Below are positions 1 to 64,000 of a stretch of DNA of 64,000 bases, piece after piece. The DNA lies in assembly GCA_963826065.1 (NCBI GenBank), contig CAWGVP010000006.1, forward strand, positions 128,336 through 192,335, written 5' to 3'. Position numbers and translations under genes: made by a program. Source of the stretch: an uncultured Gemmatimonadales bacterium (lineage in GTDB: Bacteria; Gemmatimonadota; Gemmatimonadetes; Gemmatimonadales; GWC2-71-9). The notes under the pieces are model-generated. The model searched no databases. It saw only the letters and a list, made by a program, of their open reading frames with translations, and had not been told where the DNA came from. Position 1 is the stretch's first letter; the number at the start of each line of letters is the position of its first letter.

Positions 1-109
1 GCACGTCGGCGGCGATGCCGGCAGGCAGCATGGATCGGACCTCGCTCAGGGTGAGCGGGCTCGCAATGCGCAGGTCATAGCACACGGTGGATGGTCCCGA
101 GCCGGGACC

Positions 110-478
110 TCAGATGGGCAGCTCGTCCCGGATCAGCACCAGGATCGCCGCCTGGGGCACGACCAGGTATTTCTTCTCCTCGAACGAGATCTCCACCGCG
201 GCCTTGCGGAAGAAGATCGCGTGATCGCCGACGCGTGCCTGCATGCCGCGGGCCTTACCCTCACGGCTTTCCACCTTCCACGGCTCGTCGTCGAGGGTGC
301 TGACGTCGGCGACCGGATCGCCGGGCCCGGTCGCGACGATGAGCCCGGTCTGCACCTGCTGGGAGTCGATCGCCGTGGCCGGCAGGTACAGGCCGACCCG
401 GGTCCGGTCGTCGCCTTCCTCGGCGGCGATCAGGACCCGGTCGCCCACGACCAGCAATTGTCTCTTCGGGAAATCCAT
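110..478 (-). CDS. GroES/Cpn10-family co-chaperonin-like protein (divergent, no adjacent groEL)
   Basis: Lies in ORF 110..514(-). The ATG at 478 gives MDFPKRQLLVVGDRVLI..., which fits the GroES N-terminal 'P.gDRVLv' pattern. The C-terminal 'KYLVVPQAAILVLI' fits the GroES tail. At 122 aa it is longer than canonical GroES. Confidence 0.6.
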   Translation of the reverse strand: MDFPKRQLLVVGDRVLIAAEEGDDRTRVGLYLPATAIDSQQVQTGLIVATGPGDPVADVSTLDDEPWKVESREGKARGMQARVGDHAIFFRKAAVEISFEEKKYLVVPQAAILVLIRDELPI

Positions 479-509
479 TTGAGCCGAATCCGGCGCGATG
501 TGCGTAGTC

Positions 510-574
510 GTCACCCTGACGAAGCGAAGGAGCCATGGGTCTGGTCATGCCTCCTTCACTTCGTTCAGGATGAC
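510..574. repeat. Palindromic REP-like element, copy A (degenerate), between greA stop and the GroES-like gene
   Basis: Left arm is gtcaccctgacgaagcgaaggagccatg. Right arm is catgcctccttcacttcgttcaggatgac. It shares the core GTCATCCTGA(G)CGnAGCGAAGGAG with copies at 21361, 40939 and 50247. The stem is imperfect (one indel, three mismatches). Confidence 0.75.
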
Positions 575-585
575 ACTTGACATGC

Positions 586-1092
586 CTATACTCCGCGATG
601 CTCACGCTTGCCGTTACCGTTCGCCTCCGCCTGATGGACGGTGACCAGTCCCGTGATGCGGAGGCGCCGCGTGGTCGTGGGCAGCCGCAGGCCGATCTCG
701 TCCCCCACACGGCCGTTCGCGAGCGCGCGGCCGAGCGGGGAGGCGAGCGAGATGTGTCCGGCGTCGATGTCCATCATCTCGGCGAGCACGACGATGTAGG
801 TATCGGTGTCGTTGGTCTCGAGGTCGAGCACCGTGACGGTGGAGCCGAGCCCCACGCGATCGGTCGGTGCCTCGTGATTGGCCAACTGGCCGAGCTGGTT
901 CAACCGCTGGTGGAGCTGCCCCAGTCGCGCCTGAACGAACTGCTGGCGCTCGAGGGCGGCCTTGTACTCGGAATTTTCCCGCAGGTCGCCGAGCTCGACG
1001 GCCTGGGCGATGGCCTGAGGAAGAAGGACGTTGAGTTCGTGGCTGAGCTGGTCGACCTCGCGGCTCAGCTTCTCCCGCATCTCACTGATCAT
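586..1092 (-). CDS. greA: Transcription elongation factor GreA
   Basis: The internal ATG at 1092 in ORF 586..1344(-) gives MISEMREKLSREVDQL.... The motif 'GDLRENSEYKAALERQ' is typical of the GreA coiled coil. 168 aa. Confidence 0.9.
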   Translation of the reverse strand: MISEMREKLSREVDQLSHELNVLLPQAIAQAVELGDLRENSEYKAALERQQFVQARLGQLHQRLNQLGQLANHEAPTDRVGLGSTVTVLDLETNDTDTYIVVLAEMMDIDAGHISLASPLGRALANGRVGDEIGLRLPTTTRRLRITGLVTVHQAEANGNGKREHRGV

Positions 1093-1264
1093 GGTAAAAC
1101 CAGAATAAGGAAGAAGAGCCTGGCGAGGGGAGTCGCCAGGCTGAGTGAAGCTTCGTCGGTGTAAGATACCCTCCGAGCCGGTGAGCGGAAGAGCCCGACT
1201 TTGGAAGTGCATGAATCGTAGCTGTTTAGCGGTCGAGAGGCCGACCTGGGTATATCTTGGAACG

Positions 1265-1945
1265 ATGTCTCCCCTTTTCGGTGCCCGCCTGGCCGCCGCG
1301 ACGCTTCTGGTTCTGGCCTGCGGCGGCCGCCCCGCTGCCGTCACCTCCGCCGAGGCCCCTCCGCTCCCGACCGCCTCCGCCGCCGCCGCCGAGAGCCTGC
1401 TGGTGGACGTGCGGTCGGTGGACAGTACGATCGAGGTGGACGCCCGCTATGCCGGCTCCGACAACTTCACCGGCGCGCCGCTCCCCGGGTACGAGGCGCC
1501 GCGAGCCCTGCTTCGGCGCGAAGCGGCGCTCGCGCTGGGCCGGGTGCAGGCGAGACTGCGCACCGGCGGGCTGGGTCTCCGGGTGTTCGACGGGTACCGT
1601 CCGGTTCGTGCGACGCAGGCCATGATGGACTGGACCGAGCGCACCGGCCGGCGTGAGCTGGTGGACAGCGGCTACATCGCGCGACGAAGCCGCCACAATC
1701 TCGGCGTCGCGGTGGACCTGACGATGGTGGACCTGGCGAGCGGCACCGAGGTGCCCATGGGCACGGCGTTCGACACCTTCACCCCCGCGGCGCACACCGC
1801 GAATGCGGAGGGCCGGATCCGACGTTACCGGCAGATCCTGGTCCGGGCGATGGAATCGGAGGGGTTCCGGAACTACGAGAAGGAATGGTGGCACTTCAGC
1901 TACGAGGTCGAGGGGGCGGTGGCGTTCGACAAGGTGATCAGGTGA
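1265..1945 (+). CDS. D-alanyl-D-alanine dipeptidase (peptidase M15D, VanX/DdpX family), secreted or lipoprotein
   Basis: The ATG at 1265 gives the signal peptide MSPLFGARLAAATLLVLACGG. Family-typical motifs are 'FDGYRP', 'SRHNLGVAVDL' and 'EWWHF'. Confidence 0.8.
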   Translation: MSPLFGARLAAATLLVLACGGRPAAVTSAEAPPLPTASAAAAESLLVDVRSVDSTIEVDARYAGSDNFTGAPLPGYEAPRALLRREAALALGRVQARLRTGGLGLRVFDGYRPVRATQAMMDWTERTGRRELVDSGYIARRSRHNLGVAVDLTMVDLASGTEVPMGTAFDTFTPAAHTANAEGRIRRYRQILVRAMESEGFRNYEKEWWHFSYEVEGAVAFDKVIR

Positions 1946-1986
1946 TCGCGGAGCGGCGGAGCGGCGGGGCGGCGGGGCAGCGGCGA

Positions 1987-3219
1987 ATGCTTGGTCTATG
2001 CGTATTTGGGGGACTCGGGGTCGTGATGCCTGCGCCGGGGGCGGCCCAGGCGGGCTCGCCCGCGGGGCCGGTTCCGGTCGCCCGGCTGGCCGAGCGGCGG
2101 GAGGCGCTGCTGGATCGGATCGGGTCCGGCATCGCCGTGGTCCGATCGGGCAAGCCGCGCAGCCTCGATCGCGACTTTCCCCAGGACAGCGACTACCGGG
2201 AAGACAACGACTTCTTCTATCTGACCGGGCTGGAGGCGCCTGGGGCGTCGCTGGTGCTGATCGGCCGGAAGAACGGACCCGACTCGACGATCCTGTATCT
2301 GCCCGAGCGGGAGGCCGCTACCGAGCAGTGGACCGGCTCGACCCTTGGGCCGGGTCCGGAAGCGAGCCGGCTCAGCGGCGTGGCCGAGGTGCGGGATGCC
2401 TCGCGAGGGGAGACGGAGATCGCTCAAGTGGGGGCCGGGCGGGATCGGCTACCGGTCCGCGATGCGGCGGCGGAAGTGGCCGCCGTTCGGCAGATCAAGG
2501 ACCCGGAAGAGATCCGGCGGCTACGCGAGGCCGTCGCCATCACCGGCGAGGGTCTCCGGGCGGCGATGCGGGCGGCCCGGCCCGGAATGCACGAGTACGA
2601 GCTGGAAGCGCTGGTCGAATACGAGTTCCGGCGGCGGGGCGCCGAGCGGCTCGGGTTTCCCTCCATCGTGGGCTCGGGTCCCAATGCCACCATCCTGCAC
2701 TACGACGAGAACCGCCGGCAGACGCGGCCGGGCGAGCTGATCGTCATGGACGTGGGCGCGGAGTACGGGTACTACACCGCCGACGTCACCCGCACCATCC
2801 CGGTCTCCGGGCGATTCGACCCCCGGCAGCGCCGGCTGTACGAGCTGGTGCTCGGCGCCCAGCAGGCGGCCATCGACGCGGTTCGCCCCGGCACCGACTT
2901 CGCCACTCTCAACCGCGTCGCCCGGGAGTACATGCGGCGCCACTCCGGGAACCTCTGCGGCGGGAGCGGGTGCGACCGCTACTTCGTCCACGGCCTCTCC
3001 CACTGGCTGGGCATGAACGTGCACGACGTCGGCTCCTTCGCCCGGCGTCTGGAGCCGGGAATGGTCTTCACCATCGAGCCGGGAGTCTACCTGCCGGAGG
3101 AGGGCCTGGGCATTCGGATCGAGGATGACATTCTGGTGACCGAGCAAGGTGCGGAGGTGCTGTCCTCAGGGATTCCCCGTACCGTCGAGGAAGTGGAAGT
3201 GGCGATGGGATTTCCTTGA
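1987..3219 (+). CDS. Xaa-Pro aminopeptidase (peptidase M24B, PepP-like) with signal peptide
   Basis: The N-terminal creatinase/AMP_N-like region contains 'DSDYREDNDFFYLTG'. The M24 catalytic part contains 'DVGAEYGYYTADVTRT', 'HGLSHWLGMNVHD' and 'FTIEPGVY..IRIEDD'. The start at 1987 (MLGLCVFGG...) was chosen over the ORF start at 1885. Confidence 0.8.
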   Translation: MLGLCVFGGLGVVMPAPGAAQAGSPAGPVPVARLAERREALLDRIGSGIAVVRSGKPRSLDRDFPQDSDYREDNDFFYLTGLEAPGASLVLIGRKNGPDSTILYLPEREAATEQWTGSTLGPGPEASRLSGVAEVRDASRGETEIAQVGAGRDRLPVRDAAAEVAAVRQIKDPEEIRRLREAVAITGEGLRAAMRAARPGMHEYELEALVEYEFRRRGAERLGFPSIVGSGPNATILHYDENRRQTRPGELIVMDVGAEYGYYTADVTRTIPVSGRFDPRQRRLYELVLGAQQAAIDAVRPGTDFATLNRVAREYMRRHSGNLCGGSGCDRYFVHGLSHWLGMNVHDVGSFARRLEPGMVFTIEPGVYLPEEGLGIRIEDDILVTEQGAEVLSSGIPRTVEEVEVAMGFP

Positions 3220-3298
3220 CCTTCGTCGGTTAAACTGATAATCTGCGCCGTCACTCTCCCTGGTTTGCGTGGATCCTTGCTCACAGGATGCGTAAGGA

Positions 3299-4432
3299 AT
3301 GCACCTTAGGACCTCCGCAGCCCGGCGCAAGGCCGGCGCACTGACCCTGCTCTGCGTGCTGGCGCTGGCCCTGGCGGGCTGCAGCCGGGATCAGTATCCG
3401 CAGACGGCGCTGCTGCCGCTCTCCGATTTTGCCCGCATCGGCGACGACGTCCAGGACACCACGTTCTTCTGGGCCCTGGGCGTATTCATCCTGGTGGAGG
3501 GGGCTCTCCTCTATGCGATCTTCCGGTTCCGCGGCAAGCCCGGCGACCCCGAGCCGTCTCAGATCCATGGCAACACGACGATCGAGATCATCTGGACCCT
3601 GATCCCGGCCCTGATCCTGGCCGCGATCGCGGTGCCCACGGTGAAGGGGATCTTCGAGACCAGCCGCACGCCGGCGGACGCGCTGAAGATCGAGGTGATC
3701 GGGCACCAGTGGTGGTGGGAATTCCGTTATCCCGACGCCGGAGTCACCACCGCGAACGAGATGTACATCCCGCAGGGCCGCACCGTCGAGATCCTCAACA
3801 ACTCGGCCGACGTGATTCACAGCTTCTGGCCGCCGCGCTTCGCCGGGAAACGGGACGTCTTCCCCGGCCGGGAGACCCGGCTCTGGTGGAAGGCCGACTC
3901 GACCGGCCTGTTCCCCGGACAGTGCGCCGAGTACTGCGGGATCCAGCACGCGCGGATGGCCTTTCACATCCGGTCGGTGACCCCGTCCGAGTTCGACCAG
4001 TGGATCGCCCACATGCAGACGCTCGGCCCCAAGGCACCGGCGGCGCCCGCCGCGGCACCGGCGGGCGACTCGCTCAAGACCGCGAGCGCGGGCGCCAAGG
4101 TCCAGGGACCGGCCGCGGATAGCGCGGCGGGCGCGCAGGCCCCCCAGGGTCCGGACTACGCGCAGGGCGAAAAGCTGTTCATGACCAAGGGCTGCATGGG
4201 CTGCCACTCGCTCCAGGCGGTGCAGGCGCCCAAGGGCCTGATCGGTCCGAACCTGGCGAACGTCGGCGCGCGGTCGCACATCGCCGCGGGCTGGCTCAGG
4301 AACACGGACGAGAACCTGGAGCGCTGGATCCGCGAGCCCCAGGCGGTGAAGAAGGGCGTCCTGATGCCGAACCTCGGCGTCACGGTGGAGGAGTCCCGGG
4401 CGCTCAGGGCCTACCTCCGCGCACACAAATAG
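3299..4432 (+). CDS. ctaC: Cytochrome c oxidase subunit II fused to a C-terminal cytochrome c domain (caa3 type), lipoprotein signal
   Basis: Lipobox 'LALAGC', CuA site 'H..(x)..CAEYCGIQHARM', and a C-terminal heme-c motif 'CMGCH'. Confidence 0.9.
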   Translation: MHLRTSAARRKAGALTLLCVLALALAGCSRDQYPQTALLPLSDFARIGDDVQDTTFFWALGVFILVEGALLYAIFRFRGKPGDPEPSQIHGNTTIEIIWTLIPALILAAIAVPTVKGIFETSRTPADALKIEVIGHQWWWEFRYPDAGVTTANEMYIPQGRTVEILNNSADVIHSFWPPRFAGKRDVFPGRETRLWWKADSTGLFPGQCAEYCGIQHARMAFHIRSVTPSEFDQWIAHMQTLGPKAPAAPAAAPAGDSLKTASAGAKVQGPAADSAAGAQAPQGPDYAQGEKLFMTKGCMGCHSLQAVQAPKGLIGPNLANVGARSHIAAGWLRNTDENLERWIREPQAVKKGVLMPNLGVTVEESRALRAYLRAHK

Positions 4433-4441
4433 GATTCGGAC

Positions 4442-6313
4442 ATGGCGACGACTGCCCTAGACCAGCAACACGCGCACGCGGCGGCCCACGGGGAGAAGAC
4501 CGGCCTGTGGAGCTGGATCACCACCGTGGACCACAAGCGGATCGGGATTCTCTACGGCGCCACCGCGTTCTTCTTCTTTCTGCTGGGCGGCCTCGAGGCG
4601 CTCCTGATCCGCATCCAGCTGTCCCGGGCCGACAACAACTTCATGGACCCGGACACCTACAATCAGCTGTTCACGATGCACGGCACGACCATGATCTTCC
4701 TCGCGATCATGCCGCTGAGCTCCGCGTTCTTCAACTATATGATTCCGCTCATGATCGGCGCGAGGGACGTGGCGTTCCCCCGGCTCAACGCGTTCAGCTA
4801 CTGGGTGTTCCTGCTGGGCGGCCTGCTGCTCAATTCCAGCTTTCTGTTCGGCGCCGCGCCCGACACGGGGTGGTACGGCTACGCCAATCTGACGTCGCGC
4901 CAGTTCTCGCCGGGTCTCAACGTGGACTTCTGGAACATGGGTCTCCAGGTCCTCGGCGTCGCGTCGCTCGCGGCGGCGGTGAACTTCTTCGTGACGATCC
5001 TCAACCTCCGGGCCCGCGGCATGACGCTGATGCGGATGCCGGTCTTCGTCTGGATGACGCTCATCACCCAGGTCCTGCTGCTGCTGGCGTTCCCGGTGAT
5101 CGCCGTCGCGCTGATCCTTCTCATGTTCGACCGGTTCTGGGGCACCCACTTCTTCGTTCCGGCCGGCGGGGGCGACCCCCTGCTGTGGCAGCATTTCTTC
5201 TGGATCTTCGGGCATCCCGAGGTCTACATCCTTATCCTGCCCGCGTTCGGCATCATCTCGGAGGTGCTGCCGGTCTTCTCGCGCAAGCCGCTCTTCGGCT
5301 ACGCGGCGATGGTGTTTTCGGGGATCTTCATCGCGTTCCTCGGATTCGGCGTGTGGAGCCACCACATGTTCGCCACCGGCATGGGCCCGATCCCCGACAC
5401 CTTCTTCTCCCTGACCACCATGCTGATCGCCATCCCGACCGGGGTGAAGATCTTCAACTGGCTGGGCACGATGTGGTTCGGCTCGCTCCAGTTCAAGACG
5501 CCGATGTACTTCGCGGTCGGCTTCATCGCGATGTTCATCATCGGCGGGCTCTCCGGCGTGATGCACGCCCCGCCGCCGGCGGACCTCCAGCAGAACGATA
5601 CCTACTTCATCGTGGCCCACTTCCACTACGTGATGTTCGGCGGCAGCATCTTCGCGCTGGTGGCGGGGGCCTACTACTGGTGGCCCAAGATGTTCGGCCG
5701 CATGCTCGACGAGGGCCTGGGCAAGGTCCATTTCTGGCTGATGCTCATCGGCTTCAACCTGACGTTCTTCCCGATGCACTTCGTGGGGCTCAACGGGATG
5801 CCGCGCCGGACCTACACCTACCCGAAGGAGCTGAACCTCGAGGCGCTGAACCAGGCCGAGACGGTGGGGGCCTTCATCCTGGGGCTGTCGTTCCTGGTGT
5901 TCCTGATCAACATCTTCAGGACGTCCCGGAAGCCGAAGGACGCGCCGGCGGACCCGTGGAACGGCGCGACGCTGGAATGGGCCATTCCCTCGCCGCCGCA
6001 GGAATGGAACTTCGACCAGGAGCCCACGGTGCACGGACGCGACCCGCTGTGGGATCTCAAGCGCCAGAACGGTGGCCCGCTGCCGGAGCCGCCGCACACC
6101 AGCGGCGCGGGGATCCACCTGCCCGCCCCCTCGTACTGGCCGCTGATCTCGGCGTTCGGCGTGGCCTCGATCTTCGTGGCGATCATGATGTCGCCCAAGT
6201 GGGGCCCGTGGGGCATCGTGGCGGCGGTGGCGCTGCTGTTCTTCGGGATCTACAACTGGCTGTTCGAGAAGGGCTACTCGGAATTCCGCACGCCGTCGCA
6301 CGGAGGCCACTGA
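4442..6313 (+). CDS. ctaD: Cytochrome c oxidase subunit I
   Basis: 623 aa and polytopic. Carries 'WFFGHPEVYILILPAFG'-type (here FWIFGHPEVYILILPAFG) and 'HHMF' heme-copper oxidase signatures. Confidence 0.95.
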   Translation: MATTALDQQHAHAAAHGEKTGLWSWITTVDHKRIGILYGATAFFFFLLGGLEALLIRIQLSRADNNFMDPDTYNQLFTMHGTTMIFLAIMPLSSAFFNYMIPLMIGARDVAFPRLNAFSYWVFLLGGLLLNSSFLFGAAPDTGWYGYANLTSRQFSPGLNVDFWNMGLQVLGVASLAAAVNFFVTILNLRARGMTLMRMPVFVWMTLITQVLLLLAFPVIAVALILLMFDRFWGTHFFVPAGGGDPLLWQHFFWIFGHPEVYILILPAFGIISEVLPVFSRKPLFGYAAMVFSGIFIAFLGFGVWSHHMFATGMGPIPDTFFSLTTMLIAIPTGVKIFNWLGTMWFGSLQFKTPMYFAVGFIAMFIIGGLSGVMHAPPPADLQQNDTYFIVAHFHYVMFGGSIFALVAGAYYWWPKMFGRMLDEGLGKVHFWLMLIGFNLTFFPMHFVGLNGMPRRTYTYPKELNLEALNQAETVGAFILGLSFLVFLINIFRTSRKPKDAPADPWNGATLEWAIPSPPQEWNFDQEPTVHGRDPLWDLKRQNGGPLPEPPHTSGAGIHLPAPSYWPLISAFGVASIFVAIMMSPKWGPWGIVAAVALLFFGIYNWLFEKGYSEFRTPSHGGH

Positions 6314-6937
6314 GTGTCGGACCACGCGCACGCCCTGGAGACCTCGACCGGACTGGACAGCCGGAAGCTGGCGATCTGGACCTTCATCGGGTCCGAGTGC
6401 CTGTTCTTCGCCACGCTGATCTCGAACTACCTGGTGCAGAAGGGCAAGAGCCTGGTGGGACCGTTCGCCCACGAGGCCTGGACCGACCCGACGACCGGCA
6501 AGGTGATGGAGCCGATCATCGAGATCCCGCTGGTCACCGTCGGCACCGCGCTCCTGCTCTTCAGCTCGCTGTTCGTGGTGCTCGCCCTCTACGGCGCGCA
6601 GAAGGGCAATCGCAAGATGCTGCTGGGCTGGCTCGGCGCCACGCTCTTCTGCGGCATCTTCTTCGTGGGGATGCAGGTCTACGAGTTCACCCACTTCGTG
6701 CACAAGGGCCTGACGCTCCAGCGCAACATGTTCGGCGCCAGCTTCTTCGTGCTGACGGGCTTCCACGGCACCCACGTCACCATCGGGGTGATCTGGCTGG
6801 CCACGATGTTCTTCCTCGCGGTCCGGCGGAAGCTGCCGCCCGAGCGGTCGCTCAACCTCGAGATGGCCGCGCTCTACTGGCACTTCGTGGACGTGGTGTG
6901 GATCGTGATCTTCCCCGTCGTCTATCTGATCAGGTGA
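6314..6937 (+). CDS. ctaE: Cytochrome c oxidase subunit III
   Basis: The GTG start directly abuts the ctaD stop. 207 aa membrane protein with 'FFVLTGFHGTHVTIG' and 'LYWHFVDVVWI' motifs. Confidence 0.9.
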   Translation: MSDHAHALETSTGLDSRKLAIWTFIGSECLFFATLISNYLVQKGKSLVGPFAHEAWTDPTTGKVMEPIIEIPLVTVGTALLLFSSLFVVLALYGAQKGNRKMLLGWLGATLFCGIFFVGMQVYEFTHFVHKGLTLQRNMFGASFFVLTGFHGTHVTIGVIWLATMFFLAVRRKLPPERSLNLEMAALYWHFVDVVWIVIFPVVYLIR

Positions 6938-6944
6938 GGGACCG

Positions 6945-7301
6945 ATGACCGCCCAGGCACCCGCGCCGGAGCATGCCCACGACCACCCGACTCCGGGGAC
7001 GTACGCCAAGATCGGGCTGGTCCTCTTCGTGCTCACCGCGCTCGAGGTCGGTCTCTACGAGTTCACCTTCGGCAAGAGCGCCGGGGCACTCGGCCACGAG
7101 ATCCAGCCGTTCTTCATCCCGTTGCTGCTGCTGCTCTCCGCCGTGAAGTTCGCGCTGGTGGCGATGTACTACATGCACCTGAAGAACGACAGCAAGCTGT
7201 TCAGCGGGGTGTTCGTCTTCCCGCTCATCATCGCCACCATCGTGATCCTCGCCCTCGTCGCGCTCCAGGCGTACCACTGGGCATTCGCCAAATCGGGGTG
7301 A
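6945..7301 (+). CDS. ctaF: Cytochrome c oxidase subunit IV (small prokaryotic caa3 subunit)
   Basis: 118 aa with 3-4 TM helices, immediately after ctaE. Contains 'KFALVAMYYMHLK', typical of the bacterial subunit IV family. Confidence 0.7.
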   Translation: MTAQAPAPEHAHDHPTPGTYAKIGLVLFVLTALEVGLYEFTFGKSAGALGHEIQPFFIPLLLLLSAVKFALVAMYYMHLKNDSKLFSGVFVFPLIIATIVILALVALQAYHWAFAKSG

Positions 7302-8119
7302 GTCCGCTCCTCGCCGTGCTGCTCGACGAGCGGCCACGGCCCATGGTTCCGTACGAGTGGGCGTGGTCGCTGCACCCCAGCGTCCTCATAGGCACCGGGC
7401 TCCTCGGTGCCTTGTACTTTTGGGGGATCGGACCGCTCCGCCGCGACCGCGCGCTGGGCCCGCCCGCGCCGGCCTGGAAGGTCGCGTCCTTCTGCGGCGG
7501 GCTGCTGGTGCTCCTGGTGGCGCTCAACGGCCCGATGCACGATCTGAGCGACTACTACCTCTTCTCCGCCCACATGGTGCAGCACCTGCTGCTCACCCTG
7601 CTCCTGCCCCCGCTGCTGATCGCGGGTACGCCGGGATGGCTGCTCCGGCCGCTGCTCCAGCGACGGCCGATACTGGCCGTGGCCCGGTTCCTCAGCCATC
7701 CGGTGACGGCTGCGGTCCTCTACACGGTCACGATCGCGGTCTGGCACCTGACGCCGTTCTACGAGCTGATGATGCGGAGCCACGACGTGCACATCGCCAC
7801 CCACCTGATGTTCATCGTCGCGGCGACCATCCTGTGGTGGCCGGTCATGAGCCCGGTGCCGGAGCTTCCCCGGCTGTCCTACGGGATGGGGATGCTCTAC
7901 CTGTTTCTGGCCGGGATTCCGATGCAGATCGTGGCCGCGCTGATCACGCTGTCCGATGAAGTGCGCTATCCCTGGTACTCCGCGGCGCCGCGCACCTGGG
8001 GTCTCTCGCCACTGGACGACCAGCAGCTCGGCGGGCTGCTGATGTGGGTGCCGGGAAACCTGTGGATGTTCCTCGCGATCGGAGTATTGTTTTTGCTCTG
8101 GGCACGAGAGACGAAATGA
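7298..8119 (+). CDS. ctaG: Cytochrome c oxidase assembly factor CtaG (caa3_CtaG family membrane protein)
   Basis: The GTG start overlaps the ctaF stop (GTGA). 273 aa polytopic protein with 'MVQHLLLTLLLPPLL' and 'LMWVPGNLWM' motifs, located in the cta cluster. Confidence 0.75.
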   Translation: MSPLLAVLLDERPRPMVPYEWAWSLHPSVLIGTGLLGALYFWGIGPLRRDRALGPPAPAWKVASFCGGLLVLLVALNGPMHDLSDYYLFSAHMVQHLLLTLLLPPLLIAGTPGWLLRPLLQRRPILAVARFLSHPVTAAVLYTVTIAVWHLTPFYELMMRSHDVHIATHLMFIVAATILWWPVMSPVPELPRLSYGMGMLYLFLAGIPMQIVAALITLSDEVRYPWYSAAPRTWGLSPLDDQQLGGLLMWVPGNLWMFLAIGVLFLLWARETK

Positions 8120-9567
8120 GGGCCGCGCACGGAGGCAGTATTGCGGCGAAGCGGCTTCTCCGCTCGCTCCGCCCGCTCCGAATGACGGCCGGTGTCGTTG
8201 CCGTCTGCGTCAGCTCGGTCACCGCCGCCCAGCAGGTCCCCACCCCCGATTTCGAGACCCTCGGCTTCGAGGCCGCCGAACGGCTCGGCGAGTATCTCCG
8301 CATCCGCACCGTCAACCCGCCGGGGAACGAGACCGCCGGGGCGGAGTGGCTCCGGCAGATGCTGGCGAAGGAGGGAATCGAAGCGCGGATCTTCGAGTCC
8401 TCACCGGGGCGTGGCAATCTCTACGCCCGCCTCCCGGGCACCGGATCGAAGCGGCCCATCGTGCTCCTGAGTCACATCGACGTGGTCCCGGCGACGGACT
8501 CCGCCTGGCAGGTGGGCCCCTGGTCGGGCGAGACCCGGAGCGGCGCCGTGTGGGGGCGGGGCGCGCTCGACATGAAGGGCATGGGCATCGTCGAGCTGAT
8601 GACGATGGTGGCCCTCAAGCGGCGAGGGGTGCCGCTCTCGCGCGACGTCATTCTCGTCGCCAACGCCGACGAGGAGACCAACTCCACTGGGGCCGAGTGG
8701 TTTACCCGTGAGAAGCGCGCGCTCCTCCGCGATGCCGAATTCCTGCTGAACGAGGGTGGCCACAACCGGCTGGGGCCCACCGGTCAGACGGAGTACTACG
8801 GGGTAGCGGTGACGGAGAAGGTGCCCTACTGGGTCCGCCTCACGGCCCGCGGGGCGCCGGGGCACGGATCCGTCCCGCGCCCCGACAACGCCGCGGCCCG
8901 GATCTCACGCGCGGTCGGCCGGATCGCCGCCCACCAGACCCCGATCAAGCTCACGCCTCCGGCGGAGCGGTATTTCAAGGGCGTCGCGACCCGGGAGCCC
9001 GATCCGCTCCGGCGTCGGTGGCTGGCCGACCCCGCGGCCGCGCTCCGGAGTCGCGCGGGGCGCCTCTTCCTCACCTCGAACCTGTACTACAACGCGATTC
9101 TCCGGAACACGATCAGCATCACGGTGCTGCGCGGGTCGGACAAGACCAACGTGATTCCCCCCGAGGCGAGCGCGGAGCTCGACGTCCGCCTCCTGCCCGG
9201 CGAGCGGCCGGCGGACTTCGTGCGCGAATTGCGGCGGGTGATCGCGGACTCGCTGGTGGAGATCACCCCGCTCCGGCCGGAGCGCCAGGCCACGATGTCG
9301 CCGCTGGACGGGCCCATGATCGAGGCGATCCGCGAGGCGGTGCAGGCGATGGAACCGGGCGCGCTCATCACCACGCCGATGCTCGCGGGGTACACCGACA
9401 GCTACTACTACCGCGCGATCGGGATCGGGGCGTACGGCGTCAGTCCGTTCCGGCTGTCGGAAGAGGACGCCCGAACGGTGCATGGAAACGACGAGCGGGT
9501 GACCGTGGAGAACCTGCGGTTCGGGGTGGAGTTCATGTATCGGATCGTGGAGCGGGTGGCGCGGTAA
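8116..9567 (+). CDS. M20-family metallopeptidase (carboxypeptidase/dipeptidase-like), secreted
   Basis: The ATG at 8116 overlaps the ctaG stop (ATGA). Has a signal peptide and the M20 motifs 'LLSHIDVVP', 'GRGALDMKG' and 'NADEE'. Confidence 0.8.
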   Translation: MRAAHGGSIAAKRLLRSLRPLRMTAGVVAVCVSSVTAAQQVPTPDFETLGFEAAERLGEYLRIRTVNPPGNETAGAEWLRQMLAKEGIEARIFESSPGRGNLYARLPGTGSKRPIVLLSHIDVVPATDSAWQVGPWSGETRSGAVWGRGALDMKGMGIVELMTMVALKRRGVPLSRDVILVANADEETNSTGAEWFTREKRALLRDAEFLLNEGGHNRLGPTGQTEYYGVAVTEKVPYWVRLTARGAPGHGSVPRPDNAAARISRAVGRIAAHQTPIKLTPPAERYFKGVATREPDPLRRRWLADPAAALRSRAGRLFLTSNLYYNAILRNTISITVLRGSDKTNVIPPEASAELDVRLLPGERPADFVRELRRVIADSLVEITPLRPERQATMSPLDGPMIEAIREAVQAMEPGALITTPMLAGYTDSYYYRAIGIGAYGVSPFRLSEEDARTVHGNDERVTVENLRFGVEFMYRIVERVAR

Positions 9568-9615
9568 GGGGAGCGAAGTCGGCGGGATGACGCCTCAGGC
9601 TGCCCTCGGGTCGCC

Positions 9616-11082
9616 CTACTCCTCCCCCTCCTCCACCGCCCAACTCCCCCCCAGCGCCCGGTACAACCCCACCACCGAGCTCAGCTCCAGCAGCTGGGTC
9701 TGGCTCAGTCCCAGCTCCGCCGAGAAGAGCTGCCGCTGCGCGTCGAGCACCTCGAAGTAGCTGGCCACGCCACCGCGATAGCGAATGTCCGCCAGCTCGG
9801 CGGCCTTGCGCAGGGCAACCACCTGGCTCTGCTGCGCCACCCGCTGGTCGCGCGAGGTGCGGACGGCGACGAGCGCGTCGCTCGCCTCGCGGAATGCCTC
9901 CAGCACCGTCTGCTCGAACTGGAGCCGGGCCTGCTCGGCGCGGGCGCCGGCGGCCCGGGCCTCGTTCGCCAGCCGGCCGCCGGTGAACAGCGGGATCGAG
10001 ATTCCCGCCTGGAGCTGATACACCTCGGTGTTGCCGGTGAAGAGATCGTCGGCCGTGGACGACTGGCTGCCGTAGTTGCCGGTGATGCTGATCCGGGGAA
10101 GCCGCGAGGCCTGGGCCACGCCCACGCGAGCCACCGAAGCCGCGAAGGCCCGCTCCGCCTCGCGCACGTCCGGCCGGCGGCTCAGCAGGGCGGCCGGCAG
10201 GGAGTCGGGGACCCGCACCGACTCGACCGCGTCCGCCAGGCCGGCGGTGGCGGGAATGTCGAAGGGGAGCCGGCCCACCAGTGTGGCGAGCTCGTGCTCG
10301 CGCTGGGACCGGAGCCGCCGGGCCTGTGCGAGCGCGGCGGCCGGCACGGCGACCTCGCTCTCGAACTGATGCACGTCGAGCTCCGAGATGACGCCGCTCT
10401 CGAACCGGCTGCGCGCCAGCTCGAGGGTGGCGCGTCGGGAGGCCAGCGTCCGCTCGGCGATCGCCTCTTCCTGCCCCAGCTCCAGCAGACTGAGGTACGC
10501 GGTGGACACGTCGCTCACCAGGGTGAGGAGCGTGGCCCGGTAGGCGGCCTCCTGGCCCTCGAGGTCGGCGCGCGAGGCCTGGACACCGCGCCGGATCCTG
10601 CCCCAGAAGTCGAGCTCCCACGCCACATCCGCGGTGACCCGGAGCGCGTCGAATGCCACCGGCTCGAAGGCGCCGAGCGCGATCTGGTTGGTGCTCGCCG
10701 AGCCGTTGGCCGAGAGCTCGGGGAACAGCTCCGAGCGCGTCACGCCGACCTGGGCCCGAAACTCTCGAATCCGGGCTACCGCGGTCTGCACGTCCCGGTT
10801 TTCCCGAACCGCGAGCCCGACCAGCCGGACCAGGGTCGTGTCCTTGAGGACCGCGAGCCAGGCGAGGTCGGCGGAATCGGCCTGTAGCGCGAGCGGCCGG
10901 GTGGCCGGCGCGGAGTCGGCCGCCGCGAGCGAATCGTAAAACGTGCGGGTCGAGTCGGGCCGGGGCGAGAGTCCCACGGTCGCGTCCTCGGGCGCCACCA
11001 CCGGCTCCCGGTACGAGGGGCCGACGGCGCACCCGCCGGCGGTCAGGCCAAGGAACACCGTGATCAGCGCCGCGCGGCTCAT
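9616..11082 (-). CDS. Efflux outer-membrane factor lipoprotein (NodT/OprM family)
   Basis: The ATG at 11082 overlaps the RND stop (ATGA). Lipobox 'LTAGGC'. Two OEP repeats with long coiled segments. Confidence 0.85.
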   Translation of the reverse strand: MSRAALITVFLGLTAGGCAVGPSYREPVVAPEDATVGLSPRPDSTRTFYDSLAAADSAPATRPLALQADSADLAWLAVLKDTTLVRLVGLAVRENRDVQTAVARIREFRAQVGVTRSELFPELSANGSASTNQIALGAFEPVAFDALRVTADVAWELDFWGRIRRGVQASRADLEGQEAAYRATLLTLVSDVSTAYLSLLELGQEEAIAERTLASRRATLELARSRFESGVISELDVHQFESEVAVPAAALAQARRLRSQREHELATLVGRLPFDIPATAGLADAVESVRVPDSLPAALLSRRPDVREAERAFAASVARVGVAQASRLPRISITGNYGSQSSTADDLFTGNTEVYQLQAGISIPLFTGGRLANEARAAGARAEQARLQFEQTVLEAFREASDALVAVRTSRDQRVAQQSQVVALRKAAELADIRYRGGVASYFEVLDAQRQLFSAELGLSQTQLLELSSVVGLYRALGGSWAVEEGEE

Positions 11083-14000
11083 GCGCCCTCCTCGGCCGGC
11101 TCCGGAGCACGGGCACCGGCGCGACTGGCCCACCGCTCGCTCAGCCCGCGGATCACCGCGAAGAAGAGCGGGATGAAGAAGATGCCGACCGTGGTGGCCG
11201 TGAGCATGCCGGCGAACACACCGGTGCCGAGCGAGTGCCGGCTGGCGGCGCCGGCGCCGCCGGCGAACATGAGGGGCGCCACACCGAAGATGAAGGCGAA
11301 CGACGTCATGAGGATCGGCCGGAAACGCTCTCGCGCCGCCTGCATGGCCGCCTCACGCACGCTCAACCCCCGGCTGCGCAGGTCGTTGGCGAACTCCACG
11401 ATCAGGATCGCGTTCTTGGCCGCGAGACCGACCACCGCGATCAGTCCCACCTGGAAATAGATGTCGCTGGGAATCCCCCGCAGCCAGACACCGAGGAAGG
11501 CACCCAGCACGCCGAACGGAATCCCCAGAATCACCGCGAAGGGGATCGACCAGCTCTCGTACTGCGCGGCCAGTACCAGGAACACCAGCACCAGCCCCAG
11601 CGCGAACACCAGGCCGGCCTCGCCGCTCGAGGCCCGCTCCTGGTACGACTGGCCGCTGTAGGCGAAGCCCACGCCCTGGGCGTCGTACTTGCCCGTCAGC
11701 AGCTCCTCGACCGCGTCGAGCTGTTGGCCGGAGCTCACGCCGGGCGGCGCGGTGGAGGTCACCAGCGCCGAGGGGAAGCCGTTGAACCGGCTGAGCACGC
11801 TGGGGGCGCCGCGGAACTCGGCGCGAGTGAGGGCGGAGAGCGGGATCATCTCGTCGCTCTCCGAGCGGACGTACAGCCGCCCGATGTCTTCCGGCGTCTG
11901 CCGGAAGCGCGACTGCGCCTCGGCCTGCACCCGGTAGGTCCGCCCGTAGAGGTTGAAGTCGTTGATGTAGAGCGACGAGAGCATCGCCTGGAGAGTGGCG
12001 AAGAGATCGTCCAGCTCGACGCCGCGGGACTTGGCGGTCTCCCGGTCCACGTGCACGAACACCTGCGGAACGTTGGCCCGGAACGTCGTCGCGGCGCCCG
12101 GGGTCTCGGGGAGCTTGTTCATGTCGGCCAGCACCGCCTCGACCTGGCGGGCGAAGACCGGCACGTCCTGCCCCCGCCGCGCCTGGAGGTTGAGCTCCAG
12201 GCCCGCCGTGGTGCCGAGCCCCGGGATCTCGGGGAAGTTGAACCCGAAGGCGAGCGCGTCCCTCATCCCGAACAGCTGGCCGTTCACCCGTCCGAGGATG
12301 GCGTCCACGCTGTTGTCGGAGTCGCGCTCGTCCCAGTCCTTCAGCAGGACGAACATGGTCGCGCCGTTCGACTGGTTGGCCTGGGCCAGCAGGTTGAATC
12401 CGACCAGCGCCGCGAACTGCCGCACGGCCGGCTCCTTCCGCAGCATGCCCTCGACCCGCTCCACCACCGCGTCGGTGCGCTGCCGCGAGGCGCCGTCGGG
12501 GAGCTGGATGGCGATCACGAAAAATCCCTTGTCCTCGGTCGGGATGAACGCGGCGGGCACCCGCTTGTAGAGCACGAACGCCAGCGCCAGAATCACGGCG
12601 AACGCCGCGAGCCACGCGCGCGGGCGGCCCAGCACCGCACCGACGCGGCTCACGTACCCGCCGGTGGTGCGATCGAACCAGTCGTTGAACCGGCGGAAGA
12701 ACCGGTTGTGGGTGTCGTGCGGCGTATCCTTGAGGAGCATGGCGCAGAGCGCGGGCGTCAAGGTCAGCGCCACGATGCCCGAGAGCACCACGGCGATCAC
12801 CAGCGTCACCGCGAACTGGCGGAGCATGGTGCCGGTGATGCCCCCGAGAAATGCGACCGGGATGAACACCGAGCAGAGGACCAGCACGATGGCGACGAGG
12901 GCGCCGCCGACCTGGCCCATCGCCTTGTCGGCCGCCACCCTGGCCGAGACCTTTTCCTCGTCCATGATGCGCTCGACGTTCTCGATCACGACGATGGCGT
13001 CGTCCACCACGATGCCGATCGCCAGCACCAGGGCGAACAGCGTGAGCAGGTTCACCGAGTAGCCCAGGGCCGAGAGGCCGAGGAAGGTCCCGATGACGCT
13101 GACCGGCACGGCCAGGATCGGGATCAGCGTGGCCCGCCAGCTCTGGAGGAACAGGAACACCACCAGCGTCACCAGGGCCATGGCTTCCAGCAGCGTGATC
13201 ACCACCTCCTCGATCGAGGCGGTCACGAACGGCGTGGTGTCGAACGGGATGGTCCAGAACACCCCGGAGGGGAACGCCTTGGCCAGCTCGTCCATCCGGG
13301 CGGTGAACGCCTCCTTCACCTCGAGCTGGTTCGCGCCGGGACGGAGATAGAGCAGGATGTTCGCAGTGGGCCGCCCGTTCATCCGGCCGACGAGGTCGAG
13401 GTTCTGCGAGGTGAGCTCCACCTCGCCGATGTCGCCCACCCGCACGAACGAGCCGTCTTCCCGCGCCCGCACGATCACGTCGGCGAACTGGTCCGCGGTC
13501 TTGAGCCGGCCCAGCGTCGTCACCGGCAGCGTGAGCTGGGTGCCCGCCGGCGCGGGCTCGCGGCCCAGGGTGCCCGCCGGATTGGTGGCGTTCTGCTCCT
13601 GTACCGCGTCGCGCACGTCGCCCACGGTGATGCCGAGCTGCGCCATCCGGTCGGGGTCGAGGCGGATGGTCATGGCGAAATCGAGACCGCCGAAGACGGT
13701 CGCGTCGCCCACGCCGTTGAGCCGCTTGAGCTCGTCCACCACGTAGAGCTTGGCGTAGTTGGCGAGGTAGGTGGCGTCGTAGCGGGGGTCGTTGCTGGTG
13801 ACCGCGGCCACCAGGAGGATGTCGGTCTGCGCCTTCCGGATCACCACGCCCTGCCGGCGCACCTCCTCGGGAAGCTGCGGCTCGGCCACCTTGATCGCGT
13901 TCTGCACGTCCACCGCAGCGATGTCCTGGTCCCGGCCGATGTCGAAGAACACCTGGAGGTTCATCACTCCGCTGCTGGAGTTGGACGAGCGATAGTAGAG

Positions 14001-14261
14001 CAGGCCGTCGAGACCGGAGAGCTGCTGCTCGATCGGCGCGGCCACCGCCTGGGCCACGTCTTCCGCGGTCGCGCCGGGGTAGGTGGCGGTCACCTGGACC
14101 GAGGGCGGCGTGATCTGCGGGTAGCGCGCCACCGGCATCCCGAGCAGCGCGAAGGTGCCGAGCAGCACGATCACGATGGAGATCACGGCGGCCAGCACCG
14201 GCCGCCGGACGAAGAAATAGGCCTGCCGTCCGTTGCCGTTCTGGTTCGGGGTCACGCTCAC
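11079..14261 (-). CDS. RND multidrug efflux permease (AcrB/MexB family, HAE1)
   Basis: About 1060 aa. The N-terminus '...AYFFVRRPVLAAVISIVIVLLG' and the 'AIGIVVDDAIVVIEN' motif are typical. The proposed GTG start at 14261 overlaps the MFP stop (GTGA). Confidence 0.93.
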   Translation of the reverse strand: MSVTPNQNGNGRQAYFFVRRPVLAAVISIVIVLLGTFALLGMPVARYPQITPPSVQVTATYPGATAEDVAQAVAAPIEQQLSGLDGLLYYRSSNSSSGVMNLQVFFDIGRDQDIAAVDVQNAIKVAEPQLPEEVRRQGVVIRKAQTDILLVAAVTSNDPRYDATYLANYAKLYVVDELKRLNGVGDATVFGGLDFAMTIRLDPDRMAQLGITVGDVRDAVQEQNATNPAGTLGREPAPAGTQLTLPVTTLGRLKTADQFADVIVRAREDGSFVRVGDIGEVELTSQNLDLVGRMNGRPTANILLYLRPGANQLEVKEAFTARMDELAKAFPSGVFWTIPFDTTPFVTASIEEVVITLLEAMALVTLVVFLFLQSWRATLIPILAVPVSVIGTFLGLSALGYSVNLLTLFALVLAIGIVVDDAIVVIENVERIMDEEKVSARVAADKAMGQVGGALVAIVLVLCSVFIPVAFLGGITGTMLRQFAVTLVIAVVLSGIVALTLTPALCAMLLKDTPHDTHNRFFRRFNDWFDRTTGGYVSRVGAVLGRPRAWLAAFAVILALAFVLYKRVPAAFIPTEDKGFFVIAIQLPDGASRQRTDAVVERVEGMLRKEPAVRQFAALVGFNLLAQANQSNGATMFVLLKDWDERDSDNSVDAILGRVNGQLFGMRDALAFGFNFPEIPGLGTTAGLELNLQARRGQDVPVFARQVEAVLADMNKLPETPGAATTFRANVPQVFVHVDRETAKSRGVELDDLFATLQAMLSSLYINDFNLYGRTYRVQAEAQSRFRQTPEDIGRLYVRSESDEMIPLSALTRAEFRGAPSVLSRFNGFPSALVTSTAPPGVSSGQQLDAVEELLTGKYDAQGVGFAYSGQSYQERASSGEAGLVFALGLVLVFLVLAAQYESWSIPFAVILGIPFGVLGAFLGVWLRGIPSDIYFQVGLIAVVGLAAKNAILIVEFANDLRSRGLSVREAAMQAARERFRPILMTSFAFIFGVAPLMFAGGAGAASRHSLGTGVFAGMLTATTVGIFFIPLFFAVIRGLSERWASRAGARAPEPAEEGA

Positions 14262-15400
14262 TGACTGCCTCCTCGGGCGGTGTCGGCCACCGCGCTGTCC
14301 GTCACCGCACTGTCCGTCGTGACGGCACTGTCGGGCAGCGCCACCGGACGCACCGGCTGTCCGGGCACCGCCTTCTGTACGCCTTCCAACACCACACGCT
14401 CGCCCGGCTTCAGTCCGCCCTCGACGATCCACCAGTCACCGCTCCAGGTGCCCGTCTCGATGTCTCTGGCCGCGACCGTATCGCCCTTGCCCACGACCAG
14501 CACAAACTGCTGGTCGAGCGACTGCTGGACCGCGCGCCGCGGCACCGCCAGGGCGCTGTCGCGCTCGAAGCCCTGGAGTCGCACCCGCACGAACTGCCCC
14601 GGCACCAGCGCGCGGTCGTCGTTGTCGAAGGAGGCCCGCAGCTCCTGGGTTCCGGTCGCGGGATCGACCGACGGGCTCACGTAGTCGAGCTTACCTTTGC
14701 GAGGCAGCTCGGAGCCGTCGGGCAGAACCACGCGGACCACGAGCGGGCTGCCCGGCTGGATCAATTGCCGGCTCCGCGGATTCTGCGCCCACTGCTGCTG
14801 GTCCTGGCTGGATGGGTGGAAGCTCACGTACACCGGATCGAGCTGCTCGATGGTCGTCAGCAGGTCGGAGGACCCGGTGACGCGGGCGCCGACCTCCAGC
14901 TGGGTGCGGCCGATCCGCCCGCTGATCTCCGCCCGGACCACCGCGTCCGCCCGGACCTTCCGGGCGTCGTCGTAGGCCGCTTCGGCCGATTCCACTTCCG
15001 TCCGCGCGTTGTCCACGTCCTGCTGCGCCACGGCGTTGCGCTCCAGGAGCGGCTCCAGCCGTGCCAGCGTCCGCTTCGCGTTCGCCAGGCGGGCGGCGGC
15101 GCTGCGATAGGCCGCGTCGTAGCGTACGCGCTCCAGCCGGTAGAGTACCTGGCCCGCCTTCACCACCGATCCCTCGGTGAAGGGACGCGCCTCGATCACG
15201 CCTTCCACGCGCGCGCGGACGTCCACCCGCTTGATCGGCTGGACCTCGCCCACGAACTCGTAGCTCAAGGGGAGCGTCCGCGGCTCGACGGTCATCACGC
15301 CGACTTCGGCCGGTGGCGGTGTAGTCGGAGTCGCGTCGCTCTGGCTGCACGCGGCGGCGGCGACCGCCAGCAGCGCCAGGGAAAGTCTCTGGGGGATCAC
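14258..15400 (-). CDS. RND efflux periplasmic adaptor (membrane fusion protein), lipoprotein
   Basis: GTG at 15400 is preceded by AAGGAG 7 nt upstream and overlaps the TetR stop (GTGA). Lipobox 'AAAACS'. HlyD/AcrA-like coiled-coil and beta-barrel regions. Confidence 0.9.
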   Translation of the reverse strand: MIPQRLSLALLAVAAAACSQSDATPTTPPPAEVGVMTVEPRTLPLSYEFVGEVQPIKRVDVRARVEGVIEARPFTEGSVVKAGQVLYRLERVRYDAAYRSAAARLANAKRTLARLEPLLERNAVAQQDVDNARTEVESAEAAYDDARKVRADAVVRAEISGRIGRTQLEVGARVTGSSDLLTTIEQLDPVYVSFHPSSQDQQQWAQNPRSRQLIQPGSPLVVRVVLPDGSELPRKGKLDYVSPSVDPATGTQELRASFDNDDRALVPGQFVRVRLQGFERDSALAVPRRAVQQSLDQQFVLVVGKGDTVAARDIETGTWSGDWWIVEGGLKPGERVVLEGVQKAVPGQPVRPVALPDSAVTTDSAVTDSAVADTARGGSQ

Positions 15401-16062
15401 TGGGATTCTCCTTGCGCGGCGAGCACGCCATGGTCGAGAAATGCGACGAGCGCGGTCCAGAGCTCCTCCGGTGTGGAGGGGTGGGCCTCGGTGCCGCCGA
15501 GACAGCGGGCGGCCTCGGCGACGCCCATGACCGTGGCGCCGATGACACGGGCCACATGCGGCCCTGAAACGCGGAACTCGCCCTGCTGTCGCCCGGCATC
15601 CAGTACACCTTCGATCAGCCGGCGCCAGCGCGCCCCGAGCTCCATGAGCGTCCGGGCACATTCGGGCAACTCACTTCGCTTGGTCTTCACCGCCAGGGCG
15701 AGCTCGATGCTGCCCGGCTCCCAGAGATGATCCCAGAACCGGCGGACGAGCTGGTGCAGCAGGTCCCGATAAGAGCCCCGGTGGGAGGCCAGCAACGCCT
15801 CCTCCGCCGCTACGAAGCTCGCGAAGCGGTCCTGGGTGACCGCGGTGAAGAGCTCGGCCTTGCTCCCGAAGTAGTGCACCACCAGCGCCGGACTCACGCC
15901 GGCACGCTCGCCGACGTCCGCGATGGTGGTGCGCTCGTAGCCGGCCTCGGCGAACACCTCGAAGGCGGCCGTGAGGATCTCGGCGGGGCGCGATTCCGGG
16001 CGGCGATTCCAGCGACGACGTTCTTCGGGGATACCGGGTATCTGGGGAGGCGGTTTGGCCAA
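15397..16062 (-). CDS. TetR/AcrR-family transcriptional regulator, first gene of the efflux operon
   Basis: The N-terminal HTH 'ILTAAFEVFAEAGYERTTIADVGERAGVSPALVVHYFGSKAELF' is a classic TetR_N domain. TTG start. Confidence 0.85.
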   Translation of the reverse strand: MAKPPPQIPGIPEERRRWNRRPESRPAEILTAAFEVFAEAGYERTTIADVGERAGVSPALVVHYFGSKAELFTAVTQDRFASFVAAEEALLASHRGSYRDLLHQLVRRFWDHLWEPGSIELALAVKTKRSELPECARTLMELGARWRRLIEGVLDAGRQQGEFRVSGPHVARVIGATVMGVAEAARCLGGTEAHPSTPEELWTALVAFLDHGVLAAQGESQ

Positions 16063-16210
16063 GCGTGTGTGTCCCTAAAGAGTATTTGTACCGCCCTTCA
16101 ACAAGTCGCTCAATGTAATGGATTGCTCCTAGGCCGCAACCGACGAAGAGGCTATTAAACCCGAAGTTACTTATTTGTGGTCGTTTGCCGGGAGGAGAGG
16201 ACCGGGGGCT

Positions 16211-16576
16211 TCAGCGCCGGACGGCGAGAATCAGGCAGACCCAGCCCGCCAGGAACGCCGCTCCGCCGAGCGGGGTGACGGCGCCGAGCGCGCGGATACC
16301 GGAGATTGCGAGGGTGTAGAGGCTGCCGGAGAAGAGCACGGTCCCCGCCACGAAGAGCCAGCCGGCCCGCACCGCCCAGGGACCGGGCCAGCGGGTGGCG
16401 GCCCATGCCACGGCGAGGAGACCGAGCGCGTGGTACATCTGGTAGCGCGCGCCGGTTTCGAACACCGCGAGCATCTCGGACGAGAGCCGGGCCCTGAGCG
16501 CGTGCGCGCCGAACGCGCCGGCCGCCACGGCGATCAGCGCGGACGCCGCGCCCAGCGAGAAGAACAGGCGTTCCAT
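16211..16576 (-). CDS. DUF423 (YgdD/TMEM256-like) small membrane protein
   Basis: The internal ATG at 16576 gives MERLFFSLGAASALIAVAAGAFGAH.... 121 aa with 4 TM helices and a 'GAFGAH...YQMYHAL' pattern. Confidence 0.7.
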   Translation of the reverse strand: MERLFFSLGAASALIAVAAGAFGAHALRARLSSEMLAVFETGARYQMYHALGLLAVAWAATRWPGPWAVRAGWLFVAGTVLFSGSLYTLAISGIRALGAVTPLGGAAFLAGWVCLILAVRR

Positions 16577-16578
16577 CG

Positions 16579-17286
16579 CTACCGCGCCTGGCGAGCCGAC
16601 AGTCCGGCCGCCGCGAGCTCGGCCGGGGTGGCTCTCCTGTCCACCCAGGCGGCGAACGCGGCCAGCAGGAGCAGGCCCACGATGTCGGTCACCGCGATCG
16701 CCGTGACACTCGGCGGCGGCGGTCCGAAGAAGTTCACCAGATAGATCGCGACGAGGATCCCCACCAGACTCGCCAGGCGTCCCGGCCGCGCCGGATGGCG
16801 GCGCGAGCGGAAGGCGACGTAGACCGCGACGCCGGCGGCGAGCGTGGCCAGCTCGAGCAGGAGCGTCGCCGTGGGGTTGTTCCACAGACCCAAGCCGACC
16901 TTGCGAGAGCCCTCCCCGCCAAATGGGAGGTCGGGTACGTGCACCGGCAGGTCGAGCGCGAAGTGCGAGAGAATGGCGAGGCCCACCAGCGCGGCCGCCT
17001 GCCAGTGGCGGCTGGTGTCGCGCGTCGGCCAGGAGTAGTAGATCGCCGCGCCCAGCGCCGCCCACAGCGCCATGCCCAGGAGACTGTGGGAGATCGGATA
17101 CTCGAGGAACTGCAGCGGGGTCACCGCGGTATATCCCGGATCGATCCTGACCCGCTCCCAGCCCACCAGCAGGAACACACCCCACAGCAGGTCGGCCAGC
17201 TGCACGGCGACGAACAGGGTGCCGAGCGACAGCTTGGGTTCCGCGCGCTTGAGCGCGAACGCGACGCCATAGTGTCCGAGAAACAT
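16579..17286 (-). CDS. Polytopic membrane protein, possibly a YdjM-like membrane-bound metal-dependent hydrolase
   Basis: The ATG at 17286 gives MFLGHYGVAFALK.... 235 aa with multiple TM helices and 'YPISHSLL' and 'SHFALD' His motifs. The family assignment is from memory only. Confidence 0.5.
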   Translation of the reverse strand: MFLGHYGVAFALKRAEPKLSLGTLFVAVQLADLLWGVFLLVGWERVRIDPGYTAVTPLQFLEYPISHSLLGMALWAALGAAIYYSWPTRDTSRHWQAAALVGLAILSHFALDLPVHVPDLPFGGEGSRKVGLGLWNNPTATLLLELATLAAGVAVYVAFRSRRHPARPGRLASLVGILVAIYLVNFFGPPPPSVTAIAVTDIVGLLLLAAFAAWVDRRATPAELAAAGLSARQAR

Positions 17287-17296
17287 GATGGTCTCC

Positions 17297-18106
17297 TCAG
17301 CCTCGTTCGCCGGCGAGCCACGCTCCGCCATCCACCACGAAGATCGATCCGGTGATCCAGTCGCCCGCGGGGCTCGCCAGGAAGGTGACGAGGTGGCCCA
17401 CATCCTCCGGCTTGCCCCACCGGCCCAGCGGGATCGCCCGGGCGGCGTACTGGTCCATCGCGGGCACGTTCGGCGCGCCGCCCGGCGGGGTGAACGCCTG
17501 CTTCACGCCCTCGGTCGGGATCGGTCCCGGCGCTATGGCGTTCACGGTGATACCATCGGCCGCCCACTCCAGGGCCAGCGTCCGGGTGAGGGCGTCCACA
17601 CCGGCCTTGGCCGCCGTCGCGTGCGCCATGAGCGGCCAGCCGCGGTAGTGCAGCGTCATGGAGATGGAGACGATGCGGCCGCCGCCCTGGCCCTTCATCA
17701 CCGGGTGCACGGCCTGGGAACAGTAGAACGTACCGTAGAGGTCGGTCTCGACCACGGCACGCCAGGCGTTGGGCGACAGGGTCGCCGAAGGAGCGTAGAA
17801 GTTGCCCGCGGCGTTGTTCACCAGGAGATCGATCCGGCCGTGCTCGTCGGCGGCCCGGCGCACCATGGCTCCGACCGCCTCGGGATCACGCACGTTGGTC
17901 TCCACGGTGGTCACCCTGGCGCCGCCCGCGCGCAGCGACTCCGCAGCCGACGCGAGATGCTCCGGCTTCCGGCTGGCGATGGCCACCGTGGCCCCCGCGC
18001 GAGCCAGGCAGGAGGCGATGCCGAGCCCGATGCCGGTGCCGCCGCCGGTGATGAGGGCGACCTTGCCCGCCAGCAGATCGGCCGGGAAGATCCGGGACTC
18101 GGTCAT
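17297..18106 (-). CDS. SDR-family oxidoreductase (2,4-dienoyl-CoA reductase / enoyl reductase-like)
   Basis: Has the 'GKVALITGGGTGIG' cofactor motif and 'NNAAGNF'. The ATG overlaps the upstream hydratase stop (ATGA). Confidence 0.85.
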   Translation of the reverse strand: MTESRIFPADLLAGKVALITGGGTGIGLGIASCLARAGATVAIASRKPEHLASAAESLRAGGARVTTVETNVRDPEAVGAMVRRAADEHGRIDLLVNNAAGNFYAPSATLSPNAWRAVVETDLYGTFYCSQAVHPVMKGQGGGRIVSISMTLHYRGWPLMAHATAAKAGVDALTRTLALEWAADGITVNAIAPGPIPTEGVKQAFTPPGGAPNVPAMDQYAARAIPLGRWGKPEDVGHLVTFLASPAGDWITGSIFVVDGGAWLAGERG

Positions 18107-18867
18107 CGGGAGACGAACGCCTCCAGCCGGCGCTGGAACTCGGGGCCCTGGAGCGCCTGGATCTGGGCGGCACCCTCCGCGCTGAGGGCCTGCTCCAGTC
18201 CGCCGAGCTCGTCGCCCCGAACCAGGCGCTTGATGGTGCGCACGCTGGAGGGCGCCGACGCGGCGATCGCCTTGGCGATGGCGTCGACCGCCGGCTCCAG
18301 CTCGGCCTCGTCGCGTACCTCGTCCACCAGGCCGAGCTCGCGGGCGCGTGGGGCGGCCAGGGACTCGCCGGCGAACAGGAATCGGAGCGCCTGCCCGAGG
18401 CCGAGGAGCCGCGGCAGGGTGTAGGTCGAGCCACCGTCCGGCACCAGGCCCATGCGGGCGAAGGCCGAGGTGAACGTGGCTCCGGTTTCGGCGACCCGCA
18501 TATCGCAGATCAGAGCGAGGTCGAGGCCGAACCCCGCGGTGGTGCCGCGAAGCTCGGCCACGACCGGAAGCGGGCAGCGCGCGATGGCGAGCACCGCCGA
18601 TTGAAAGTCGCTGAGACCTCGTTGCAGCAGGGCGAGCGGAGGGATCGAGCCGAGCGAGCGGAGCCAGTGGAGATCGAGCCCGGCGCAGAAATGGCCACCG
18701 GCCCCGGCCAATACCACGACGCGGGCCGCGCCGCGCTCATCGATCAGGTCGAGCTCCCGGGCGATCTCGGTCGCGAGCTCGGGGGTCAGGGCGTTGCGCC
18801 GCGCCGGCCGGTTGAGGGTCAGGCGGTGGATCGGACCATCTTCACGGGACAGCAACTCTTCGGACAT
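18103..18867 (-). CDS. Enoyl-CoA hydratase/isomerase family protein
   Basis: The internal ATG at 18867 gives MSEELLSREDGPIHRLTLNRPARRNAL.... 'GHFCAGLDL' is the crotonase oxyanion motif. The rest of the 591-aa ORF is an artefact of the high GC content. Confidence 0.85.
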   Translation of the reverse strand: MSEELLSREDGPIHRLTLNRPARRNALTPELATEIARELDLIDERGAARVVVLAGAGGHFCAGLDLHWLRSLGSIPPLALLQRGLSDFQSAVLAIARCPLPVVAELRGTTAGFGLDLALICDMRVAETGATFTSAFARMGLVPDGGSTYTLPRLLGLGQALRFLFAGESLAAPRARELGLVDEVRDEAELEPAVDAIAKAIAASAPSSVRTIKRLVRGDELGGLEQALSAEGAAQIQALQGPEFQRRLEAFVSR

Positions 18868-18963
18868 GACACTCTCGGGTGGGCCGGTCCCTCGGCTTTC
18901 GGGACGGGCGGGGAAGGAGGTATTATACGATCCCCCTGGTAAAGCTCCGAGTCCACATCCACC

Positions 18964-21363
18964 TTGACCGTCACCCTGCGGCACGTGCTCACGCGGCCCG
19001 CAATCCTGTTGCCGACCGCCGCCGGCGTCGCCGGACGGCTCGCCGTTCGTCTCTGGCTCGCATCCATGGTGTGCTGGTGGGTCGTGGGCATCCAGTTCTC
19101 CCGCCTCTGGTGGCTGGTCAACGAGAAGCAGCTCGACTGGATCCTCTTCTGCTACGCCTGGGAAGTGCCGGCCGTGGGCTGGACCGGCGCGGTGTTGCTC
19201 CCCTGGCTCCGTCTCCGGGGTCTGGTTCACCGCCTGCCGCTCGGCGATCCCATCACGAGCCGGCAGCTCGCCCGATTCCCGCTCTTCGTCTTCTGGATGG
19301 TTCTGGGGACCAGTACGGCGGTGTACGCTCTCGGGGCCTTGCAGGTGGGCTACTTCGCCGCCCTTCCCACCCTCGAAGTCGCCAAGATCATGATCCAGGG
19401 CCCCGCGCTCGGCGGACTCTTCGCGGTCGCGGCGTACCTCATGGCCGAGCGCGCGATCCAGGATGTCGCGGTACCCCCGCGCCCACCGGCCGGGGACGAG
19501 GAAGGGCGCGTGGTGGAGTCGCTGTACTGGAAGGTGTTCTCCATCGCGGTCGCCCTCACGGTCGGGGTGGCGGTGCCCATCGTGCTGCACGGGCTCAGCC
19601 AGACGCAGCGACACCGGGAAGAGCTTCGTGCCGTCGCGCTGGTGGAGGCGGTGCAGGGCGCCTCCAGCGACGTCGGCCTCGCGGCCGCGCTGACTCCGTT
19701 GGGACCCGGCACCTACGGCTTCGTGGTACGGCGCTCCAACAACTACATCATCGGGGGACGGGGCACGGGCACCGTGTTCTACGGCGACGGCAGGGGAGAC
19801 TTCGCACCGATTCAGGTGCGCGACCAGGGCTGGTTCGCCAGCCGCGACGGGGAGCACAAGGTGGTGGCGTTCGTCCACCGGCCCGGGGTGCTCCCCGATG
19901 GCGACGGGGCGGTCTTCGTCGCGGTGTCGCCGCTCTCGGATTATGCCGCGGAGCTGAGTGGGGAAGGCCGCACTTCGGCGGCGGTCGCGCTGGCGGCACT
20001 GGTGATCGCGCTGATCCTGGCCTCAGGCCTCGCGCGCAGCATCGTGCTTCCCATCGAGCGTCTGCGCGCGGCCGCGGCCCAGATGGCCCGGGGCGATCTC
20101 GATGTCGCGCCGGTGGGCTTCGCCCGCGGCGACGAGGTGGCGGCGCTGGCCTACGCCTTCGACCGCATGGCATTCCGGGTCCGGACCGACGGGGCCGATC
20201 TCCGGTCGGCATACGAGCAGCTCCAGCGCGCCCAGGCCCAGGCGCTCCAGCACGAGCGGCTGTCCGCTATCGGCCGGGTGGCGTCCGGCGTCGCCCACGA
20301 GCTCAACAACCCGCTCTCCGCCGTCCTGCACCTGGCGGAGGACCTCCGGGCCGACGACACCAGGTCGGGCCACGAGCGGGAGGCACTCGACACCATCGCC
20401 GATCAGGTGCGGCGCTGCCGCACGATCGTCCGGGATCTGCTCTCGTTCGCCCGCGGACAGGAGCGGCGGCCCGAGAGCGCGGGGGCTTCGACCATCCTCG
20501 CACGCGCCGGTGCTGCCGCGGAGCCGTTGCTGCGGGAGACTCGCACCCGTCTGCAGACGAGGGTCGCCCCCGACATGTCCGACATCCTGACCGACGCGCC
20601 GGGGCTGGAGCTGGTGCTCACCAATCTGATCGTCAACGCCGTCCACGCCGCGGGCCACGACGGTTGGGTGCGAGTCGACGGAAGCTGGGTGGGTGAGGGG
20701 TGGCAATTCGCGGTGGAAGACAGCGGGTCAGGCATCGCGGCGGACGTGCTTCCCCGGATCTTCGAGCCGTTCTTCACAACCAAGCCCGAGGGGCAGGGCA
20801 CGGGGCTCGGGCTCGCGGTGTCGCTCGGCATCGTGCAACGCCTGGGCGGAACGCTCCGGGCGGAACCGGGCGGCGACGGCCGGGGGGCGCGCTTCGTGGT
20901 GCGGATTCCGCCGTCGCCGAACGCGCCGGCGAAGCGGGTCACCGCACTGCCCGGGCCCACCGGTCCGGCCCTCGATGCCGACGGCCGGCCGCGGGTGCTG
21001 CTGGTGGACGACGAGCGATCGATTCGCCTGGCGCTGGGCCGCTACATGCGGCGGAACGGCTGGGAGGTGGACGAGGCGGAGGATGGCGCGGTGGCGCTGG
21101 GGAAGCTGGACGCGTCCTCGCCGGAGGGCTACGACCTGGTCATCACCGATCTCCGGATGCCGGTGCTCTCCGGTTTCGAGGTGCACGACTGGCTGGCCGT
21201 GCACCGGCCTGACCTCTTCGCCCGGCTGATCATCGCCACGGGCGACGTGGCCTCGCAGCCAGTGCGGGAATTCCTCGACCGCACGCCGAGGCCGGTGCTG
21301 GAGAAGCCGTTCGAGCTCGCCGCGCTGGCGGAACTGGTGGGGAGGGTGCGGCGGGAGGGGTGA
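18964..21363 (+). CDS. Hybrid sensor histidine kinase/response regulator (TM sensor, HAMP, HisKA, HATPase, REC)
   Basis: HAMP region 'PIERLRAAAAQMARGDLD', H-box 'SGVAHELNNPLS', G-boxes 'DSGSGI' and 'GTGLGLAVS', receiver 'VLLVDDE...ITDLRMP'. The TTG start is uncertain. Confidence 0.85.
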   Translation: MTVTLRHVLTRPAILLPTAAGVAGRLAVRLWLASMVCWWVVGIQFSRLWWLVNEKQLDWILFCYAWEVPAVGWTGAVLLPWLRLRGLVHRLPLGDPITSRQLARFPLFVFWMVLGTSTAVYALGALQVGYFAALPTLEVAKIMIQGPALGGLFAVAAYLMAERAIQDVAVPPRPPAGDEEGRVVESLYWKVFSIAVALTVGVAVPIVLHGLSQTQRHREELRAVALVEAVQGASSDVGLAAALTPLGPGTYGFVVRRSNNYIIGGRGTGTVFYGDGRGDFAPIQVRDQGWFASRDGEHKVVAFVHRPGVLPDGDGAVFVAVSPLSDYAAELSGEGRTSAAVALAALVIALILASGLARSIVLPIERLRAAAAQMARGDLDVAPVGFARGDEVAALAYAFDRMAFRVRTDGADLRSAYEQLQRAQAQALQHERLSAIGRVASGVAHELNNPLSAVLHLAEDLRADDTRSGHEREALDTIADQVRRCRTIVRDLLSFARGQERRPESAGASTILARAGAAAEPLLRETRTRLQTRVAPDMSDILTDAPGLELVLTNLIVNAVHAAGHDGWVRVDGSWVGEGWQFAVEDSGSGIAADVLPRIFEPFFTTKPEGQGTGLGLAVSLGIVQRLGGTLRAEPGGDGRGARFVVRIPPSPNAPAKRVTALPGPTGPALDADGRPRVLLVDDERSIRLALGRYMRRNGWEVDEAEDGAVALGKLDASSPEGYDLVITDLRMPVLSGFEVHDWLAVHRPDLFARLIIATGDVASQPVREFLDRTPRPVLEKPFELAALAELVGRVRREG

Positions 21364-21440
21364 GCTTGTCATCCTGAGCGCAGCGAAGGAGGCCATCTCC
21401 GGGCATGGCCTCCTTCGCTGCGCTCAGGATGACAAGCTCA
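21361..21440. repeat. Palindromic REP-like element, copy B: perfect 36-bp inverted repeat with 8-nt loop; likely bidirectional terminator
   Basis: Arm 21361..21396 (tgagcttgtcatcctgagcgcagcgaaggaggccat) is the exact reverse complement of arm 21405..21440. It lies between convergent genes and contains both of their stop codons. Confidence 0.9.
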
Positions 21441-22329
21441 CCCCTTGCACCGCCATCCCCATCGCGTGGTACCCGTTATCCACGTACACCACGCTCCCGG
21501 TGATCGCCCCGGCGAGCGGACTGCAGAGAAACGCCGCGGTGTTCCCGACGTCGGTGGCCTGGATGGGGCGGGGCAACGGCGCGTTGGCAGTGGTGTACTG
21601 AATCATGGTGTCGATGAATCCGATCGCGCTCGCCGCGCGTGAGGCCCACGGCCCGGCGGAGATGGCGTTGATCCGCACGCCCCAGCGTCGCCCGGCCTCG
21701 AACGCGAGCGTGCGGGTGTCGGCCTCGAGCGCGGCCTTGGCCGACGACATCCCGCCGCCGTATCCGGGAATGACCCGCTCACCGGCGAGATAGGTGAGCG
21801 AGAGGAACGCACCGTTGGGTCGCATCAGCGGCGAGAGCTGCCGCACCAGGGAGATGTTGCTGTACGCGCTCACGCTGACCGCCGCCAGATAGCCGGCCCG
21901 GGACGTATCCACCAGCGGCGACTTCACCTCCGGCCCGTTCGCCAGACTGTGCACCACGATGTCCAGCCCCCCCTCGCCGAAGTCCTCCCGGACCCGCGCC
22001 GCCAGCCCCTCGATCGTGAAGTCGCCCTGCTCCTTGTAACGCTTGTTCTCGCGCACGTCCTGGGGGACGTCGGCCATGGTATCCCAGGCGGCATCGAGCG
22101 GGTAGATCCGCTCGAACTCGAGCTTCCGCCCGTCCGAGAGTCTCAGGGAATCCTCGATCTTTCCCCGCTCCAGCAGCTTGGTGAAGATCCCGAGTGCGGG
22201 AGGCCAGCTCCCGAGGCAGATCGTGGCGCCGGCCTCGGCGAGCGCCTTGGCGATGGCGAAGCCGAATCCGGCATCGTCCGATACCCCCGCGACGAGGGCG
22301 CGCTTGTTCGTCAGGTCGATGGAGAGCAT
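21424..22329 (-). CDS. fabI: Enoyl-[acyl-carrier-protein] reductase (NADH), FabI (long ~300 aa form)
   Basis: Begins MLSIDLTNKRALVAGVSDDAGFGFAIAKALAEAGA.... 'SLTYLAGERVIPGYGGGMSSAKAALE' holds the Y-x6-K catalytic pattern. The last 5 codons and the stop lie in repeat copy B. Confidence 0.85.
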   Translation of the reverse strand: MLSIDLTNKRALVAGVSDDAGFGFAIAKALAEAGATICLGSWPPALGIFTKLLERGKIEDSLRLSDGRKLEFERIYPLDAAWDTMADVPQDVRENKRYKEQGDFTIEGLAARVREDFGEGGLDIVVHSLANGPEVKSPLVDTSRAGYLAAVSVSAYSNISLVRQLSPLMRPNGAFLSLTYLAGERVIPGYGGGMSSAKAALEADTRTLAFEAGRRWGVRINAISAGPWASRAASAIGFIDTMIQYTTANAPLPRPIQATDVGNTAAFLCSPLAGAITGSVVYVDNGYHAMGMAVQGVSLSS

Positions 22330-22517
22330 GGGGGAATAGTAGCCGAACAGCGGGACAGCGGGGCGGTGTGGCCGCCGCGACCGTGATCCGGGCTACGGCA
22401 CCGCAGGTGATCGCGGTGTTAAACCCCAGGGAGGACCCGGGTGGATTCGGGCAGAGCCAATGTGAAACCAACGACCGGCAGGTATCAGTGCACGCAGGCA
22501 GCGAATTCGTCCGTCAG

Positions 22518-23456
22518 ATGCTGGCCCGGACCCTCATCATGGTGGCACTCCTCACGTCGGCCTGCTCCGACCCGGCGACCCCGCCGGGCTCCGAGCCGCC
22601 GCCCGAGGAGCCGGCACCCCCGGAAGAGCCCGCACCTCCCCCCGACCCGGAGCCGCCCCCACCGCCGCCGCCCGCGCCGACCTCGGAGACCTTCGTCGGC
22701 GCCGGCGACATCGTGGGGTGCACGATCCGCTTCCACGACGAGGAGACCGCCGACCTGCTCGATGGGATCGAAGGCACCGTCTTCGCCCTCGGCGACAACG
22801 TCCAGGGCTTCGGCACACGGGAGGAGTTCGCCACCTGCTACGAGCCGACCTGGGGGCGGCACAAGGCACGCACCCGGCCGGCGGTGGGAAACCACGAATA
22901 CAACGTGCCCGGGGCCGAGCCACACTACGAATACTGGGGCGCGCAGGCGGGCCCGGCCGGCAAGGGTTACTACAGCTACGACCTGGGCGAGTGGCACATC
23001 GTGGTGCTCAACAGCAACGTCCTGTTCGAGGAACAGAACGAGTGGCTGGTGGCGGACCTGAGCGCGAGCTCGCGCCGGTGCACGCTGGCCTACTGGCACC
23101 ATCCCTGGTTCACCTCGAGCTCCTACCGTGGGCCGGCGGAGCTGCAGCGGTTCGTCGAGATCCTCGATGACGCGGGTGCCGACGTGATCCTGACCGGCCA
23201 TGCGCACGGCTACGAACGCTTCGCGCCCCAGAACGCGCTCGGTGAAGCCGATGCGGAGCGGGGCATCCGGCACTTCGTCGTGGGGACCGGTGGGGCGCCG
23301 TTTCACCCGTTCAAGCGCATCAAGCCGAACAGCGAAGTGCGGCAGCTGGCCTACGGTGTGCTGAAGCTGGAGCTGTTCGCCGACCGCTATACCTGGGAGT
23401 TCGTGCCGATCGCGGGAGAGACGTTCACCGACCAGGGCGAGGGGCAGTGCCATTGA
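22518..23456 (+). CDS. Metallophosphoesterase (calcineurin-like), lipoprotein with Pro/Glu-rich linker
   Basis: The ATG at 22518 gives the lipobox 'LLTSAC'. Linker is PPEEPAPPEEPAPPPDPEPPPPPPP. Phosphoesterase motifs are 'GDIV', 'GDNV', 'GNHEY' and 'GHAHGYER'. Confidence 0.75.
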   Translation: MLARTLIMVALLTSACSDPATPPGSEPPPEEPAPPEEPAPPPDPEPPPPPPPAPTSETFVGAGDIVGCTIRFHDEETADLLDGIEGTVFALGDNVQGFGTREEFATCYEPTWGRHKARTRPAVGNHEYNVPGAEPHYEYWGAQAGPAGKGYYSYDLGEWHIVVLNSNVLFEEQNEWLVADLSASSRRCTLAYWHHPWFTSSSYRGPAELQRFVEILDDAGADVILTGHAHGYERFAPQNALGEADAERGIRHFVVGTGGAPFHPFKRIKPNSEVRQLAYGVLKLELFADRYTWEFVPIAGETFTDQGEGQCH

Positions 23457-23471
23457 TGGCGGTCCGGTCCA

Positions 23472-26009
23472 TCACTCGCCCCGCAGCACCTCGAGCGGGG
23501 TCCGGCGGATGACCTCCCGGCTGTTGAGCAGGCCCACGACTACCGTGAGCGCCACGACGCCGGCCGCCAGAGCGGCGAGCGAGCTCGGCTGGAAGGAGAA
23601 CCGGCCCTCGAAGACCCATTTCGCCAGCGCCCACGCCGCGGCCGCCGAGAGCACCGCGGCAACCACCGCCGCCATGCTGCCGAGCGCCAGGTACTCCGCG
23701 AGGACGATGCGGAAGATCTGCCTGCGGGTGGCGCCGAGGGTACGGAGGAGGGCACCCTCGCGGATCCGCTGAAAGCGGCTGGTCGCGAGCGCACCGATCA
23801 ACACCAGGGTGCCCGTCGCCAGGGTGAAGGCCGCCATGAAGCGGATCGCCAGCACGACGCGGTCCACCAGCCGCTCCAGCGCCTCCTGGACCACGGACAG
23901 GTCGAGCGTGGTGACGTTGGGAAGCCGCTCGGCCAAGCGGCGCTGGAACGTTCCTCGATCGGCGGGTCGCTCGATCCGGGTGAGCGTCACCAGGGTGTGC
24001 GGCGCTTCTTCCAGTGAGCCCGGCTGAAATACGACGAAGAAGTTCGGCTCGAACCGCGCCCAGTCCACCTCCCGGAGGCTGGCGACCCTGGTCGGGATCT
24101 GGATTCCCTGCACGTCCCACACGATCTCGTCGCCTGGCGCGATGCCGAGCTCTTCCGCCACGCCGGTCTCGACCGAAACGCCGGGGAGCACGCCGCTGGG
24201 ACGCTCGCCGGCGGGCCACCACGTGCCCGTCTCCAGCCGCTCGGACGCCACCAGCGTGTCGCGATAGGTGGAGCGGTATTCCCTGCGGAAAGCCCAGGCG
24301 CCGGCGACGCCGCTGTCCGACAGGATCGCCCGTACCGGCCGACCCTTCACCGAGGCGATCCGCATCGGCACGATGGGAACCGGCTCCGCAAACGAAAGCC
24401 CGGCATCGCGCAGCTCACGCTCGACCAGGGCGACCTGGTCGGGCTGGATGTCGAAGAGGACCAGGTTGGGCCGTGCCGGTCCGCCGGAGAGGCGGAGCTG
24501 CTCCAGCAGGTTGAGCTGCACCAGGACGATGGTCCCGAGCAGAAACGCGCCGAACCCGATCGCCAGCACGATCGTCACCGTCTGATTCGACGGCCGGTGC
24601 AGATTCGACAGGCCCTGGCGCCACAGGTACGGGAGGCCGGACGGAAGCCAGCGCCGCGCGCCGCGGACCAGGGCCCACGACGCGGCCCAGAGCACCAGGA
24701 GGGCGACACCGATACCGGCGGCGAAGATGGCCCCCCGCCGGTAGTCGCGCACCTGGATCGCGGCCAGCACCACCAGGCTCACCACCAGCCCCACGGACAC
24801 GGCCCAGCGCCACGGGTCCCGCGGCGTGCGCTCGGGCTCGTAGTCGCGCCGGAGGGCGGCCAGCGGGGGCACTCGTCGCACCGGCAGCAACGGCAGCAGG
24901 GCGAAGATGAGAGACACCCAGAGTCCCATGCCCACGCCGATTCCGATCGCGGACCAGGAGACCGCCGTCTCCACGTCGACCGGCAGCAGCTCGGCCAGCA
25001 GGCCGGGCAGCGCCTGCTGGAACAGGAGGCCCGCTGCCGCACCGACGATGCTCCCGGCGAGCGCCATGCCGGCCGCCTCGACCAGGTAGACGGCGAGCAC
25101 CCGCCTCCCGGTGGCGCCGAGACACCGCAGGACGGCGATCGTGTCCAATCGCTGGCGAATGAACACCACCACCGCGCTCGCCACCCCGATTCCGCCGAGC
25201 AGCAGTGCCACCAGCGCGACCAGTCCCAGATAACCGGTCAGGGTCGCGAGAGTCTCGTTGAGCCGCTCGCGGTCGTCCTCCACCGTGCGGAGCTGCACCC
25301 GTTCCGGTCGGAGTCGAGTCCGATGCTGCTTGGCGATCGCGTCGGCGGAGACGCCGCCGGGCAGCCGGAGATAGGCCTCGTACTCGGCGCGGGCCCCGAA
25401 GCCGAGCAGCCGGGTCTCATCCAGATACTGCGCCGGAATAAAGATGCGCGGCCCGAACGCGGCGCGGATCCCGACGTTGCCGGGAGCCCGAGCCACCGTG
25501 CCGCTGATCGTAAAGCGGGCCTCGCCGAGCGCGAGCGTGTCGCCCACGCGCGCGCGGAGCGCGGTGAGCAGCGATGGGTCCACCACGACGTGCCGGCCGC
25601 TCTGGAGCCCGGACCATGCCGAGCCCGGGGCCGTGACGATGCTCCCGTAGAAGGGATAGGGGCCCCGAATCGCCGCTACCTGCACCAGCCGGGTGCCGTC
25701 GGTGCGCGGCACGTAGGCCATGGCGGAGAAATTCGTGACCCGCGCCACCTCGGCGCCCCGGCCGACCAAAGTGTCGATCAGCCCTTCGGCGCTCGCCGGA
25801 AGGCGCTGCCGGCTCTCCAGGGAGAGATCGGCGCCGAGCAGCTCCTGCGCCTGCCGGTGCACCGAGTCACGGAGGTTCGCGGTGAAGGAGTTGATCGCCA
25901 CGAGCGCGGCGACCCCCACGGCCACCGACGTGGTGAGGAGCAGCAGACGGCGGGGAGCCGCGCGCACCTCTCGCGCCGCCATGCGGAGCACGAATCCGAG
26001 CGCCGTCAT
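23472..26009 (-). CDS. ABC transporter permease, FtsX-like duplicated (YbbP-like)
   Basis: 845 aa with two FtsX/MacB-type permease modules. The start overlaps the stop of the upstream ATPase gene (ATGA at 26006-26009). Confidence 0.85.
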   Translation of the reverse strand: MTALGFVLRMAAREVRAAPRRLLLLTTSVAVGVAALVAINSFTANLRDSVHRQAQELLGADLSLESRQRLPASAEGLIDTLVGRGAEVARVTNFSAMAYVPRTDGTRLVQVAAIRGPYPFYGSIVTAPGSAWSGLQSGRHVVVDPSLLTALRARVGDTLALGEARFTISGTVARAPGNVGIRAAFGPRIFIPAQYLDETRLLGFGARAEYEAYLRLPGGVSADAIAKQHRTRLRPERVQLRTVEDDRERLNETLATLTGYLGLVALVALLLGGIGVASAVVVFIRQRLDTIAVLRCLGATGRRVLAVYLVEAAGMALAGSIVGAAAGLLFQQALPGLLAELLPVDVETAVSWSAIGIGVGMGLWVSLIFALLPLLPVRRVPPLAALRRDYEPERTPRDPWRWAVSVGLVVSLVVLAAIQVRDYRRGAIFAAGIGVALLVLWAASWALVRGARRWLPSGLPYLWRQGLSNLHRPSNQTVTIVLAIGFGAFLLGTIVLVQLNLLEQLRLSGGPARPNLVLFDIQPDQVALVERELRDAGLSFAEPVPIVPMRIASVKGRPVRAILSDSGVAGAWAFRREYRSTYRDTLVASERLETGTWWPAGERPSGVLPGVSVETGVAEELGIAPGDEIVWDVQGIQIPTRVASLREVDWARFEPNFFVVFQPGSLEEAPHTLVTLTRIERPADRGTFQRRLAERLPNVTTLDLSVVQEALERLVDRVVLAIRFMAAFTLATGTLVLIGALATSRFQRIREGALLRTLGATRRQIFRIVLAEYLALGSMAAVVAAVLSAAAAWALAKWVFEGRFSFQPSSLAALAAGVVALTVVVGLLNSREVIRRTPLEVLRGE

Positions 26010-26674
26010 TCGGCGGTGTCGGCGACGACCCGGCCGTCGGCAAGACGGATGGTGCGGCGGGCGCGGGCGGCGAGGTCGAGGTCGTGGGTGACCAGGACGA
26101 GGGTGGTCCCGAGGTCACGGTTCAGCTCGACCATCAGGTCGATCACGCCGGCCCCGGTGCGCGCGTCGAGGTTCCCGGTGGGCTCGTCGGCGAAGAGGAC
26201 CTTGGGCCGGGTGCTGAACGCGCGCGCCAGGGCCACGCGCTGCTGCTCCCCGCCCGAGAGCTGGGCCGGGTAGTGGTCGCCGCGGTCCTGGAGTCCGACC
26301 CGGGCCAGCAGGTCGGCCGATCGGCCGTTCGCGGCCTCTCCGCGGAGCTCGAGCGGCACCTGCACATTCTCCAGCGCGGTCAGGGTGGGAATGAGCTGGA
26401 ACGACTGGAACACGAACCCGATCTTCGCCGCTCGCATTCGGGCACGGGCGTCCTCGTCGAGCGCGCCCAGCTCTTCCCCGTCGAGATGGACGGTGCCGGC
26501 CGTCGGACGATCGAGGCCGGCCAGAAGTCCCAGGAGCGTCGTCTTGCCGCTGCCGGAGGGGCCGACGATGGCGGCGAAGCCACCCGGCTCCACCGAGAAC
26601 GTGATATCGTTCAGCACCGTCAGCTCACGGCCGGCGGAACGATAGGTCTTGGTCAGCGATACGCATCGGAGCAT
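26006..26674 (-). CDS. ABC transporter ATP-binding protein (YbbA/LolD-like)
   Basis: The ATG at 26674 gives MLRCVSLTKTY.... Walker A 'GPSGSGKTT', signature 'LSGGEQQRVALARA', Walker B 'LFADEPTGNLD'. Confidence 0.9.
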   Translation of the reverse strand: MLRCVSLTKTYRSAGRELTVLNDITFSVEPGGFAAIVGPSGSGKTTLLGLLAGLDRPTAGTVHLDGEELGALDEDARARMRAAKIGFVFQSFQLIPTLTALENVQVPLELRGEAANGRSADLLARVGLQDRGDHYPAQLSGGEQQRVALARAFSTRPKVLFADEPTGNLDARTGAGVIDLMVELNRDLGTTLVLVTHDLDLAARARRTIRLADGRVVADTAE

Positions 26675-26681
26675 GGTCTGA

Positions 26682-27359
26682 ATGATATCCAGGTACGGAT
26701 GGCGGGGTGCGCTGGTTGCACTGGCGGTGGTGGGATGCGGGGCAGAGGAGCGTGCGCCGGGACTCGACCAGGCACCCGCGGCACCGGTTGCCGGTGAGCG
26801 AGGCCGCGTCGTGTTTCTCGGCACCAGCCTCACCGCGGGCCTGGGCCTCGATCCGGATCAGGCGTATCCGGCGCTGATCCAGCGAAAACTCGACGACGCG
26901 GGGCTGCGCTTCGAGGCGGTGAACGCGGGTGTGAGTGGGGAGACCTCAGCCGGGGCGCGGCGCCGGATCGAATGGCTCCTGCGCCAGCCCACGGCGGTGC
27001 TGGTGGTCGAGACCGGCGCGAACGACGGGCTCCGGGGCCTCGAGGTCGACTCCCTCCGCTCCAACATCCAGGCGATCATCGACGAGGCGGGGCGGCTCTC
27101 GCCCAAGCCGGCCGTGGTGCTGGTGGGGATGCGGGCCCCGCCGAACCTGGGCTGGGACTATTCCCGGCGGTTCCAGCGAGTCTATTCGGAGCTGGCGCGG
27201 GAGAACGATCTGCCGCTGGTGCCGTTCCTCCTCGAAGGCGTGGCGGGCCGTTCCGCCCTCAATCAGGCGGACATGATCCATCCCTCCGCGGAGGGCCAGC
27301 AGCGCATGGCCGAGACGGTCTGGAAGGTCCTGGAGCCGATCCTCAGGCGCGGCTCGTAG
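26682..27359 (+). CDS. SGNH/GDSL arylesterase/thioesterase (TesA-like), lipoprotein signal
   Basis: 'VVFLGTSLTAG' is the GDS(L)-like block I (here GTS), followed by 'NAGVSGETS' and 'ETGANDGLRG', then a C-terminal 'DMIHPS' (DxxH). Divergent from the ybbA-like gene, as tesA is in E. coli. Confidence 0.85.
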   Translation: MISRYGWRGALVALAVVGCGAEERAPGLDQAPAAPVAGERGRVVFLGTSLTAGLGLDPDQAYPALIQRKLDDAGLRFEAVNAGVSGETSAGARRRIEWLLRQPTAVLVVETGANDGLRGLEVDSLRSNIQAIIDEAGRLSPKPAVVLVGMRAPPNLGWDYSRRFQRVYSELARENDLPLVPFLLEGVAGRSALNQADMIHPSAEGQQRMAETVWKVLEPILRRGS

Positions 27360-28566
27360 GCTCGATCTCCTTCAGGACCTCCCTCAACGCCTCGACGGCG
27401 GTGTCGATCTCGTCCGCCGTGTTGTAGTAGTGGGGGGAGACCCGGATGGCGGAGGCGGCCCGCTTTTCATCCATGTCGATCACCGCATCGGTCCGGTCGG
27501 GCGAGCTGGTATTGATGCCTCGGGCCCGCAGGGCCAGCTTGACGCGCTCCGAAGATCTCCCTCCCAGCTCCGCAGTGGCGATGGCGCAGAGCGACGGACC
27601 CCGATCCAACACCCGCACGTCCTCGATGGCGCCCATGCGCTCGCGGGCATAACGGGCCAGGGCCCAGCTCCGCTCGCGGGCGGTCTCGACCCCGACCTGG
27701 AGCGCGTACTCCGCCGCGGCACCGATCCCGAGCACCAGCGCATGCGAGAATTCCCAGCTCTCGAACCGGCGCGCATCGGGCGTGAGGGTGAAGTCTTCGG
27801 GATCGGTCCAGGTGGCGCCGTGCATGTCCACGGTCCACGGGTAGGCCCCGGCCGCGAGCGCCCGATCGGACACGTACAGGAAACCTGCCCCGCGGGGGCC
27901 TCGGAGGAACTTGCGCGAAGCGGCGGCCAGATAGTCGCAGTGCAGACGGGTCACGTCGACCGGGAGCTGCCCCACCGCCTGACACGCATCCACGATGTAA
28001 GGCACGCCGGCGTCCCGGCAGATCTCCCCTATCGCCTCGGCGGGCTGTACCAGGCCGGAGTTGGTGGGAATCCAGCTGAGGGCGATGAGGGTGGGGCGAC
28101 GTCGCGCCACCAGCTCGCGCACCGCCTGGGGATCGATGCCTCCCTCGGGGGCGTCCGGTGCGCGGACGGCCTCTACCCCGCGCCGACGCTCGAGCGCCAG
28201 GTACATGATCTGATTCGACGCGTAGTCGGCCCGGCTGGTGAGGATGAGGTCGCCGGGGCCGAGATCGAAGGCCGCGAAGGCCTGCGCGAAGGCGATAGTG
28301 GAGTTCTGGAGCATGGCGAGGTTCTTCGCCGAGGTGCCGAGCAGGCGGCCGAGGGCGGCGTAAGCTCCCTGAATGGCGTCCGCGCGGTTCTCGGCCGCCT
28401 CGTAGCCGCCGATCTCCTGCTCCAGCGCGAGATGGTCGGTGACGGCCTGGCGCACGGGCGCCGGACTCAGCGCCGCGCCGGCGTTGTTGAGGTGCACGAG
28501 GCGCTCACAGCCCGGCGTGTCGGCGCGCCAAGCGGACAGCGCGGCCGGATCGGTGGGCCGGCTCAT
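27343..28566 (-). CDS. Aminotransferase class V-fold PLP-dependent enzyme
   Basis: The ATG at 28566 overlaps the GntR stop (ATGA). The PLP-lysine context is 'AAASRKFLRGPRGAGFLY'. 407 aa. Confidence 0.8.
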   Translation of the reverse strand: MSRPTDPAALSAWRADTPGCERLVHLNNAGAALSPAPVRQAVTDHLALEQEIGGYEAAENRADAIQGAYAALGRLLGTSAKNLAMLQNSTIAFAQAFAAFDLGPGDLILTSRADYASNQIMYLALERRRGVEAVRAPDAPEGGIDPQAVRELVARRRPTLIALSWIPTNSGLVQPAEAIGEICRDAGVPYIVDACQAVGQLPVDVTRLHCDYLAAASRKFLRGPRGAGFLYVSDRALAAGAYPWTVDMHGATWTDPEDFTLTPDARRFESWEFSHALVLGIGAAAEYALQVGVETARERSWALARYARERMGAIEDVRVLDRGPSLCAIATAELGGRSSERVKLALRARGINTSSPDRTDAVIDMDEKRAASAIRVSPHYYNTADEIDTAVEALREVLKEIEPTSRA

Positions 28567-29204
28567 GGCAGGGCACTCTCGATCTCGTCCATTCCCCGGC
28601 GCCATTTCCTTTCCAGAAGTTGCCGGGCGGCCTCCCGGTCACCCTTCCGCAGGGCCTCCGCGATTCTCGAATGCTGAAGACTGGAGAGGCTCACGCGCCC
28701 GCCTCGCTGAAGGTAGTGGTGGAGATAGCGCCGCAGCGACCGGCGAAGCGTAGCCACGAGAGCCAGCAGACGGCGGTTGGGGCAGTCCTCCAGCAGCACC
28801 CGATGGAACTCTTCGTCGAGCTCGATGCAGCGGGCAATGTCGCCCCTGGTCTGCTCCAGTTGCCGGACGACGTCGGCGAGACGAGCCACTCGCTGAGAGT
28901 CGGGCTCGGGGGACTGGTCGAGCGCGAGGGGCTCGAGCGCGGCGAGAATGGATCCGGTGTCGCGCAGCTCGGTTCGATCGAGGGGGGTGAGGCGGAATCC
29001 CCGGCCTGCCTCCGCGGAGAGCAACCCCTCGCGGGAAAGTCGCAGCAGGGCCTCGCGCACCGGGGTCCGGCTGACGCCCAACTCGGCGGCAATGCCGGCA
29101 TCGCGAACCCGGGCCCCGCCGGGGATGGCACCCAGTTGGATGCGTTGCAGCACTTGGAGATAGACCTGTTCGCCGAGTGGGGACCGGGCTATTGGTGTCG
29201 ACAT
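28563..29204 (-). CDS. GntR-family transcriptional regulator (FadR/FCD subfamily)
   Basis: The N-terminal wHTH is 'LGVSRTPVREALLRLSREGLL'. The C-terminal region is helical and FCD-like. 213 aa. Confidence 0.85.
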   Translation of the reverse strand: MSTPIARSPLGEQVYLQVLQRIQLGAIPGGARVRDAGIAAELGVSRTPVREALLRLSREGLLSAEAGRGFRLTPLDRTELRDTGSILAALEPLALDQSPEPDSQRVARLADVVRQLEQTRGDIARCIELDEEFHRVLLEDCPNRRLLALVATLRRSLRRYLHHYLQRGGRVSLSSLQHSRIAEALRKGDREAARQLLERKWRRGMDEIESALP

Positions 29205-29410
29205 ATTATATCCCGAGTTAAGGATGCTGAATACAATATGTCAGCACTGCCGCCTCCCGCAAGCGCATCCGCGCAGGATCGATCGATCTGCGACAGCGCG
29301 CGCTCAGGAGTACCGGGAGACCGGACTCGATTTTCACTGCCCCCGAAGACAGGTTTTACCCTTTCCAGCCCTACCGAACCTCAACCGCCGCCCAGACGGC
29401 GGAGGACGCG

Positions 29411-30328
29411 ATGACCGCCACCTGGCCCTTGGCGCTCTTGTACCTCGTGCTTGCGGCGGTTCCTCTGGCCGCGCAGTCGGAGGAGGACCTGCGACAACAC
29501 TTCGAGGGCAAGCGGGTCACGCTCAAGATCGCGATGCCGGGCACCGAGTCCGGCGTGGACATCTATCCCGGCACCGCCCGTCCGCTCGACTATCCGCGCT
29601 ACGCCTCCCGTCTCAAGGACAACGGCACCGCGATCCGGGCGGGCGAGGACGCGATGATCACCAAGATTCGGCTGAGGTCCAGCCACATCGAGTTCCAGCT
29701 CGACGGCGGCGGCTACGGCACCATGAGCGACGAGACCTCCACCACCGTCCACGTGGGATCCACTCCCAAGAGCAGGCGGGAAAAGAATCTCGAGGGGCAG
29801 CTCGAGCGGGAGCAGGACCCGCTCCGGCGGCGGGAGATCAAGGAGGAGCTGGATGACCTTCGGCGTGCCCGCGAGCAGGAGGACGCGCGCAACCGCGCCG
29901 AAGTCGCCGGCGCGGAGGAGCAGAAGAAGCAGAACCTGAGGCAGCGACGGCTCGAGGGCGGGTCGCGGTTCAACGTCCGCTATCGCGACCGCCTGCCGGA
30001 CGCGGTGCTCACGCCGAAGGGCCTGGAGGCCGCGCTCGCGGAGTACGTCACCTTCCCTTCGCTCCCGGTCAACGTGGCGTCGACCGAGCCGGCCCAGCCC
30101 GTGGAGACGGGCGACATCGGCCCGGCGCCGGCGCAGCGCGGCGGTCTGCCGCGAAAAGGGATGACGATGAGTGAAGTGGATGATCTGTTGGGCGCCGCCC
30201 TGGATAGCGCCGAGCGGCCGGAAGGCGGCCTGCGCGTCGTGACCCGGATCTATCGGACGGGCGATGGCCGGGTCACCGCCGAGTTCGTCGAGGACGTGCT
30301 GTTCCGTTACTCCGTCAGGTCCGACTGA
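29411..30328 (+). CDS. Hypothetical secreted protein with a highly charged coiled-coil centre and a BamE/SmpA-like C-terminal segment
   Basis: Signal peptide MTATWPLALLYLVLAAVPLAAQ. The central region is R/E/K-rich (KSRREKNLEGQLEREQD...). 'GMTMSEVDDLLGA' resembles the SmpA/OmlA motif. No confident family assignment. Confidence 0.5.
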   Translation: MTATWPLALLYLVLAAVPLAAQSEEDLRQHFEGKRVTLKIAMPGTESGVDIYPGTARPLDYPRYASRLKDNGTAIRAGEDAMITKIRLRSSHIEFQLDGGGYGTMSDETSTTVHVGSTPKSRREKNLEGQLEREQDPLRRREIKEELDDLRRAREQEDARNRAEVAGAEEQKKQNLRQRRLEGGSRFNVRYRDRLPDAVLTPKGLEAALAEYVTFPSLPVNVASTEPAQPVETGDIGPAPAQRGGLPRKGMTMSEVDDLLGAALDSAERPEGGLRVVTRIYRTGDGRVTAEFVEDVLFRYSVRSD

Positions 30329-31299
30329 GACAGCGTCGGCCCTGACCCGATCGCGACGGTCACCGGGATCGAGACCGCCCCGAATCGGTCGCCTGGCTGC
30401 TCGGCGTAGCGCAGGTCGATGATGTGGACGACGAACGCCCCCGCTCCAGCCGGCTCCAGCCGAAAGGTCGGAAATCGCGCCCAGCCGAGGAACCGCCGTC
30501 CCACGGTCGTTCGGGCGGCGGCCCGGACTGCCGGATGGTCGGCCGGCCCCTTGGGGAAGACGCGCAGCGACGCCGGGTCCAGGCGAGGCGTGGCCATCCA
30601 GCGAAAGTCCGCCGTCCGGTAGACCTCCTCCTGCTCCACCACGACTTTCCGCCGAAACGGATTCATCGGGATGGGTGAGACCATCAGCCGGCTCACCGGC
30701 TCGCCCGTGATGGCGGCGATCTCCGCTCCGGCGGCACGTCGGCTCGCCACGGTGGATGCCGCCATGGTCACGACGTAGGCGAGCGAGAGGCCGAGTGCGA
30801 CCCGTGCGGCCCCGGTGCCGCCCCGCCGGGCGCGGGTCAGCATGACGCCCGCGCCGAGCACGAGCCAGAGCCAGGGATCCACGATGAAGAGGGTGTCGCC
30901 GTAGTACCATCGGCCGCTGAACGGCATGAGCCATCGCATGCCGTAGGTGTTGAGCGTGTCGAGGATGGGGTGCGACAGGATGGCGATGGTGGAGAGCAGG
31001 AGCAGCTGGCGCGGCACCAGGCCGGAAGGCAGCGTGGCCCGGCGGGCTCGCCGCACCGCCCGACCCAGCAGCATCATGGCGCCGGTGAGCACGAACGGCC
31101 ACAGCAGCAGCGCCAGGACCCCATGGGTCCACCCGCGCCGAAAGGCGAGATCCGCCTCCGGTCCGAAGAAGTACGCCACCACGTCCACATCGGGAAGGTT
31201 GGCCCCGACCAGCAGAGTCAGGGTACCGAACGCGGTCCGTCGGGCCAGTCCGCTCCGGGCGAGCCCGGCGCCGACCAGCGTGTGACAGATCGGATCTAT
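30307..31299 (-). CDS. YdjM-like membrane-bound metal-dependent hydrolase (DUF457-type); 5' end non-canonical
   Basis: The ORF track starts at a GTG at 31188. The same frame stays open upstream and encodes the family-typical N-terminus 'IDPICHTLVGAGLARSGL...LLVGANLPDVD'. There is no ATG, GTG or TTG before 31188. The candidate start is ATA at 31299, overlapping the osmC TAG. Confidence 0.55.
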   Translation of the reverse strand: MDPICHTLVGAGLARSGLARRTAFGTLTLLVGANLPDVDVVAYFFGPEADLAFRRGWTHGVLALLLWPFVLTGAMMLLGRAVRRARRATLPSGLVPRQLLLLSTIAILSHPILDTLNTYGMRWLMPFSGRWYYGDTLFIVDPWLWLVLGAGVMLTRARRGGTGAARVALGLSLAYVVTMAASTVASRRAAGAEIAAITGEPVSRLMVSPIPMNPFRRKVVVEQEEVYRTADFRWMATPRLDPASLRVFPKGPADHPAVRAAARTTVGRRFLGWARFPTFRLEPAGAGAFVVHIIDLRYAEQPGDRFGAVSIPVTVAIGSGPTLSQSDLTE

Positions 31300-31724
31300 G
31301 CCAGCCTCGCGTCCAGCTCGAACGGCACGTTGCCGATGAGGGCCTGGGACACGGGGCAGCCATCCTTGGCTCCCTCCGCCGCCTTGGCGAAGGCCGCCTG
31401 GTCGATGCCGGGGACCTGGCCTCGGACTTCCAGGCGCATGCGCGTGATCCGGAACCCGTCGCCGACCTTGTCGATGGTGGCGGAGGCGGTCGTCGTTATG
31501 CGCGTGGCCGGCGTGCCGGCGGCCTCGAGCGCCCCGCTCAGCGCCATGCTGAGGCAGGAGGCATGCGCCGCCGCGATCAGCTCCTCCGGATTGGTGCCCT
31601 TGGCCCCCTCGAATCGGGTGGGGAAGGAGTAGCTGCCCTGGATCAGTCCAGACTTGCCGGCGAACTGGCCCTTGCCGTCTCGAAGACCGCCTTCCCAGGT
31701 GGCGGTGGCGCTGCTGGTAGTCAC
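31296..31724 (-). CDS. osmC: OsmC-family peroxiredoxin
   Basis: 142 aa with 'NPEELIAAAHASCLSMAL' and 'KDGCPVSQAL', which are the two conserved OsmC cysteines. The GTG start is preceded by AAGGAGG. Confidence 0.9.
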   Translation of the reverse strand: MTTSSATATWEGGLRDGKGQFAGKSGLIQGSYSFPTRFEGAKGTNPEELIAAAHASCLSMALSGALEAAGTPATRITTTASATIDKVGDGFRITRMRLEVRGQVPGIDQAAFAKAAEGAKDGCPVSQALIGNVPFELDARLA

Positions 31725-31737
31725 AAGTGCCTCCTTG

Positions 31738-32214
31738 TCACAGCCGATACATGAAACCGAGCGCCAGTCGGAACGGGCTGGTGTCCTCCACGAAAGTCCA
31801 GCGGAACTCGAGGAAGCCCTTGGTTCGTTGGCCCGGTGGCGCGGTGCTCAGGCCGAAGAAGAGATTGTAGCCGGTTTCGGTGTCCGAGTCATCCGGATGC
31901 ACGAAGGCGATGCCGCCACCTGCGTAGAGGCTTCCGTTGCCGAAGCGGATCGCCGCGTCGCCGTTGAGCTGCCAGCCCATCCCTTCGTCACGGGGAAAGA
32001 AGAGATCGCCGCTGGGCCGGAGCTCCAGGTTGCGGCCCACCGGCGCGGCGGCCTGGGCGCCGACACTCCAGGCCTTGTTCTCGAAGTCGCGGCCCACGCG
32101 AGGACCGGCCTGCACCGGGCCGCTGAAGATGGCAGTGCCGCGACGCTGCGCAACGACGTCCGCCGGGAGCAGCGACACCGCGGCCAGCAGCAGGAGCACC
32201 CAGCGGCCCCTCAC
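31738..32214 (-). CDS. Small outer-membrane beta-barrel protein (hypothetical)
   Basis: The GTG at 32214 overlaps the M16 stop (GTGA). Signal peptide is RGRWVLLLLAAVSLLPADVVAQ. It has alternating beta-strand patterning and ends in aromatic-x '...GFMYRL'. 158 aa. Confidence 0.5.
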   Translation of the reverse strand: MRGRWVLLLLAAVSLLPADVVAQRRGTAIFSGPVQAGPRVGRDFENKAWSVGAQAAAPVGRNLELRPSGDLFFPRDEGMGWQLNGDAAIRFGNGSLYAGGGIAFVHPDDSDTETGYNLFFGLSTAPPGQRTKGFLEFRWTFVEDTSPFRLALGFMYRL

Positions 32215-34985
32215 TTCGCGGCGAGCGGTTTGCCGTCCGCGTCGATCAATCGGATCTCGCCGAGGTTCAGCTTCCGGATGCCGGCCTCGATTTTCGATCG
32301 ATCCCCGACCACGACCCAGACCAGCTTGTCGGGGTGGATCACCGCCTTGGCTGCCTCGCTGAGGGATGCCACGGTCTGCGACCGCACCTTCTCGCCGTAG
32401 GTGTCGTAGTAGCGGTCGTCCAGCCCGAAGGTGACGATGTCGGCCAGGGTGCCGGCGATGGCGTCCATCGTCTCCCAGGTGCCGGGCAGCGTGAGGGTGA
32501 GCTCCGACTTGGCGCGCGCCAACTCCTCCGCGGTGGGGGGACGATCGGTCAGGATGCCGCCCAGCTCCTTGCGCAGCTCGGCCAGCGCCTCCGTGGTCTT
32601 GTCGGTCTGCACCGGCGCGTAGGTGACGAACGGGCGCTGGCCCTTCGCGTCGCGGAAGAAGGTGAACGCGCCATAGGACCAGTGCTTGTCTTCCCGGAGG
32701 TTCATGTTGATCCTGGCGGCGAACGATCCGCCGAGCACCAGGTTCATGGCCTCGATCGCCGGCTCGTCGGGGTTCGCCTTGGGCGGCGCGACGTTGCCCA
32801 CCAGGATCAGCGACTGGATCGCCTCCGGCCGGTCGAGCAGGTAGACGGTCGAGCGGGGCTGCTGCTCGACGGTGCCGATGTTCTTCTCGGGTACGTCGCC
32901 CTGGGCCCACCCGCTGAACGCCCGCTCCAGCCTGGGCCGGATCTCGGCCATCGTCGTGGCGCCGACCACGACCAGGGTGGCGTTGTTGGGCTTGAACCAC
33001 GTGCGGTGGAACCTGATCAGATCGTCGCGGGTGATTCTCGCGGTGGATTCCTCCGTGCCGGAGCCGGTCCAGGGGTTGGCGTAGGCGTGCCCCTCGCCGT
33101 AGAGCAGGCCGGGAAAGACTCGCAGCGCCATGCCGACCGGGTCCGCCTTCTCCTGCTGGATCTGGGCGATCCGCTGCCGCTTGAGCCGCTCGAAGTCGGT
33201 GCGCGGAAACGACGGGTTGAGCACCACGTCGGCGAAAACCGCGAGAGCGCCGTCGAGCTTGTCCTTCAAAGTCTCGAGCGTCACCGCGGACATGTCGAGG
33301 CCGGAGCCGGTGGAGAGGTTGGCGCCGAGGGCGCGGAGCTCGTCGCTGATGGCGATCGCGCTGCGTGTCCGGGTGCCCTCGTCCAGCATCGCCATCGCCA
33401 GACTGGCGGTGCCGGGAATGCCGAACTGGTCGGCCGCGTAGCCGGCGTCGAGCAGCAGGTCGAAATGCACCTGGGGGATGGAGGTGGCGCGCGCCAGCAC
33501 GATCTCGAGACCGTTGGCGAGGGTGTCGCGCTCGAAGGCGGGGAATCTGGCCTCGGGCGGCGTGCCGGTCCCGGGCACCTTGCTGCGGTCCACTCCGGAA
33601 GTCGCCACCTGGTGCTCGCCGAAGGGGTGCACCACGAGCGTGTAGTCCCCGTCGGAGAGCCAGCGGTTCGCCGTCGCGCGGACCTGCGACGCGGTGGCGC
33701 CCGCGATGCGCTGGAGCCGGGTCTTGTAATAGTCGGGGCGGCCGGCATAGACCTCACCCTGGGCCAGCACGTCCGACTTGCCGCCCCCGCCACCGATCCG
33801 CTCCACCCCGCGCACGAAGTTGGCCCGGATCCCGACCTTGGCGCGCTGAAGCTCGGCGGGCGTGGGTCCGGCGGCCAGGAGCCTGGCCAGCTCCTCGTTC
33901 ACTACGCGCTCGACTCGCGCCAGGTCGCCGCCCGGCTTGACCGTCACCTCGATCCCGAAGAGTCCGCCGATCTCACGCGCGTCCACGTAGGCTTCGACCG
34001 CGGTCGCGATCTGCTCGTCGTACACCAGCCGCTTGTACAGGCGGGAAGACTTGCCGGTGGAGAGCAGGTCGCCGACCAGCTCGAGCTGCTCGGCCTCCGC
34101 GGTGCCCCAGCCCGGCACGTTCCACAGCTTGTAGATCCGCGACTGCGGCACCCGATCGTACATGATGCCGCGCTGGCTGCCGGCCCGCTTGGCGACCCAC
34201 TGCTCCTGACGCGCGGTCGGCGGGCCCGCGGGGATGTCGCCGAAATACTTCTCGATCCTGGCCTTCACATCATTCGGCTCCACGTCGCCCGCGACGACGA
34301 TCACCGCGTTCGCGGCGCCGTAGTACGACTGGAACCACTCCTTGACGTCCTCCACCTTCGCCGCGCCGAGGTCTTCCATCGACCCGATGGTGCTCCAGGA
34401 ATAGGGGTGGTTCGTCGGGTAGACCCTGGGATAGAGGAACTCCCAGACCCGGCCGTAGGGCTCGTTCTCCCGCTGCCGCTTCTCGTTCTGCACCACGCCG
34501 CGCTGCTCGTCGAGCCGGGCCTGGTCCACGGCGCCGAGGAGGTGCCCCATCCGGTCCGACTCGAGCCAGAGCACCAGGTCCAGCGCGTTGGTGGGCACGT
34601 TCTGGTAGTAGTTGGTTCGGTCGGCGTTGGTCGTGCCGTTGTAGTCGGTGGCACCGACCCGCTGCAGCGGCCCGAAAAAATCGTCGTTGTAGTTCTCGCT
34701 GCCGTTGAACATCAGGTGCTCGAACAGATGGGCGAAGCCGGTGCGGCCCGGCCGCTCGTTCTTCGACCCGACGTGGTACCACACGTTCACCGCCACGATC
34801 GGGGCCTTGTGGTCCTCGTGGACGATCAACGTCAGTCCGTTGGGGAGCACGTGGCGGACGAAGGGGATGTCGATGGCCGCGCCCTGTGCGGAGAGCGGGG
34901 CGGTGGTCGTCAGGAGGAGAAGCGGGACGATGCGAGGAAATCGGCGTGGCACGGATCGGTTCCTGTCGGAGTCGGGCTTGGGCAA
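32211..34985 (-). CDS. M16-family zinc peptidase (pitrilysin/insulinase-like, fused active + inactive halves), secreted
   Basis: 924 aa with a signal peptide. The inverted zinc motif is 'HLFEHLMFNGSENY' (HxxEH). The second M16 pair has no zinc motif. Confidence 0.9.
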   Translation of the reverse strand: MPKPDSDRNRSVPRRFPRIVPLLLLTTTAPLSAQGAAIDIPFVRHVLPNGLTLIVHEDHKAPIVAVNVWYHVGSKNERPGRTGFAHLFEHLMFNGSENYNDDFFGPLQRVGATDYNGTTNADRTNYYQNVPTNALDLVLWLESDRMGHLLGAVDQARLDEQRGVVQNEKRQRENEPYGRVWEFLYPRVYPTNHPYSWSTIGSMEDLGAAKVEDVKEWFQSYYGAANAVIVVAGDVEPNDVKARIEKYFGDIPAGPPTARQEQWVAKRAGSQRGIMYDRVPQSRIYKLWNVPGWGTAEAEQLELVGDLLSTGKSSRLYKRLVYDEQIATAVEAYVDAREIGGLFGIEVTVKPGGDLARVERVVNEELARLLAAGPTPAELQRAKVGIRANFVRGVERIGGGGGKSDVLAQGEVYAGRPDYYKTRLQRIAGATASQVRATANRWLSDGDYTLVVHPFGEHQVATSGVDRSKVPGTGTPPEARFPAFERDTLANGLEIVLARATSIPQVHFDLLLDAGYAADQFGIPGTASLAMAMLDEGTRTRSAIAISDELRALGANLSTGSGLDMSAVTLETLKDKLDGALAVFADVVLNPSFPRTDFERLKRQRIAQIQQEKADPVGMALRVFPGLLYGEGHAYANPWTGSGTEESTARITRDDLIRFHRTWFKPNNATLVVVGATTMAEIRPRLERAFSGWAQGDVPEKNIGTVEQQPRSTVYLLDRPEAIQSLILVGNVAPPKANPDEPAIEAMNLVLGGSFAARINMNLREDKHWSYGAFTFFRDAKGQRPFVTYAPVQTDKTTEALAELRKELGGILTDRPPTAEELARAKSELTLTLPGTWETMDAIAGTLADIVTFGLDDRYYDTYGEKVRSQTVASLSEAAKAVIHPDKLVWVVVGDRSKIEAGIRKLNLGEIRLIDADGKPLAAK

Positions 34986-35034
34986 TGGCAGCGTCGGATT
35001 GGAAAGGTAGGACGGCAGGCAGGGAGGGAAAGTG

Positions 35035-35556
35035 TCATCCCGCCGGCTGCTGCCCCGCCCCGCCGCCCCGCTGCCCCGCTGCCATGCCCTGTGCCGCCCC
35101 CCGCCGCCCCTCGGGCGGCGGGGGCGCCAGGTTTCGCTCCAGCCAGTACCGGCCGACCAGCTGGATCGTCCGGTAGAACTCCTCGAACTCGACCGGCTTC
35201 CGGACGCAGCTGTTGGCCCCGACCTGATAGCATTGGGCCAGCTCGCGCGGCTCGCTGGCGGGCACCATCATCACCACCGGCGCGGCGCCGGCCCGGGGGC
35301 TCGCACGCAGGGCTCGCAGCACCTCGATGCCGTCCACCCGCGGGAGACGGAGATCGAGGAGCACGAGGCGTGGCTGGGGCGCCGTATGCCTTTGGCGGAA
35401 GGCGCCGCGTGCCAGCAGGTAGTCGAGCGCCTCCTCCCCGTCGCGCGCGACGCCGATCCGCCACTCCGGATCCAGGTCGCGCAGCGGCCGAAGCGTCAGC
35501 TCCACTTCGAGCGGATTGTCCTGCACCAGGAGCACGTCGATCTCGTCAGCGATCAC
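35035..35556 (-). CDS. Stand-alone CheY-like response regulator receiver
   Basis: The GTG at 35556 lies 11 nt inside the end of the upstream kinase gene. 'DVLLVQDNPLEVELT', 'LVLLDLRLPRVDG' and 'KPV' mark a receiver domain. There is no output domain. Confidence 0.8.
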   Translation of the reverse strand: MIADEIDVLLVQDNPLEVELTLRPLRDLDPEWRIGVARDGEEALDYLLARGAFRQRHTAPQPRLVLLDLRLPRVDGIEVLRALRASPRAGAAPVVMMVPASEPRELAQCYQVGANSCVRKPVEFEEFYRTIQLVGRYWLERNLAPPPPEGRRGAAQGMAAGQRGGGAGQQPAG

Positions 35557-38215
35557 GCAGGTCTGCGCCCCCGAAGGTGAGGTAGAAGGTGGCGCCCTGG
35601 TCCACCTCCGACTCGGCCCACACCCGGCCGCCGTGGCGCTGGGCGATACGCTGCACGAAGGCCAGGCCCGCGCCTTCCCCTTCGAACTCGTCGGAGCGGT
35701 GCAGCCGCTGGAAGAGGCCGAACAGCTTGCCGGCGTAGGCCATCTTGAAGCCGACACCGTTGTCCTGAACCGCGATGCCGTCCTGGCCGTCGGCCCGCAC
35801 CGGCCGGATCCGGATGCTGGCGCGGCCGCGCGTGCGGGTGAATTTCAAGGCGTTGGACACCAGATGCGTCACCGCCAGCTTCGCGAGCGTGGAATCGCAG
35901 TCGAGCACCGGAAGGGGTTCCACCTCCCAGTCGACGATCCGGCCCTCGGCCTCCGCCTGGAGCTGGCTCACCACGTCCTCGACCAGCAGCGTGAAGTCCA
36001 CCGGGCGGCGCAGCATGTCCTGCCGGCCCAGACGGCTGAGCTGGACCAGATCGTCCAGCATGCCGCCCATGCGGGAGGCGCCCTCACGGATCCGGGACGC
36101 GTAGTGACGCGCACCCTGGTCGAGGCCGGGCCCGCCATCCTGCAACAGCAGCTCGGCGAAGCCGCCGATGTGGCGAACCGGCGCGCGCAAGTCGTGGGAG
36201 ACCGAGTAGAGCAGGGTCTCCAGGTCCGCCGTCGTCGCCCGCAGCTCGGCCCCACGCTCCGCGATCCGGCGCTCCAGCTCGGTGCTCTTCTGGGTCAGCT
36301 CTTCACGCAGCCGGGCGTGCTGGATCGCGATCGCGATCGGCGCCGCGACCTCGAGCGCGATGTCCCGGTGCTCCGACTCGAACGCGCCTGCGGCGGTAGA
36401 GGCCAGATTCACTTCGCCGATGGCCTCGCCGTCCACCAGCAAGGGGACCGAGAGCACGCTCCGGAGGCCCTCCTCCATGAGCTGCCGGAAAATCGGCGGC
36501 GGGGATTCGACGGTCGAGAGGTCCTCGATGTAGCGCACCGTGCCCCGACGCAGCACCTCGGCCGGCGAGAGGGAGTCGAGCGCGATCGGAGCGGTGGGGA
36601 GCGGGTTGGCGCCGGCGTACCCCGCCACCAGCATCGCCTGGCCTCTGGGAAAATCGAACAGCACGATGGAGCAGCGCTGGCACGGCACCATCCGCCGGAT
36701 CCGCCCCAGCGCGGCCCGTCCGATCTCCGCCGGCGAGCGCGCCGCGAGCACCGCCTGCCCCATGTCGTGCAGTATTGCCAGCCGCTCCGCGGAGCGGCGG
36801 AGACGCTCTTCCGCCTGCTTCCGCTCGGTGATGTCGGTGACCATGCCGACGGTGCCGGCCAGGCTCCCGTCGCGGCTCACGATCGGGCTGGCCGAGACCA
36901 GCCCCCACAGCTCGCCCCCGTCGCGACGGAGGAATCGAAGATCCCGGCTTTCCCCGCCGGTGGCCGACGGCCGGGCCAGTGTCCGCTGAGCGCCGGCCCG
37001 GGAGGCCGCGTCGATGAAATCGTAGACCCGGCGCCCGAGCATGGCACCGTTCTGGTAGCCGAGCAGGTCGGCCATGCGCTGGTTGACGTAAGTGATCACG
37101 CCGCGGTCGTCCGCCAGCCAGATGCCTTCCTGGGCGACGTCCACCAACTGCTTGAAGCGCTGCTCGCTTTCCTGCAGCGTGCGAGTCCGCTCCTCCAGCC
37201 GCTGCTGGCGTCCCTCGTACGCCGCGGCGTGGCCCAGCGCGGCGCCCATGAGCCCGCCGAGCAGCCGCATGGCCTTGGCGTCGCGATCGGTGAAGGCGTT
37301 GGGGCGAGCGGCCACCACCTTGAGCACACCCAGCACCCGCTGCTCGTCGGTGAGCGGCACCGCCAGCAGCGAGCGGAGGCCCGCCGTACGATACGCGTCG
37401 TGACCGACTCGCGGATCGCTGGACGCGTCGTCGGTACGCTGGAGCTCCCCGGTCCGGACACAGAGGCCGGAGAGGCTGTCGGCCAGCCGGAGCCTGGGGG
37501 CGTCCACGCCGAGATGGACCTGGGGGACCAGCTCGTCGCCCTCGATCGACTCGATCACGGCACCGTCGGCGCCGGTGAGCCGAAGGCCGCGGTCGGCGAT
37601 CACCCGCATCACCGTCCGGGAGTCGAGGCCCGCCGCCGCCACCGCCTGCTGCACTTCGATCATCGCCTGGAACAGCTCGGTGTCGAGCCGCATGGCCTCC
37701 TCGGCCAGCTTGCGCTCGGTGATGTCGAACTCGGTGCCGAGGTAGCCGATCTGCCTTCCGGACTCGTCGCGCAGCGGCTCCCACGAGCTGGACGACCAAC
37801 GCTCCTGGCCGCCGCGCGCCACCACCCGGTACTCCTGGTCGTGGAGCACGCCACCCTGGGTGAGACGCTCCCACTCGGCGGTGAGCGCCGGGCGGTCGTC
37901 GGGGTGGATGTACTGGAGGAATTCCTGGTCCCGGAGATCCTCCTCTGGATAGCCGGTGAGCCGCTCGAAGGCCGGGTTCACGAAGGCGAGCTGCAGCTTC
38001 ATGTCGTACGCGACGACGCCCTCGCGCATCGTCGCGGTCACCGCCCGGAGATGGCCCCGGGCCTCCGCCGCCGCCCGCTGCGCTCGCCGCCGCCGGGCGA
38101 ACTGCATGCCGAGTAGGACGAGCAGCACCAGGACGAGGAGCGCAGCCACCGCCGCGGCGATGGCCAGCTGCACCGGTGGAATGTCCTGGATCAGGCCAGC
38201 GAGCGTTGTGCCCAC
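35546..38215 (-). CDS. Sensor histidine kinase, TM-PAS-GAF-PAS-GAF-HisKA-HATPase
   Basis: The GTG at 38215 gives the TM helix 'LAIAAAVAALLVLVLLVLLG'. It has two PAS segments ('DITERK' boundaries), two GAF-like segments, H-box 'SVSHDLRAPV' and the ATPase motif 'DNGVGF...GEGAGLAF'. The upstream part of the 1347-aa ORF is out-of-frame overlap with the neighbouring gene. Confidence 0.85.
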   Translation of the reverse strand: MGTTLAGLIQDIPPVQLAIAAAVAALLVLVLLVLLGMQFARRRRAQRAAAEARGHLRAVTATMREGVVAYDMKLQLAFVNPAFERLTGYPEEDLRDQEFLQYIHPDDRPALTAEWERLTQGGVLHDQEYRVVARGGQERWSSSSWEPLRDESGRQIGYLGTEFDITERKLAEEAMRLDTELFQAMIEVQQAVAAAGLDSRTVMRVIADRGLRLTGADGAVIESIEGDELVPQVHLGVDAPRLRLADSLSGLCVRTGELQRTDDASSDPRVGHDAYRTAGLRSLLAVPLTDEQRVLGVLKVVAARPNAFTDRDAKAMRLLGGLMGAALGHAAAYEGRQQRLEERTRTLQESEQRFKQLVDVAQEGIWLADDRGVITYVNQRMADLLGYQNGAMLGRRVYDFIDAASRAGAQRTLARPSATGGESRDLRFLRRDGGELWGLVSASPIVSRDGSLAGTVGMVTDITERKQAEERLRRSAERLAILHDMGQAVLAARSPAEIGRAALGRIRRMVPCQRCSIVLFDFPRGQAMLVAGYAGANPLPTAPIALDSLSPAEVLRRGTVRYIEDLSTVESPPPIFRQLMEEGLRSVLSVPLLVDGEAIGEVNLASTAAGAFESEHRDIALEVAAPIAIAIQHARLREELTQKSTELERRIAERGAELRATTADLETLLYSVSHDLRAPVRHIGGFAELLLQDGGPGLDQGARHYASRIREGASRMGGMLDDLVQLSRLGRQDMLRRPVDFTLLVEDVVSQLQAEAEGRIVDWEVEPLPVLDCDSTLAKLAVTHLVSNALKFTRTRGRASIRIRPVRADGQDGIAVQDNGVGFKMAYAGKLFGLFQRLHRSDEFEGEGAGLAFVQRIAQRHGGRVWAESEVDQGATFYLTFGGADLRDR

Positions 38216-39726
38216 GGCGTGGCATCCTCGGCCGGGAGGTCGGCACCCAGCGCCTGCCGAACCTTCCGCAGGAGGTGGTCGAGCGAGAAGGGCTTCTCCA
38301 GGAATTCGATGCCCGGCTCGAGCATCCGGTGGCGGGCGACCGCGGTGTCGCTGGTTCCGGAGGCGTAAAGCACCTTGATCGCCGGGCGGTGAATCGCGAG
38401 CCGCGCCGCCAGCTCGCGGCCGCTCATCCGCGGCAGGATCAAATCCGTGACAAGAAGGTGGATGTGCCCGGGATGCCGGTCGGTCACCGCGATGGCCGCC
38501 TCCGCGTCGCCCACGGCAAGGACGGTGTAGCCGGCGCGCTCCAGCGCCCGGCACATCACGTCGCGTACTTCGGCGTCGTCCTCGACCACCAGCACGGTCT
38601 CGTCCGCCTCGCGCTCCGGCATATCCGTTTCCCAGGTGCTCGTCGCGGTCGACGCGAGCCGGGGGAGGTAGAGCGTGAATGTCGTGCCGGCACCGGGAAT
38701 GCTGTCGACCGCGACGTGACCTCCGCTCTGTCGCGCGATGCCGGCGACCGCAGAGAGATCCACGCCGCCGTGCGCGAGGGCCGGCCGGTCGAACATCCGG
38801 GCGAGTGTCGCCGAGTCCAGGTCCGGACCGGTGTGATGGATCTCGAGGGTGATGTACGAGGCGGGCCGGAGGCCCGGACGTCCCGCGGCGAGCGCCTCGT
38901 CCACCTCGACCCGCCCGGTGCGGAGGCGGAGCCGGCCGCCTCCCGTCATCGAGGCCCGGGCATGTGCGCCGAGGCGGAGGAGGATCTGCTCCAGCTGGGT
39001 CGGATCGGCCAGCACCGGCTCCAAGCCGTCCTCCAGCTCGTAGGTCACCTCGATCGCCTGGCCGGCGACCCGGCGGAGCGTGCTGAAGGTGCCGGAGACG
39101 AGCTGGTTCAGGTCGAGGGCGCGGGGCGCGAGGCGAGGCCGGCGGCTGAACGCCAGGAGCTGGCGCGACAGCGTGGCCGCGCGGTCCGCCGCCTGACGGA
39201 TTCGCGACAGGTCTTCCCGCACCTCGGGCGCGAGCGTGCTCTCGTCTAGCAGCAGAGTGACGTGACCCAGGATCCCGGTGAGCAGATTGTTGAAGTCGTG
39301 CGCGATGCCGCCGGCAAGCTGCGCGATCTCCGCGGTCCGGCCGAGCTTGGCGAGCCGCTGCTCCAGCGCCCGCCGGTCGGTCACGTCGGTGTTGCACCCG
39401 CTGTACCCGATGAACTCGCCGCCGGCGGTCCAGCACGGTTCGCCGGTGGCGAGGAACCAGCGGTAGTCCCCTTCCCGGTCGAGCATGCGGAACTCCATTC
39501 GCAGCGGCGACCGGGCCGCGAGCGCCGCGGTGTATTCCTCCCGCGCTCGCTCGCGGTCCTCCGGATGGACCCGGTCCAGCCAGGCCCAACCGAGCAGGTC
39601 GGTCACGGGCCGTCCGGTGAGCTCGCTCCAGCGCTCGTTCACATAATCGCAGGCACCGTCCGGCCCGGTGGTCCAGATGAGAACGGGAAGGACGCCGTGA
39701 GCGAGGCGGGGGTCCGTCAAGGTCAT
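38191..39726 (-). CDS. Hybrid histidine kinase, PAS-HisKA-HATPase-REC
   Basis: The ATG at 39726 gives MTLTDPRLAHG.... Has a PAS domain ('WLDRVHPEDRE'), H-box 'GIAHDFNNLLTGI', the ATPase motif 'GAGTTFTLYLP' and receiver 'VLVVEDDAEV...LVTDLILPRMSG'. Confidence 0.85.
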   Translation of the reverse strand: MTLTDPRLAHGVLPVLIWTTGPDGACDYVNERWSELTGRPVTDLLGWAWLDRVHPEDRERAREEYTAALAARSPLRMEFRMLDREGDYRWFLATGEPCWTAGGEFIGYSGCNTDVTDRRALEQRLAKLGRTAEIAQLAGGIAHDFNNLLTGILGHVTLLLDESTLAPEVREDLSRIRQAADRAATLSRQLLAFSRRPRLAPRALDLNQLVSGTFSTLRRVAGQAIEVTYELEDGLEPVLADPTQLEQILLRLGAHARASMTGGGRLRLRTGRVEVDEALAAGRPGLRPASYITLEIHHTGPDLDSATLARMFDRPALAHGGVDLSAVAGIARQSGGHVAVDSIPGAGTTFTLYLPRLASTATSTWETDMPEREADETVLVVEDDAEVRDVMCRALERAGYTVLAVGDAEAAIAVTDRHPGHIHLLVTDLILPRMSGRELAARLAIHRPAIKVLYASGTSDTAVARHRMLEPGIEFLEKPFSLDHLLRKVRQALGADLPAEDATPWAQRSLA

Positions 39727-39844
39727 ACGGTCAGGCCTGCCAGACGAGAGGGGAGAGTGCCAATCTCGTCGCCGCATGCGGAGGAGGCAAGAGCGCCTGG
39801 GGGGCGTGCTGGCGGCGGAAGCCTTTGCGGCATACTCTTTTCGG

Positions 39845-40912
39845 ATGCCCTTCCTGGACACCGAGCGACAGCGGGCCGCCTGGCTCGTCCTGGTCCTCGG
39901 CATCGCCCTGGTATATGCGCTGTGGCCCTTCAGCACCGGGCTCATCGGGGCCCCGGTGCTGTATGTCGTGATGGCGCCGGTCCATCGATGGCTCACCCGG
40001 TGGCTGCGCCCCAGGGTCGCGGCGGGAGTCGTCGTCCTTCTGGGTATCCTGCTCGTCCTGGGACCGGGACTCTCCGTGGTGGGCCTGGTGGCCACCGAGG
40101 CCCAGGACATGGCCAGCGGGGTCATCGGCAGCCCGCTCCTGGCCAGGATCAGCCGCATCCGGGTGGGTCCCTATCAGGTGGGCGCCCAGCTGGAGCAGAT
40201 CGGGTCGCAGATCGTTTCGTTCATCGGGGCCAGCGCCCTCGGGTTGATCGGGACTGCAACCCGCGCCGGGATCCAGCTCACCATCGCGTTCTTCGGCTTG
40301 TACTACCTGCTGGTCTCCCCCGAGTCCACCTGGCGATCGGTCCGGCCTTTCATCCCATTCTCTGCGGCCAGCGCCGAGATCCTTCGCCGCCGGTTCGGCG
40401 ACGTGACGATCTCCACCCTGGTGGGTACCGGCGTCACCGCCAGCGTGCAGGGTCTGGCGGTGGGCGGTGCGTTCTGGGTGATCGGGCTGTCCAATCCGCT
40501 GTTCTGGGGAGTCGTAACGGTGATCTTCGCCATTCTCCCGGTGGTCGGGAGCGGGCTGGTCTGGGGGCCCGGCGCTGCGGCGCTCGCGATGGATGGTCGC
40601 TACGGCGCGGCGATCGCCTTGGTGGTCTGGGGGATCGTCGTCGTCGGCAACGTGGACAACGTGATCCGCCCGATCGTCTTCCGCCGTTGGGCCCAGATCC
40701 ACCCGTTCGTGACCGTCATCGGCGCCTTCATGGGCCTCCGGTACTTCGGCCTGCTGGGCCTGTTGATCGGCCCGCTTGCCATCTCGTACTTCTTCGAGCT
40801 CATCCGGATGTATCGGGTGGAGTATCTGGACGAGGAGGACGTCGAGGTCTCCGCGGAGCAACTGGCGGCGGTACAGCAGCGGCTCACGCCGGGGGGAACG
40901 CCGAGGGTTTGA
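39845..40912 (+). CDS. AI-2E family transporter (PerM/UPF0118)
   Basis: The ATG at 39845 gives MPFLDTERQR.... 355 aa with about 8 TM helices. 'GNVDNVIRPIVF' resembles the family's conserved 'DN.l.P...g' motif. Confidence 0.8.
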   Translation: MPFLDTERQRAAWLVLVLGIALVYALWPFSTGLIGAPVLYVVMAPVHRWLTRWLRPRVAAGVVVLLGILLVLGPGLSVVGLVATEAQDMASGVIGSPLLARISRIRVGPYQVGAQLEQIGSQIVSFIGASALGLIGTATRAGIQLTIAFFGLYYLLVSPESTWRSVRPFIPFSAASAEILRRRFGDVTISTLVGTGVTASVQGLAVGGAFWVIGLSNPLFWGVVTVIFAILPVVGSGLVWGPGAAALAMDGRYGAAIALVVWGIVVVGNVDNVIRPIVFRRWAQIHPFVTVIGAFMGLRYFGLLGLLIGPLAISYFFELIRMYRVEYLDEEDVEVSAEQLAAVQQRLTPGGTPRV

Positions 40913-40938
40913 CCGAAGCGTGGGTAAGAGGAGCAGCA

Positions 40939-41002
40939 TCATCCTGAGCGAAGCGAAGGAGCCATGATCCAGACTATGGCTCCTTCGCTTCGCTCAGGAT
41001 GA
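40939..41002. repeat. Palindromic REP-like element, copy C: perfect 27-bp arms, 10-nt loop, between convergent genes
   Basis: Arm 40939..40965 (tcatcctgagcgaagcgaaggagccat) is the exact reverse complement of arm 40976..41002. It lies between the AI-2E stop (40912) and the OmpA stop (41034). Confidence 0.9.
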
Positions 41003-41033
41003 CACTTTGTCGCTTGCTACGTCTGTCGGCTGC

Positions 41034-42407
41034 CTAGTTGAGCCTCATCAGCTCCACGCGCCGGTTCTGCGCGCGCCCTTCGGCGGTCCGGTTCGAAGCG
41101 ACCGGCTGGTCGGGCCCGAAGCCCCGGGCCGTGAGCCGATCCTCCGCCACGCCACGCGAGATGAGATACGTCCTCACCGCATCGGCTCTGGCACGGGAGA
41201 GCCGGCGGTTCAGCGCGAGACTCCCGGTGTTATCGGTGTGTCCGGTCACCTGCACCCGGATCGAGTCGTTCGCCACCAGCGACTCGGCCACACCGTTGAG
41301 GATGGTCTCCGAGTCCGGTGTGAGCGTGGACTTGCCGGTCTCGAAGTTCACGCCTTCGAGGATCAGTGTCTTCTTGGTGGGCTGGAACAGCACCTGACAG
41401 CCCTCGGCGTCCACTTCCACGCCCGACGGCGTGCTGGGGCAGCGGTCCGCGGAGTCGTTCACCCCGTCGCCGTCGCCATCGCGCTGGGAGGGGCCGCAGC
41501 CGCTGGCGTCCACCTGCTCACCGGCCGGGGTGTCGGCGCACTTGTCGACATCGTCGGTGACACCATCGCCATCGGCGTCTTTGGGCAGCGAGCAGCCCTT
41601 CTCGTCCACCTTGTCGCCCTTCGGCGTGTCGGCGCACCCGTCCACGTTGTCGAGCACACCATCGCCATCGGCGTCCTTGGGCAGCGAGCAGCCTTTCGCG
41701 TCCACCTGGTCGCCCGCCGGCGTGTCGGCGCAGGCATCGGCGTCGTCGAACACACCGTCGCCGTCGGCATCCTGGACCGTGCATCCCTTGGCGTCCACCC
41801 GGTCACCGGTTGGAGTGTCCCGGCACTCGTCCACGTCGTCCGGCACACCATCGGCATCCCGGTCGCGAGGCCCGGTGGAGCGCCCGCCGAGGAGAAAGCT
41901 GAGTCCGGGCTGGAGGCCCCAGTTCCAGTTGTCCTTGCCACCCTTGTCGGGCGAAGGGATGTAGTCCACATAGGTATCGATCCGGATCGAGGCGACGTCG
42001 CCCAGACCCAATCGAATGCCGGCGCCACCGGTCACGCCGTGATCGCTCAACTGGTACTGATCCCGATACCTGGAGTGGGCGTAGCCGGCGCCCAGCAGCA
42101 GGCCCACGTGCTCGCCGGCCGGGAAGTTCGCCACCAGCCGCGCGTGCAGCGGCATGTACTTGACGTCCAGGCCGTTGGCCGAGTTGGTCGGCACCCATGA
42201 CCCGTCGGCCTCGACGGAAAGCCGGTCGGTCAGGAAGAACCCGATCCTCGCGCCCGGGCCGCCGGTGGCCTGGTTCAACCGCAGGGACTTGTCGAAATAG
42301 GCGATGGTGGGAAAGAGACCGACTTCGAAGGTGCCGGCTCGCTGAGCCGGCAGGTCGGACGCGGCGGTAAGCGCCGTGACGAGGACAAGACCGAACCTGC
42401 GCATCAT
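41034..42407 (-). CDS. OmpA-family outer-membrane protein with N-terminal beta-barrel, five thrombospondin type-3 (calcium-binding) repeats and a C-terminal OmpA peptidoglycan-binding domain
   Basis: The ATG at 42407 gives MMRRFGLVLVTALTAA.... The unit 'DADGDGV.D..D.C.DTP.G..VD..GC' occurs about five times. The C-terminus has 'GHTDNTGS...N..LS..RA..V...L' and 'NRRVEL'. Confidence 0.85.
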   Translation of the reverse strand: MMRRFGLVLVTALTAASDLPAQRAGTFEVGLFPTIAYFDKSLRLNQATGGPGARIGFFLTDRLSVEADGSWVPTNSANGLDVKYMPLHARLVANFPAGEHVGLLLGAGYAHSRYRDQYQLSDHGVTGGAGIRLGLGDVASIRIDTYVDYIPSPDKGGKDNWNWGLQPGLSFLLGGRSTGPRDRDADGVPDDVDECRDTPTGDRVDAKGCTVQDADGDGVFDDADACADTPAGDQVDAKGCSLPKDADGDGVLDNVDGCADTPKGDKVDEKGCSLPKDADGDGVTDDVDKCADTPAGEQVDASGCGPSQRDGDGDGVNDSADRCPSTPSGVEVDAEGCQVLFQPTKKTLILEGVNFETGKSTLTPDSETILNGVAESLVANDSIRVQVTGHTDNTGSLALNRRLSRARADAVRTYLISRGVAEDRLTARGFGPDQPVASNRTAEGRAQNRRVELMRLN

Positions 42408-42480
42408 GCCTCCTTGGGGTGGGGCCTGCGAGCCCCAATATAGGAATGAGCCCGCGAAAATATCCACACTATCTTCTTTC

Positions 42481-45400
42481 ATGATTCCCTTACAGTCGCT
42501 GTCGCCCAAAGTGCTTGCCGCGACCACGCTCCTGCTGCTCGCGGACGTGGCGCCCGAGCTCCGGGTGCTGCGCGTCGTGCCGGCGGCAGACGCCGCGCCG
42601 ACCGCGACCGTCACGATCACGTTCGATCGTCCAGTCGCGGGCTCGCTCGACCGCACCGTGGACGCTCGTGAGATCTTCAGCATCGCGCCCGCCGTCGCCG
42701 GCCACGTGGACTGGCGCGACCCGGTGACGCTCCGGTTCAGGCCTTCGGCTCCACTGCCCGCCGACCGCTCGTTCACGGTCACGGTGTCCGATCGGTTCGA
42801 GGCCATGGACGGCGGCCGGCTGAACGCCCCGTTCGTCCACTCCTTCCGGGTGCGCGGCTCGCGGGCCCTCGCCGGATATCCGGTTGGCCCGTCCACCAGC
42901 GGACGGCATCTCGCGCCGGACAGCCGGTTCGAGCTGGTGATCGATGCGCCGGTGGACTCGACCGTGGTGAATCGCTCGGTGTACCTGGAGTTCGATCGGA
43001 CGTGCCGGTCACCGGGGGTGGTGCGGCTTCGGCTGGAGGCCGAGCGAGCGCTCGCGGATGACGATCGGTGGGACTTCCGCGAGGCGGGTGGCTGGGACCG
43101 CGATCGCGCGTCCGATCCGCTGCGACGGGTGCTGCGGCTGGCGCCGCGAACGCCGCTCCCCCGCGGATGCCGCGGGCATCTGGTCGTCCCGGCCTCGTTC
43201 GACGAGCACGGCCGGTCGCAGCCTCAGCGCTGGGCGCTCTCCACCTACGGCGACTTCCGCGTGGTCCGCGCCCGGTGCGGCTGGGGCGGGACCACCTGTC
43301 CGACCGGTCCGCTCGTGGTCCACTTCAGTACGCCGGTGCGCGGCGCCGACGTGCTGCGGGGCCTGTCGATCCGCCCCGCCGCCGCGTTCTCACTCACCGA
43401 CACTGCCGACGTCCGCGACGAGTGGGTGCTGCAGACCGAACTGAAGCCCAGAACCGGATACGCCATCGTGGCCGACCGGTCGCTCACGGACGCCTTCGGC
43501 CAGCGGATGTCCGGGAACCCGGTCGTGACGACGAGCACCACGGGCTACGCGCCGGCGATCGACTATCCGTCGGGCCGCACGCTGGTCGAGCGCCGCGGCA
43601 GCCACACCTTCGGGGTCACCTACGTGAACGTGGACACGCTCGAGGTCCTCGTCGCCCCGATTCCCGACTCCCTCGAGGCCGCATTCCTCGCCCGCAGCGA
43701 ATGGAGCTGGCGCGAACGGTGGCCCTCGATCTTCGCCCGCGCCGAGCCCAGGCGGATCGCGGTGCGCGGCGATCGCGATCGGATGCGGGTGTACGGCGTT
43801 CCCCTGGATCCACCAGCGGGCAAGGGCGGAACCCGCCCGGCGCTCATGGCCGTGCAGGTGACCAGCGGCCGGCTCGACTCGATGAGCCGGGCGTATCGGC
43901 CGATCGCGCTGGTACAGGTCAGCGACCTCGGCGTGCACGCCCGCGTGGGAACGGAGGACGCCGCGGTCTGGGTGACGGGTGCCAACGACGGCCGCCCGCG
44001 CGCCGGCGCATCGGTCACCCTGCATGACGCGAGAGGCCGGATCCTGGCCCGCGCTCGCACCGACACGCTCGGGTTGGCCCGGCTGGCGCCATTCGCACCT
44101 CAGCCCCCGCCGGCCGACACCGCCGCCGATCAGGAGATCCGGTGGTCGGGCTTCCAGGGCTATCTCTCGGTCGTGCTGGGGGACGACCGCGCCGTGCTCG
44201 GCATCAACGACTACGATCCCGACCTGAGCCCATGGCGGTTCAACGTCCAGTCTGCCTGGGGCAGTGACCGGCTTCCTGCCGCCGCGGCGCTGTTCACCGA
44301 GCGCGGCATCTACCGTCCCGGCGAGCCGCTCTTCGCCAAGGCGATCGTGCGCACCGGGCCGCTCGGCTCCCTCCGGCGGCCGAGCGCCGGCGACTCGCTG
44401 CGCTGGGTGTTCCACGATCGCGCGGACGAGAGCGGTGAGTCCGGCGTCCTGCGCGACACCACGGTCGCACTCTCGGCGTTCGGCACCGCCGAGCAGCGCT
44501 TCGAGGTCCCCACCGGTGCGGCGCTCGGCGAGTATCGCATCGTGGCGCACCTCCGCCGGGAGGGGCGCTGGACCGATCTCGGCCTGACTTCGTACCGCGT
44601 GGCCGAGTATCGGCCGCCCGAGTTTCTGGTGGATGTATCCGCCGACAGCGTGGCGCGATTCGCCCAGGACTCCATCAGTGCCGCGGTCGAGGCGCGCTAT
44701 CTCTTCGGCGCCCCGATGGGACGCGCGGCGGTGCGTTGGACCCTGCGTCAGGAGTCGCTGCTCTACGACGGGGTCGAGATTCCCGGCACCGAGGGGTACT
44801 CCATCGGCGACGGGGGTTGGTGGTACGAGGAGCTGTCCGAGGCGCGCGCGCCGGTAGCGATCCCGGCCAGCGGCATCGATACCCTCGACGCGGACGGCAG
44901 GCTCGGCTTGCGGCTCCGCCTCGGCGACACCGAGCGTGGCCGTCCGTCCCGGGCGACGCTCGAGGCGACGGTGACCGACGTGAACCGGCAGACGGTCTCC
45001 GCCGCTTCCTCGTTCATCGTGCACCCCGCCGCCTTCTATCTCGCCGCCAAACCGGAGGGCGAGAGCTGGTTCTGGTCCGCCGGGAAGCCGGCGAGCATCG
45101 GGGTCCTCGCAGTGGGTCCGGACGGACGGCGGGTGACCGGGGTGAGGGTCGAGGGCGCCGTCGTCCGCCGGGAATGGCATCAGGTGCGCCGGGAGCGTGC
45201 CGGGTATGCCGAGCTGGTGGGCGAGTGGGTATCGGATACGGTGGCGCACTGCGCGATCGACAGCGCGGACGAGCCGCGGCCCTGTCGCTTCACGCCGCCT
45301 GCCGGTGGGTCCTATATCGCCGGCTTCCGCGCCCTGGATGCCGCGGGCAGAACCGTGCACACCAGTCTGTACCGTTGGGCGGTCGGCAGCGATTGGGTGC

Positions 45401-48240
45401 CGTGGAACGACGAAAGCCAGTTCAAGATGGACGTCGTGCCGGATCGCACCCGCTACGCGGTGGGCGACACGGCGACGATTCTCTTCGCGTCCCCCTTCAC
45501 CGACGCGGAGGCCTGGGTCACGCTGGAGCGCGAGGGTCTGATCGAGCAGCGGCGCATGCGGATCGAGAGCGGTACCACCACGCTCTCGGTTCCCATCACC
45601 GAGGCGCTCGCGCCGAACGTATTCGTCTCGATCGTGGTGGCCCGGGGCCGGAGCGCACCGCCCGGCCCGCTGGACGATCCGGGCCGGCCCACCATCCGGG
45701 TGGGATACGCCGAGCTGCGGGTGACGCCGGAGCGAAAGCGTCTGGCGGTGCGGGTGGCGCCGCTCGCCGCCGAATATCGCCCGGGCGACACGGCGCAGGT
45801 GGCGATCGAAGTGCGCGACGGGGCCGGCGCGGGCCAGCGCAGCGAGGTGACGCTCTGGGCCGTGGATGAAGGCGTGCTCGCGCTCACCGGATACCGTACG
45901 CCCGATCCGCTCGATCTGCTGTATGGCCCCCGTGGTCTGGGCATGCGGCTGGCGAGCACCCTCACCACGGTGACCCCGCAGATCCCCGAAGGCGAGAAGG
46001 GAAAGCGGGCGCCCGGCGGCGGCGGCGGTGCCGACGGGGCGGACGTCCTGCGCAGCCGTTTCCAGACCACGGCGTTCTTCCTCGGGTCGCTCGTCACCAG
46101 CGCCGACGGCCGGGGCGTCGCCTCGGCGCGCCTGCCGGACAATCTCACGACGTTTCGAGTGATGGCGGTCGCGGTGACGGCCGGTGATCGCTACGGCAGC
46201 GGGCAGTCATCGCTGCTGGTCACCCGACCCCTGGTGGCGCGGCCCGCGCTGCCCCGGTTCCTCCGCGACGGAGACCGGTTCGCCGCCGGGGTCGTGGTCA
46301 ATCGGCGCGCGGGGAAGGAAGCAGCGGTCACAGTCGAGGCGCGGGCGACGGGCGTCGAGCTCGAAGGCCGCCGCAAGAAGCAGGCGGCGCTCGAGCCCGG
46401 GCGCGGGCGCGAAATACGGTTCGACTTCGTGGCGGGCGAGGGCGATAGCCTGTCCCGGGCGGGCTTCCGCTTCCAGGCAAAATCCGGCGCGGACGCGGAC
46501 GCCGTCGCGCTCACCGTCCCGGTGCGTCCGGCGCACCACCCGCAGTCATTCACCGTGGCCGGTGTGCTCCGCGATTCGGCCACGGCCGAGCTGGCGCTCC
46601 CGGACGACGTGGACCCCGCCCGCTCGACCCTTCGGCTCAGCCTCGGCACCTCGCCGCTTGCGATGATCCGGGGCGTCCGGGAGCGGTTCCGGGTCTATCC
46701 CTATTGGTGCAGCGAGCAGATCGCCAGCGCCGCCGAGCCGCTGCTCGCACTCTACCGCGCGGCGCCGGAGCTCGGCGCCGACTCGGCGGTCGCGCGCCAC
46801 GCGCGGAGCGACCTCGAGCAGGTCGTCGCGACGCTGGTGCGCCGCCAGCGGGCGGATGGCGGCATCGGCCTCTGGAGCGCGGCGGACTGGTCCACGCCGT
46901 GGCTGAGCGCGTATGCCGGCGCGGTGTTGCTCGAGGCGAAGGCGGCCGGCTTCTCGGTGAGCGACTCGGTCCTGGCTCGCCTCGGCGGGTATCTCCAGCG
47001 TTCACTCAAGGAGAGCGGCCCCATCCTCGCGCCCGTGGCCGCGTGGTACGACAGCAGCGAGGTGCGGCTCGGCGACCGGGTCATGGCCGTGGACTACCTG
47101 AGCCGGGCGGGCCTCCGAGATCCCGCGGCGGAGAACGAGCTGCTGCGTCTCGCGCCCCAGCTGGCCTGGGAAGATCGGGTCCGCCTGGCCCACGTGCTTG
47201 CGCGGGGCGGGGACCGGGCCGCCGCGCTCCGGCTGCTGGAGCCGGCATGGAATGACGTGAAGATCGAGGGGCGCGCCGCGACGCTGCCGAAGGCGACGCG
47301 GCGGGCATTCTACTTCATGTCGCCCATCCGCCCTGTCGCGTGGCTGTTGAGCGCCACGCTCGCGGTGAACCCCGCCCATCCGCTGGTCGGCCCCATGGTC
47401 GAGACCCTGATCCAGCAGGGCCGGTCCGGCTGGACCTGGAATACTCAGGATCTGGGAACCGCCGTGGCGGCGCTGGCGGAGTTCCAGCGGCAGCAGAAGG
47501 CCGGCGTTGCCCGCGGAGTTCGGGTGAGCTCCGGCAAGAAGACGGTGTTCGAAGCCGCCGCGCTCGGCGCGGCGAGCGAGCGGAGCATCCCGCTCGACCG
47601 GCTGCCGGGCGGGGCAATCGCAGACGGAAAGCTGCGACTCTCGCTCGGTGCACGAGATCCGGCAGAGGTGGGCGCGCCGGTGTTCTACTATCTCACGGCG
47701 ACGATCGTGCCCAGGAAGGCTCCGGTGCGGCCGGGTGATCGCGGCATCCAGGTCGAGCGTTGGTATGAAAGCTTCGAGACGGGCCGGCCCACCATGGAGG
47801 TCGCCGAAGGGGAGCTGGTTCGCGTGAGGCTCCGGATCACCGTTCCCTCGGAGCGCCATTTCGTGATCCTGGACGACGCGCTGCCGGCGGGATTCGAGGC
47901 GGTGGACTTGAGTCTCCGCACCGTCGGGGGTGTCGCGGGTCCGGGCGCCGCGAACTCGGTGTCGGCCGAGGGGGATGGCGAGGGGCCGATGCCGTGGGTG
48001 TACGGCAGCTGGGACGCCGGCTGGTGGTCGCCGTTCGATCATCGCGAGATGCGGGACGACCGCGTCGTGTTCGCCGCGACCCGGCTCTGGCCGGGGAGCT
48101 ACACCGCGACCTACCTGGCGAGGGCGACGACCCCGGGCACGTTCATACGGCCGCCGGCGCACGCCGAGGAGATGTACAACCCGGCGGTGTTCGGCGAGAG
48201 CGACGGGGGTGTGTTCACCGTGCGAGCGGCCGGCCCGTGA
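42481..48240 (+). CDS. Bacterial alpha-2-macroglobulin family protein (YfhM-like) with thioester motif
   Basis: About 1919 aa starting at the ATG at 42481. It has the 'YPYWCSEQ' thioester (CxEQ) context and sits immediately upstream of pbpC, which is the conserved partner. Confidence 0.9.
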   Translation: MIPLQSLSPKVLAATTLLLLADVAPELRVLRVVPAADAAPTATVTITFDRPVAGSLDRTVDAREIFSIAPAVAGHVDWRDPVTLRFRPSAPLPADRSFTVTVSDRFEAMDGGRLNAPFVHSFRVRGSRALAGYPVGPSTSGRHLAPDSRFELVIDAPVDSTVVNRSVYLEFDRTCRSPGVVRLRLEAERALADDDRWDFREAGGWDRDRASDPLRRVLRLAPRTPLPRGCRGHLVVPASFDEHGRSQPQRWALSTYGDFRVVRARCGWGGTTCPTGPLVVHFSTPVRGADVLRGLSIRPAAAFSLTDTADVRDEWVLQTELKPRTGYAIVADRSLTDAFGQRMSGNPVVTTSTTGYAPAIDYPSGRTLVERRGSHTFGVTYVNVDTLEVLVAPIPDSLEAAFLARSEWSWRERWPSIFARAEPRRIAVRGDRDRMRVYGVPLDPPAGKGGTRPALMAVQVTSGRLDSMSRAYRPIALVQVSDLGVHARVGTEDAAVWVTGANDGRPRAGASVTLHDARGRILARARTDTLGLARLAPFAPQPPPADTAADQEIRWSGFQGYLSVVLGDDRAVLGINDYDPDLSPWRFNVQSAWGSDRLPAAAALFTERGIYRPGEPLFAKAIVRTGPLGSLRRPSAGDSLRWVFHDRADESGESGVLRDTTVALSAFGTAEQRFEVPTGAALGEYRIVAHLRREGRWTDLGLTSYRVAEYRPPEFLVDVSADSVARFAQDSISAAVEARYLFGAPMGRAAVRWTLRQESLLYDGVEIPGTEGYSIGDGGWWYEELSEARAPVAIPASGIDTLDADGRLGLRLRLGDTERGRPSRATLEATVTDVNRQTVSAASSFIVHPAAFYLAAKPEGESWFWSAGKPASIGVLAVGPDGRRVTGVRVEGAVVRREWHQVRRERAGYAELVGEWVSDTVAHCAIDSADEPRPCRFTPPAGGSYIAGFRALDAAGRTVHTSLYRWAVGSDWVPWNDESQFKMDVVPDRTRYAVGDTATILFASPFTDAEAWVTLEREGLIEQRRMRIESGTTTLSVPITEALAPNVFVSIVVARGRSAPPGPLDDPGRPTIRVGYAELRVTPERKRLAVRVAPLAAEYRPGDTAQVAIEVRDGAGAGQRSEVTLWAVDEGVLALTGYRTPDPLDLLYGPRGLGMRLASTLTTVTPQIPEGEKGKRAPGGGGGADGADVLRSRFQTTAFFLGSLVTSADGRGVASARLPDNLTTFRVMAVAVTAGDRYGSGQSSLLVTRPLVARPALPRFLRDGDRFAAGVVVNRRAGKEAAVTVEARATGVELEGRRKKQAALEPGRGREIRFDFVAGEGDSLSRAGFRFQAKSGADADAVALTVPVRPAHHPQSFTVAGVLRDSATAELALPDDVDPARSTLRLSLGTSPLAMIRGVRERFRVYPYWCSEQIASAAEPLLALYRAAPELGADSAVARHARSDLEQVVATLVRRQRADGGIGLWSAADWSTPWLSAYAGAVLLEAKAAGFSVSDSVLARLGGYLQRSLKESGPILAPVAAWYDSSEVRLGDRVMAVDYLSRAGLRDPAAENELLRLAPQLAWEDRVRLAHVLARGGDRAAALRLLEPAWNDVKIEGRAATLPKATRRAFYFMSPIRPVAWLLSATLAVNPAHPLVGPMVETLIQQGRSGWTWNTQDLGTAVAALAEFQRQQKAGVARGVRVSSGKKTVFEAAALGAASERSIPLDRLPGGAIADGKLRLSLGARDPAEVGAPVFYYLTATIVPRKAPVRPGDRGIQVERWYESFETGRPTMEVAEGELVRVRLRITVPSERHFVILDDALPAGFEAVDLSLRTVGGVAGPGAANSVSAEGDGEGPMPWVYGSWDAGWWSPFDHREMRDDRVVFAATRLWPGSYTATYLARATTPGTFIRPPAHAEEMYNPAVFGESDGGVFTVRAAGP

Positions 48241-48251
48241 CGGAACACCGG

Positions 48252-50585
48252 ATGAAGCGGCGCGCGGTCGGCGCGGGCGCTGTCCTGGCGTCGATGATCG
48301 GCGGGGCGGCGCTGTGGGTGGCTCAGCCGTTGCCTGAGGACCTGCTCGAGCCCGCAGGCCGGGTGGTGACCCTGGAGGACCGGTTCGGGCGAGAGCTCCG
48401 CACGACACGGGGGCCGGACGGCAGCCGGGCCGGGTGGCTCCGGCTGGAGGAGATCGACGCCGATGTCATCGCGGCCTTCGTCGCGGTCGAGGACCACCGC
48501 TTCTACCGCCATCGGGGTGTGGATCCGCGATCGGTGGCGCGGGCCGCGTGGGCCAATCTGCGTGCCGGCCGCATCGTGTCGGGCGGCTCGACGATCACGA
48601 TGCAGCTCGCCCGCATGCTGCGCCCGACCCCGCGAACCTGGGTGGGCAAGGCTGGCCAGGCGCTCTGGGCGATCCGGCTGGAGCGACAACTCGGCAAACA
48701 GGCGATTCTCGAGCAGTACCTGAACCGGGTGCCGCTGGGACAGGGTTCGGTCGGCGTGGTGGCGGGGGCGGCACTCTATTTCGGAGCCGGCGCGGGTGAT
48801 CTGAGCCTGGGGCAGGCCGCGGTGCTTGCGGGCATCGCGCGCGCGCCGTCCAGCGACAACCCGCTGGTCGCGCCGGCCCGCACGCGCCGCCGTCGCGACC
48901 AGGCCCTCTCGCGGCTGGCTGAGTTGGGATACGCATCTTCGATCTCCGCGGATCGGGCGGGGGCCGAGCCGCTGCTCCGGCGGCAGCACGCCGCGCCCTT
49001 CCTCGCCCCGCACTTCACCACCCGTATTCTCCATTGGGCGGAGCGCGACGGCCGACCCTCACACGGAACCTGGCGCACCTCGCTCGACCTCGAGCTGCAG
49101 GTCGAGCTGGAGCGGGAGGTGGGACACGCGGTGGAGACCCTCGCCGATCGGGGCGCGCGTCACGCCGCCGCGGTGGTGCTCGACAACCGGAGCGGCGAGA
49201 TCCTCGCCTGGGTGGGGTCACCCGACTTCTGGGCCGACACCGCGGGGCAGGTAGACATGGTGGTGAGCCCGCGACAGCCCGGGTCCGCGCTGAAGCCCTT
49301 CCTGTACGCGCTCGCGTTCGATCGCGGCTGGACTCCCGCATCCATCCTGCCCGACATCGCCCGGGTGTACCAGACCGGCATCGGTCCGTACAGTCCGCGC
49401 AACTACGACCGCCGGTTCCACGGGCCCGTGCGGGCACGCGAGGCGCTCGCCAGCTCCTACAACATTCCCGCCGTGGAGCTGGCGAGCCGCCTGGGGGTCG
49501 GGAGCCTGCTTCAGGTGCTGCGCGCGGCAGGGTTCACCTCGCTTGCCCGGAGTGCGGATCACTACGGTCTCGGTCTCTCCCTCGGGAACGGCGACGTCAG
49601 CCTGCTCGAGCTGGCCAACGGCTTTCGGGGTCTGGTCAACCGTGGCGTGTGGCGCCCCTATACCTGGCGCGCCGGCATGCCTGAGCGCCTTCTGCCATCG
49701 GGCCATCGCTTCGCGAGCGAGCGCTCGGCGGCGCTGGTGCTGGACATCCTGGCCGACCCGGTCGCGCGCATCCCCGGCTTCGGGATCGAGAGCCCGCTCG
49801 ATTTCCCCTTTCCGGTTGCGGCCAAGACCGGCACCAGCCGGCACTTCACCGACAACTGGGCGGTGGGTGCGGCGGGCGGATTCACCGTCGCGGTCTGGGT
49901 GGGAAACTTCAGCGGCCGGCCGATGGACGGTGTGAGCGGTGTCAGCGGTGCGGGCCCGCTGCTCCATCGCGCCGTGCTGGCGACGGCACGGCGCTACCCC
50001 GCGGGCTCGCTGCCCGATCCGCGCGACCACGATGCCGTGGGTGCGAGAATCTGTCGCCTGTCCGGTCTTCGCCCGGGCGCCGAGTGCCCGGCGGGGACGG
50101 AGTGGTTCGCGCCTGGAGACGTCCCCGCGGACACCTGTGACTGGCACGGCGTGGAGGGCGGAGTCACCCTGCCGGTCGAGTATGCCGAGTGGGCCGAGCG
50201 CGCGCAGTTGCCTCGGAGCCGGGGCGGTGTCAGTGTCGGTGTCAGTGTCATCCTGAGCGGAGCGAAGGAGCCGAAGCCCGAGCATGGCCTCCTTCGCTCC
50301 GCTCAGGATGACAACAATGACACCACTCCACCGCGACTGGCCGCCGGTTTCCACATCGTATCGCCGCGCGACGGCGACGTATATCGACTGATGCCCGGCG
50401 TGGACGTACGCTATGCCACCGTGGCACTCCGCGCTGCTGGAGGCCGCGGCGATGGCCGGACCCGCTGGAGCGTGGACGACGTTCCCCACGGCGGAACCCG
50501 GTGGACCCTCGAGCCGGGTCGGCATCGGGTCCGCGCCGTCTCCGCGTCGGGTGACTCCGCCGAGGTCACCGTGCGCGTGGAATGA
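48252..50585 (+). CDS. pbpC: Penicillin-binding protein 1C (bifunctional glycosyltransferase/transpeptidase) carrying an in-frame repeat insertion
   Basis: GT51 motifs are 'EDHRFYRHRGVD' and 'GGSTITMQLAR'. Transpeptidase motifs are 'SALKPF' (SxxK), 'SYN' and 'KTGTS'. A C-terminal PBP1C-type domain follows the insertion. Confidence 0.9.
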   Translation: MKRRAVGAGAVLASMIGGAALWVAQPLPEDLLEPAGRVVTLEDRFGRELRTTRGPDGSRAGWLRLEEIDADVIAAFVAVEDHRFYRHRGVDPRSVARAAWANLRAGRIVSGGSTITMQLARMLRPTPRTWVGKAGQALWAIRLERQLGKQAILEQYLNRVPLGQGSVGVVAGAALYFGAGAGDLSLGQAAVLAGIARAPSSDNPLVAPARTRRRRDQALSRLAELGYASSISADRAGAEPLLRRQHAAPFLAPHFTTRILHWAERDGRPSHGTWRTSLDLELQVELEREVGHAVETLADRGARHAAAVVLDNRSGEILAWVGSPDFWADTAGQVDMVVSPRQPGSALKPFLYALAFDRGWTPASILPDIARVYQTGIGPYSPRNYDRRFHGPVRAREALASSYNIPAVELASRLGVGSLLQVLRAAGFTSLARSADHYGLGLSLGNGDVSLLELANGFRGLVNRGVWRPYTWRAGMPERLLPSGHRFASERSAALVLDILADPVARIPGFGIESPLDFPFPVAAKTGTSRHFTDNWAVGAAGGFTVAVWVGNFSGRPMDGVSGVSGAGPLLHRAVLATARRYPAGSLPDPRDHDAVGARICRLSGLRPGAECPAGTEWFAPGDVPADTCDWHGVEGGVTLPVEYAEWAERAQLPRSRGGVSVGVSVILSGAKEPKPEHGLLRSAQDDNNDTTPPRLAAGFHIVSPRDGDVYRLMPGVDVRYATVALRAAGGRGDGRTRWSVDDVPHGGTRWTLEPGRHRVRAVSASGDSAEVTVRVE
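50247..50312. repeat. Palindromic REP-like element, copy D, inside the pbpC reading frame (66 nt = 22 codons)
   Basis: Arm 50247..50270 (gtcatcctgagcggagcgaaggag) is the exact reverse complement of arm 50289..50312. It is translated as ...VILSGAKEPKPEHGLLRSAQDD.... A 12-bp tandem duplication (ggtgtcagtgtc x2, 50226..50249) precedes it. Confidence 0.9.
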
Positions 50586-50644
50586 GCGCGGCTACATTGG
50601 GTGGGTGAGCGGCCGGACCCCATCCCTGATTGAGGAGCAGCTCG

Positions 50645-51658
50645 ATGCGAACGACACTGGCGACCCGGCGGCTCGGCGCCACCGACATGGAGCTGACCAC
50701 CGTGGGATTCGGTGCGTGGGCGATCGGCGGCGGCGACTGGAAGTTCGGCTGGGGACCCCAGGACGACGAGGACTCGATCGCAACGATCCGGCATGCGGTC
50801 GAGCGCGGCATCAACTGGATCGACACCGCGGCCGTCTACGGACTCGGCCACTCGGAAGAGATCGTGCGGCAGGCGTTGGACGAGGTGCCCGCGAAGGAGC
50901 GGCCGTACATCTTCACCAAGTGCGGGATGGTGTGGGACGAGGCCGACCGGATGGCGCCGCCCAGACAGGTGCTGCGGCCGGAGTCCATTCGCCGCGAATG
51001 CGAAGCGTCGCTCCGCCGGCTCGGGGTCGAGCGCATCGATCTCTATCAGTTTCACTGGCCCGATGAGACCGGTGTCGCCGTGGAAGACTCCTGGGCCGAA
51101 ATGGCTCGCCTGGTTGACCAGGGGAAGGTCCGCGCGGCCGGAGTGTCCAACTTCGATGTGACGCTGCTCGAGCGCTGCGAGGCGATCCGCCACGTGGACT
51201 CGCTGCAACCGCCGTTCTCCCTCATCCGGCGGAGGGCCGCGGCGCAGGAGATTCCGTGGTGTGTGGAGCACGGCACCGGGGTCATCGTCTACAGTCCCAT
51301 GCAATCGGGCATTCTCACCGATCGCTTCAGCGCCGACCGGATGAAGACGATGGCGGCGGACGACTGGCGCCGCCGGAGCCCGGACTTCAACCCGCCGAGG
51401 CTGGGACGCAACCTCGCCTTGCGCGACGCGCTGCGACCGGTCGCCGAGCGTCACGAGGCCACCGTCGCGGAGATCGCCATCGCGTGGACCCTCGCCTGGC
51501 GCGGGGTCACCGGCGCGATCGTCGGCGCGCGCACGCCGGAACAGGTGGATGGATGGATCGACGCCGGGTCCATCGAGCTCAGCGGCGAGGACCTGGCCGA
51601 GATCGCGGCGATACTCGAACGCACGGGTGCCGGGTCCGGTCCGGCGCTTCCGAGGTGA
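50645..51658 (+). CDS. Aldo/keto reductase
   Basis: The ATG at 50645 follows GAGGAG. Contains 'GFGAWAIGG', 'GINWIDTAAVYGLGHSEEIVG/R' and 'IDLYQFHWPD', which are typical AKR motifs. Confidence 0.85.
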   Translation: MRTTLATRRLGATDMELTTVGFGAWAIGGGDWKFGWGPQDDEDSIATIRHAVERGINWIDTAAVYGLGHSEEIVRQALDEVPAKERPYIFTKCGMVWDEADRMAPPRQVLRPESIRRECEASLRRLGVERIDLYQFHWPDETGVAVEDSWAEMARLVDQGKVRAAGVSNFDVTLLERCEAIRHVDSLQPPFSLIRRRAAAQEIPWCVEHGTGVIVYSPMQSGILTDRFSADRMKTMAADDWRRRSPDFNPPRLGRNLALRDALRPVAERHEATVAEIAIAWTLAWRGVTGAIVGARTPEQVDGWIDAGSIELSGEDLAEIAAILERTGAGSGPALPR

Positions 51659-51660
51659 GC

Positions 51661-52608
51661 ATGGCCATTCATCACGTCACCGCGATCGCTCGCGAGCCGC
51701 AGCGCAACCTCGACTTCTACGCCGGGACCCTCGGGATGCGGCTGGTGAAGCTGACCGTCAACTATGACGACCCCGGTACGTATCACTTCTACTACGGCGA
51801 TGCCCTGGGACGACCGGGGTCCCTGCTCACCTTCTTCCCCTGGACCGGCGGCCGCCCCGGCCGCCAGGGCACGGGTCAGATCAACGGCGTCGGCCTCGCG
51901 GTGCCGTCGTCCTCCCTCGGCTACTGGATCGAGCGCCTCATCTCCCAGGGGGTGAAATACGATGGCCCCACGCGACGGTTCGACGAGCCGGTCCTGGCGT
52001 TCGCCGATCCTGACGGGCTCATGATCGAGCTGATCGCCACGGCCAGGGTCGACCGTATCGAAGGCTGGCCCGATGGTCCGGTTCCGGCTCAGCACGCCGT
52101 GCGCGGAGTGCACGCGGTCACGATCTGGGAGGATGGCGATGCCGGGTCGGCGGCGTTCCTGACGGGCACCATGGGTTTCCGGTCCACGGCGGAGGAGGAG
52201 AACCGGCTCCGCTTCGAGTCGGGGCAGGACGGATTGGGAACCGTGGTGGAGCTGCGAAGAGCGCCCGGGTTCTGGCGTGGCACCGACGGGGTCGGAACAG
52301 TGCACCATGTGGCCTTCCGCGCCACCGATGACGCGGAGCAGCGTCGCCGGCAGGACGAGATCCGCGGACTCGACGTCGGCGTCACCGATGTGCGCGACCG
52401 GACCTACTTCCGGTCCATCTACTTTCGGGAGCCGGGTGGGGTGTTGTTCGAGATCGCGACCGACGGGCCGGGTTTCATGCTGGACGAGACCGCGGCCGAG
52501 CTGGGGACGACGCTCAAGCTCCCGCCGCAATACGAGTCCATGCGCGGGCGGCTGGAGAAGGCCCTGCCGCCGGTTCGGCTCCCGCACGCCGAAGCAATGG
52601 AGAGCTAG
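51661..52608 (+). CDS. Ring-cleaving dioxygenase, VOC/glyoxalase superfamily (MhqO/MhqE-like)
   Basis: The ATG at 51661 gives MAIHHVTAIAREPQRNLDFYAGTLGMRLVK.... It has two VOC modules and 'GTVHHVAFR'. 315 aa. Confidence 0.8.
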   Translation: MAIHHVTAIAREPQRNLDFYAGTLGMRLVKLTVNYDDPGTYHFYYGDALGRPGSLLTFFPWTGGRPGRQGTGQINGVGLAVPSSSLGYWIERLISQGVKYDGPTRRFDEPVLAFADPDGLMIELIATARVDRIEGWPDGPVPAQHAVRGVHAVTIWEDGDAGSAAFLTGTMGFRSTAEEENRLRFESGQDGLGTVVELRRAPGFWRGTDGVGTVHHVAFRATDDAEQRRRQDEIRGLDVGVTDVRDRTYFRSIYFREPGGVLFEIATDGPGFMLDETAAELGTTLKLPPQYESMRGRLEKALPPVRLPHAEAMES

Positions 52609-53262
52609 GTGGAAGCCCCCGATCTCGGATTCGTTCATCGTTTCCTGCCCGGCTCGCCGAGCAGTCCGGTGCTGCTGCTGTTGCACGGCACCGGCGGTGA
52701 CGAGAGTGATCTGCTCCAGCTCGGCGAGGCCCTCTTGCCGGGCGCGGCCCGGCTCAGCCCTCGCGGAAAGGTGCTGGAGAACGGCATGCCGCGGTTTTTC
52801 CGGCGGCTCGCCGAAGGCGTCTTCGATCTCGACGACCTGCGGAAGCGGACTCACGAACTCGCCGACTTCGTGGCGGCGGCGGACCAGGCCTACGGTCTGG
52901 CCGGTCGGAAGCCGATCGCGGTGGGGTTCTCCAATGGCGCCAACATCGCGGCCTCAGTGCTGCTCCTGAGGCCCGGCACGCTGGGCGGGGCATTGCTCAT
53001 CCGGCCCATGGTCCCCTTCGTGCCCGACCCCCTGCCGGTTCTCGGAGGTGTTCCGGTGCAGATCCACGCCGGACAGGTGGACCCGCTGGTTCCACCGCCG
53101 CAGAGCGAGGCGTTGGCCAAGCTGCTGACCGACGCGGGAGCCGATGTAAAGCTGCGGTGGATCGCGGGAGGGCACACACTCACTCGCGAAGATCTTGATG
53201 CCGGCAAGGAGTGGTTCGGTTTTTCTTCTCTTTCGCGGGGTGGCGGCCGGGACCAATGGTAG
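52609..53262 (+). CDS. Alpha/beta hydrolase, phospholipase/carboxylesterase family (MhqD-like)
   Basis: The GTG start abuts the upstream stop. Contains 'LLLLHGTGGDE' and the nucleophile elbow 'GFSNGAN'. 217 aa. Confidence 0.75.
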   Translation: MEAPDLGFVHRFLPGSPSSPVLLLLHGTGGDESDLLQLGEALLPGAARLSPRGKVLENGMPRFFRRLAEGVFDLDDLRKRTHELADFVAAADQAYGLAGRKPIAVGFSNGANIAASVLLLRPGTLGGALLIRPMVPFVPDPLPVLGGVPVQIHAGQVDPLVPPPQSEALAKLLTDAGADVKLRWIAGGHTLTREDLDAGKEWFGFSSLSRGGGRDQW

Positions 53263-53368
53263 AAAACCAAGCCGCGCTTGCGCGGTCCACGGGCGCTGAC
53301 GCCGCCCAAGCCAATCACATGCCGGCCGCGCCAGACAGGGCCGGTACGCGCAGACGAGGGGATATGTG

Positions 53369-53665
53369 ATGCTTTCTGCCGCCCTTGAGCACGAGCGCCT
53401 GCTGCTCGCAGAGCGCCTCCTCACCGAGATCGAGCGTCGCCACGGCCTTCCCCATCCCAGTAATCGAGAGATTCACCCCGTCATCACCGATCGCTTTCTT
53501 GCCGCTTACCTCCCTGAGGCCCGGGAGGGCGAACCGGCGCCGCTCGCGCTCGAGTACGCCTTCGCCCCCAGTCTCACGGAATCGCTCAAGCTGTTGCAGG
53601 AGGTAGTCAGCGAGTCAGCCGACGGCCGCGGCGCCGCGCTCTACGTCCACGACCTCGATACCTGA
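53369..53665 (+). CDS. Hypothetical small protein (98 aa)
   Basis: An open frame with a G-rich SD-like 'GAGGGGA' 6 nt upstream of the ATG, and GC3-rich codon usage. It lies 20 nt upstream of the M42-like gene. No recognisable motif. Confidence 0.35.
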   Translation: MLSAALEHERLLLAERLLTEIERRHGLPHPSNREIHPVITDRFLAAYLPEAREGEPAPLALEYAFAPSLTESLKLLQEVVSESADGRGAALYVHDLDT

Positions 53666-53685
53666 GGTACTTCCTTCTCTCCACC

Positions 53686-54609
53686 ATGATCTCATGCGCC
53701 GCCGCGACCGCGGCGGCGCAGAGCGTGTCCCGGCCGGCCGGCGACCTCGCCCAGCGCCTCGCCGGCCTGAGCGCCGTCACCGGGCTCGAGCAACATCTGG
53801 TGGACACGCTCCTTTCCCTGGTTCCGGGATCCCGCAGGGACCGCGCAGGTAATGCCGTGCTCACCCTCGGCTCCGGCCCATCCCGGCGGCTGGCCGTCTG
53901 CCCGCTGGACGAGCCGGGATACGTCGTCGGCGGGGTACGCGGCGACGGGTACCTGACGCTGCGGCGCTCACCCGGGGTCATCTCCCGGATCCGTGATGCT
54001 CAGCTCGAAGGGCAGCGGGTCACTATTAGAACTCGGGAAGGTATCGTCCCGGGCGTCGTGGCCGTGCGCTCGGTCCACCTGACGCGCGGCCGCGACCTGG
54101 CACCATCGCGATTCACCGTAGACAGCGCACTGGTGGATGTGGGGGCCGCGACGGAAGCTGAAGTGGCGTCGCTGGGGATCGGTCCGCTCGCGCCGGTCAC
54201 CCTGCACAAGCGCCCGCAGCGCTACGGCAGGGATCTTCTCGCGGGGCCGATGACCGGCCGCAGGGCCGCCTGCGCGGCGCTGGCGGTCGCGGCAGGCAGG
54301 GCTTTGGCGAAGAAGGTGGTGGTCCCGCGGCGGGAGTCGGTCGTGATCGCGTTCGTGGTGGAGCAGGAGCTCTCGGGTCGGGGGATCGCCACGATCGCCA
54401 ATGCGATGGGACCGTTCTCGGAGACGATCCTGGTGGACGACGCCGATGCCGAGGCGGGGACGGTGGCGGAGCGCTGGCCCGCGCTCGGCCGCGTGGAGGT
54501 GAGACCGCTGCCGGTTCGGTACGCCGGCACACCGGTGGAGACGGTCTCGCTGTCCGAGGCCGATCGGCTCGCGGACGAGCTCGTGGCGTGGATCGAAGGG
54601 TCGCGATGA
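53686..54609 (+). CDS. M42-peptidase-like protein with all metal-ligand positions substituted (probable pseudoenzyme)
   Basis: It appears collinear with the downstream M42 gene (judged by eye, no formal alignment). The catalytic motifs are replaced: 'AHLDEVGF' becomes 'CPLDEPGY', 'FDDRVG' becomes 'MTGRRA', 'REEIGLEG' becomes 'EQELSGRG', and 'YSHSPVE' becomes 'YAGTPVE'. Confidence 0.55.
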   Translation: MISCAAATAAAQSVSRPAGDLAQRLAGLSAVTGLEQHLVDTLLSLVPGSRRDRAGNAVLTLGSGPSRRLAVCPLDEPGYVVGGVRGDGYLTLRRSPGVISRIRDAQLEGQRVTIRTREGIVPGVVAVRSVHLTRGRDLAPSRFTVDSALVDVGAATEAEVASLGIGPLAPVTLHKRPQRYGRDLLAGPMTGRRAACAALAVAAGRALAKKVVVPRRESVVIAFVVEQELSGRGIATIANAMGPFSETILVDDADAEAGTVAERWPALGRVEVRPLPVRYAGTPVETVSLSEADRLADELVAWIEGSR

Positions 54610-55697
54610 GACCGTCGCTCGCCCTGCTGATCTCGGCCCTGGCGTCGCTCTCCGCCAATGCCGCGGTGGCGCAGGACGCCGAGCGGCTGCGGGAGACGGA
54701 GGCGGTGCTCAAGACCCTGGTGGAGAGCTACGGCGTGTCCGGGTCGGAGGCGCCGGTCCGCGACGCGGTCCGCCGGCTGCTGCCCACGTGGGCAAGGCCG
54801 GAGGTGGATTCGGCGGGCAACCTGTGGGTGACGGTGGGCCGCGGGGAGCCGACCGTGGTTCTGGTCGCCCACCTGGACGAAGTGGGCTTCGAGGTGACCG
54901 CGGTCGGCGAGGACGGCCTGCTCGAGGTCAGATCGCGGGGCGGAATCTTTCCGTCCCTCTGGGCCGGACGCCCGGCACTCGTGCATGGCGGCCGCGCACC
55001 CGTCCCCGGGGTCTTCCAGCCGCTGGATTCCGCGGCCGCGGCGTCTGGTGAGGCCGAGCCTCTGCATGTGGACGTCGGCATGAGCAGCCGGCGGCAGGTC
55101 GAGGCGCTGGGGATCAGGACCGGACACACCGTCACCAGTCCGAAGGAGTACGTGCGTCTCGCCGGGCACCGGGCCACGGCCCGCTCGTTCGACGACCGGG
55201 TGGGGTCCGCCGCGCAGGTGATGGCGCTCCGGCGGCTCGATCGCGGGAAGCTGCGCCACACGGTGATCTTCCTCTGGAGCGTGCGGGAGGAGATCGGCCT
55301 GGAGGGTGCGCGAGCGGCGGCGCGGGCACTGGGTCTGCGGGCGGCCCGGGTGCACGCCGTCGATACCTTCGTCTCCGCCGACTCACCGCTGGAGCTCCGG
55401 AATTTCGCGGTCGCGCCGTTGGGAAAGGGACCGGTGGCCCGGGCGCTGGACAACAGCGCCGTCACGCCGCCGCCGCTGCTCGATTCGCTGGTCGCGCTCG
55501 CGAGCGCGCGGGGGATCCCGCTCCAGGTGGGTGCCACCAACGGCGGCAACGACGGGTCCGCCTTCGCCGAGTTCGGGGTGCCCGACGTGCCGCTCGCCTG
55601 GCCGCTGCGCTATTCCCATTCGCCGGTGGAGGTGGCGGACCTGCGGGACGTGGCGCACCTCGCGGAGCTGGTGCAGGCGGTGGCGGAGGATTGGTAG
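54606..55697 (+). CDS. M42-family metallopeptidase (glutamyl aminopeptidase/FrvX-like) with signal peptide
   Basis: The ATG at 54606 overlaps the upstream stop (ATGA). Signal peptide is MRPSLALLISALASLSANAAVAQ. Intact motifs are 'VAHLDEVGF', 'FDDRVG', 'VREEIGLEGA' and 'RYSHSPVE'. Confidence 0.8.
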   Translation: MRPSLALLISALASLSANAAVAQDAERLRETEAVLKTLVESYGVSGSEAPVRDAVRRLLPTWARPEVDSAGNLWVTVGRGEPTVVLVAHLDEVGFEVTAVGEDGLLEVRSRGGIFPSLWAGRPALVHGGRAPVPGVFQPLDSAAAASGEAEPLHVDVGMSSRRQVEALGIRTGHTVTSPKEYVRLAGHRATARSFDDRVGSAAQVMALRRLDRGKLRHTVIFLWSVREEIGLEGARAAARALGLRAARVHAVDTFVSADSPLELRNFAVAPLGKGPVARALDNSAVTPPPLLDSLVALASARGIPLQVGATNGGNDGSAFAEFGVPDVPLAWPLRYSHSPVEVADLRDVAHLAELVQAVAEDW

Positions 55698-55749
55698 TCG
55701 GCCGGTCCCGTGGGTCCCCTTGTGCTGTCCCTCCATTATCGCATATTCA

Positions 55750-55760
55750 TGCATTATGCA
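55750..55760. promoter_or_regulatory. AT-rich palindrome TGCATtATGCA overlapping the argG start codon (candidate operator)
   Basis: An 11-bp perfect palindrome sits within the only AT-rich patch (about 55736-55760, cattatcgcatattcatgcattatgca) between the M42 gene and argG. The GCAT/ATGC half-sites are repeated upstream. Confidence 0.25.
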
Positions 55761-56943
55761 GACTGGCACTATCGCCCTCGCCTTCTCCGGCGGGCTCGAC
55801 ACCTCGTATTGCGTCCCCCGGCTCGCCGAAGACGGCTGGACCGTGCACACGGTCTACGTGGACACCGGCGGCTCCAGCGCCGCCGACCGGGCCGCCATCC
55901 GGCGCCAGGCCGACGCGGTCGGCGCCGTGGCGCACCACGAGGTGGACGCCCGGGAGCGGGTCTACGACCGGTTCGTGCGCTACCTCATCCAGGGCAATGT
56001 CCTGCGGGGTGAGGTCTATCCGCTGAGCGTGGCCGCGGAGCGGACCCAGCAGGCCCTGTCGGTCGTGGACGTGGCCCGCAGCATCGGGGCGGCGGCCGTG
56101 GCCCACGGCTCCACCGGCGCGGGCAACGACCAGGTGCGCTTCGACGTCGCGCTCCGGGTGCTGGCCCCCGAGCTGGCGATCGTGACGCCGATTCGCGACG
56201 CGGGCATCAGAAGGGAGCAGGCCATCGCCTATCTCGAGGCGCGCGCCCTGCCGGTACCGTCGCGCGCCGGCAGCTACAGCATCAACCGGGGGCTGTGGGG
56301 GACGACGTGGGGCGGGGGATGGACCCACGACACCTGGGCCGGTCCGCCGGCGGAGCTGGTCGATCCGCCGGCCGGCGCCCCCGCGCCGGGGGAGATCGTC
56401 CTCGGCTGGGAGCGCGGTCTCCCGGTGTCGCTCGACGGGGTGCCCCTGGGCGGGCCCGCCCTGGTGGCGCGCCTGGGCGAGACGGCGGAAGCGTACGGGA
56501 TCGGGCGCGGCATCCATCTCGGTGAGACCGCGCTGGGCATCAAGGGGCGGATCGGATTCGAGGCCGGCGCCGCCCTGATTCTCATCGCTGCCCACCGCGA
56601 GCTGGAGAAGCTGGTGCTCACCAAATGGCAGACTTTCTGGAAGGACCAGCTCGGCCGATTCTACGGCGATCGGCTCCACGAGGGTCACTACTTCGACCCC
56701 GCCCTCCGCGATATCGAGGCGCTGATCACCAGCTCGCAGGCGCGCGTCACCGGCGACACCCGCATCCAGCTCGGCCCCGGCCGGTTCCAGGTGGTGGGGA
56801 CCCGCAGTCCCCACTCCATGATGGATACGTCCATCGCGACCTATGGGGAGGAGAATCGGCTCTGGACCGGCGACGAAGCGCGGGCCTTCGCCCGCGTGTC
56901 GGCCGTGCCGTCCCTGCTGGCGGCGCGGGCCTCGGCGGAGTGA
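55756..56943 (+). CDS. argG: Argininosuccinate synthase
   Basis: The ATG at 55756 gives MQTGTIALAFSGGLDTSYC..., the ATP-PPase 'SGGLDTS' motif. Also 'GSTGAGNDQVRF'. 395 aa. Confidence 0.95.
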   Translation: MQTGTIALAFSGGLDTSYCVPRLAEDGWTVHTVYVDTGGSSAADRAAIRRQADAVGAVAHHEVDARERVYDRFVRYLIQGNVLRGEVYPLSVAAERTQQALSVVDVARSIGAAAVAHGSTGAGNDQVRFDVALRVLAPELAIVTPIRDAGIRREQAIAYLEARALPVPSRAGSYSINRGLWGTTWGGGWTHDTWAGPPAELVDPPAGAPAPGEIVLGWERGLPVSLDGVPLGGPALVARLGETAEAYGIGRGIHLGETALGIKGRIGFEAGAALILIAAHRELEKLVLTKWQTFWKDQLGRFYGDRLHEGHYFDPALRDIEALITSSQARVTGDTRIQLGPGRFQVVGTRSPHSMMDTSIATYGEENRLWTGDEARAFARVSAVPSLLAARASAE

Positions 56944-56974
56944 CCCCACCCATGCAACCCCGAGGAACACCACC

Positions 56975-58069
56975 ATGGTCGTGACCACCCGAGTCCGGCT
57001 CGATCGGATCGCCAGCGCCACCCGCAACGCCGCGCTCTCCCCCGAGGTGATCGTGGGCGACGAGATCGTGGCGGCGGAGGGTTACGTCCTGGCGGTGCGG
57101 ATCCTGGAGGACAAGTCCACCTACAACACGGTGGAGGACGTCACCGGCCGGATGCTGTCCCTCCGCGGAGGCGACGTCCTGGCCGGTGTGCTCGGCACCC
57201 GCCGGGCGCTCCGCGGCTACGCCGGAGTGGTGCCCTCCCACCTGGCCGTGGGCGACACGATCGAGGTCCTCAACCTGGGCGGCATTCTCGGTCGCTGCAC
57301 CTCGGTCAACCCCGACATCGGCCCGCCGTTCAAGGCGGAAGTACTCGGGGCCATCCTCGCCTTTCCCGAGCTGGGCGACAGGGTCGGCCGGCCGGCTCAC
57401 ATCCGCGACCGTGCGGTGCCGCCCTCCGACGTGCTGGAGAGCCGGGTGCCGGTGGTGTACATCGCCGGCACCTGCATGAACGCCGGTAAGACGGTTGCCG
57501 CCACCGAGCTGGTGCGCGGCCTCGCGCGCGGCGGCCTCCGGGTGGCCGCGGCGAAGCTCACCGGCGTGTCGCTCATGCGGGACGCGCTCTCGATGCTCGA
57601 CGCGGGCGCCGTCGCGGCACTCACCTTCAACGACGTCGGCATCGCCAGCACCCATCCGGGCGTCACGGTTTCCACAGCCAAGGGCATCTTCAACCGTCTC
57701 GCCGCCTCCAAGCCCGACGTGATCGTGGCCGAGCTGGGCGACGGCATCCTCGGCGAGTACGGGGTGCAGGACATCCTGCGCGATGCCGAGCTGACCTCGG
57801 TCGGTGCCGCGTACGTGATGGCCGCGCCCGATCCCGTGGCCTGCTGGGGCGCGGTCGAGCTGATGCAGCGGGAGTTCGCGCTGCCCGTCACCGCGATCAC
57901 CGGGCCGGCCACCGACAACGAGGTGGGGCAGGTCTACATCACCGGCGGCCTCGGTCTCCCGGCGCACAACGCCCGGCGCGATGCGGCCGGCCTGGTGGGC
58001 GCCGTCCGTGCCTCGATGACCGAGTGGGCGGAAAAGGCCGAGGGCCTCGCCGCCGTCGCGGTCTCGTGA
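56975..58069 (+). CDS. Uncharacterised P-loop (SIMIBI/BioD-CobQ-DUF1611-like) protein encoded inside the arg operon
   Basis: 364 aa. Walker A-like 'AGTCMNAGKT' at aa 163-172 (about nt 57461-57490). Walker-B-like 'DVIVAELGDG' at aa 248-257. The stop overlaps the argC start (GTGA). GC3-rich coding signal throughout. Confidence 0.6.
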   Translation: MVVTTRVRLDRIASATRNAALSPEVIVGDEIVAAEGYVLAVRILEDKSTYNTVEDVTGRMLSLRGGDVLAGVLGTRRALRGYAGVVPSHLAVGDTIEVLNLGGILGRCTSVNPDIGPPFKAEVLGAILAFPELGDRVGRPAHIRDRAVPPSDVLESRVPVVYIAGTCMNAGKTVAATELVRGLARGGLRVAAAKLTGVSLMRDALSMLDAGAVAALTFNDVGIASTHPGVTVSTAKGIFNRLAASKPDVIVAELGDGILGEYGVQDILRDAELTSVGAAYVMAAPDPVACWGAVELMQREFALPVTAITGPATDNEVGQVYITGGLGLPAHNARRDAAGLVGAVRASMTEWAEKAEGLAAVAVS

Positions 58070-59115
58070 ACGTCGCCGTGGTGGGGGCCGCCGGATATGC
58101 CGGCGGGGAGCTGCTTCGTCTCCTGTATCAGCATCCCGAAGTGAGGGAGTGCGTCGCCACGAGCCGGAGTCGCGGCGGCGCGGCGGTGGCCGACGCCCAC
58201 CCGGCGCTGGCCGCCCTCTCCGACGCGCGATTTTCCAGCGCCACGCCCGGCGAGATCGCTCGCGGCCGCGACGTCGTCTTCCTCTGCCTGGAGCACGGCG
58301 AATCGTCGCGCGTCGCGGCCGAGGTGTTCGCCGCGAAGCCGGGACTGGTGGTGGACCTCGCCGCCGACTTCCGGGTACGCGACCGCACCCTCTACGAGCG
58401 GTACTACGGTCCCCACCCGTCGCCCGAGCTGCTGCCCCGCTTCTGCTACGCCCTGGCCGACGTGCTCGGCGCGGGCCTCCGCGGAGCCGGGGCGCTGGCC
58501 GCGCCGGGCTGCTTCGCCACCGCGGCGCAGCTCGCGCTCTATCCCCTGGCGCGGGCCGGGCTCGACCTGTCGCCCTCGATCTTCGCGGTGACCGGGTCCA
58601 GCGGCGCCGGCGTGCAGCCGAAGCCCACCACCCATCATCCCATGCGGGCGCACAACCTCTTCGCCTACTCGGTGCTGGGGCACCGGCACGAGGCGGAGGT
58701 GCTCCAGTCCTGGCGCCAGTGGGTGGGCCGTCCCGGCGCGACCGCCCGGCTGCTGACTCACTCGGGCCCGTTCGTTCGCGGCATCTATCTCACCCTCCAC
58801 GCCTATCTGCCTCGCGACTCCGCGATCGGCACCGGCGACCTCGGCACCGTCGCGGCCGGCTGGTTCCGGGAGGCCTACGCGGGGAGGCCGTTCGTCAGGG
58901 TGCTGGATGCGCCGCCCGAGCTCACCCACGCGGTGGGAACCAACTATGCCCTCATCCACGCGGCGGAGAGCGCAGACGGCAGGGAGGTGCAGGTGACCGT
59001 GGCGATCGACAATCTGGTGAAGGGCGCCGGCGGGCAGGCGATCCAGGCGATGAACCTGGCGCTGGGCATCGAGGAGACGGCGGGGCTGAGAGCGGGGGGG
59101 ATTTTTCCATGTTGA
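58066..59115 (+). CDS. argC: N-acetyl-gamma-glutamyl-phosphate reductase
   Basis: The GTG at 58066 gives VNVAVVGAAGYAGGELLRLL.... The active-site context is 'APGCFATAAQLAL'. 349 aa. Confidence 0.9.
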   Translation: MNVAVVGAAGYAGGELLRLLYQHPEVRECVATSRSRGGAAVADAHPALAALSDARFSSATPGEIARGRDVVFLCLEHGESSRVAAEVFAAKPGLVVDLAADFRVRDRTLYERYYGPHPSPELLPRFCYALADVLGAGLRGAGALAAPGCFATAAQLALYPLARAGLDLSPSIFAVTGSSGAGVQPKPTTHHPMRAHNLFAYSVLGHRHEAEVLQSWRQWVGRPGATARLLTHSGPFVRGIYLTLHAYLPRDSAIGTGDLGTVAAGWFREAYAGRPFVRVLDAPPELTHAVGTNYALIHAAESADGREVQVTVAIDNLVKGAGGQAIQAMNLALGIEETAGLRAGGIFPC

Positions 59116-60360
59116 GAGCGGGAGCGAAAGGGGCGGACGGGCGGAAGGGCGGAAAGGCGGAAGGCTCCGCTGAGGTTTCGATTGCCGGCGCATCGGCGAA
59201 GCCTTCCGCCTTTCCGCCCTTCCGCCCGTCCGCCCTTCTTCCGGTGTACTCCCAGTTTCCCATCCGCCCGGTCCGCGGGCATGGTTCCTGGCTGGTGGAC
59301 GAACAGGGCAACGAGTGGCTCGACGCGTACGGCGGTCACGCGGTGGCGGCGACGGGCCATTCCCATCCCGACGTCGTCGGCGCCATCGCGGCGCAGGCCG
59401 GCGCGCTGCTCTTCTACTCGACCGCGGTGCCGCATCCGCTTCGGGAGCGGCTCGCCGAGCGGCTGGCCGCGCTCTGCCCCGAGCCCTTGGCCCGGGTCTT
59501 CTTCTGCAACTCCGGCGCGGAGGCGAACGAGAACGCGCTGCACCTGGCCCGCAGGGCGACCGGCCGCACCACGGTCGTATCGCTGCGCGGCGGATGGCAC
59601 GGCCGGACGGTCGGCACGCTCGCGTGCACCGACGGTCCGCGCTACGAGGAGGCGGCTGCGCGGAGCGGCATTCCTCTCTCCCGCAAGGTGCCGGTGGACG
59701 ATGTGGCCGCCCTCGAGGCCGCGGTGGACGAGAGCGTCGCCGCGGTCATCCTGGAGCCGGTGCAGGGTCTGTCCGGCGCGCGGGACTCTCAGCGCCGACT
59801 TCCTGCGCGCCGCCCGCCGGGTCTGCCACCGGCACGGCGCCACCCTGATCTTCGACGAGGTGCAGTGCGGGGTGGGGCGCTGCGGTGCCTTCAGCGCGGC
59901 GGAGGCCGTTGGCGTCGTGCCCGACGTGCTGACGCTGGCCAAGGGGCTCGCGTCGGGCCTGCCCATCGGGGCCGTGATCGCGACGCCGGCGGTGACCGCC
60001 TCCATCGGCACCGGCGACCTCGGCAGCACCTTCGGGGGCGGCCCGGTGCCCTGTGCGGCCGCGCTCGCCACGCTCGACGTGATCGAGCGCGACGGCTTGA
60101 TCGAGAACGCCGTTCGGGTCGGCGACCGGTTGAGCCGCGGAGCTCGCGCCCTCGGCGTCCGGCACGTCAGCGGGCGCGGGCTCCTGCTCGGTCTCCACCT
60201 CGACCGGCCGGCGGTCGAGGTGCAGCGCGCCCTCTTCGGGCGCCGGATCATCACCGGCACCGCGTCGGACCCGGGGGTGCTGCGGCTGATGCCGCCACTG
60301 TCCTTCTCCGCCAACGAGGCCGACCTGGTGCTGGCGGGACTCAAGGAGGTGCTCGCGTGA
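59109..60360 (+). CDS. argD: Acetylornithine/succinylornithine aminotransferase (class III), disrupted by an apparent +1 frameshift near 59781-59785
   Basis: The N-terminal part (frame of the ATG at 59109) reads '...LLPVYSQFPIRPVRGHGSWLVDEQG...FFCNSGAEANE...AVILEPVQGLSGAR'. The C-terminal part is in the +1 frame (ORF 59182..60360) and reads 'TLSADFLRAARRVCHRHGATLIFDEVQCG...TLAKGLASGLPIGA' (PLP lysine). The true start is uncertain: ATG 59109 or GTG 59244. Confidence 0.8.
59131..59235. repeat. Perfect 36-bp inverted repeat (G/A-rich arm gggcggacgggcggaagggcggaaaggcggaaggct) with 33-nt loop at the argC/argD junction
   Basis: Arm 59131..59166 is the exact reverse complement of arm 59200..59235. 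The sequence is unrelated to the GTCATCCTGAGCG family. It is a single copy in this window. Total length is 105 nt = 35 codons, open in the argD frame. Confidence 0.9.
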
Positions 60361-61379
60361 CCAAGCGCGACTTCCTCGCGCTCGAGGACTGGTCCACCGA
60401 AGAGGTGGATGCCCTGCTGGCCCTGGCGAATCGGGTCAAGCGCGGCGAGATCAGCGGCGGACTGGAGCGGAAGGTGCTGGCCATGGTCTTCATGGATCCG
60501 AGCCTGCGCACCCGCACCAGCTTCGAGACGGCCATGTTCCTCCACGGCGGCCACGCGGTGGTGCTGGAGCCGGGCCGGGGAAGCTGGGCGCTGGAGACCG
60601 AGACCGGTGCCGTGATGGACCGCGACAGCGTCGAGCACGTCGTGGACGCGGCGCGGGTGCTCGGTCGCTACGCGGACGCGCTCGGCGTGCGGTCCTTCCC
60701 CCGGGGGTCCGACTGGTCCGTCGCCCGCCAGGATCCGGTCCTTCGGAGCTTCGCCCGCCACTGTGAGAAGCCGGTGATCAACCTGGAGTCGGCGCGTCGC
60801 CACCCCTGCCAGGCGCTCGCCGACGCCATGACCCTCCGCGAACGTCTGGGGGAGACCTCGGGCAAGCGCTTCGTCCTCACCTGGGCGTGGCATCCCAAGG
60901 CGCTCCCGACCGCGGTGCCGGCCAGCGCGGCGCTCGCGGCGGCCCGGCTCGGCATGGAGATCGTGATCGCGCGGCCGCCCGGATACGAGCTCGACCCGGA
61001 GGACACGGCGCTGATCCGCCGGATCGCGCAGCAGTCGGGAGGGGAGTTCGTCCACATCATCGAAGACCCCGACGAGGCGACGGTCGGTGCCGACGCGGTG
61101 TACGTGAAGTCGTGGGGCTCGGTGAAGCTCTACGGCGATCCGAAGGAGGAGGCCGCCCAGCGCGCGGCGCTGCGCGATTGGCGGCTCACGCCCGGGCGGC
61201 TGAAGTCCACCCGGGGCGGCAAGGGAATCGTGATGCACTGCCTCCCGGTGCGCCGCAACGTGGAGATCGACGACGCCGTGCTGGACGGGCCCAACTCGGT
61301 CGTGGTGGACCAGGCGGAGAACCGGCTGCACGCGCAGCGGGCGCTGCTGCTGGAGCTGCTTGGCACGGGCGGCAGATGA
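60357..61379 (+). CDS. argF': N-acyl-L-ornithine carbamoyltransferase (AOTCase/SOTCase family, argF')
   Basis: The GTG at 60357 overlaps the argD stop (GTGA) and is preceded by AAGGAGG. Contains 'SLRTRTSFE', 'RHPCQALAD', 'WAWHPKALPTAVP' and 'HCLPVRRN'. These motifs are as I recall them for the acetyl/succinyl-ornithine transcarbamylases. The canonical OTCase ornithine-loop motif (DxxxSMG) was not seen. Confidence 0.8.
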   Translation: MTKRDFLALEDWSTEEVDALLALANRVKRGEISGGLERKVLAMVFMDPSLRTRTSFETAMFLHGGHAVVLEPGRGSWALETETGAVMDRDSVEHVVDAARVLGRYADALGVRSFPRGSDWSVARQDPVLRSFARHCEKPVINLESARRHPCQALADAMTLRERLGETSGKRFVLTWAWHPKALPTAVPASAALAAARLGMEIVIARPPGYELDPEDTALIRRIAQQSGGEFVHIIEDPDEATVGADAVYVKSWGSVKLYGDPKEEAAQRAALRDWRLTPGRLKSTRGGKGIVMHCLPVRRNVEIDDAVLDGPNSVVVDQAENRLHAQRALLLELLGTGGR

Positions 61380-62311
61380 GCATCGACACCACCCGCGGCA
61401 TTGCCGGCCTCAAGGGCGCGCTGCGCTACGTGCGCGCATACCGCGACCAGGTCTTCGTGGTCAAGTTGGGCGGCGAGGTACTGGCCCAGCCGGAGGTGCT
61501 GGAGCAGGTGACCCAGCAGCTCGCGCTCCTGTCGTCGCTCAGCATCCGCCTGGTGGTGGTCCACGGCGGAGGTCCCCAGGCCACCGCCCTGAGTCGCAGG
61601 CTCGGCGCGGAGCCCCGCATGGTCGCGGGCCGCCGTGTCACCGACGACGCCGCGCTCGAGGTGGCGAAGATGGTGTACGCCGGGCAGCTCAACGTCGATT
61701 TGCTCGCGGCGCTCAGGGCACACCGGGTGCAGGCGGTGGGGCTGAGCGGGGTGGACGCCGATCTCATCACGGCGCATCGCCGGCCACCGGTGCAGGTGGT
61801 GGACGACGCGGGCGGGACGGTCAAGGTGGACTACGGCCACGTGGGCGACGTGGATCGGGTGGACCCCCGGATCCTCGGCACGCTGGTGGAGGCGCGGTTC
61901 GTGCCGGTGGTGGCGAGCCTCGCGGGCGGAGAGGACGGCGAGGTCTTCAACGTCAACGCCGACACCGTCGCCGAGTCGATCGCCGTCGCCATGCGGGCGC
62001 AGAAGCTGATCTTCCTCACCGGCGCGCCGGGCGTGCTCCGCGACCGGAACGACCCCTCCACCCTCGTCACCTTCGCGGACCCCGACGACCTCGCGGGCCT
62101 CATGGCCAGCGGTGTGCTGAGCGGTGGGATGCGGCCCAAGGTCGAAGCGTGCATCCGCGCGGCCACCGGGGGTGTCGAGCGCACCCATATCATCGACGGT
62201 CGCGCGCCCGATGCGCTCCTCCTCGAGGTCTTCACCGGCGCCGGCTGCGGGACGATGATCGTCGGGCGCAAGGAGAAGGCGACGTACCTCGGGGTGGATC
62301 TTGCAGGATGA
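61376..62311 (+). CDS. argB: Acetylglutamate kinase (long, N-terminal-helix form)
   Basis: The ATG at 61376 overlaps the argF' stop (ATGA). Contains 'VVKLGGEVL', 'VVVHGGGPQ' and 'NVNADTVA'. 311 aa. Confidence 0.9.
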   Translation: MSIDTTRGIAGLKGALRYVRAYRDQVFVVKLGGEVLAQPEVLEQVTQQLALLSSLSIRLVVVHGGGPQATALSRRLGAEPRMVAGRRVTDDAALEVAKMVYAGQLNVDLLAALRAHRVQAVGLSGVDADLITAHRRPPVQVVDDAGGTVKVDYGHVGDVDRVDPRILGTLVEARFVPVVASLAGGEDGEVFNVNADTVAESIAVAMRAQKLIFLTGAPGVLRDRNDPSTLVTFADPDDLAGLMASGVLSGGMRPKVEACIRAATGGVERTHIIDGRAPDALLLEVFTGAGCGTMIVGRKEKATYLGVDLAG

Positions 62312-63377
62312 GTTGACGCTGCTGGAGGAGCTGGTCGCCATCCCGTCGGTGAGCGGAGAGGAGGCGGCCGTGGCCGCCTTCGTGGAGGGACGGGCCCGCG
62401 GATGGGGCCTCGACACCGTGCGGGACGACACCTCGGTGCGGATCGAGGTGCCTGCCGGCCGCCCGGGACCGACACTCGCCCTCGTCTCCCACCTCGACGT
62501 CGTCCCGCCCGGTGCCGGCTGGACCCGCGATCCCTTCACCCCCACCATCGAGGGCGACCGGCTCTACGGCCGGGGCTCGGGAGACGCCAAGGCCTCGGTG
62601 GCCGCGATGGTGACCGCCGCGAAGGACCTCGCCGAGCGGGCGGCGCTCGAATGCGGCCGGCTGCTCGTCATCCTCGGCTACGGGGAGGAAACCAAGCACA
62701 CGACGATGGAGCGCGCCGTGGATCGGGCCGGTCCGATCGATGCGGCGGTCGTCGGTGAGCCCACCAACCTCCAGATCGCCACGGCGCAGCGCGGGCTCAT
62801 GATGGTGGACCTCGTCGCCCGGGGCGATCAGCGCCATGCCGGGTACGCCGCCGCCGACGGCGAGTTCGTCAACGCCGTGCTGGTGCTCGCGCGGGATCTC
62901 CTCCGGCTGGAGGAGCTGTTCCAGAGCCGCGCGCACCCGGTGCTCGGCCGCACCACGGCGACAGCCACGATGCTCGATGCCGGGGTGAGCCGGAACGTCA
63001 CCCCACCCGTCGCCACCGCGATCCTCGACGTCCGCAGCACGCCGGATTGGACCCACGAGGAGATCGCGGACCTGCTCCGCCAGCAACTCGATTCCGAAGT
63101 GGTGGTCACCTCTCGCCGCCTGGTGCCGTGCGAGACGCCGGCCGGCTCCCGCCTGCTGGCCGCGGCCCGCCGAGCTCGCCCGGACGCGGCGCAGTTCGGG
63201 AGCCCGACCTGCTCCGACTGGGTATTCCTCCGCCACGCGGACGCGATCAAGGCCGGGCCCGGTACCAGCCGTCGCTCGCACACCCCGGACGAGTACGTGG
63301 ACCTTCCCGAGGTCACCGCGGCGCGAGGATTCTATGCCGGTGTCGCCCGCGAATACCTGACTCGGCCCGAGACATGA
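62301..63377 (+). CDS. argE: M20-family deacylase (ArgE/DapE-like; acyl-citrulline/acyl-ornithine deacylase by context)
   Basis: Contains 'LVSHLDVVPPG', 'GRGSGDAKA' and 'GYGEE'. The TTG start at 62301 overlaps the argB end by 11 nt. An alternative TTG lies at 62313. Confidence 0.75.
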   Translation: MQDELTLLEELVAIPSVSGEEAAVAAFVEGRARGWGLDTVRDDTSVRIEVPAGRPGPTLALVSHLDVVPPGAGWTRDPFTPTIEGDRLYGRGSGDAKASVAAMVTAAKDLAERAALECGRLLVILGYGEETKHTTMERAVDRAGPIDAAVVGEPTNLQIATAQRGLMMVDLVARGDQRHAGYAAADGEFVNAVLVLARDLLRLEELFQSRAHPVLGRTTATATMLDAGVSRNVTPPVATAILDVRSTPDWTHEEIADLLRQQLDSEVVVTSRRLVPCETPAGSRLLAAARRARPDAAQFGSPTCSDWVFLRHADAIKAGPGTSRRSHTPDEYVDLPEVTAARGFYAGVAREYLTRPET

Positions 63378-64000
63378 AGCCCAGGACGCTGTGGGGCTCG
63401 GGAGCCGGACTCGACCGGCGGCTGCTGGAGCACACTGCGGCCGACGACCGTGCCTGGGATGCTCGCCTCCTGCGCTGGGACGTGCTGGGCAGCCTGGGGC
63501 ACATCGAAGGTCTGCGCGCCTCCGGCCTGCTCGGAGTCCGCGATCACGCGCGCCTCCGCCAGGGTCTGCGTCAGGCGTTGGCCGCGGTGGATCGCGGGCG
63601 GCTGGAGCTGCGCCCCGACCAGGAGGACGTGCACACCGCGATCGAGGAGTGGCTGACCCGACGGCTGCCGGGACTGGGCGAGCGGCTGCACACCGGCCGG
63701 TCGCGCAACGATCAGGTAGCCTGTGATCTCCGGCTCTATCTCAAGGACCGGCTGCTGGCGCTCCACGCCGACGCGCTCGAGCTGACCGGGGGGCTGCTCG
63801 CCTTCGCCGGTCGGCACCGGCAGGTACTCTGGCCGGGCTACACCCATCAGCGGCGGGCGATGCCCTCGTCGGTCGGGCTGTGGGCGGGTGCGCTCGCGGA
63901 AGGACTCCTCGATACCATCGAGGCGCTGGATCAGCTCTGGACTCGGGTGGACCGCTCGCCGCTCGGCAGCGCGGCGGGGTACGGCGTGCCGCTGCCGCTC
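63374..64000 (+). CDS. argH: Argininosuccinate lyase (5' part; continues beyond the window)
   Basis: The ATG at 63374 overlaps the argE stop (ATGA). My own translation gives MKPRTLWGSGAGLD...ERLHTGRSRNDQVACDLRLYLKD...WPGYTHQRRAMP, which are ASL signatures. It is absent from the ORF track because there is no stop inside the window. Confidence 0.9.
   Translation, partial: MKPRTLWGSGAGLDRRLLEHTAADDRAWDARLLRWDVLGSLGHIEGLRASGLLGVRDHARLRQGLRQALAAVDRGRLELRPDQEDVHTAIEEWLTRRLPGLGERLHTGRSRNDQVACDLRLYLKDRLLALHADALELTGGLLAFAGRHRQVLWPGYTHQRRAMPSSVGLWAGALAEGLLDTIEALDQLWTRVDRSPLGSAAGYGVPLPL

Follow-up and report, generated by a model that had tools for sequence, protein, structure and literature searches.

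How does a near-perfect DNA palindrome come to lie inside an intact protein-coding gene, and what becomes of it there? The question is raised by pbpC, which encodes penicillin-binding protein 1C (PBP1C) on the forward strand at 48252-50585 of the window, that is, the whole 64,000-nucleotide stretch of Gemmatimonadales DNA analyzed here. A preliminary description had noted an in-frame palindrome in this gene, and we confirm that it is real. Our preferred reading, to which we assign a probability of roughly 85%, is that a selfish palindromic repeat was inserted here in frame long ago and has been tolerated since.

The palindrome occupies 50246-50313 and is composed of two 32-nt arms that are 91% complementary and separated by a 4-nt spacer: a left arm (TGTCATCCTGAGCGGAGCGAAGGAGCCGAAGC, 50246-50277, forward strand), placed by the family consensus of 89 copies, and a right arm (50282-50313, forward strand). 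Within the arms, 50247-50270 pairs with 50289-50312 to give a perfect stem of 24 bp. The predicted folding energy is −70.4 kcal/mol as RNA (z = −8.95, equaled by none of 200 shuffled sequences) and −49.1 kcal/mol as DNA (z = −10.2). According to the family consensus, the element is a unit of 68-70 nt with the form (G)TGTC...GACA(C), corresponding to 50246-50313; these bounds are taken from the consensus, since none of the orthologs provided an unaltered empty site for alignment. In the pbpC copy, imperfect pairing reaches out to 50238-50324, where an echo of the terminus in the right flank (ACAATGACACC, 50314-50324, forward strand), identified from the inverted repeat and the fold, pairs with 50238-50248 and lengthens the hairpin. 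This echo belongs to a GACAMC/GACACC repeat, which differs from allele to allele and reads (GACACCACY)x3 in P0131. A central segment specific to this copy (CCGAAGCCCGAGCATGGC, 50271-50288, forward strand) marks orthologous copies in relatives and recurs with at most one change in P0002, P0127, P0126, P0003, and P0134; in the closest paralog (G000:C2:1152265), 1 nt is different. Both arms match the 21-nt arm motif of the repeat family with 0 mismatches, a motif found seven times in the window against an expectation of zero. An Rfam search of 50100-50450 with E values up to 1 turned up nothing but noise below threshold (microRNAs and snoRNAs), and the palindrome thus belongs to no known RNA family, and a search for an intrinsic terminator or a promoter at the insert found neither.

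The host gene is intact and encodes 777 residues with Pfam Transgly, Transpeptidase, and BiPBP_C domains; its ATG at 48252 follows the TGA of an upstream alpha-2-macroglobulin gene (48238-48240), with the start reported as 9 nt after the stop, and an identical product is already on record (P0129). As originally described, the insert lies between the transpeptidase motifs, of which KTGT begins at 49824, and the C-terminal domain, with Pfam Transpeptidase before it and BiPBP_C after it. The suggestion that it would fall in an inter-domain linker is borne out by AlphaFold2, which places it in a disordered segment between the transpeptidase region and BiPBP_C (residues 652-698, pLDDT <50, no secondary structure; coding region 50202-50348, forward strand), with a helix (643-653, YAEWAER) on one side and, on the other, the strand that opens BiPBP_C (702-705). 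Counted from the helix to FHIVSP, the linker has 47 residues, compared to 20-40 in orthologs without the insert, and both its sequence and its length vary among orthologs. The 66 nt from GTC to GAC (50247-50312) do amount to 22 codons through which the pbpC frame stays open (...GVSVGVSVILSGAKEPKPEHGLLRSAQDDNNDTT...); this is the single stop-free frame of the three through the element, the other two ending in TGA. The insert is most probably translated as 22 extra linker residues. The ratio dN/dS is 0.17-0.19 upstream of it and 0.18-0.30 downstream in the BiPBP_C part, so that the domain past the insert is under purifying selection (dN/dS ~0.2), and every indel among the aligned alleles is a multiple of three. 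Given these dN/dS values and indel lengths, PBP1C appears to have kept its function with the insert in place.

The palindrome belongs to an abundant family with the formula (G)TGTCATCCTGAGCGnAGCGAAGGAG - loop - CTCCTTCGCTnCGCTCAGGATGACA(C), ~68 nt long. In the genome that holds the window, which is 93% complete, nhmmer identified 196 loci, 133 of them full length, and the 21-nt arm has 337 matches compared to one for a reversed control. Most copies are flanked by non-coding sequence on at least one side and end at TGTC/GACA ±1, long extensions of the palindrome into the flanks being rare outliers. The family is present in 23 of the 24 genomes searched from the genus and in none of 16 genomes from other genera of the order, and the exact 23-nt core of the arm occurs across many phyla.

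The insertion in pbpC is of single origin and old. In an IQ-TREE phylogeny computed with the linker columns left out, all alleles in which any part of the element is still recognizable form one clade (support 100/99), whose sister, P0005 plus G014, lacks it. Among 134 PbpC homologs, peptides derived from the element are confined to that clade; the linkers of outgroups carry no trace, and that of G014 is empty even though its genome contains ~246 arm matches. The segment is lineage-specific, in that orthologs outside the clade lack the peptide although the repeat family is present elsewhere. The value of dS between our allele and P0002 is ~0.2, and between our allele and P0003 0.54-0.69. The preliminary description had offered a tolerated linker insertion or a recent event; the former holds, whereas the insertion cannot be recent because it is common to lineages with a synonymous divergence of ~0.55-0.69.

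Immediately 5' of the palindrome, and overlapping its start, lies a hexamer stutter, (GGTGTC AGTGTC)x2, at 50226-50249 on the forward strand, which encodes GVSVGVSV. It constitutes an exact tandem duplication of the 12-mer given earlier as GGTGTCAGTGTC, or in another phase of CGGTGTCAGTGT at 50225-50236 and 50237-50248, and its final GTGTC is the element's own terminus. The hexamer (RGTGTC) is present in four copies in our allele, P0002, and P0127, three in P0126, and two in P0003 and P0134. The duplication had been regarded as a scar of either insertion or replication slippage. The variation between two and four hexamers favors slippage, which probably produced the stutter, while a scar of insertion is contradicted by the sister clade that has the same insertion and no duplication, and by the family as a whole: among 88 copies, target-site duplications with k = 2-5 and boundaries of 0-7 were not more numerous than in shuffled pairings. 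A terminal stutter was also considered as a hallmark of the family and rejected, the enrichment being weak (20 of 176 flanks compared to 8 of 176 controls, p = 0.03).

The alleles of the clade reveal two different fates of the palindrome. Where it is intact, in three or four lineages, 0 of 70 sites are variable, compared to 9.6% gene-wide (P = 8e-4), 18% of third positions (P = 0.01), and 12.8% of the flanking linker (P = 7e-5), and among the full-element alleles it lies at the heart of the gene's longest stretch without variation, 86 aligned positions from 50225. This would not be seen in a purely neutral passenger, and thus some constraint or gene conversion acts on the palindrome. Conversely, three lineages have lost the hairpin through independent in-frame deletions: 39 nt (left arm and loop) are missing from P0123 and 60 nt (right arm and downstream linker) from the P0003 clade, and P0131, nested beside full-element alleles with a support of 95/98, lacks the core. 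The hairpins left by these deletions fold (as DNA) at −11 to −18 kcal/mol, compared to −49 kcal/mol for the full element, and in the half-remnants of P0003 and P0134 substitutions and indels pile up.

Both the invariance of the intact copies and the decay of the half-remnants would be explained if the hairpin were functional in pbpC and held by selection rather than being a passive passenger; it might stabilize the mRNA or block RNases, pause translation between domains, or bind a protein of the host or the element. However, in the three lineages that lost the hairpin pbpC has stayed intact and purifying selection on it is no different, most orthologs have been without a hairpin all along, and there is no U-tract or terminator-like feature after the palindrome; moreover, its conservation could equally stem from gene conversion by near-identical paralogs, one of which is a single base off, or from a sequence constraint acting on the whole family. 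We consider a functional hairpin unlikely. A somewhat less probable account attributes P0131 and the half alleles to recombination with foreign pbpC alleles instead of local deletion, in which case the insertion would be a younger, patchily spread polymorphism. Metagenomic populations do recombine, and P0131 is not a clean excision, since it has the (GACACCACY)x3 repeat and an altered left flank. Nevertheless, P0131 and P0123 retain clade-specific flanks on both sides (RDRGDVG... and ...DTTPPRPAAG), share 94-95% identity with full-element alleles in the remainder of the gene, and are nested among them at 95-98% support, while the known element-free outgroups are just 76-79% identical; the junctions also show 1-3 nt of microhomology, as slippage deletions would leave.

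That the insert is an artefact of assembly or binning, or an ancestral linker that merely resembles the repeat, seems highly improbable. Repeats are often the cause of misassembly, and one member of the cluster, P0124, is clearly chimeric downstream of the transpeptidase domain, but at least five metagenome assemblies made independently from different samples (JGI 3300078324, 3300074359, and 3300063430; ENA ERZ28613970 and ERZ27248630) contain the identical insert at this position and in this frame. The perfect match of the arms to the 21-mer and the lack of any trace in the outgroup linkers also speak against this reading.

On our preferred reading, that of an old and tolerated insertion, a single copy would have landed once, in the ancestor of a species group inside one Gemmatimonadales genus, in the linker DNA between the transpeptidase region and BiPBP_C of PBP1C. 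As two of the three frames of the element hit TGA (in TCCTGA and GGATGA), a copy could survive inside a gene only when read as VILSxAK...LLRxAQDD and with a net length divisible by three. The pbpC copy is read in this frame and has such a length, and would add 22 linker residues to a PBP1C that stays functional. The hairpin would then have acted as an unstable spot in the DNA, with slippage stuttering the terminal hexamer into the 12-mer duplication, and three lineages dropping one arm or the whole core via in-frame deletions.

What mobilizes the repeats may be indicated by a larger relative, a parent element of ~390 nt in which the same arms surround a gene for a GIY-YIG nuclease of 100 residues. 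Examples of such ORFs between arms are G000:C6:250823-251203 and G000:C5:514900-515290, in which the stop codon lies within the arm; in the former, the 100-residue protein is encoded at 250829-251128 on the minus strand. The arm motif is found on both sides in 18 of the 30 GIY-YIG loci of the genus. The only Pfam match of the ORF is PF01541 (46.8 bits, with a cut-off of 22.6; E = 3.8e-12), and NCBIfam gave no match. The protein of ~95-100 residues consists of the catalytic domain alone, and its gene is found in intergenic parts of the chromosome, enclosed by hairpin arms. The pbpC repeat is an ORF-less form of this element, and the GIY-YIG protein may mobilize the repeats. More tentatively, with a confidence somewhat short of even, we propose that these elements form an undescribed class of mobile elements that extends across phyla, in which a minimal single-domain nuclease (~95-100 aa, stop codon in the right arm) would mobilize hairpin repeats in the role that RAYT plays for REPs. 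In this same proposal, the 23-nt core GTCATCCTGAGCGAAGCGAAGGA would have been kept from Acidobacteriota to Bacteroidota and Lachnospiraceae through recognition by the nuclease, and the perfect conservation of the pbpC copy (dS ~0.2) would reflect such recognition, or nuclease-driven repair or conversion, and not protein function. The link to the nuclease across phyla is based on four GIY-YIG loci, which were fetched by protein; a tblastn search around 80 loci of the 23-mer from other phyla found no GIY-YIG gene nearby, as expected if ORF-less copies far outnumber parent copies.

Several known systems share features with this family. REP/REPIN sequences, too, are short, hairpin-forming repeats of very high abundance, located overwhelmingly between genes and lacking target-site duplications, and in both systems a single genome-specific family is accompanied by a single-copy protein-coding gene that the repeats flank. 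The flanked gene here, however, encodes a GIY-YIG nuclease rather than RAYT (Y1 HUH; Y1_Tnp, PF01797), for which there were no matches in the 93% complete genome, while control genomes did match; nor was a DUF559 (PF04480) partner found in this genome. In addition, the repeats have no GTAG-type 5' tetranucleotide, and their exact 23-nt core spans many phyla, whereas REPs are usually lineage-specific. MITEs (ERIC, Correia, and Nezha types; reviewed in PMC10969869) are also ORF-less, have terminal inverted repeats in common with an ORF-bearing parent, and occasionally form in-frame fusions with host ORFs. They differ in that target-site duplications are absent from the 88 copies examined here, that no known transposase, whether DDE or another type, is encoded by the parent, and that the entire element is one hairpin instead of two terminal inverted repeats around unrelated DNA. 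With GIY-YIG homing endonucleases of the I-TevI type, the parent shares the catalytic domain (PF01541), but it has no separate DNA-binding domain and does not reside in an intron, an intein, or a phage intergenic region.

The closest parallel to the pbpC copy is provided by the Rickettsia palindromic elements (RPEs), which, as summarized in PMC10969869 from Ogata et al. (2000, Science 290:347), have in-frame copies in unrelated housekeeping genes. Like RPEs and the Wolbachia palindromic elements, the present repeats are a palindromic family contributing extra peptides compatible with fold and function, and all of their in-frame copies lie between domains or at a domain edge. In contrast, the host belongs to the Gemmatimonadota, free-living soil bacteria; the unit measures ~68 nt instead of ~150 nt; ~3-4% of copies are intragenic, while RPEs are unusually often so; and a GIY-YIG-bearing parent is present. 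To our knowledge, no ORF-bearing parent is known for RPEs. The repeats probably work like RPEs without being members of that family, homology being unlikely judging from phylum and unit length.

The translation of selfish palindromes in housekeeping genes is a known curiosity, which is now extended to free-living Gemmatimonadota. The in-frame palindrome is of a known, RPE-like kind; the repeat family and its GIY-YIG link appear to be undescribed, a literature search on the arm sequence, or on GIY-YIG in connection with REP, MITE, or TIR in prokaryotes, having found nothing relevant, and as far as can be told the arm motif is unannotated. The pbpC alleles form an unusually complete natural series, with one insertion, three or four base-perfect lineages, and three independent in-frame deletions, which gives a direct view of how selection for an open frame steers the decay of inserts. 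If the GIY-YIG nuclease does mobilize the hairpins, there would be a second system of the REP/RAYT type, with another enzyme at its center, and it would explain why the motif is so common in metagenomes from soil and gut. Annotation pipelines will encounter peptides such as VILSEAK.../...LRSAQDD in real proteins.

Further in-frame copies were called by screening for spanning ORFs in combination with Pfam; a coding census based on GC3 and codon log-odds was set aside as too conservative, having missed pbpC itself. Four candidates (C2:954459, C3:76014, C3:257231, and C4:515840) were rejected as antisense or upstream non-coding read-through. At least six other copies are in-frame, in genes for GlcF-like, DnaE-like (two copies), ThiC, BatA/VWA-TPR, and NadE proteins, which with pbpC gives seven copies in six genes. 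Four of the other six fall between Pfam domains, and the two DnaE-like copies interrupt the PHP and HHH_6 matches.

The palindrome within pbpC, the gene for penicillin-binding protein 1C, is confirmed as a whole. A repeat search resolves the segment, originally described at 50226–50312, into two 32-nt arms (50246–50277 and 50282–50313) that are 91% complementary, with a perfect stem of 24 bp, and places the exact 12-nt tandem duplication beside it at 50225–50248. Its folding energy is −70.4 kcal/mol for RNA (z = −8.95) and −49.1 kcal/mol for DNA (z = −10.2). The reading frame is uninterrupted across the insert, within an ORF at 47994–50585 whose start is most likely the ATG at 48252, 9 nt past the stop of the preceding alpha-2-macroglobulin gene; this start yields 777 residues, matching the protein on record, with the Pfam domains Transgly, Transpeptidase and BiPBP_C, and the KTGT transpeptidase motif is found at 49824. 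Only one of the three frames across the element is open, namely the one used, the other two being closed by TGA within TCCTGA or GGATGA. A search for terminator-like or promoter-like sites at the insert returned none. The interpretation given in the preliminary description is supported, with two corrections that concern the age of the insertion and the origin of the 12-mer.

The proposed location in an inter-domain linker agrees with an AlphaFold2 model of PbpC (42-sequence alignment, mean pLDDT 75), in which the entire insert falls within residues 652–698, a segment predicted with pLDDT below 50 and without secondary structure, lying after a helix (643–653, YAEWAER) and before the first BiPBP_C strand. 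The dN/dS ratio is 0.18–0.30 in the domain 3′ of the insert versus 0.14–0.23 on its 5′ side, which means that translation reaches the C-terminal domain and that this domain is under constraint.

Ortholog alignment showed the insert to be lineage-specific and confined to one clade. In five same-genus genomes with a PbpC ortholog (G014, G005, G007, G001 and G012), the linker is variable and the peptide absent; the G014 linker lacks it, yet ~246 arm matches occur elsewhere in that genome. Element-derived peptides are restricted to a single clade among 134 PbpC homologs from a large protein collection, and DNA was retrieved and codon-aligned for eight of the alleles. The full element is present in our own allele, P0002, P0127 and P0126, the last with a left tandem duplication short by 6 nt. 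P0123 retains the right arm only, following a 39-nt deletion, P0131 has no core, and P0003, P0133, P0135, P0004 and P0134 keep only the left arm and loop after a 60-nt deletion, with P0134 scrambled further; P0005, G014 and more distant orthologs bear no trace. In a maximum-likelihood pbpC tree that excludes the linker columns, the trace-bearing alleles form one clade (support 100/99) with P0005 and G014 as sister, and P0131 and P0123 nest among the full-element alleles (95/98 and 96/96). In the simplest history the element inserted once, and three or more deletions then arose independently, every one of which is in frame and destroys the hairpin (from −49 to between −11 and −18 kcal/mol). Synonymous divergence is ~0.2 inside the full-element group and reaches 0.54–0.69 to the P0003 clade; the insertion is therefore old, and the earlier suggestion of a recent event is not borne out. 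P0124, a member of the P0002 cluster, is the same as P0002 as far as the transpeptidase domain and then far more divergent at its C-terminus; as a probable assembly chimera it was excluded. In G014 (L010:1079–1150) and G012 (L014:2333–2392), a full element lies ~50–140 nt 3′ of the pbpC stop, with the linker empty, and the neighborhood has therefore been hit independently.

Across the four full-element alleles, which represent three well-separated lineages, the element is variable at 0/70 sites, against 9.6% of sites gene-wide (P = 8e-4), 18% of third codon positions (P = 0.01) and 12.8% of the adjoining linker (P = 7e-5), and the run holding it is the longest invariant run in pbpC. Half-remnants do gain changes, so the intact palindrome either stays unchanged or goes. 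Such invariance could reflect selection on the hairpin, although its recurrent loss speaks against its being essential to pbpC; it could also stem from sequence-specific recognition by a protein of the element, or from gene conversion by near-identical paralogs, one of which (G000:C2:1152265, in our own genome) differs from the pbpC copy by one base. The arm position that varies across the family (50258–50260/50298–50300) reads G...C in the full alleles (GCGGAGCG/CGCTCCGC), A in the left-half remnant of P0003 and T in the right-half remnant of P0123. Either the intact hairpin may have undergone a compensatory change from A-T to G-C, or two changes may have arisen later and separately.

The pbpC copy belongs to a large repeat family. 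Its 21-nt arm has seven matches in the window (none expected) and 337 in the 4.37-Mb genome, versus one for a reversed control, and a profile search recovered 196 loci, 133 of them 65–75 nt long. The copies share the consensus (G)TGTCATCCTGAGCGnAGCGAAGGAG - ~18 nt - CTCCTTCGCTnCGCTCAGGATGACA(C), and their conservation ends at TGTC/GACA plus or minus 1, with no target-site duplication detectable in 88 copies. No Rfam family matches the repeat. All but one of the 24 genus genomes searched carry the family, with 1 to ~250 arm matches each, and it was not found in 16 genomes from other genera of the order. The source names attached to homologs put the organism in Gemmatimonadales. Further window copies lie at 21361–21440, 40939–41002 and ~510–574; the first has an unusually long stem, its palindrome extending 15 nt past the core, and is an outlier among the 88 copies.

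The 12-mer duplication, (GGTGTC AGTGTC)x2, amounts to four RGTGTC iterations, the last being the element's own terminus. The number of iterations is 4, 3 or 2 depending on the allele, the P0003 clade shares the insertion without the duplication, and the right flank carries a mirror-image echo (ACAATGACACC) that lengthens the stem and is part of a GACAMC/GACACC repeat, which has grown to three 9-nt units in P0131. Because of these features, and since the family lacks target-site duplications, the 12-mer points to replication slippage at the hairpin base; of the two origins initially considered, slippage is the one indicated, not an insertion scar. Family-wide, terminus echoes are weakly enriched (20/176 flanks versus 8/176 controls, p = 0.03).

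A screen of all 196 loci for spanning ORFs that show coding signal to the left and right of the copy, combined with subsequent Pfam searches, yielded six in-frame copies besides that in pbpC. They lie between Fer4 and CCG in a GlcF-like Fe-S/CCG protein (G000:C2:1000609–1000677), between the ThiC-associated and radical-SAM domains of ThiC (G000:C3:179112–179181), between domains of a BatA/VWA-TPR protein (G000:C2:1115756–1115834), as a half copy in the linker joining CN_hydrolase and NAD_synthase of NadE (G000:C6:244149–244184), and twice in a DnaE-like DNA polymerase III alpha (G000:C6:84398–87877, minus strand), where they read IVTLSEARGTMRGHGPLRFAQ (residues 146–169) and CHPERSEGGHARYGPLRSAQG (residues 896–919) and interrupt the PHP and HHH_6 matches. 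The BatA/VWA-TPR element has a predicted membrane segment on each side and might be the point at which two formerly separate genes fused. Intragenic in-frame copies make up ~3–4% of the family in a mostly coding genome; genic insertion is therefore strongly counter-selected, and copies persist only in tolerant places with an open frame.

A search of our own genome for GIY-YIG nuclease domains found two small ORFs between repeat arms. One, of 100 residues (G000:C6:250823–251203, minus strand, outside the window), lies between arms that belong to the GTCACCCTGAGCG...GGGG subtype and appears to be the autonomous element from which the 68-nt palindromes derive. The other (G000:C5:514900–515290; 46% protein identity) belongs to a sister family with arms ATCCCGAGCGnAGCGAGGGATCGG (GTCATCCCGAGCGnAGCGAGGGATCGG...), which also has ~17 ORF-less copies of ~100 nt with an inner hairpin. 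In both ORFs the arm encodes the C-terminus (...PSLRSG*) and the TGA stop, the proteins ending in APSLRSG (C6) and ...DPSLRSG* (C5). The arm motif stands on both sides of 18 of 30 GIY-YIG loci in genus genomes, typically 24–61 nt 5′ of the start codon on one side and over the ORF's final 18 nt on the other. By analogy with RAYT (REP-associated transposase) and REP, this architecture suggests that the nuclease may mobilize the hairpins.

In behavior, the pbpC repeat resembles Rickettsia palindromic elements, which are selfish palindromes within protein-coding genes (Ogata 2000, as cited in PMC10969869). It is not a REP/RAYT system, since a search of our own genome found no RAYT gene, nor a classical MITE, since target-site duplications and a transposase are absent; it is most nearly described as a family of REP-like hairpins that has a minimal GIY-YIG nuclease as single-copy partner. 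No paper describing such a family was found in the literature searched. The pbpC insertion alone is a new instance of a known phenomenon, and the GIY-YIG link makes the case as a whole a variant of it.

The SLRSG C-terminus recurs in 33 of the 120 best GIY-YIG homologs from the large protein collection, and four more GIY-YIG proteins from other lineages (one labelled Bacteroidetes) have the arm motif beside the ORF, though not always arranged alike. At least 120 genome stretches contain the exact 23-mer GTCATCCTGAGCGAAGCGAAGGA; they come from many bacterial phyla and include Acidobacteriota, Verrucomicrobiota, Bacteroidota, Chloroflexota, Nitrospirales, Lachnospiraceae, Patescibacteria, Bdellovibrionales, Myxococcales and several Proteobacteria. 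In the loci L039–L118 it takes the form of hairpins with variable loops or of solo arms, and in several copies (for example L053, L060, L063 and L090) the flank and the first ~12 nt are partially duplicated upstream.

Follow-up and report, generated by a model that had tools for sequence, protein, structure and literature searches.

Which protein protects the α-amino group of glutamate in a bacterium whose arginine operon contains none of the enzymes known to do so? The question is raised by a stretch of 64,000 nt (the window) from an uncultured Gemmatimonadales bacterium (GCA_963826065.1, contig CAWGVP010000006.1, positions 128,336-192,335 of the forward strand), in which the genes were called with a codon-usage model and in which the gene order argG-X-argC-argD-argF′-argB-argE-argH was found. 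The operon encodes all steps from N-acylglutamate to arginine and no synthase for N-acylglutamate. This makes the uncharacterised protein encoded by X (364 amino acids, two domains) the best candidate for the missing amino-protecting first step of arginine biosynthesis. Taking the evidence as a whole, we consider it reasonably probable that X is an N-succinyl-L-glutamate synthase that opens the pathway, the acyl donor and the roles of the two domains being part of the proposal.

The arginine operon and the gene X

All genes of the operon are on the plus strand. argG (55756-56943) encodes an argininosuccinate synthase of 395 amino acids, which matched the models NF003385, NF001770 and TIGR00032 with E values from 5e-92 to 7e-76. 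X occupies positions 56975-58069, as given in a preliminary description of this DNA, which had also noted the gap of 31 nt between the stop codon of argG (56941-56943) and the ATG of X at 56975. Eight nt ahead of this ATG lies a Shine-Dalgarno-like GAGGA (56962-56966), and the stop codon of X (58067-58069) overlaps the GTG start of argC (GTGA). A longer open reading frame beginning at 56843 was rejected as the gene because the homologues align from residue 1 of the protein that starts at 56975. That X is real, far beyond chance, was confirmed by the pLDDT of 97 of its AlphaFold2 model and by the number of its homologues: clustering at 90% identity left more than 3,400 clusters, and at 50% identity, with E ≤ 1e-3, there were 1,427. 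The family is found in at least 522 species-level genomes.

Downstream of X follow argC (58066-59115; TIGR01850, 308.6 bits, cut-off 233.6) and argD (59235-60360), the gene of the N-acylornithine aminotransferase, which is in two frames. The two halves match the NCBIfam argD models at model positions 20-199 and 201-392; the frames are split by an insertion of 1 nt at 59786, as seen in an alignment with the close relative L001, and argD is in frame at the other loci. The next genes are argF′ (60357-61379) for a knotted N-acylornithine carbamoyltransferase (NF003384, 422 bits, cut-off 288), argB (61376-62311) for an N-acylglutamate kinase of 311 amino acids (TIGR00761, 225 bits, cut-off 151) and an argE-like gene (62301-63377) for an M20 deacylase of the ArgE/DapE family (TIGR01910, E 1e-39, below the curated cut-off), which from its position in the operon is presumed to be the N-acylcitrulline hydrolase. 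The ATG of argH (63374-64000) overlaps the argE stop codon (ATGA), and the gene runs off the end of the window; by our own reading of the translation it encodes the N-terminus of argininosuccinate lyase, which is backed by locus L064, where a Lyase_1/ASL_C2 gene occupies the corresponding place.

The preliminary description had the operon covering the whole route from N-acylglutamate to arginine. The NCBIfam models bear this out for argG, argC, argD, argF′, argB and the ArgE/DapE-type gene, with the qualification that argD is frame-split. Of the overlaps by which the genes were said to be joined, GTGA (X/argC) and ATGA (argE/argH) are present as described; the ATGTTGA between argC and argD is unlikely to mark the real start of argD, because a hairpin of 105 nt (59131-59235) separates the two genes. 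This inverted repeat, composed of GGCGGAA-like units, has arms of 43 nt that are 95% complementary and a loop of 19 nt, and its RNA folds with −113.3 kcal/mol (z = −12.5). No second copy was found within the window; the loci L002 and L060 have related arms at the matching site.

The operon had also been said to lack argA, argJ and any GNAT gene. A scan with family profiles found no GNAT and no ArgJ family among the window genes scanned, which include argG to argE and comprise all but the argH fragment and about 12 genes that by eye resemble those of cytochrome oxidase, an efflux pump, SDR proteins, FabI and the like. ArgB has no fused acetyltransferase domain, a crude motif search of all the window's reading frames found no ArgJ-like self-cleavage motif of the ATML type, and no LysW-like gene is present in the arg operon.

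Structure of X and comparison with known enzymes

The AlphaFold2 model of X has a pLDDT of 97 and a pTM of 0.93. The N-terminal domain (residues 1-155, 56975-57439) is all-beta, gave a pLDDT of 95 when modelled alone and contains the family-invariant residues S14, G36, R76, P87, G103 and G125 and the nearly invariant Glu54. No motif had been recognised in it before, and indeed it has no match in Pfam and no fold match in the PDB, DUF1611 structures included (Foldseek, best E 0.31, TM 0.29).

The C-terminal domain (residues 160-364, 57452-58069) is a P-loop domain of the SIMIBI class, named after signal recognition, MinD and BioD. The likeness to BioD and DUF1611 proteins that had been suspected by eye was recovered by Foldseek, which with E values from 2e-6 to 1e-4 found BioD, FtsY/Ffh, DgcN (7XRJ), a DUF1611 protein (2OBN), HypB and MeaB; a profile search matched BioD, FtsY and MobB. 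A search of the PDB with the single sequence of X yielded zero matches.

Both motifs named in the preliminary description are present in this domain. The Walker A motif GTCMNAGKT (residues 165-173, 57467-57493) has the spacing GTxxxxGKT of BioD, with whose P-loop it was aligned by profile; among 58 diverse homologues T173 hardly varies, and G171 and K172 do not vary at all. The invariant Lys194 in AAAKLTG (57554-57556) follows strand 2 and stands in the profile alignment opposite Lys37 of BioD, the lysine in AGYKP of the E. coli and in AVCKP of the M. tuberculosis enzyme. In BioD, Lys37 contacts the γ-phosphate and the activated carbamate. The motif DVIVAELGDG (residues 248-257, 57716-57745), of the type hhhhE-G-x-G, is in a Walker-B-like position; residues 249-253 form a beta-strand in the model, and in the same 58 homologues E253 is invariant and G255 nearly so. 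We infer that this motif is the equivalent of EGAGG in BioD. The P-loop spacing, the lysine after strand 2 and the hhhhE-G-x-G motif are features that X has in common with BioD and the ATP-dependent amidoligases related to it, CobQ/CbiA and the N-terminal domain of CTP synthase.

X scored above the threshold of no Pfam or NCBIfam model, the sub-threshold matches being to P-loop families only. No characterised family of unrelated function was matched with confidence. The best Pfam match was PF07755 (DUF1611_C) with residues 156-213 (18.3 bits, gathering threshold 25, E 0.0017), for which a few distant members of the X family reach 25-31 bits. There was no match to PF17396 (DUF1611_N), the N-terminal domains being unrelated, and none at E ≤ 1 to the NCBIfam model of DgcN (NF041892). 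By any threshold, X is not a member of the DUF1611/DgcN family. In structure the C-terminal domain is similar to DgcN (7XRJ, E 2.4e-5) and to the DUF1611 protein 2OBN_A (E 3.1e-5), the latter with a TM of 0.40 normalised to X, the highest in the Foldseek list, and BioD, FtsY and HypB are equally good matches. X is also well below the curated cut-offs of bioD and cobQ, with 13.8 bits for TIGR00347 (bioD, cut-off 83.3) and 12 bits for the cobQ models (cut-offs 273-310).

Proteins annotated as DUF1611 on plasmids were considered as a bridge between X and DUF1611 and rejected: the one from Paracoccus belongs to the X family over its full length, with both domains aligned at an hhalign probability of 99.9%, and does not itself reach the Pfam threshold. 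With P0376, a DUF1611-positive member of the X family, a sequence search of the PDB did not recover the DUF1611 structures.

DgcN, of the DUF1611 family, is reportedly a D-glutamate N-acetyltransferase. The precedent for glutamate acylation by this fold, which the preliminary description had raised, is found in the title of PDB entry 7XRJ, where the protein is an N-acetyltransferase, and in a recent preprint, in which DgcN is described as a D-glutamate acetyltransferase (GapMind 2026); its likeness to X is remote. DgcN acylates the α-amino group of the D-enantiomer in a catabolic pathway, whereas X is predicted to act on L-glutamate in a biosynthetic one.

A functional analogue of X would be ArgA2, the BT3761-type GNAT by which Bacteroidetes and Caldithrix make N-succinylglutamate (PMC9026213, PMC5317091). 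The predicted reaction is the same, and both genes are found in operons with a succinyl-type argF′, argG, argC and argD (PMC9026213, PMC5317091). ArgA2 has the GNAT fold, however, and X has a different one, without similarity to any Acetyltransf family at E ≤ 1; X in place of ArgA2 would be a case of non-orthologous displacement. ArgA, ArgJ, S-NAGS and C-NAGS also protect the α-amino group of glutamate, the step proposed for X, but they transfer acetyl and have other folds (amino-acid kinase plus GNAT, the Ntn-type fold of ArgJ, or GNAT alone); X did not match the ArgJ family domain in Pfam or NCBIfam. The ATP-grasp enzymes ArgX and LysX protect the amino group of glutamate in an ATP-dependent reaction with the carrier protein LysW, which ArgX needs. 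The operon in the window is unlike that system in that its argB, argC, argD and argF′ are all of the N-acyl type.

Genomic context of X and the nature of the acyl group

For the genomic context we used the best 80 X loci from species-representative genomes of at least seven phyla. X lies beside arg genes in all 80, directly upstream of argC in 78 and downstream of argG in 73, so that the linkage of its orthologues to arginine biosynthesis holds across phyla. The loci are from Gemmatimonadota, Myxococcota, Acidobacteriota, Elusimicrobiota, Planctomycetota, Pseudomonadota and Verrucomicrobiota (MAGs), and 58 of them encode an ArgE-like M20 deacylase, as does the window. Co-occurrence with argF′, which had been put forward as a check, was found in part: 62 ArgF′ proteins neighbour X, whereas the Myxococcota operon, X-argC-argD-argB-argE-argG-argH, has neither argF′ nor another carbamoyltransferase gene. 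There the link of X is therefore to the acyl-glutamate steps. In a Gottesmanbacteria locus, argG-X-argF′-argH-argE-ygeW, no argB, argC or argD was found within 8 kb; ornithine may take the place of glutamate as the acceptor there, or the three genes may be encoded elsewhere.

Which acyl group is used can be read from ArgF′. N-acetylornithine carbamoyltransferases have Glu92, Asn185 and Lys302 (numbering of the Xanthomonas campestris enzyme), whereas in the N-succinylornithine type these positions are occupied by A/S/P/V/Q, by P and by V/I/E, respectively (PMC4581275). When aligned with the X. campestris enzyme, ArgF′ of the window, whose best match in the PDB is the E92V mutant 3L06, has Val92, Pro184 and Glu303 (its own numbering) at these positions, the residues of an N-succinylornithine carbamoyltransferase. 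In the 62 neighbouring ArgF′ proteins position 92 is without exception one of V, A, I, S and T, the residues at 185 and 302 are likewise of the succinyl type, and the acetyl-type triad Glu/Asn/Lys was found in none of them. The acyl group is therefore most likely succinyl rather than acetyl, and the missing enzyme is probably an N-succinyl-L-glutamate synthase. Of the two acyl groups named in the preliminary description, acetyl is thus the less likely one.

In a preprint of 2026 (GapMind 2026, bioRxiv) an alternative ArgA function was predicted for the hypothetical protein ACG33_RS14135 of Steroidobacter, a prototroph without a recognisable ArgA; homologues of ACG33_RS14135 never co-occur with homologues of ArgA. 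Like X, this protein is encoded in an operon with argG, argC, argD, argF′, argB, argE, argH and argR. The Foldseek similarity to DgcN 7XRJ is weak in both cases, with E 1.4e-7 and an rmsd of 5.6 Å for ACG33_RS14135 (GapMind 2026) and rank 13 and an rmsd of 6.0 Å for X. In both cases position 92 of the neighbouring ArgF′ is one of A, P, S, V, I and T, and the near-constant location of the ACG33_RS14135 family in arginine-synthesis operons has its counterpart in the 80 of 80 X loci. X and ACG33_RS14135 almost certainly belong to one family, as judged from the matching descriptions rather than from a comparison of the sequences; no Steroidobacter entry was among the top 120 homologues listed for the proteobacterial member at locus L078. 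The function of X has thus in all likelihood already been proposed in the preprint, where it is likewise a prediction. What the window contributes is an independent, well-resolved example in which structure and context can be described more closely; the relatives outside arg operons, the architecture of two domains and the BioD-like nucleotide motifs, which are intact, go beyond the preprint's account.

Distant relatives of X adjoin genes for M20 deacylases (L084, L087, L091), alpha/beta hydrolases (L078, L090), carbamoyltransferases (L082, L091, L093 and the contig carrying P0272) and ATP-grasp enzymes of the RimK or L-amino-acid-ligase type (L081, L085, L089, L091). These neighbourhoods fit an enzyme that N-acylates amino acids. 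The relatives in DPANN archaea have no arg context at all and neighbour RimK-family ligases. Paralogues of X are also found in candidate-phyla bacteria, in phosphonate-type gene clusters of Firmicutes and in natural-product clusters, as well as in DPANN archaea.

Two Acidobacteriota operons with X (L083, L086) also carry a GNAT gene. That X coexists there with a GNAT synthase, and hence has another role, was rejected as strong evidence: the GNAT of L083 is not related to that of L086 (E 0.35), one of them is PaiA-like, and they occupy different slots. A third locus (L088) has no GNAT, and the other 80 loci contain no homologue.

The reaction proposed for X and its alternatives

In the proposed pathway X would attach a succinyl group to the α-amino group of L-glutamate, taking the place of ArgA, ArgJ or the GNAT ArgA2 of Bacteroidetes. 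ArgB, ArgC and ArgD would then act on the protected substrate, ArgF′ of the succinylornithine type would form N-succinylcitrulline, and the ArgE-like M20 enzyme would strip off the succinyl group. Within X, the beta domain with Arg76, Ser14 and Glu54 may bind the amino acid and the BioD/DUF1611-like P-loop domain a phosphate-bearing co-substrate, most likely, by analogy with DgcN, succinyl-CoA. The view of the preliminary description that X is a non-canonical N-acylglutamate synthase is favoured by the arg linkage in all 80 loci, by the DgcN-like fold and by the independent prediction in the preprint; it is a prediction. Against it stands that the similarity of X to DgcN and DUF1611 is remote and no better than that to BioD, FtsY and HypB, and that an enzyme using ATP would be just as compatible with the intact Walker A motif, the lysine of BioD type and the acidic motif. 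The Gottesmanbacteria locus without argB, argC and argD, the GNAT genes in the two Acidobacteriota operons and the relatives in DPANN archaea, away from any arg gene, also count against it.

X could have the same role in the pathway and yet be an amidoligase that depends on ATP, of the same type as BioD, CobQ and CTP synthase, a succinate:L-glutamate ligase built from a BioD-like P-loop domain and a beta domain unmatched in the PDB. Succinate or another acid would be phosphorylated and the acyl-phosphate attacked by the α-amino group of glutamate, so that N-succinylglutamate would be formed without a CoA thioester, and the succinate released by ArgE could be directly reused. This would be in keeping with the BioD-like spacing of the P-loop with its invariant G171 and K172, with the invariant Lys194 opposite Lys37, with the invariant Glu253 in a motif resembling EGAGG, with BioD as the top PDB match both of whole X in Foldseek and of the C-terminal domain alone in the profile search, and with the location of relatives of X beside RimK and L-amino-acid-ligase genes. 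However, conservation of the P-loop does not discriminate between the two co-substrates, since CoA, too, has a moiety resembling ADP, and the resemblance to BioD is weak in every match (E 0.03 by sequence). BioD is, moreover, a single-domain enzyme that acts on 7,8-diaminopelargonate, whereas X has two domains and its use of ATP is a proposal. DgcN, the sole characterised enzyme of comparable fold that acts on glutamate, was deposited as an N-acetyltransferase, with acetyl-CoA, as we assume, as its acyl donor; and the displaced analogue ArgA2 is a GNAT and therefore presumably CoA-dependent. We hold the ligase reaction to be possible but rather unlikely.

Improbable, in our view, is that X acts later, either by moving succinyl onto glutamate, with N-succinylcitrulline or N-succinylornithine as the donor, as ArgJ does with acetyl, or by acylating ornithine. 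Such a role would explain why ArgA and ArgE are both missing from Steroidobacter, with an X-like gene as the sole extra (GapMind 2026), why the Gottesmanbacteria locus has argF′, argE, argG and argH and not argB, argC and argD, and why a carbamoyltransferase gene directly adjoins X in several distant contexts. But recycling of the acyl group is not needed where an ArgE-like M20 deacylase is encoded, as it is in most X operons including that of the window, and argB, argC and argD would still require a source of N-acylglutamate. In Myxococcota X is tied to these three genes without argF′, and the P-loop fold has no precedent for a transacylation without cofactor. Quite improbable, too, is that X is an accessory NTPase, be it one that regulates the pathway or one that, as a metallochaperone or assembly factor, serves the carbamoyltransferase or the M20 deacylase with its dinuclear metal site. 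Among the Foldseek matches are HypB and MeaB, both of them metallochaperones, and X-family genes lie repeatedly beside those of M20 enzymes, yet the family has no conserved Cys/His metal-binding motif, its invariant residues being Ser, Arg, Lys, Asp and Glu, and in our own reading of its consensus the NKxD motif of G3E-type proteins is not apparent. X also scores below the curated cut-offs of any such family, some X loci (L075, L078) have no M20 gene, and the missing synthase step would be left unexplained, in the prototroph as well. BioD phosphorylates a carbamate, and by analogous chemistry X might supply carbamoyl phosphate to the carbamoyltransferases beside which its gene is repeatedly found. 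This we regard as highly improbable: the Myxococcota operons lack a carbamoyltransferase, the N-terminal domain, by its size and conservation, points to a substrate bigger than carbamate, and the gaps of Steroidobacter are ArgA and ArgE only (GapMind 2026), which implies that its genes for carbamoyl phosphate are present.

If X is the enzyme that makes N-succinyl-L-glutamate, the first committed step of arginine biosynthesis would be catalyzed by a P-loop protein unrelated to all known N-acylglutamate synthases, and the succinyl-type pathway would reach well beyond Bacteroidetes. Recurrent false calls of arginine auxotrophy in metabolic reconstructions of largely uncultured phyla would then be resolved, the carriers of X including soil Gemmatimonadota, Myxococcota, Acidobacteriota, Planctomycetota and Elusimicrobiota, and a large family without a Pfam model would obtain its first functional handle. 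The detail from the window sharpens two alternatives, succinyl-CoA versus succinate plus ATP as donor and glutamate versus ornithine as acceptor. Were X a ligase, its reaction would be a third, previously unseen chemistry of glutamate-amine protection, beside acyl-CoA transfer and the LysW-dependent ligation by ATP-grasp enzymes, and its paralogues would be general N-acyl amino acid ligases paired with M20 deacylases, carbamoyltransferases and ATP-grasp ligases.

The operon may be under the control of an arginine repressor. The AT-rich motif ATTCATGCATTATGCA (55745-55760), which lies on the start codon of argG, is a candidate operator; about 44 related loci have it just upstream of argG with 3 substitutions or fewer, the Met-Gln start codons of argG accounting for part of this conservation.

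An arginine operon with an N-acylglutamate-forming candidate

The window has a G+C content of about 70%, and its nearest relatives in the homologue search and the locus scan are all Gemmatimonadales MAGs. From position 55756 to the window end its + strand carries the operon argG-X-argC-argD-argF'-argB-argE-argH, in which X (56975-58069, +) encodes a P-loop protein. NCBIfam models named the neighbours of X as argininosuccinate synthase (argG, from 55756), an acetylornithine/succinylornithine-family aminotransferase (argD, 59235-60360), a knotted N-acylornithine carbamoyltransferase (argF', 60357-61379; NF003384, 422 bits vs. a cut-off of 288), a stand-alone acylglutamate kinase of 311 aa (argB) and an M20 deacylase of the ArgE/DapE family (argE), 3' of which lies the N-terminus of argH; all are on the + strand. 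X follows the argG stop after 31 nt, has GAGGA 8 nt 5' of its ATG, and ends in a TGA overlapping the GTG with which argC begins. The ORF, the junctions and the NCBIfam neighbours bear out the coordinates, motifs and gene order of X in the preliminary description.

When one genome per GTDB species was scanned, X relatives were found in at least 522 species-representative genomes. The best 80 of these loci come from MAGs of Gemmatimonadota, Myxococcota, Acidobacteriota, Elusimicrobiota, Planctomycetota, Pseudomonadota and Verrucomicrobiota. X adjoins an arg gene in all 80, with argC directly 3' in 78 and argG 5' in 73; argD, argF', argB and argE then follow in 58-67 of the 80, many loci being cut by contig ends. 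The two loci lacking argC read argG-X (L075) and argG-alpha/beta hydrolase-X (L078). In four Myxococcota loci the operon starts with X and reads X-argC-(argD)-argB-argE-argG; L066 lacks argD, and in L064 argH comes next. None of the four contains argF', and therefore X is tied there to the N-acylglutamate-consuming steps rather than to the carbamoyltransferase as such.

The acyl group can be predicted from ArgF'. The N-acetylornithine carbamoyltransferase of X. campestris has Glu92, Asn185 and Lys302, which in N-succinylornithine carbamoyltransferases are replaced by A/S/P/V/Q, P and V/I/E, respectively (review, PMC4581275). ArgF' of the window has Val, Pro and Glu at the equivalent positions, and its best PDB match is 3L06, an engineered E92V mutant. 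Among 62 ArgF' proteins adjoining X the triads are V/P/E (50), A/P/V (4), I/P/E (2), V/P/V (2), S/P/V (2), V/P/I (1) and T/P/E (1); E/N/K occurs in none of them. From these succinyl-type triads we predict that the pathway runs via N-succinyl intermediates, as in Bacteroides, in which case an N-succinylglutamate synthase would be what is missing. For Bacteroidetes and Caldithrix this role has been given to the GNAT ArgA2/BT3761, encoded in an operon of the same kind (PMC9026213, PMC5317091); X would be a non-orthologous replacement. The NCBIfam label of the window ArgF' is 'N-acetylornithine carbamoyltransferase', with all three specificity residues of the succinyl type; the automatic annotation of ArgF' in X-bearing phyla is probably wrong on the acyl group.

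The same proposal is made, as a prediction, in a short section and Appendix 2 of the preprint 'Novel enzymes for amino acid biosynthesis in diverse bacteria and archaea: GapMind 2026' (bioRxiv 10.1101/2024.10.14.618325, version 2026-07-02). According to these parts, Steroidobacter grows in minimal medium and lacks any protein resembling a characterised ArgA; a hypothetical protein of this organism 'virtually always' belongs to an arg operon, homologues of it and of ArgA never occur together, Foldseek ties it weakly to 7XRJ, and in 90-97% of the adjacent ArgF' proteins residue 92 is A, P, S, V, I or T. The candidate is put forward there without experiment. Since every descriptor in these parts matches, we strongly infer that X and the Steroidobacter protein, matched by description, are of the same family. 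A literature search found no other paper naming the Steroidobacter candidate. The idea is thus not new, having been proposed independently in this 2024-2026 preprint.

The X protein and its possible functions

No Pfam or NCBIfam model matched X at threshold. The top sub-threshold match was the P-loop part of DUF1611_C (18.3 bits vs. a cut-off of 25); this and the others (CbiA, MobB, bioD, cobQ) each span no more than some 40-60 residues around Walker A. At E ≤ 1e-3 the family forms over 3,400 clusters at 90% identity among the candidates examined, and 1,427 at 50%. All source names seen in the first homologue search were 'hypothetical protein'; in later searches a few relatives were labelled 'DUF1611 domain-containing protein' or 'molybdopterin-guanine dinucleotide biosynthesis protein'. 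In an alignment of 58 full-length members with identities down to 27%, P87, G171, K172, K194, E253 and D286 are invariant; the nearly invariant positions include S14, E54, R76, T173, D203 and D220.

With this alignment AlphaFold2 (pLDDT 97, pTM 0.93) modelled an all-beta domain (1-155) and, C-terminal to it, a Rossmann-like P-loop domain (160-364). Only the second domain was matched by Foldseek in the PDB, namely to BioD, FtsY/Ffh, DgcN (7XRJ), DUF1611 2OBN, HypB and MeaB (E 2e-6 to 1e-4), matches that place X in the SIMIBI class (signal-recognition/MinD/BioD) with no single nearest neighbour. The N-terminal domain folded alone is still confident (pLDDT 95) and had no PDB match better than E 0.31, TM 0.29; its conserved residues may point towards the P-loop. 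A profile of the C-terminal domain found BioD first among PDB sequences, weakly (E 0.026); the alignment puts the invariant K194 on Lys37 of BioD, and the GTxxxxGKT spacing is common to both. The DgcN precedent for glutamate acylation, named as a possible one in the preliminary description, is real: the title of 7XRJ is 'N-acetyltransferase DgcN-25328'. The enzyme was reportedly described by Yu et al. in 2023 (ISME J 17:537).

X is a real gene, correctly read in the preliminary description, and its context supports well the synthase proposed there. The acyl donor would most likely be succinyl-CoA, DgcN and the GNAT displaced by X being the analogies. The main rival leaves the role as it is and replaces the thioester by an ATP-dependent ligation of succinate and glutamate of the BioD, CobQ or CTP-synthase kind, which we consider unlikely; it would fit the invariant GKT, K194 and E253, and other ATP-dependent ligases lie repeatedly near X-family genes. 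These motifs cannot, however, discriminate between ATP and CoA, because in CoA, too, the P-loop meets an ADP-like moiety. An ArgJ-like recycling or ornithine-acylating role is improbable, an accessory NTPase or metallochaperone slightly more so, carbamate phosphorylation highly improbable, and we leave the smallest share to anything else. GNAT genes in two Acidobacteriota X operons carry little weight against a synthase, since they are unrelated to each other and variably present; a Gottesmanbacteria locus without argB, argC and argD fits it poorly. The functions given to X are all ones that we infer, and the hypothesis is directly testable.

Distant relatives of X

Relative to the preprint's short main-text section and Appendix 2, the following contexts are new. 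Profile searches found members at 25-35% identity in Nanohaloarchaea, Aenigmatarchaeota, Patescibacteria, Pyrinomonadaceae, Planctomycetia and Nostocaceae, and plasmid-borne members in Priestia, Bacillus, Paracoccus and Sulfitobacter. Some plasmid members are labelled 'DUF1611 domain-containing protein' by NCBI; the Paracoccus protein is a full-length X-family member (hhalign probability 99.9%, 311 columns), itself below the DUF1611 Pfam threshold.

Pyrinomonadaceae-type loci (L083, L086, L088) read argR-argG-X-argC-argD. The Gottesmanbacteria MAG (L082, 6552-13833) has argG-(80-aa ORF)-X-argF'-argH-argE-ygeW, with a succinyl-type argF', an ArgE-like M20 and a YgeW-type knotted carbamoyltransferase, and within 8 kb no argB, argC or argD; the locus may serve to salvage ornithine by a route requiring N-acylation. 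An M20 peptidase precedes X on a Nostocaceae contig (L084) and an unclassified metagenome contig (L087), and one further context has X followed by an OTCase-like gene. An alpha/beta hydrolase gene precedes X in Paracoccus and in L078; it lies directly 5' of X in L078 (argG-hydrolase-X, 9028-11041) and L090 (3997-5918), and could encode an alternative N-acylcitrulline hydrolase, because Steroidobacter lacks ArgE according to the above parts of the preprint (10.1101/2024.10.14.618325).

The Priestia megaterium plasmid NZ_CP085446.1 (L091, 2742-11430) combines X with PEP mutase, a TPP-dependent decarboxylase that is split, two ATP-grasps of the L-amino-acid-ligase type, an M20 peptidase and a carbamoyltransferase, and a Bacillus paranthracis plasmid (L093, 1146-6104) with a TauD dioxygenase, a TPP-dependent enzyme and a pyrB-like carbamoyltransferase. 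Both look like natural-product gene clusters of the phosphonate type, in which X possibly installs a transient N-acyl group. In DPANN archaea the neighbours of X are two or three paralogous RimK-family glutamate ligases and also a C39-like peptidase. The partners common to the distant contexts remove an N-acyl group or use or extend an N-acylated amino acid, as one expects for an amino-acid N-acylating enzyme.

The Nanohaloarchaea, Aenigmatarchaeota and unclassified metagenome loci (L081, L085, L089) share one layout, with RimK-family alpha-L-glutamate-ligases, the C39-like peptidase fused to a mechanosensitive-channel-like region, and no arginine genes; one may speculate that they make an N-acylated glutamyl peptide like the osmolytes NAAG or NAGGN.

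The split argD and neighbouring elements

In the preliminary description argD was placed correctly in the gene order, but the gene is broken: it lies in two reading frames owing to a single extra base at 59786 relative to L001, a 93%-identical locus. The insertion site, GGGACTCT, has no long homopolymer. An assembly error is plausible, because several related MAG loci (L049, L060, L079, L004, L032) show split genes too; argD may also be a real pseudogene. The overlap 'ATGTTGA', listed in the preliminary description among the start/stop overlaps, is probably not the true argD start, because a 105-nt hairpin fills the argC-argD gap. This near-perfect inverted repeat (59131-59235; 43-nt arms, 95% complementary, 19-nt loop) is composed of GGCGGAA-like units, has a predicted RNA folding energy of -113 kcal/mol (z = -12.5) and no second copy elsewhere in the window. 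L002 and L060 have related repeat arms at the same position, other relatives a short gap. An inserted palindromic element, an RNA stabiliser and an attenuator are possibilities.

An AT-rich motif, ATTCATGCATTATGCA (55745-55760), overlaps the argG start codon, and about 44 related loci keep it at this position with at most 3 substitutions; it is a candidate arginine-repressor operator. The arg operon of the window contains no argR, which in Acidobacteriota relatives lies directly upstream of argG. Immediately 5' of the operon are two tandem M42-family (glutamyl/lysyl aminopeptidase-like) genes (53686-55697), the first of them divergent (best match E 3e-9). Further upstream, 42481-50585 holds two genes joined by a stop/start overlap, the first for a bacterial alpha-2-macroglobulin of 1,919 aa and the second for a penicillin-binding protein of the PBP1C type, which we take to be the usual periplasmic-defence gene pair.
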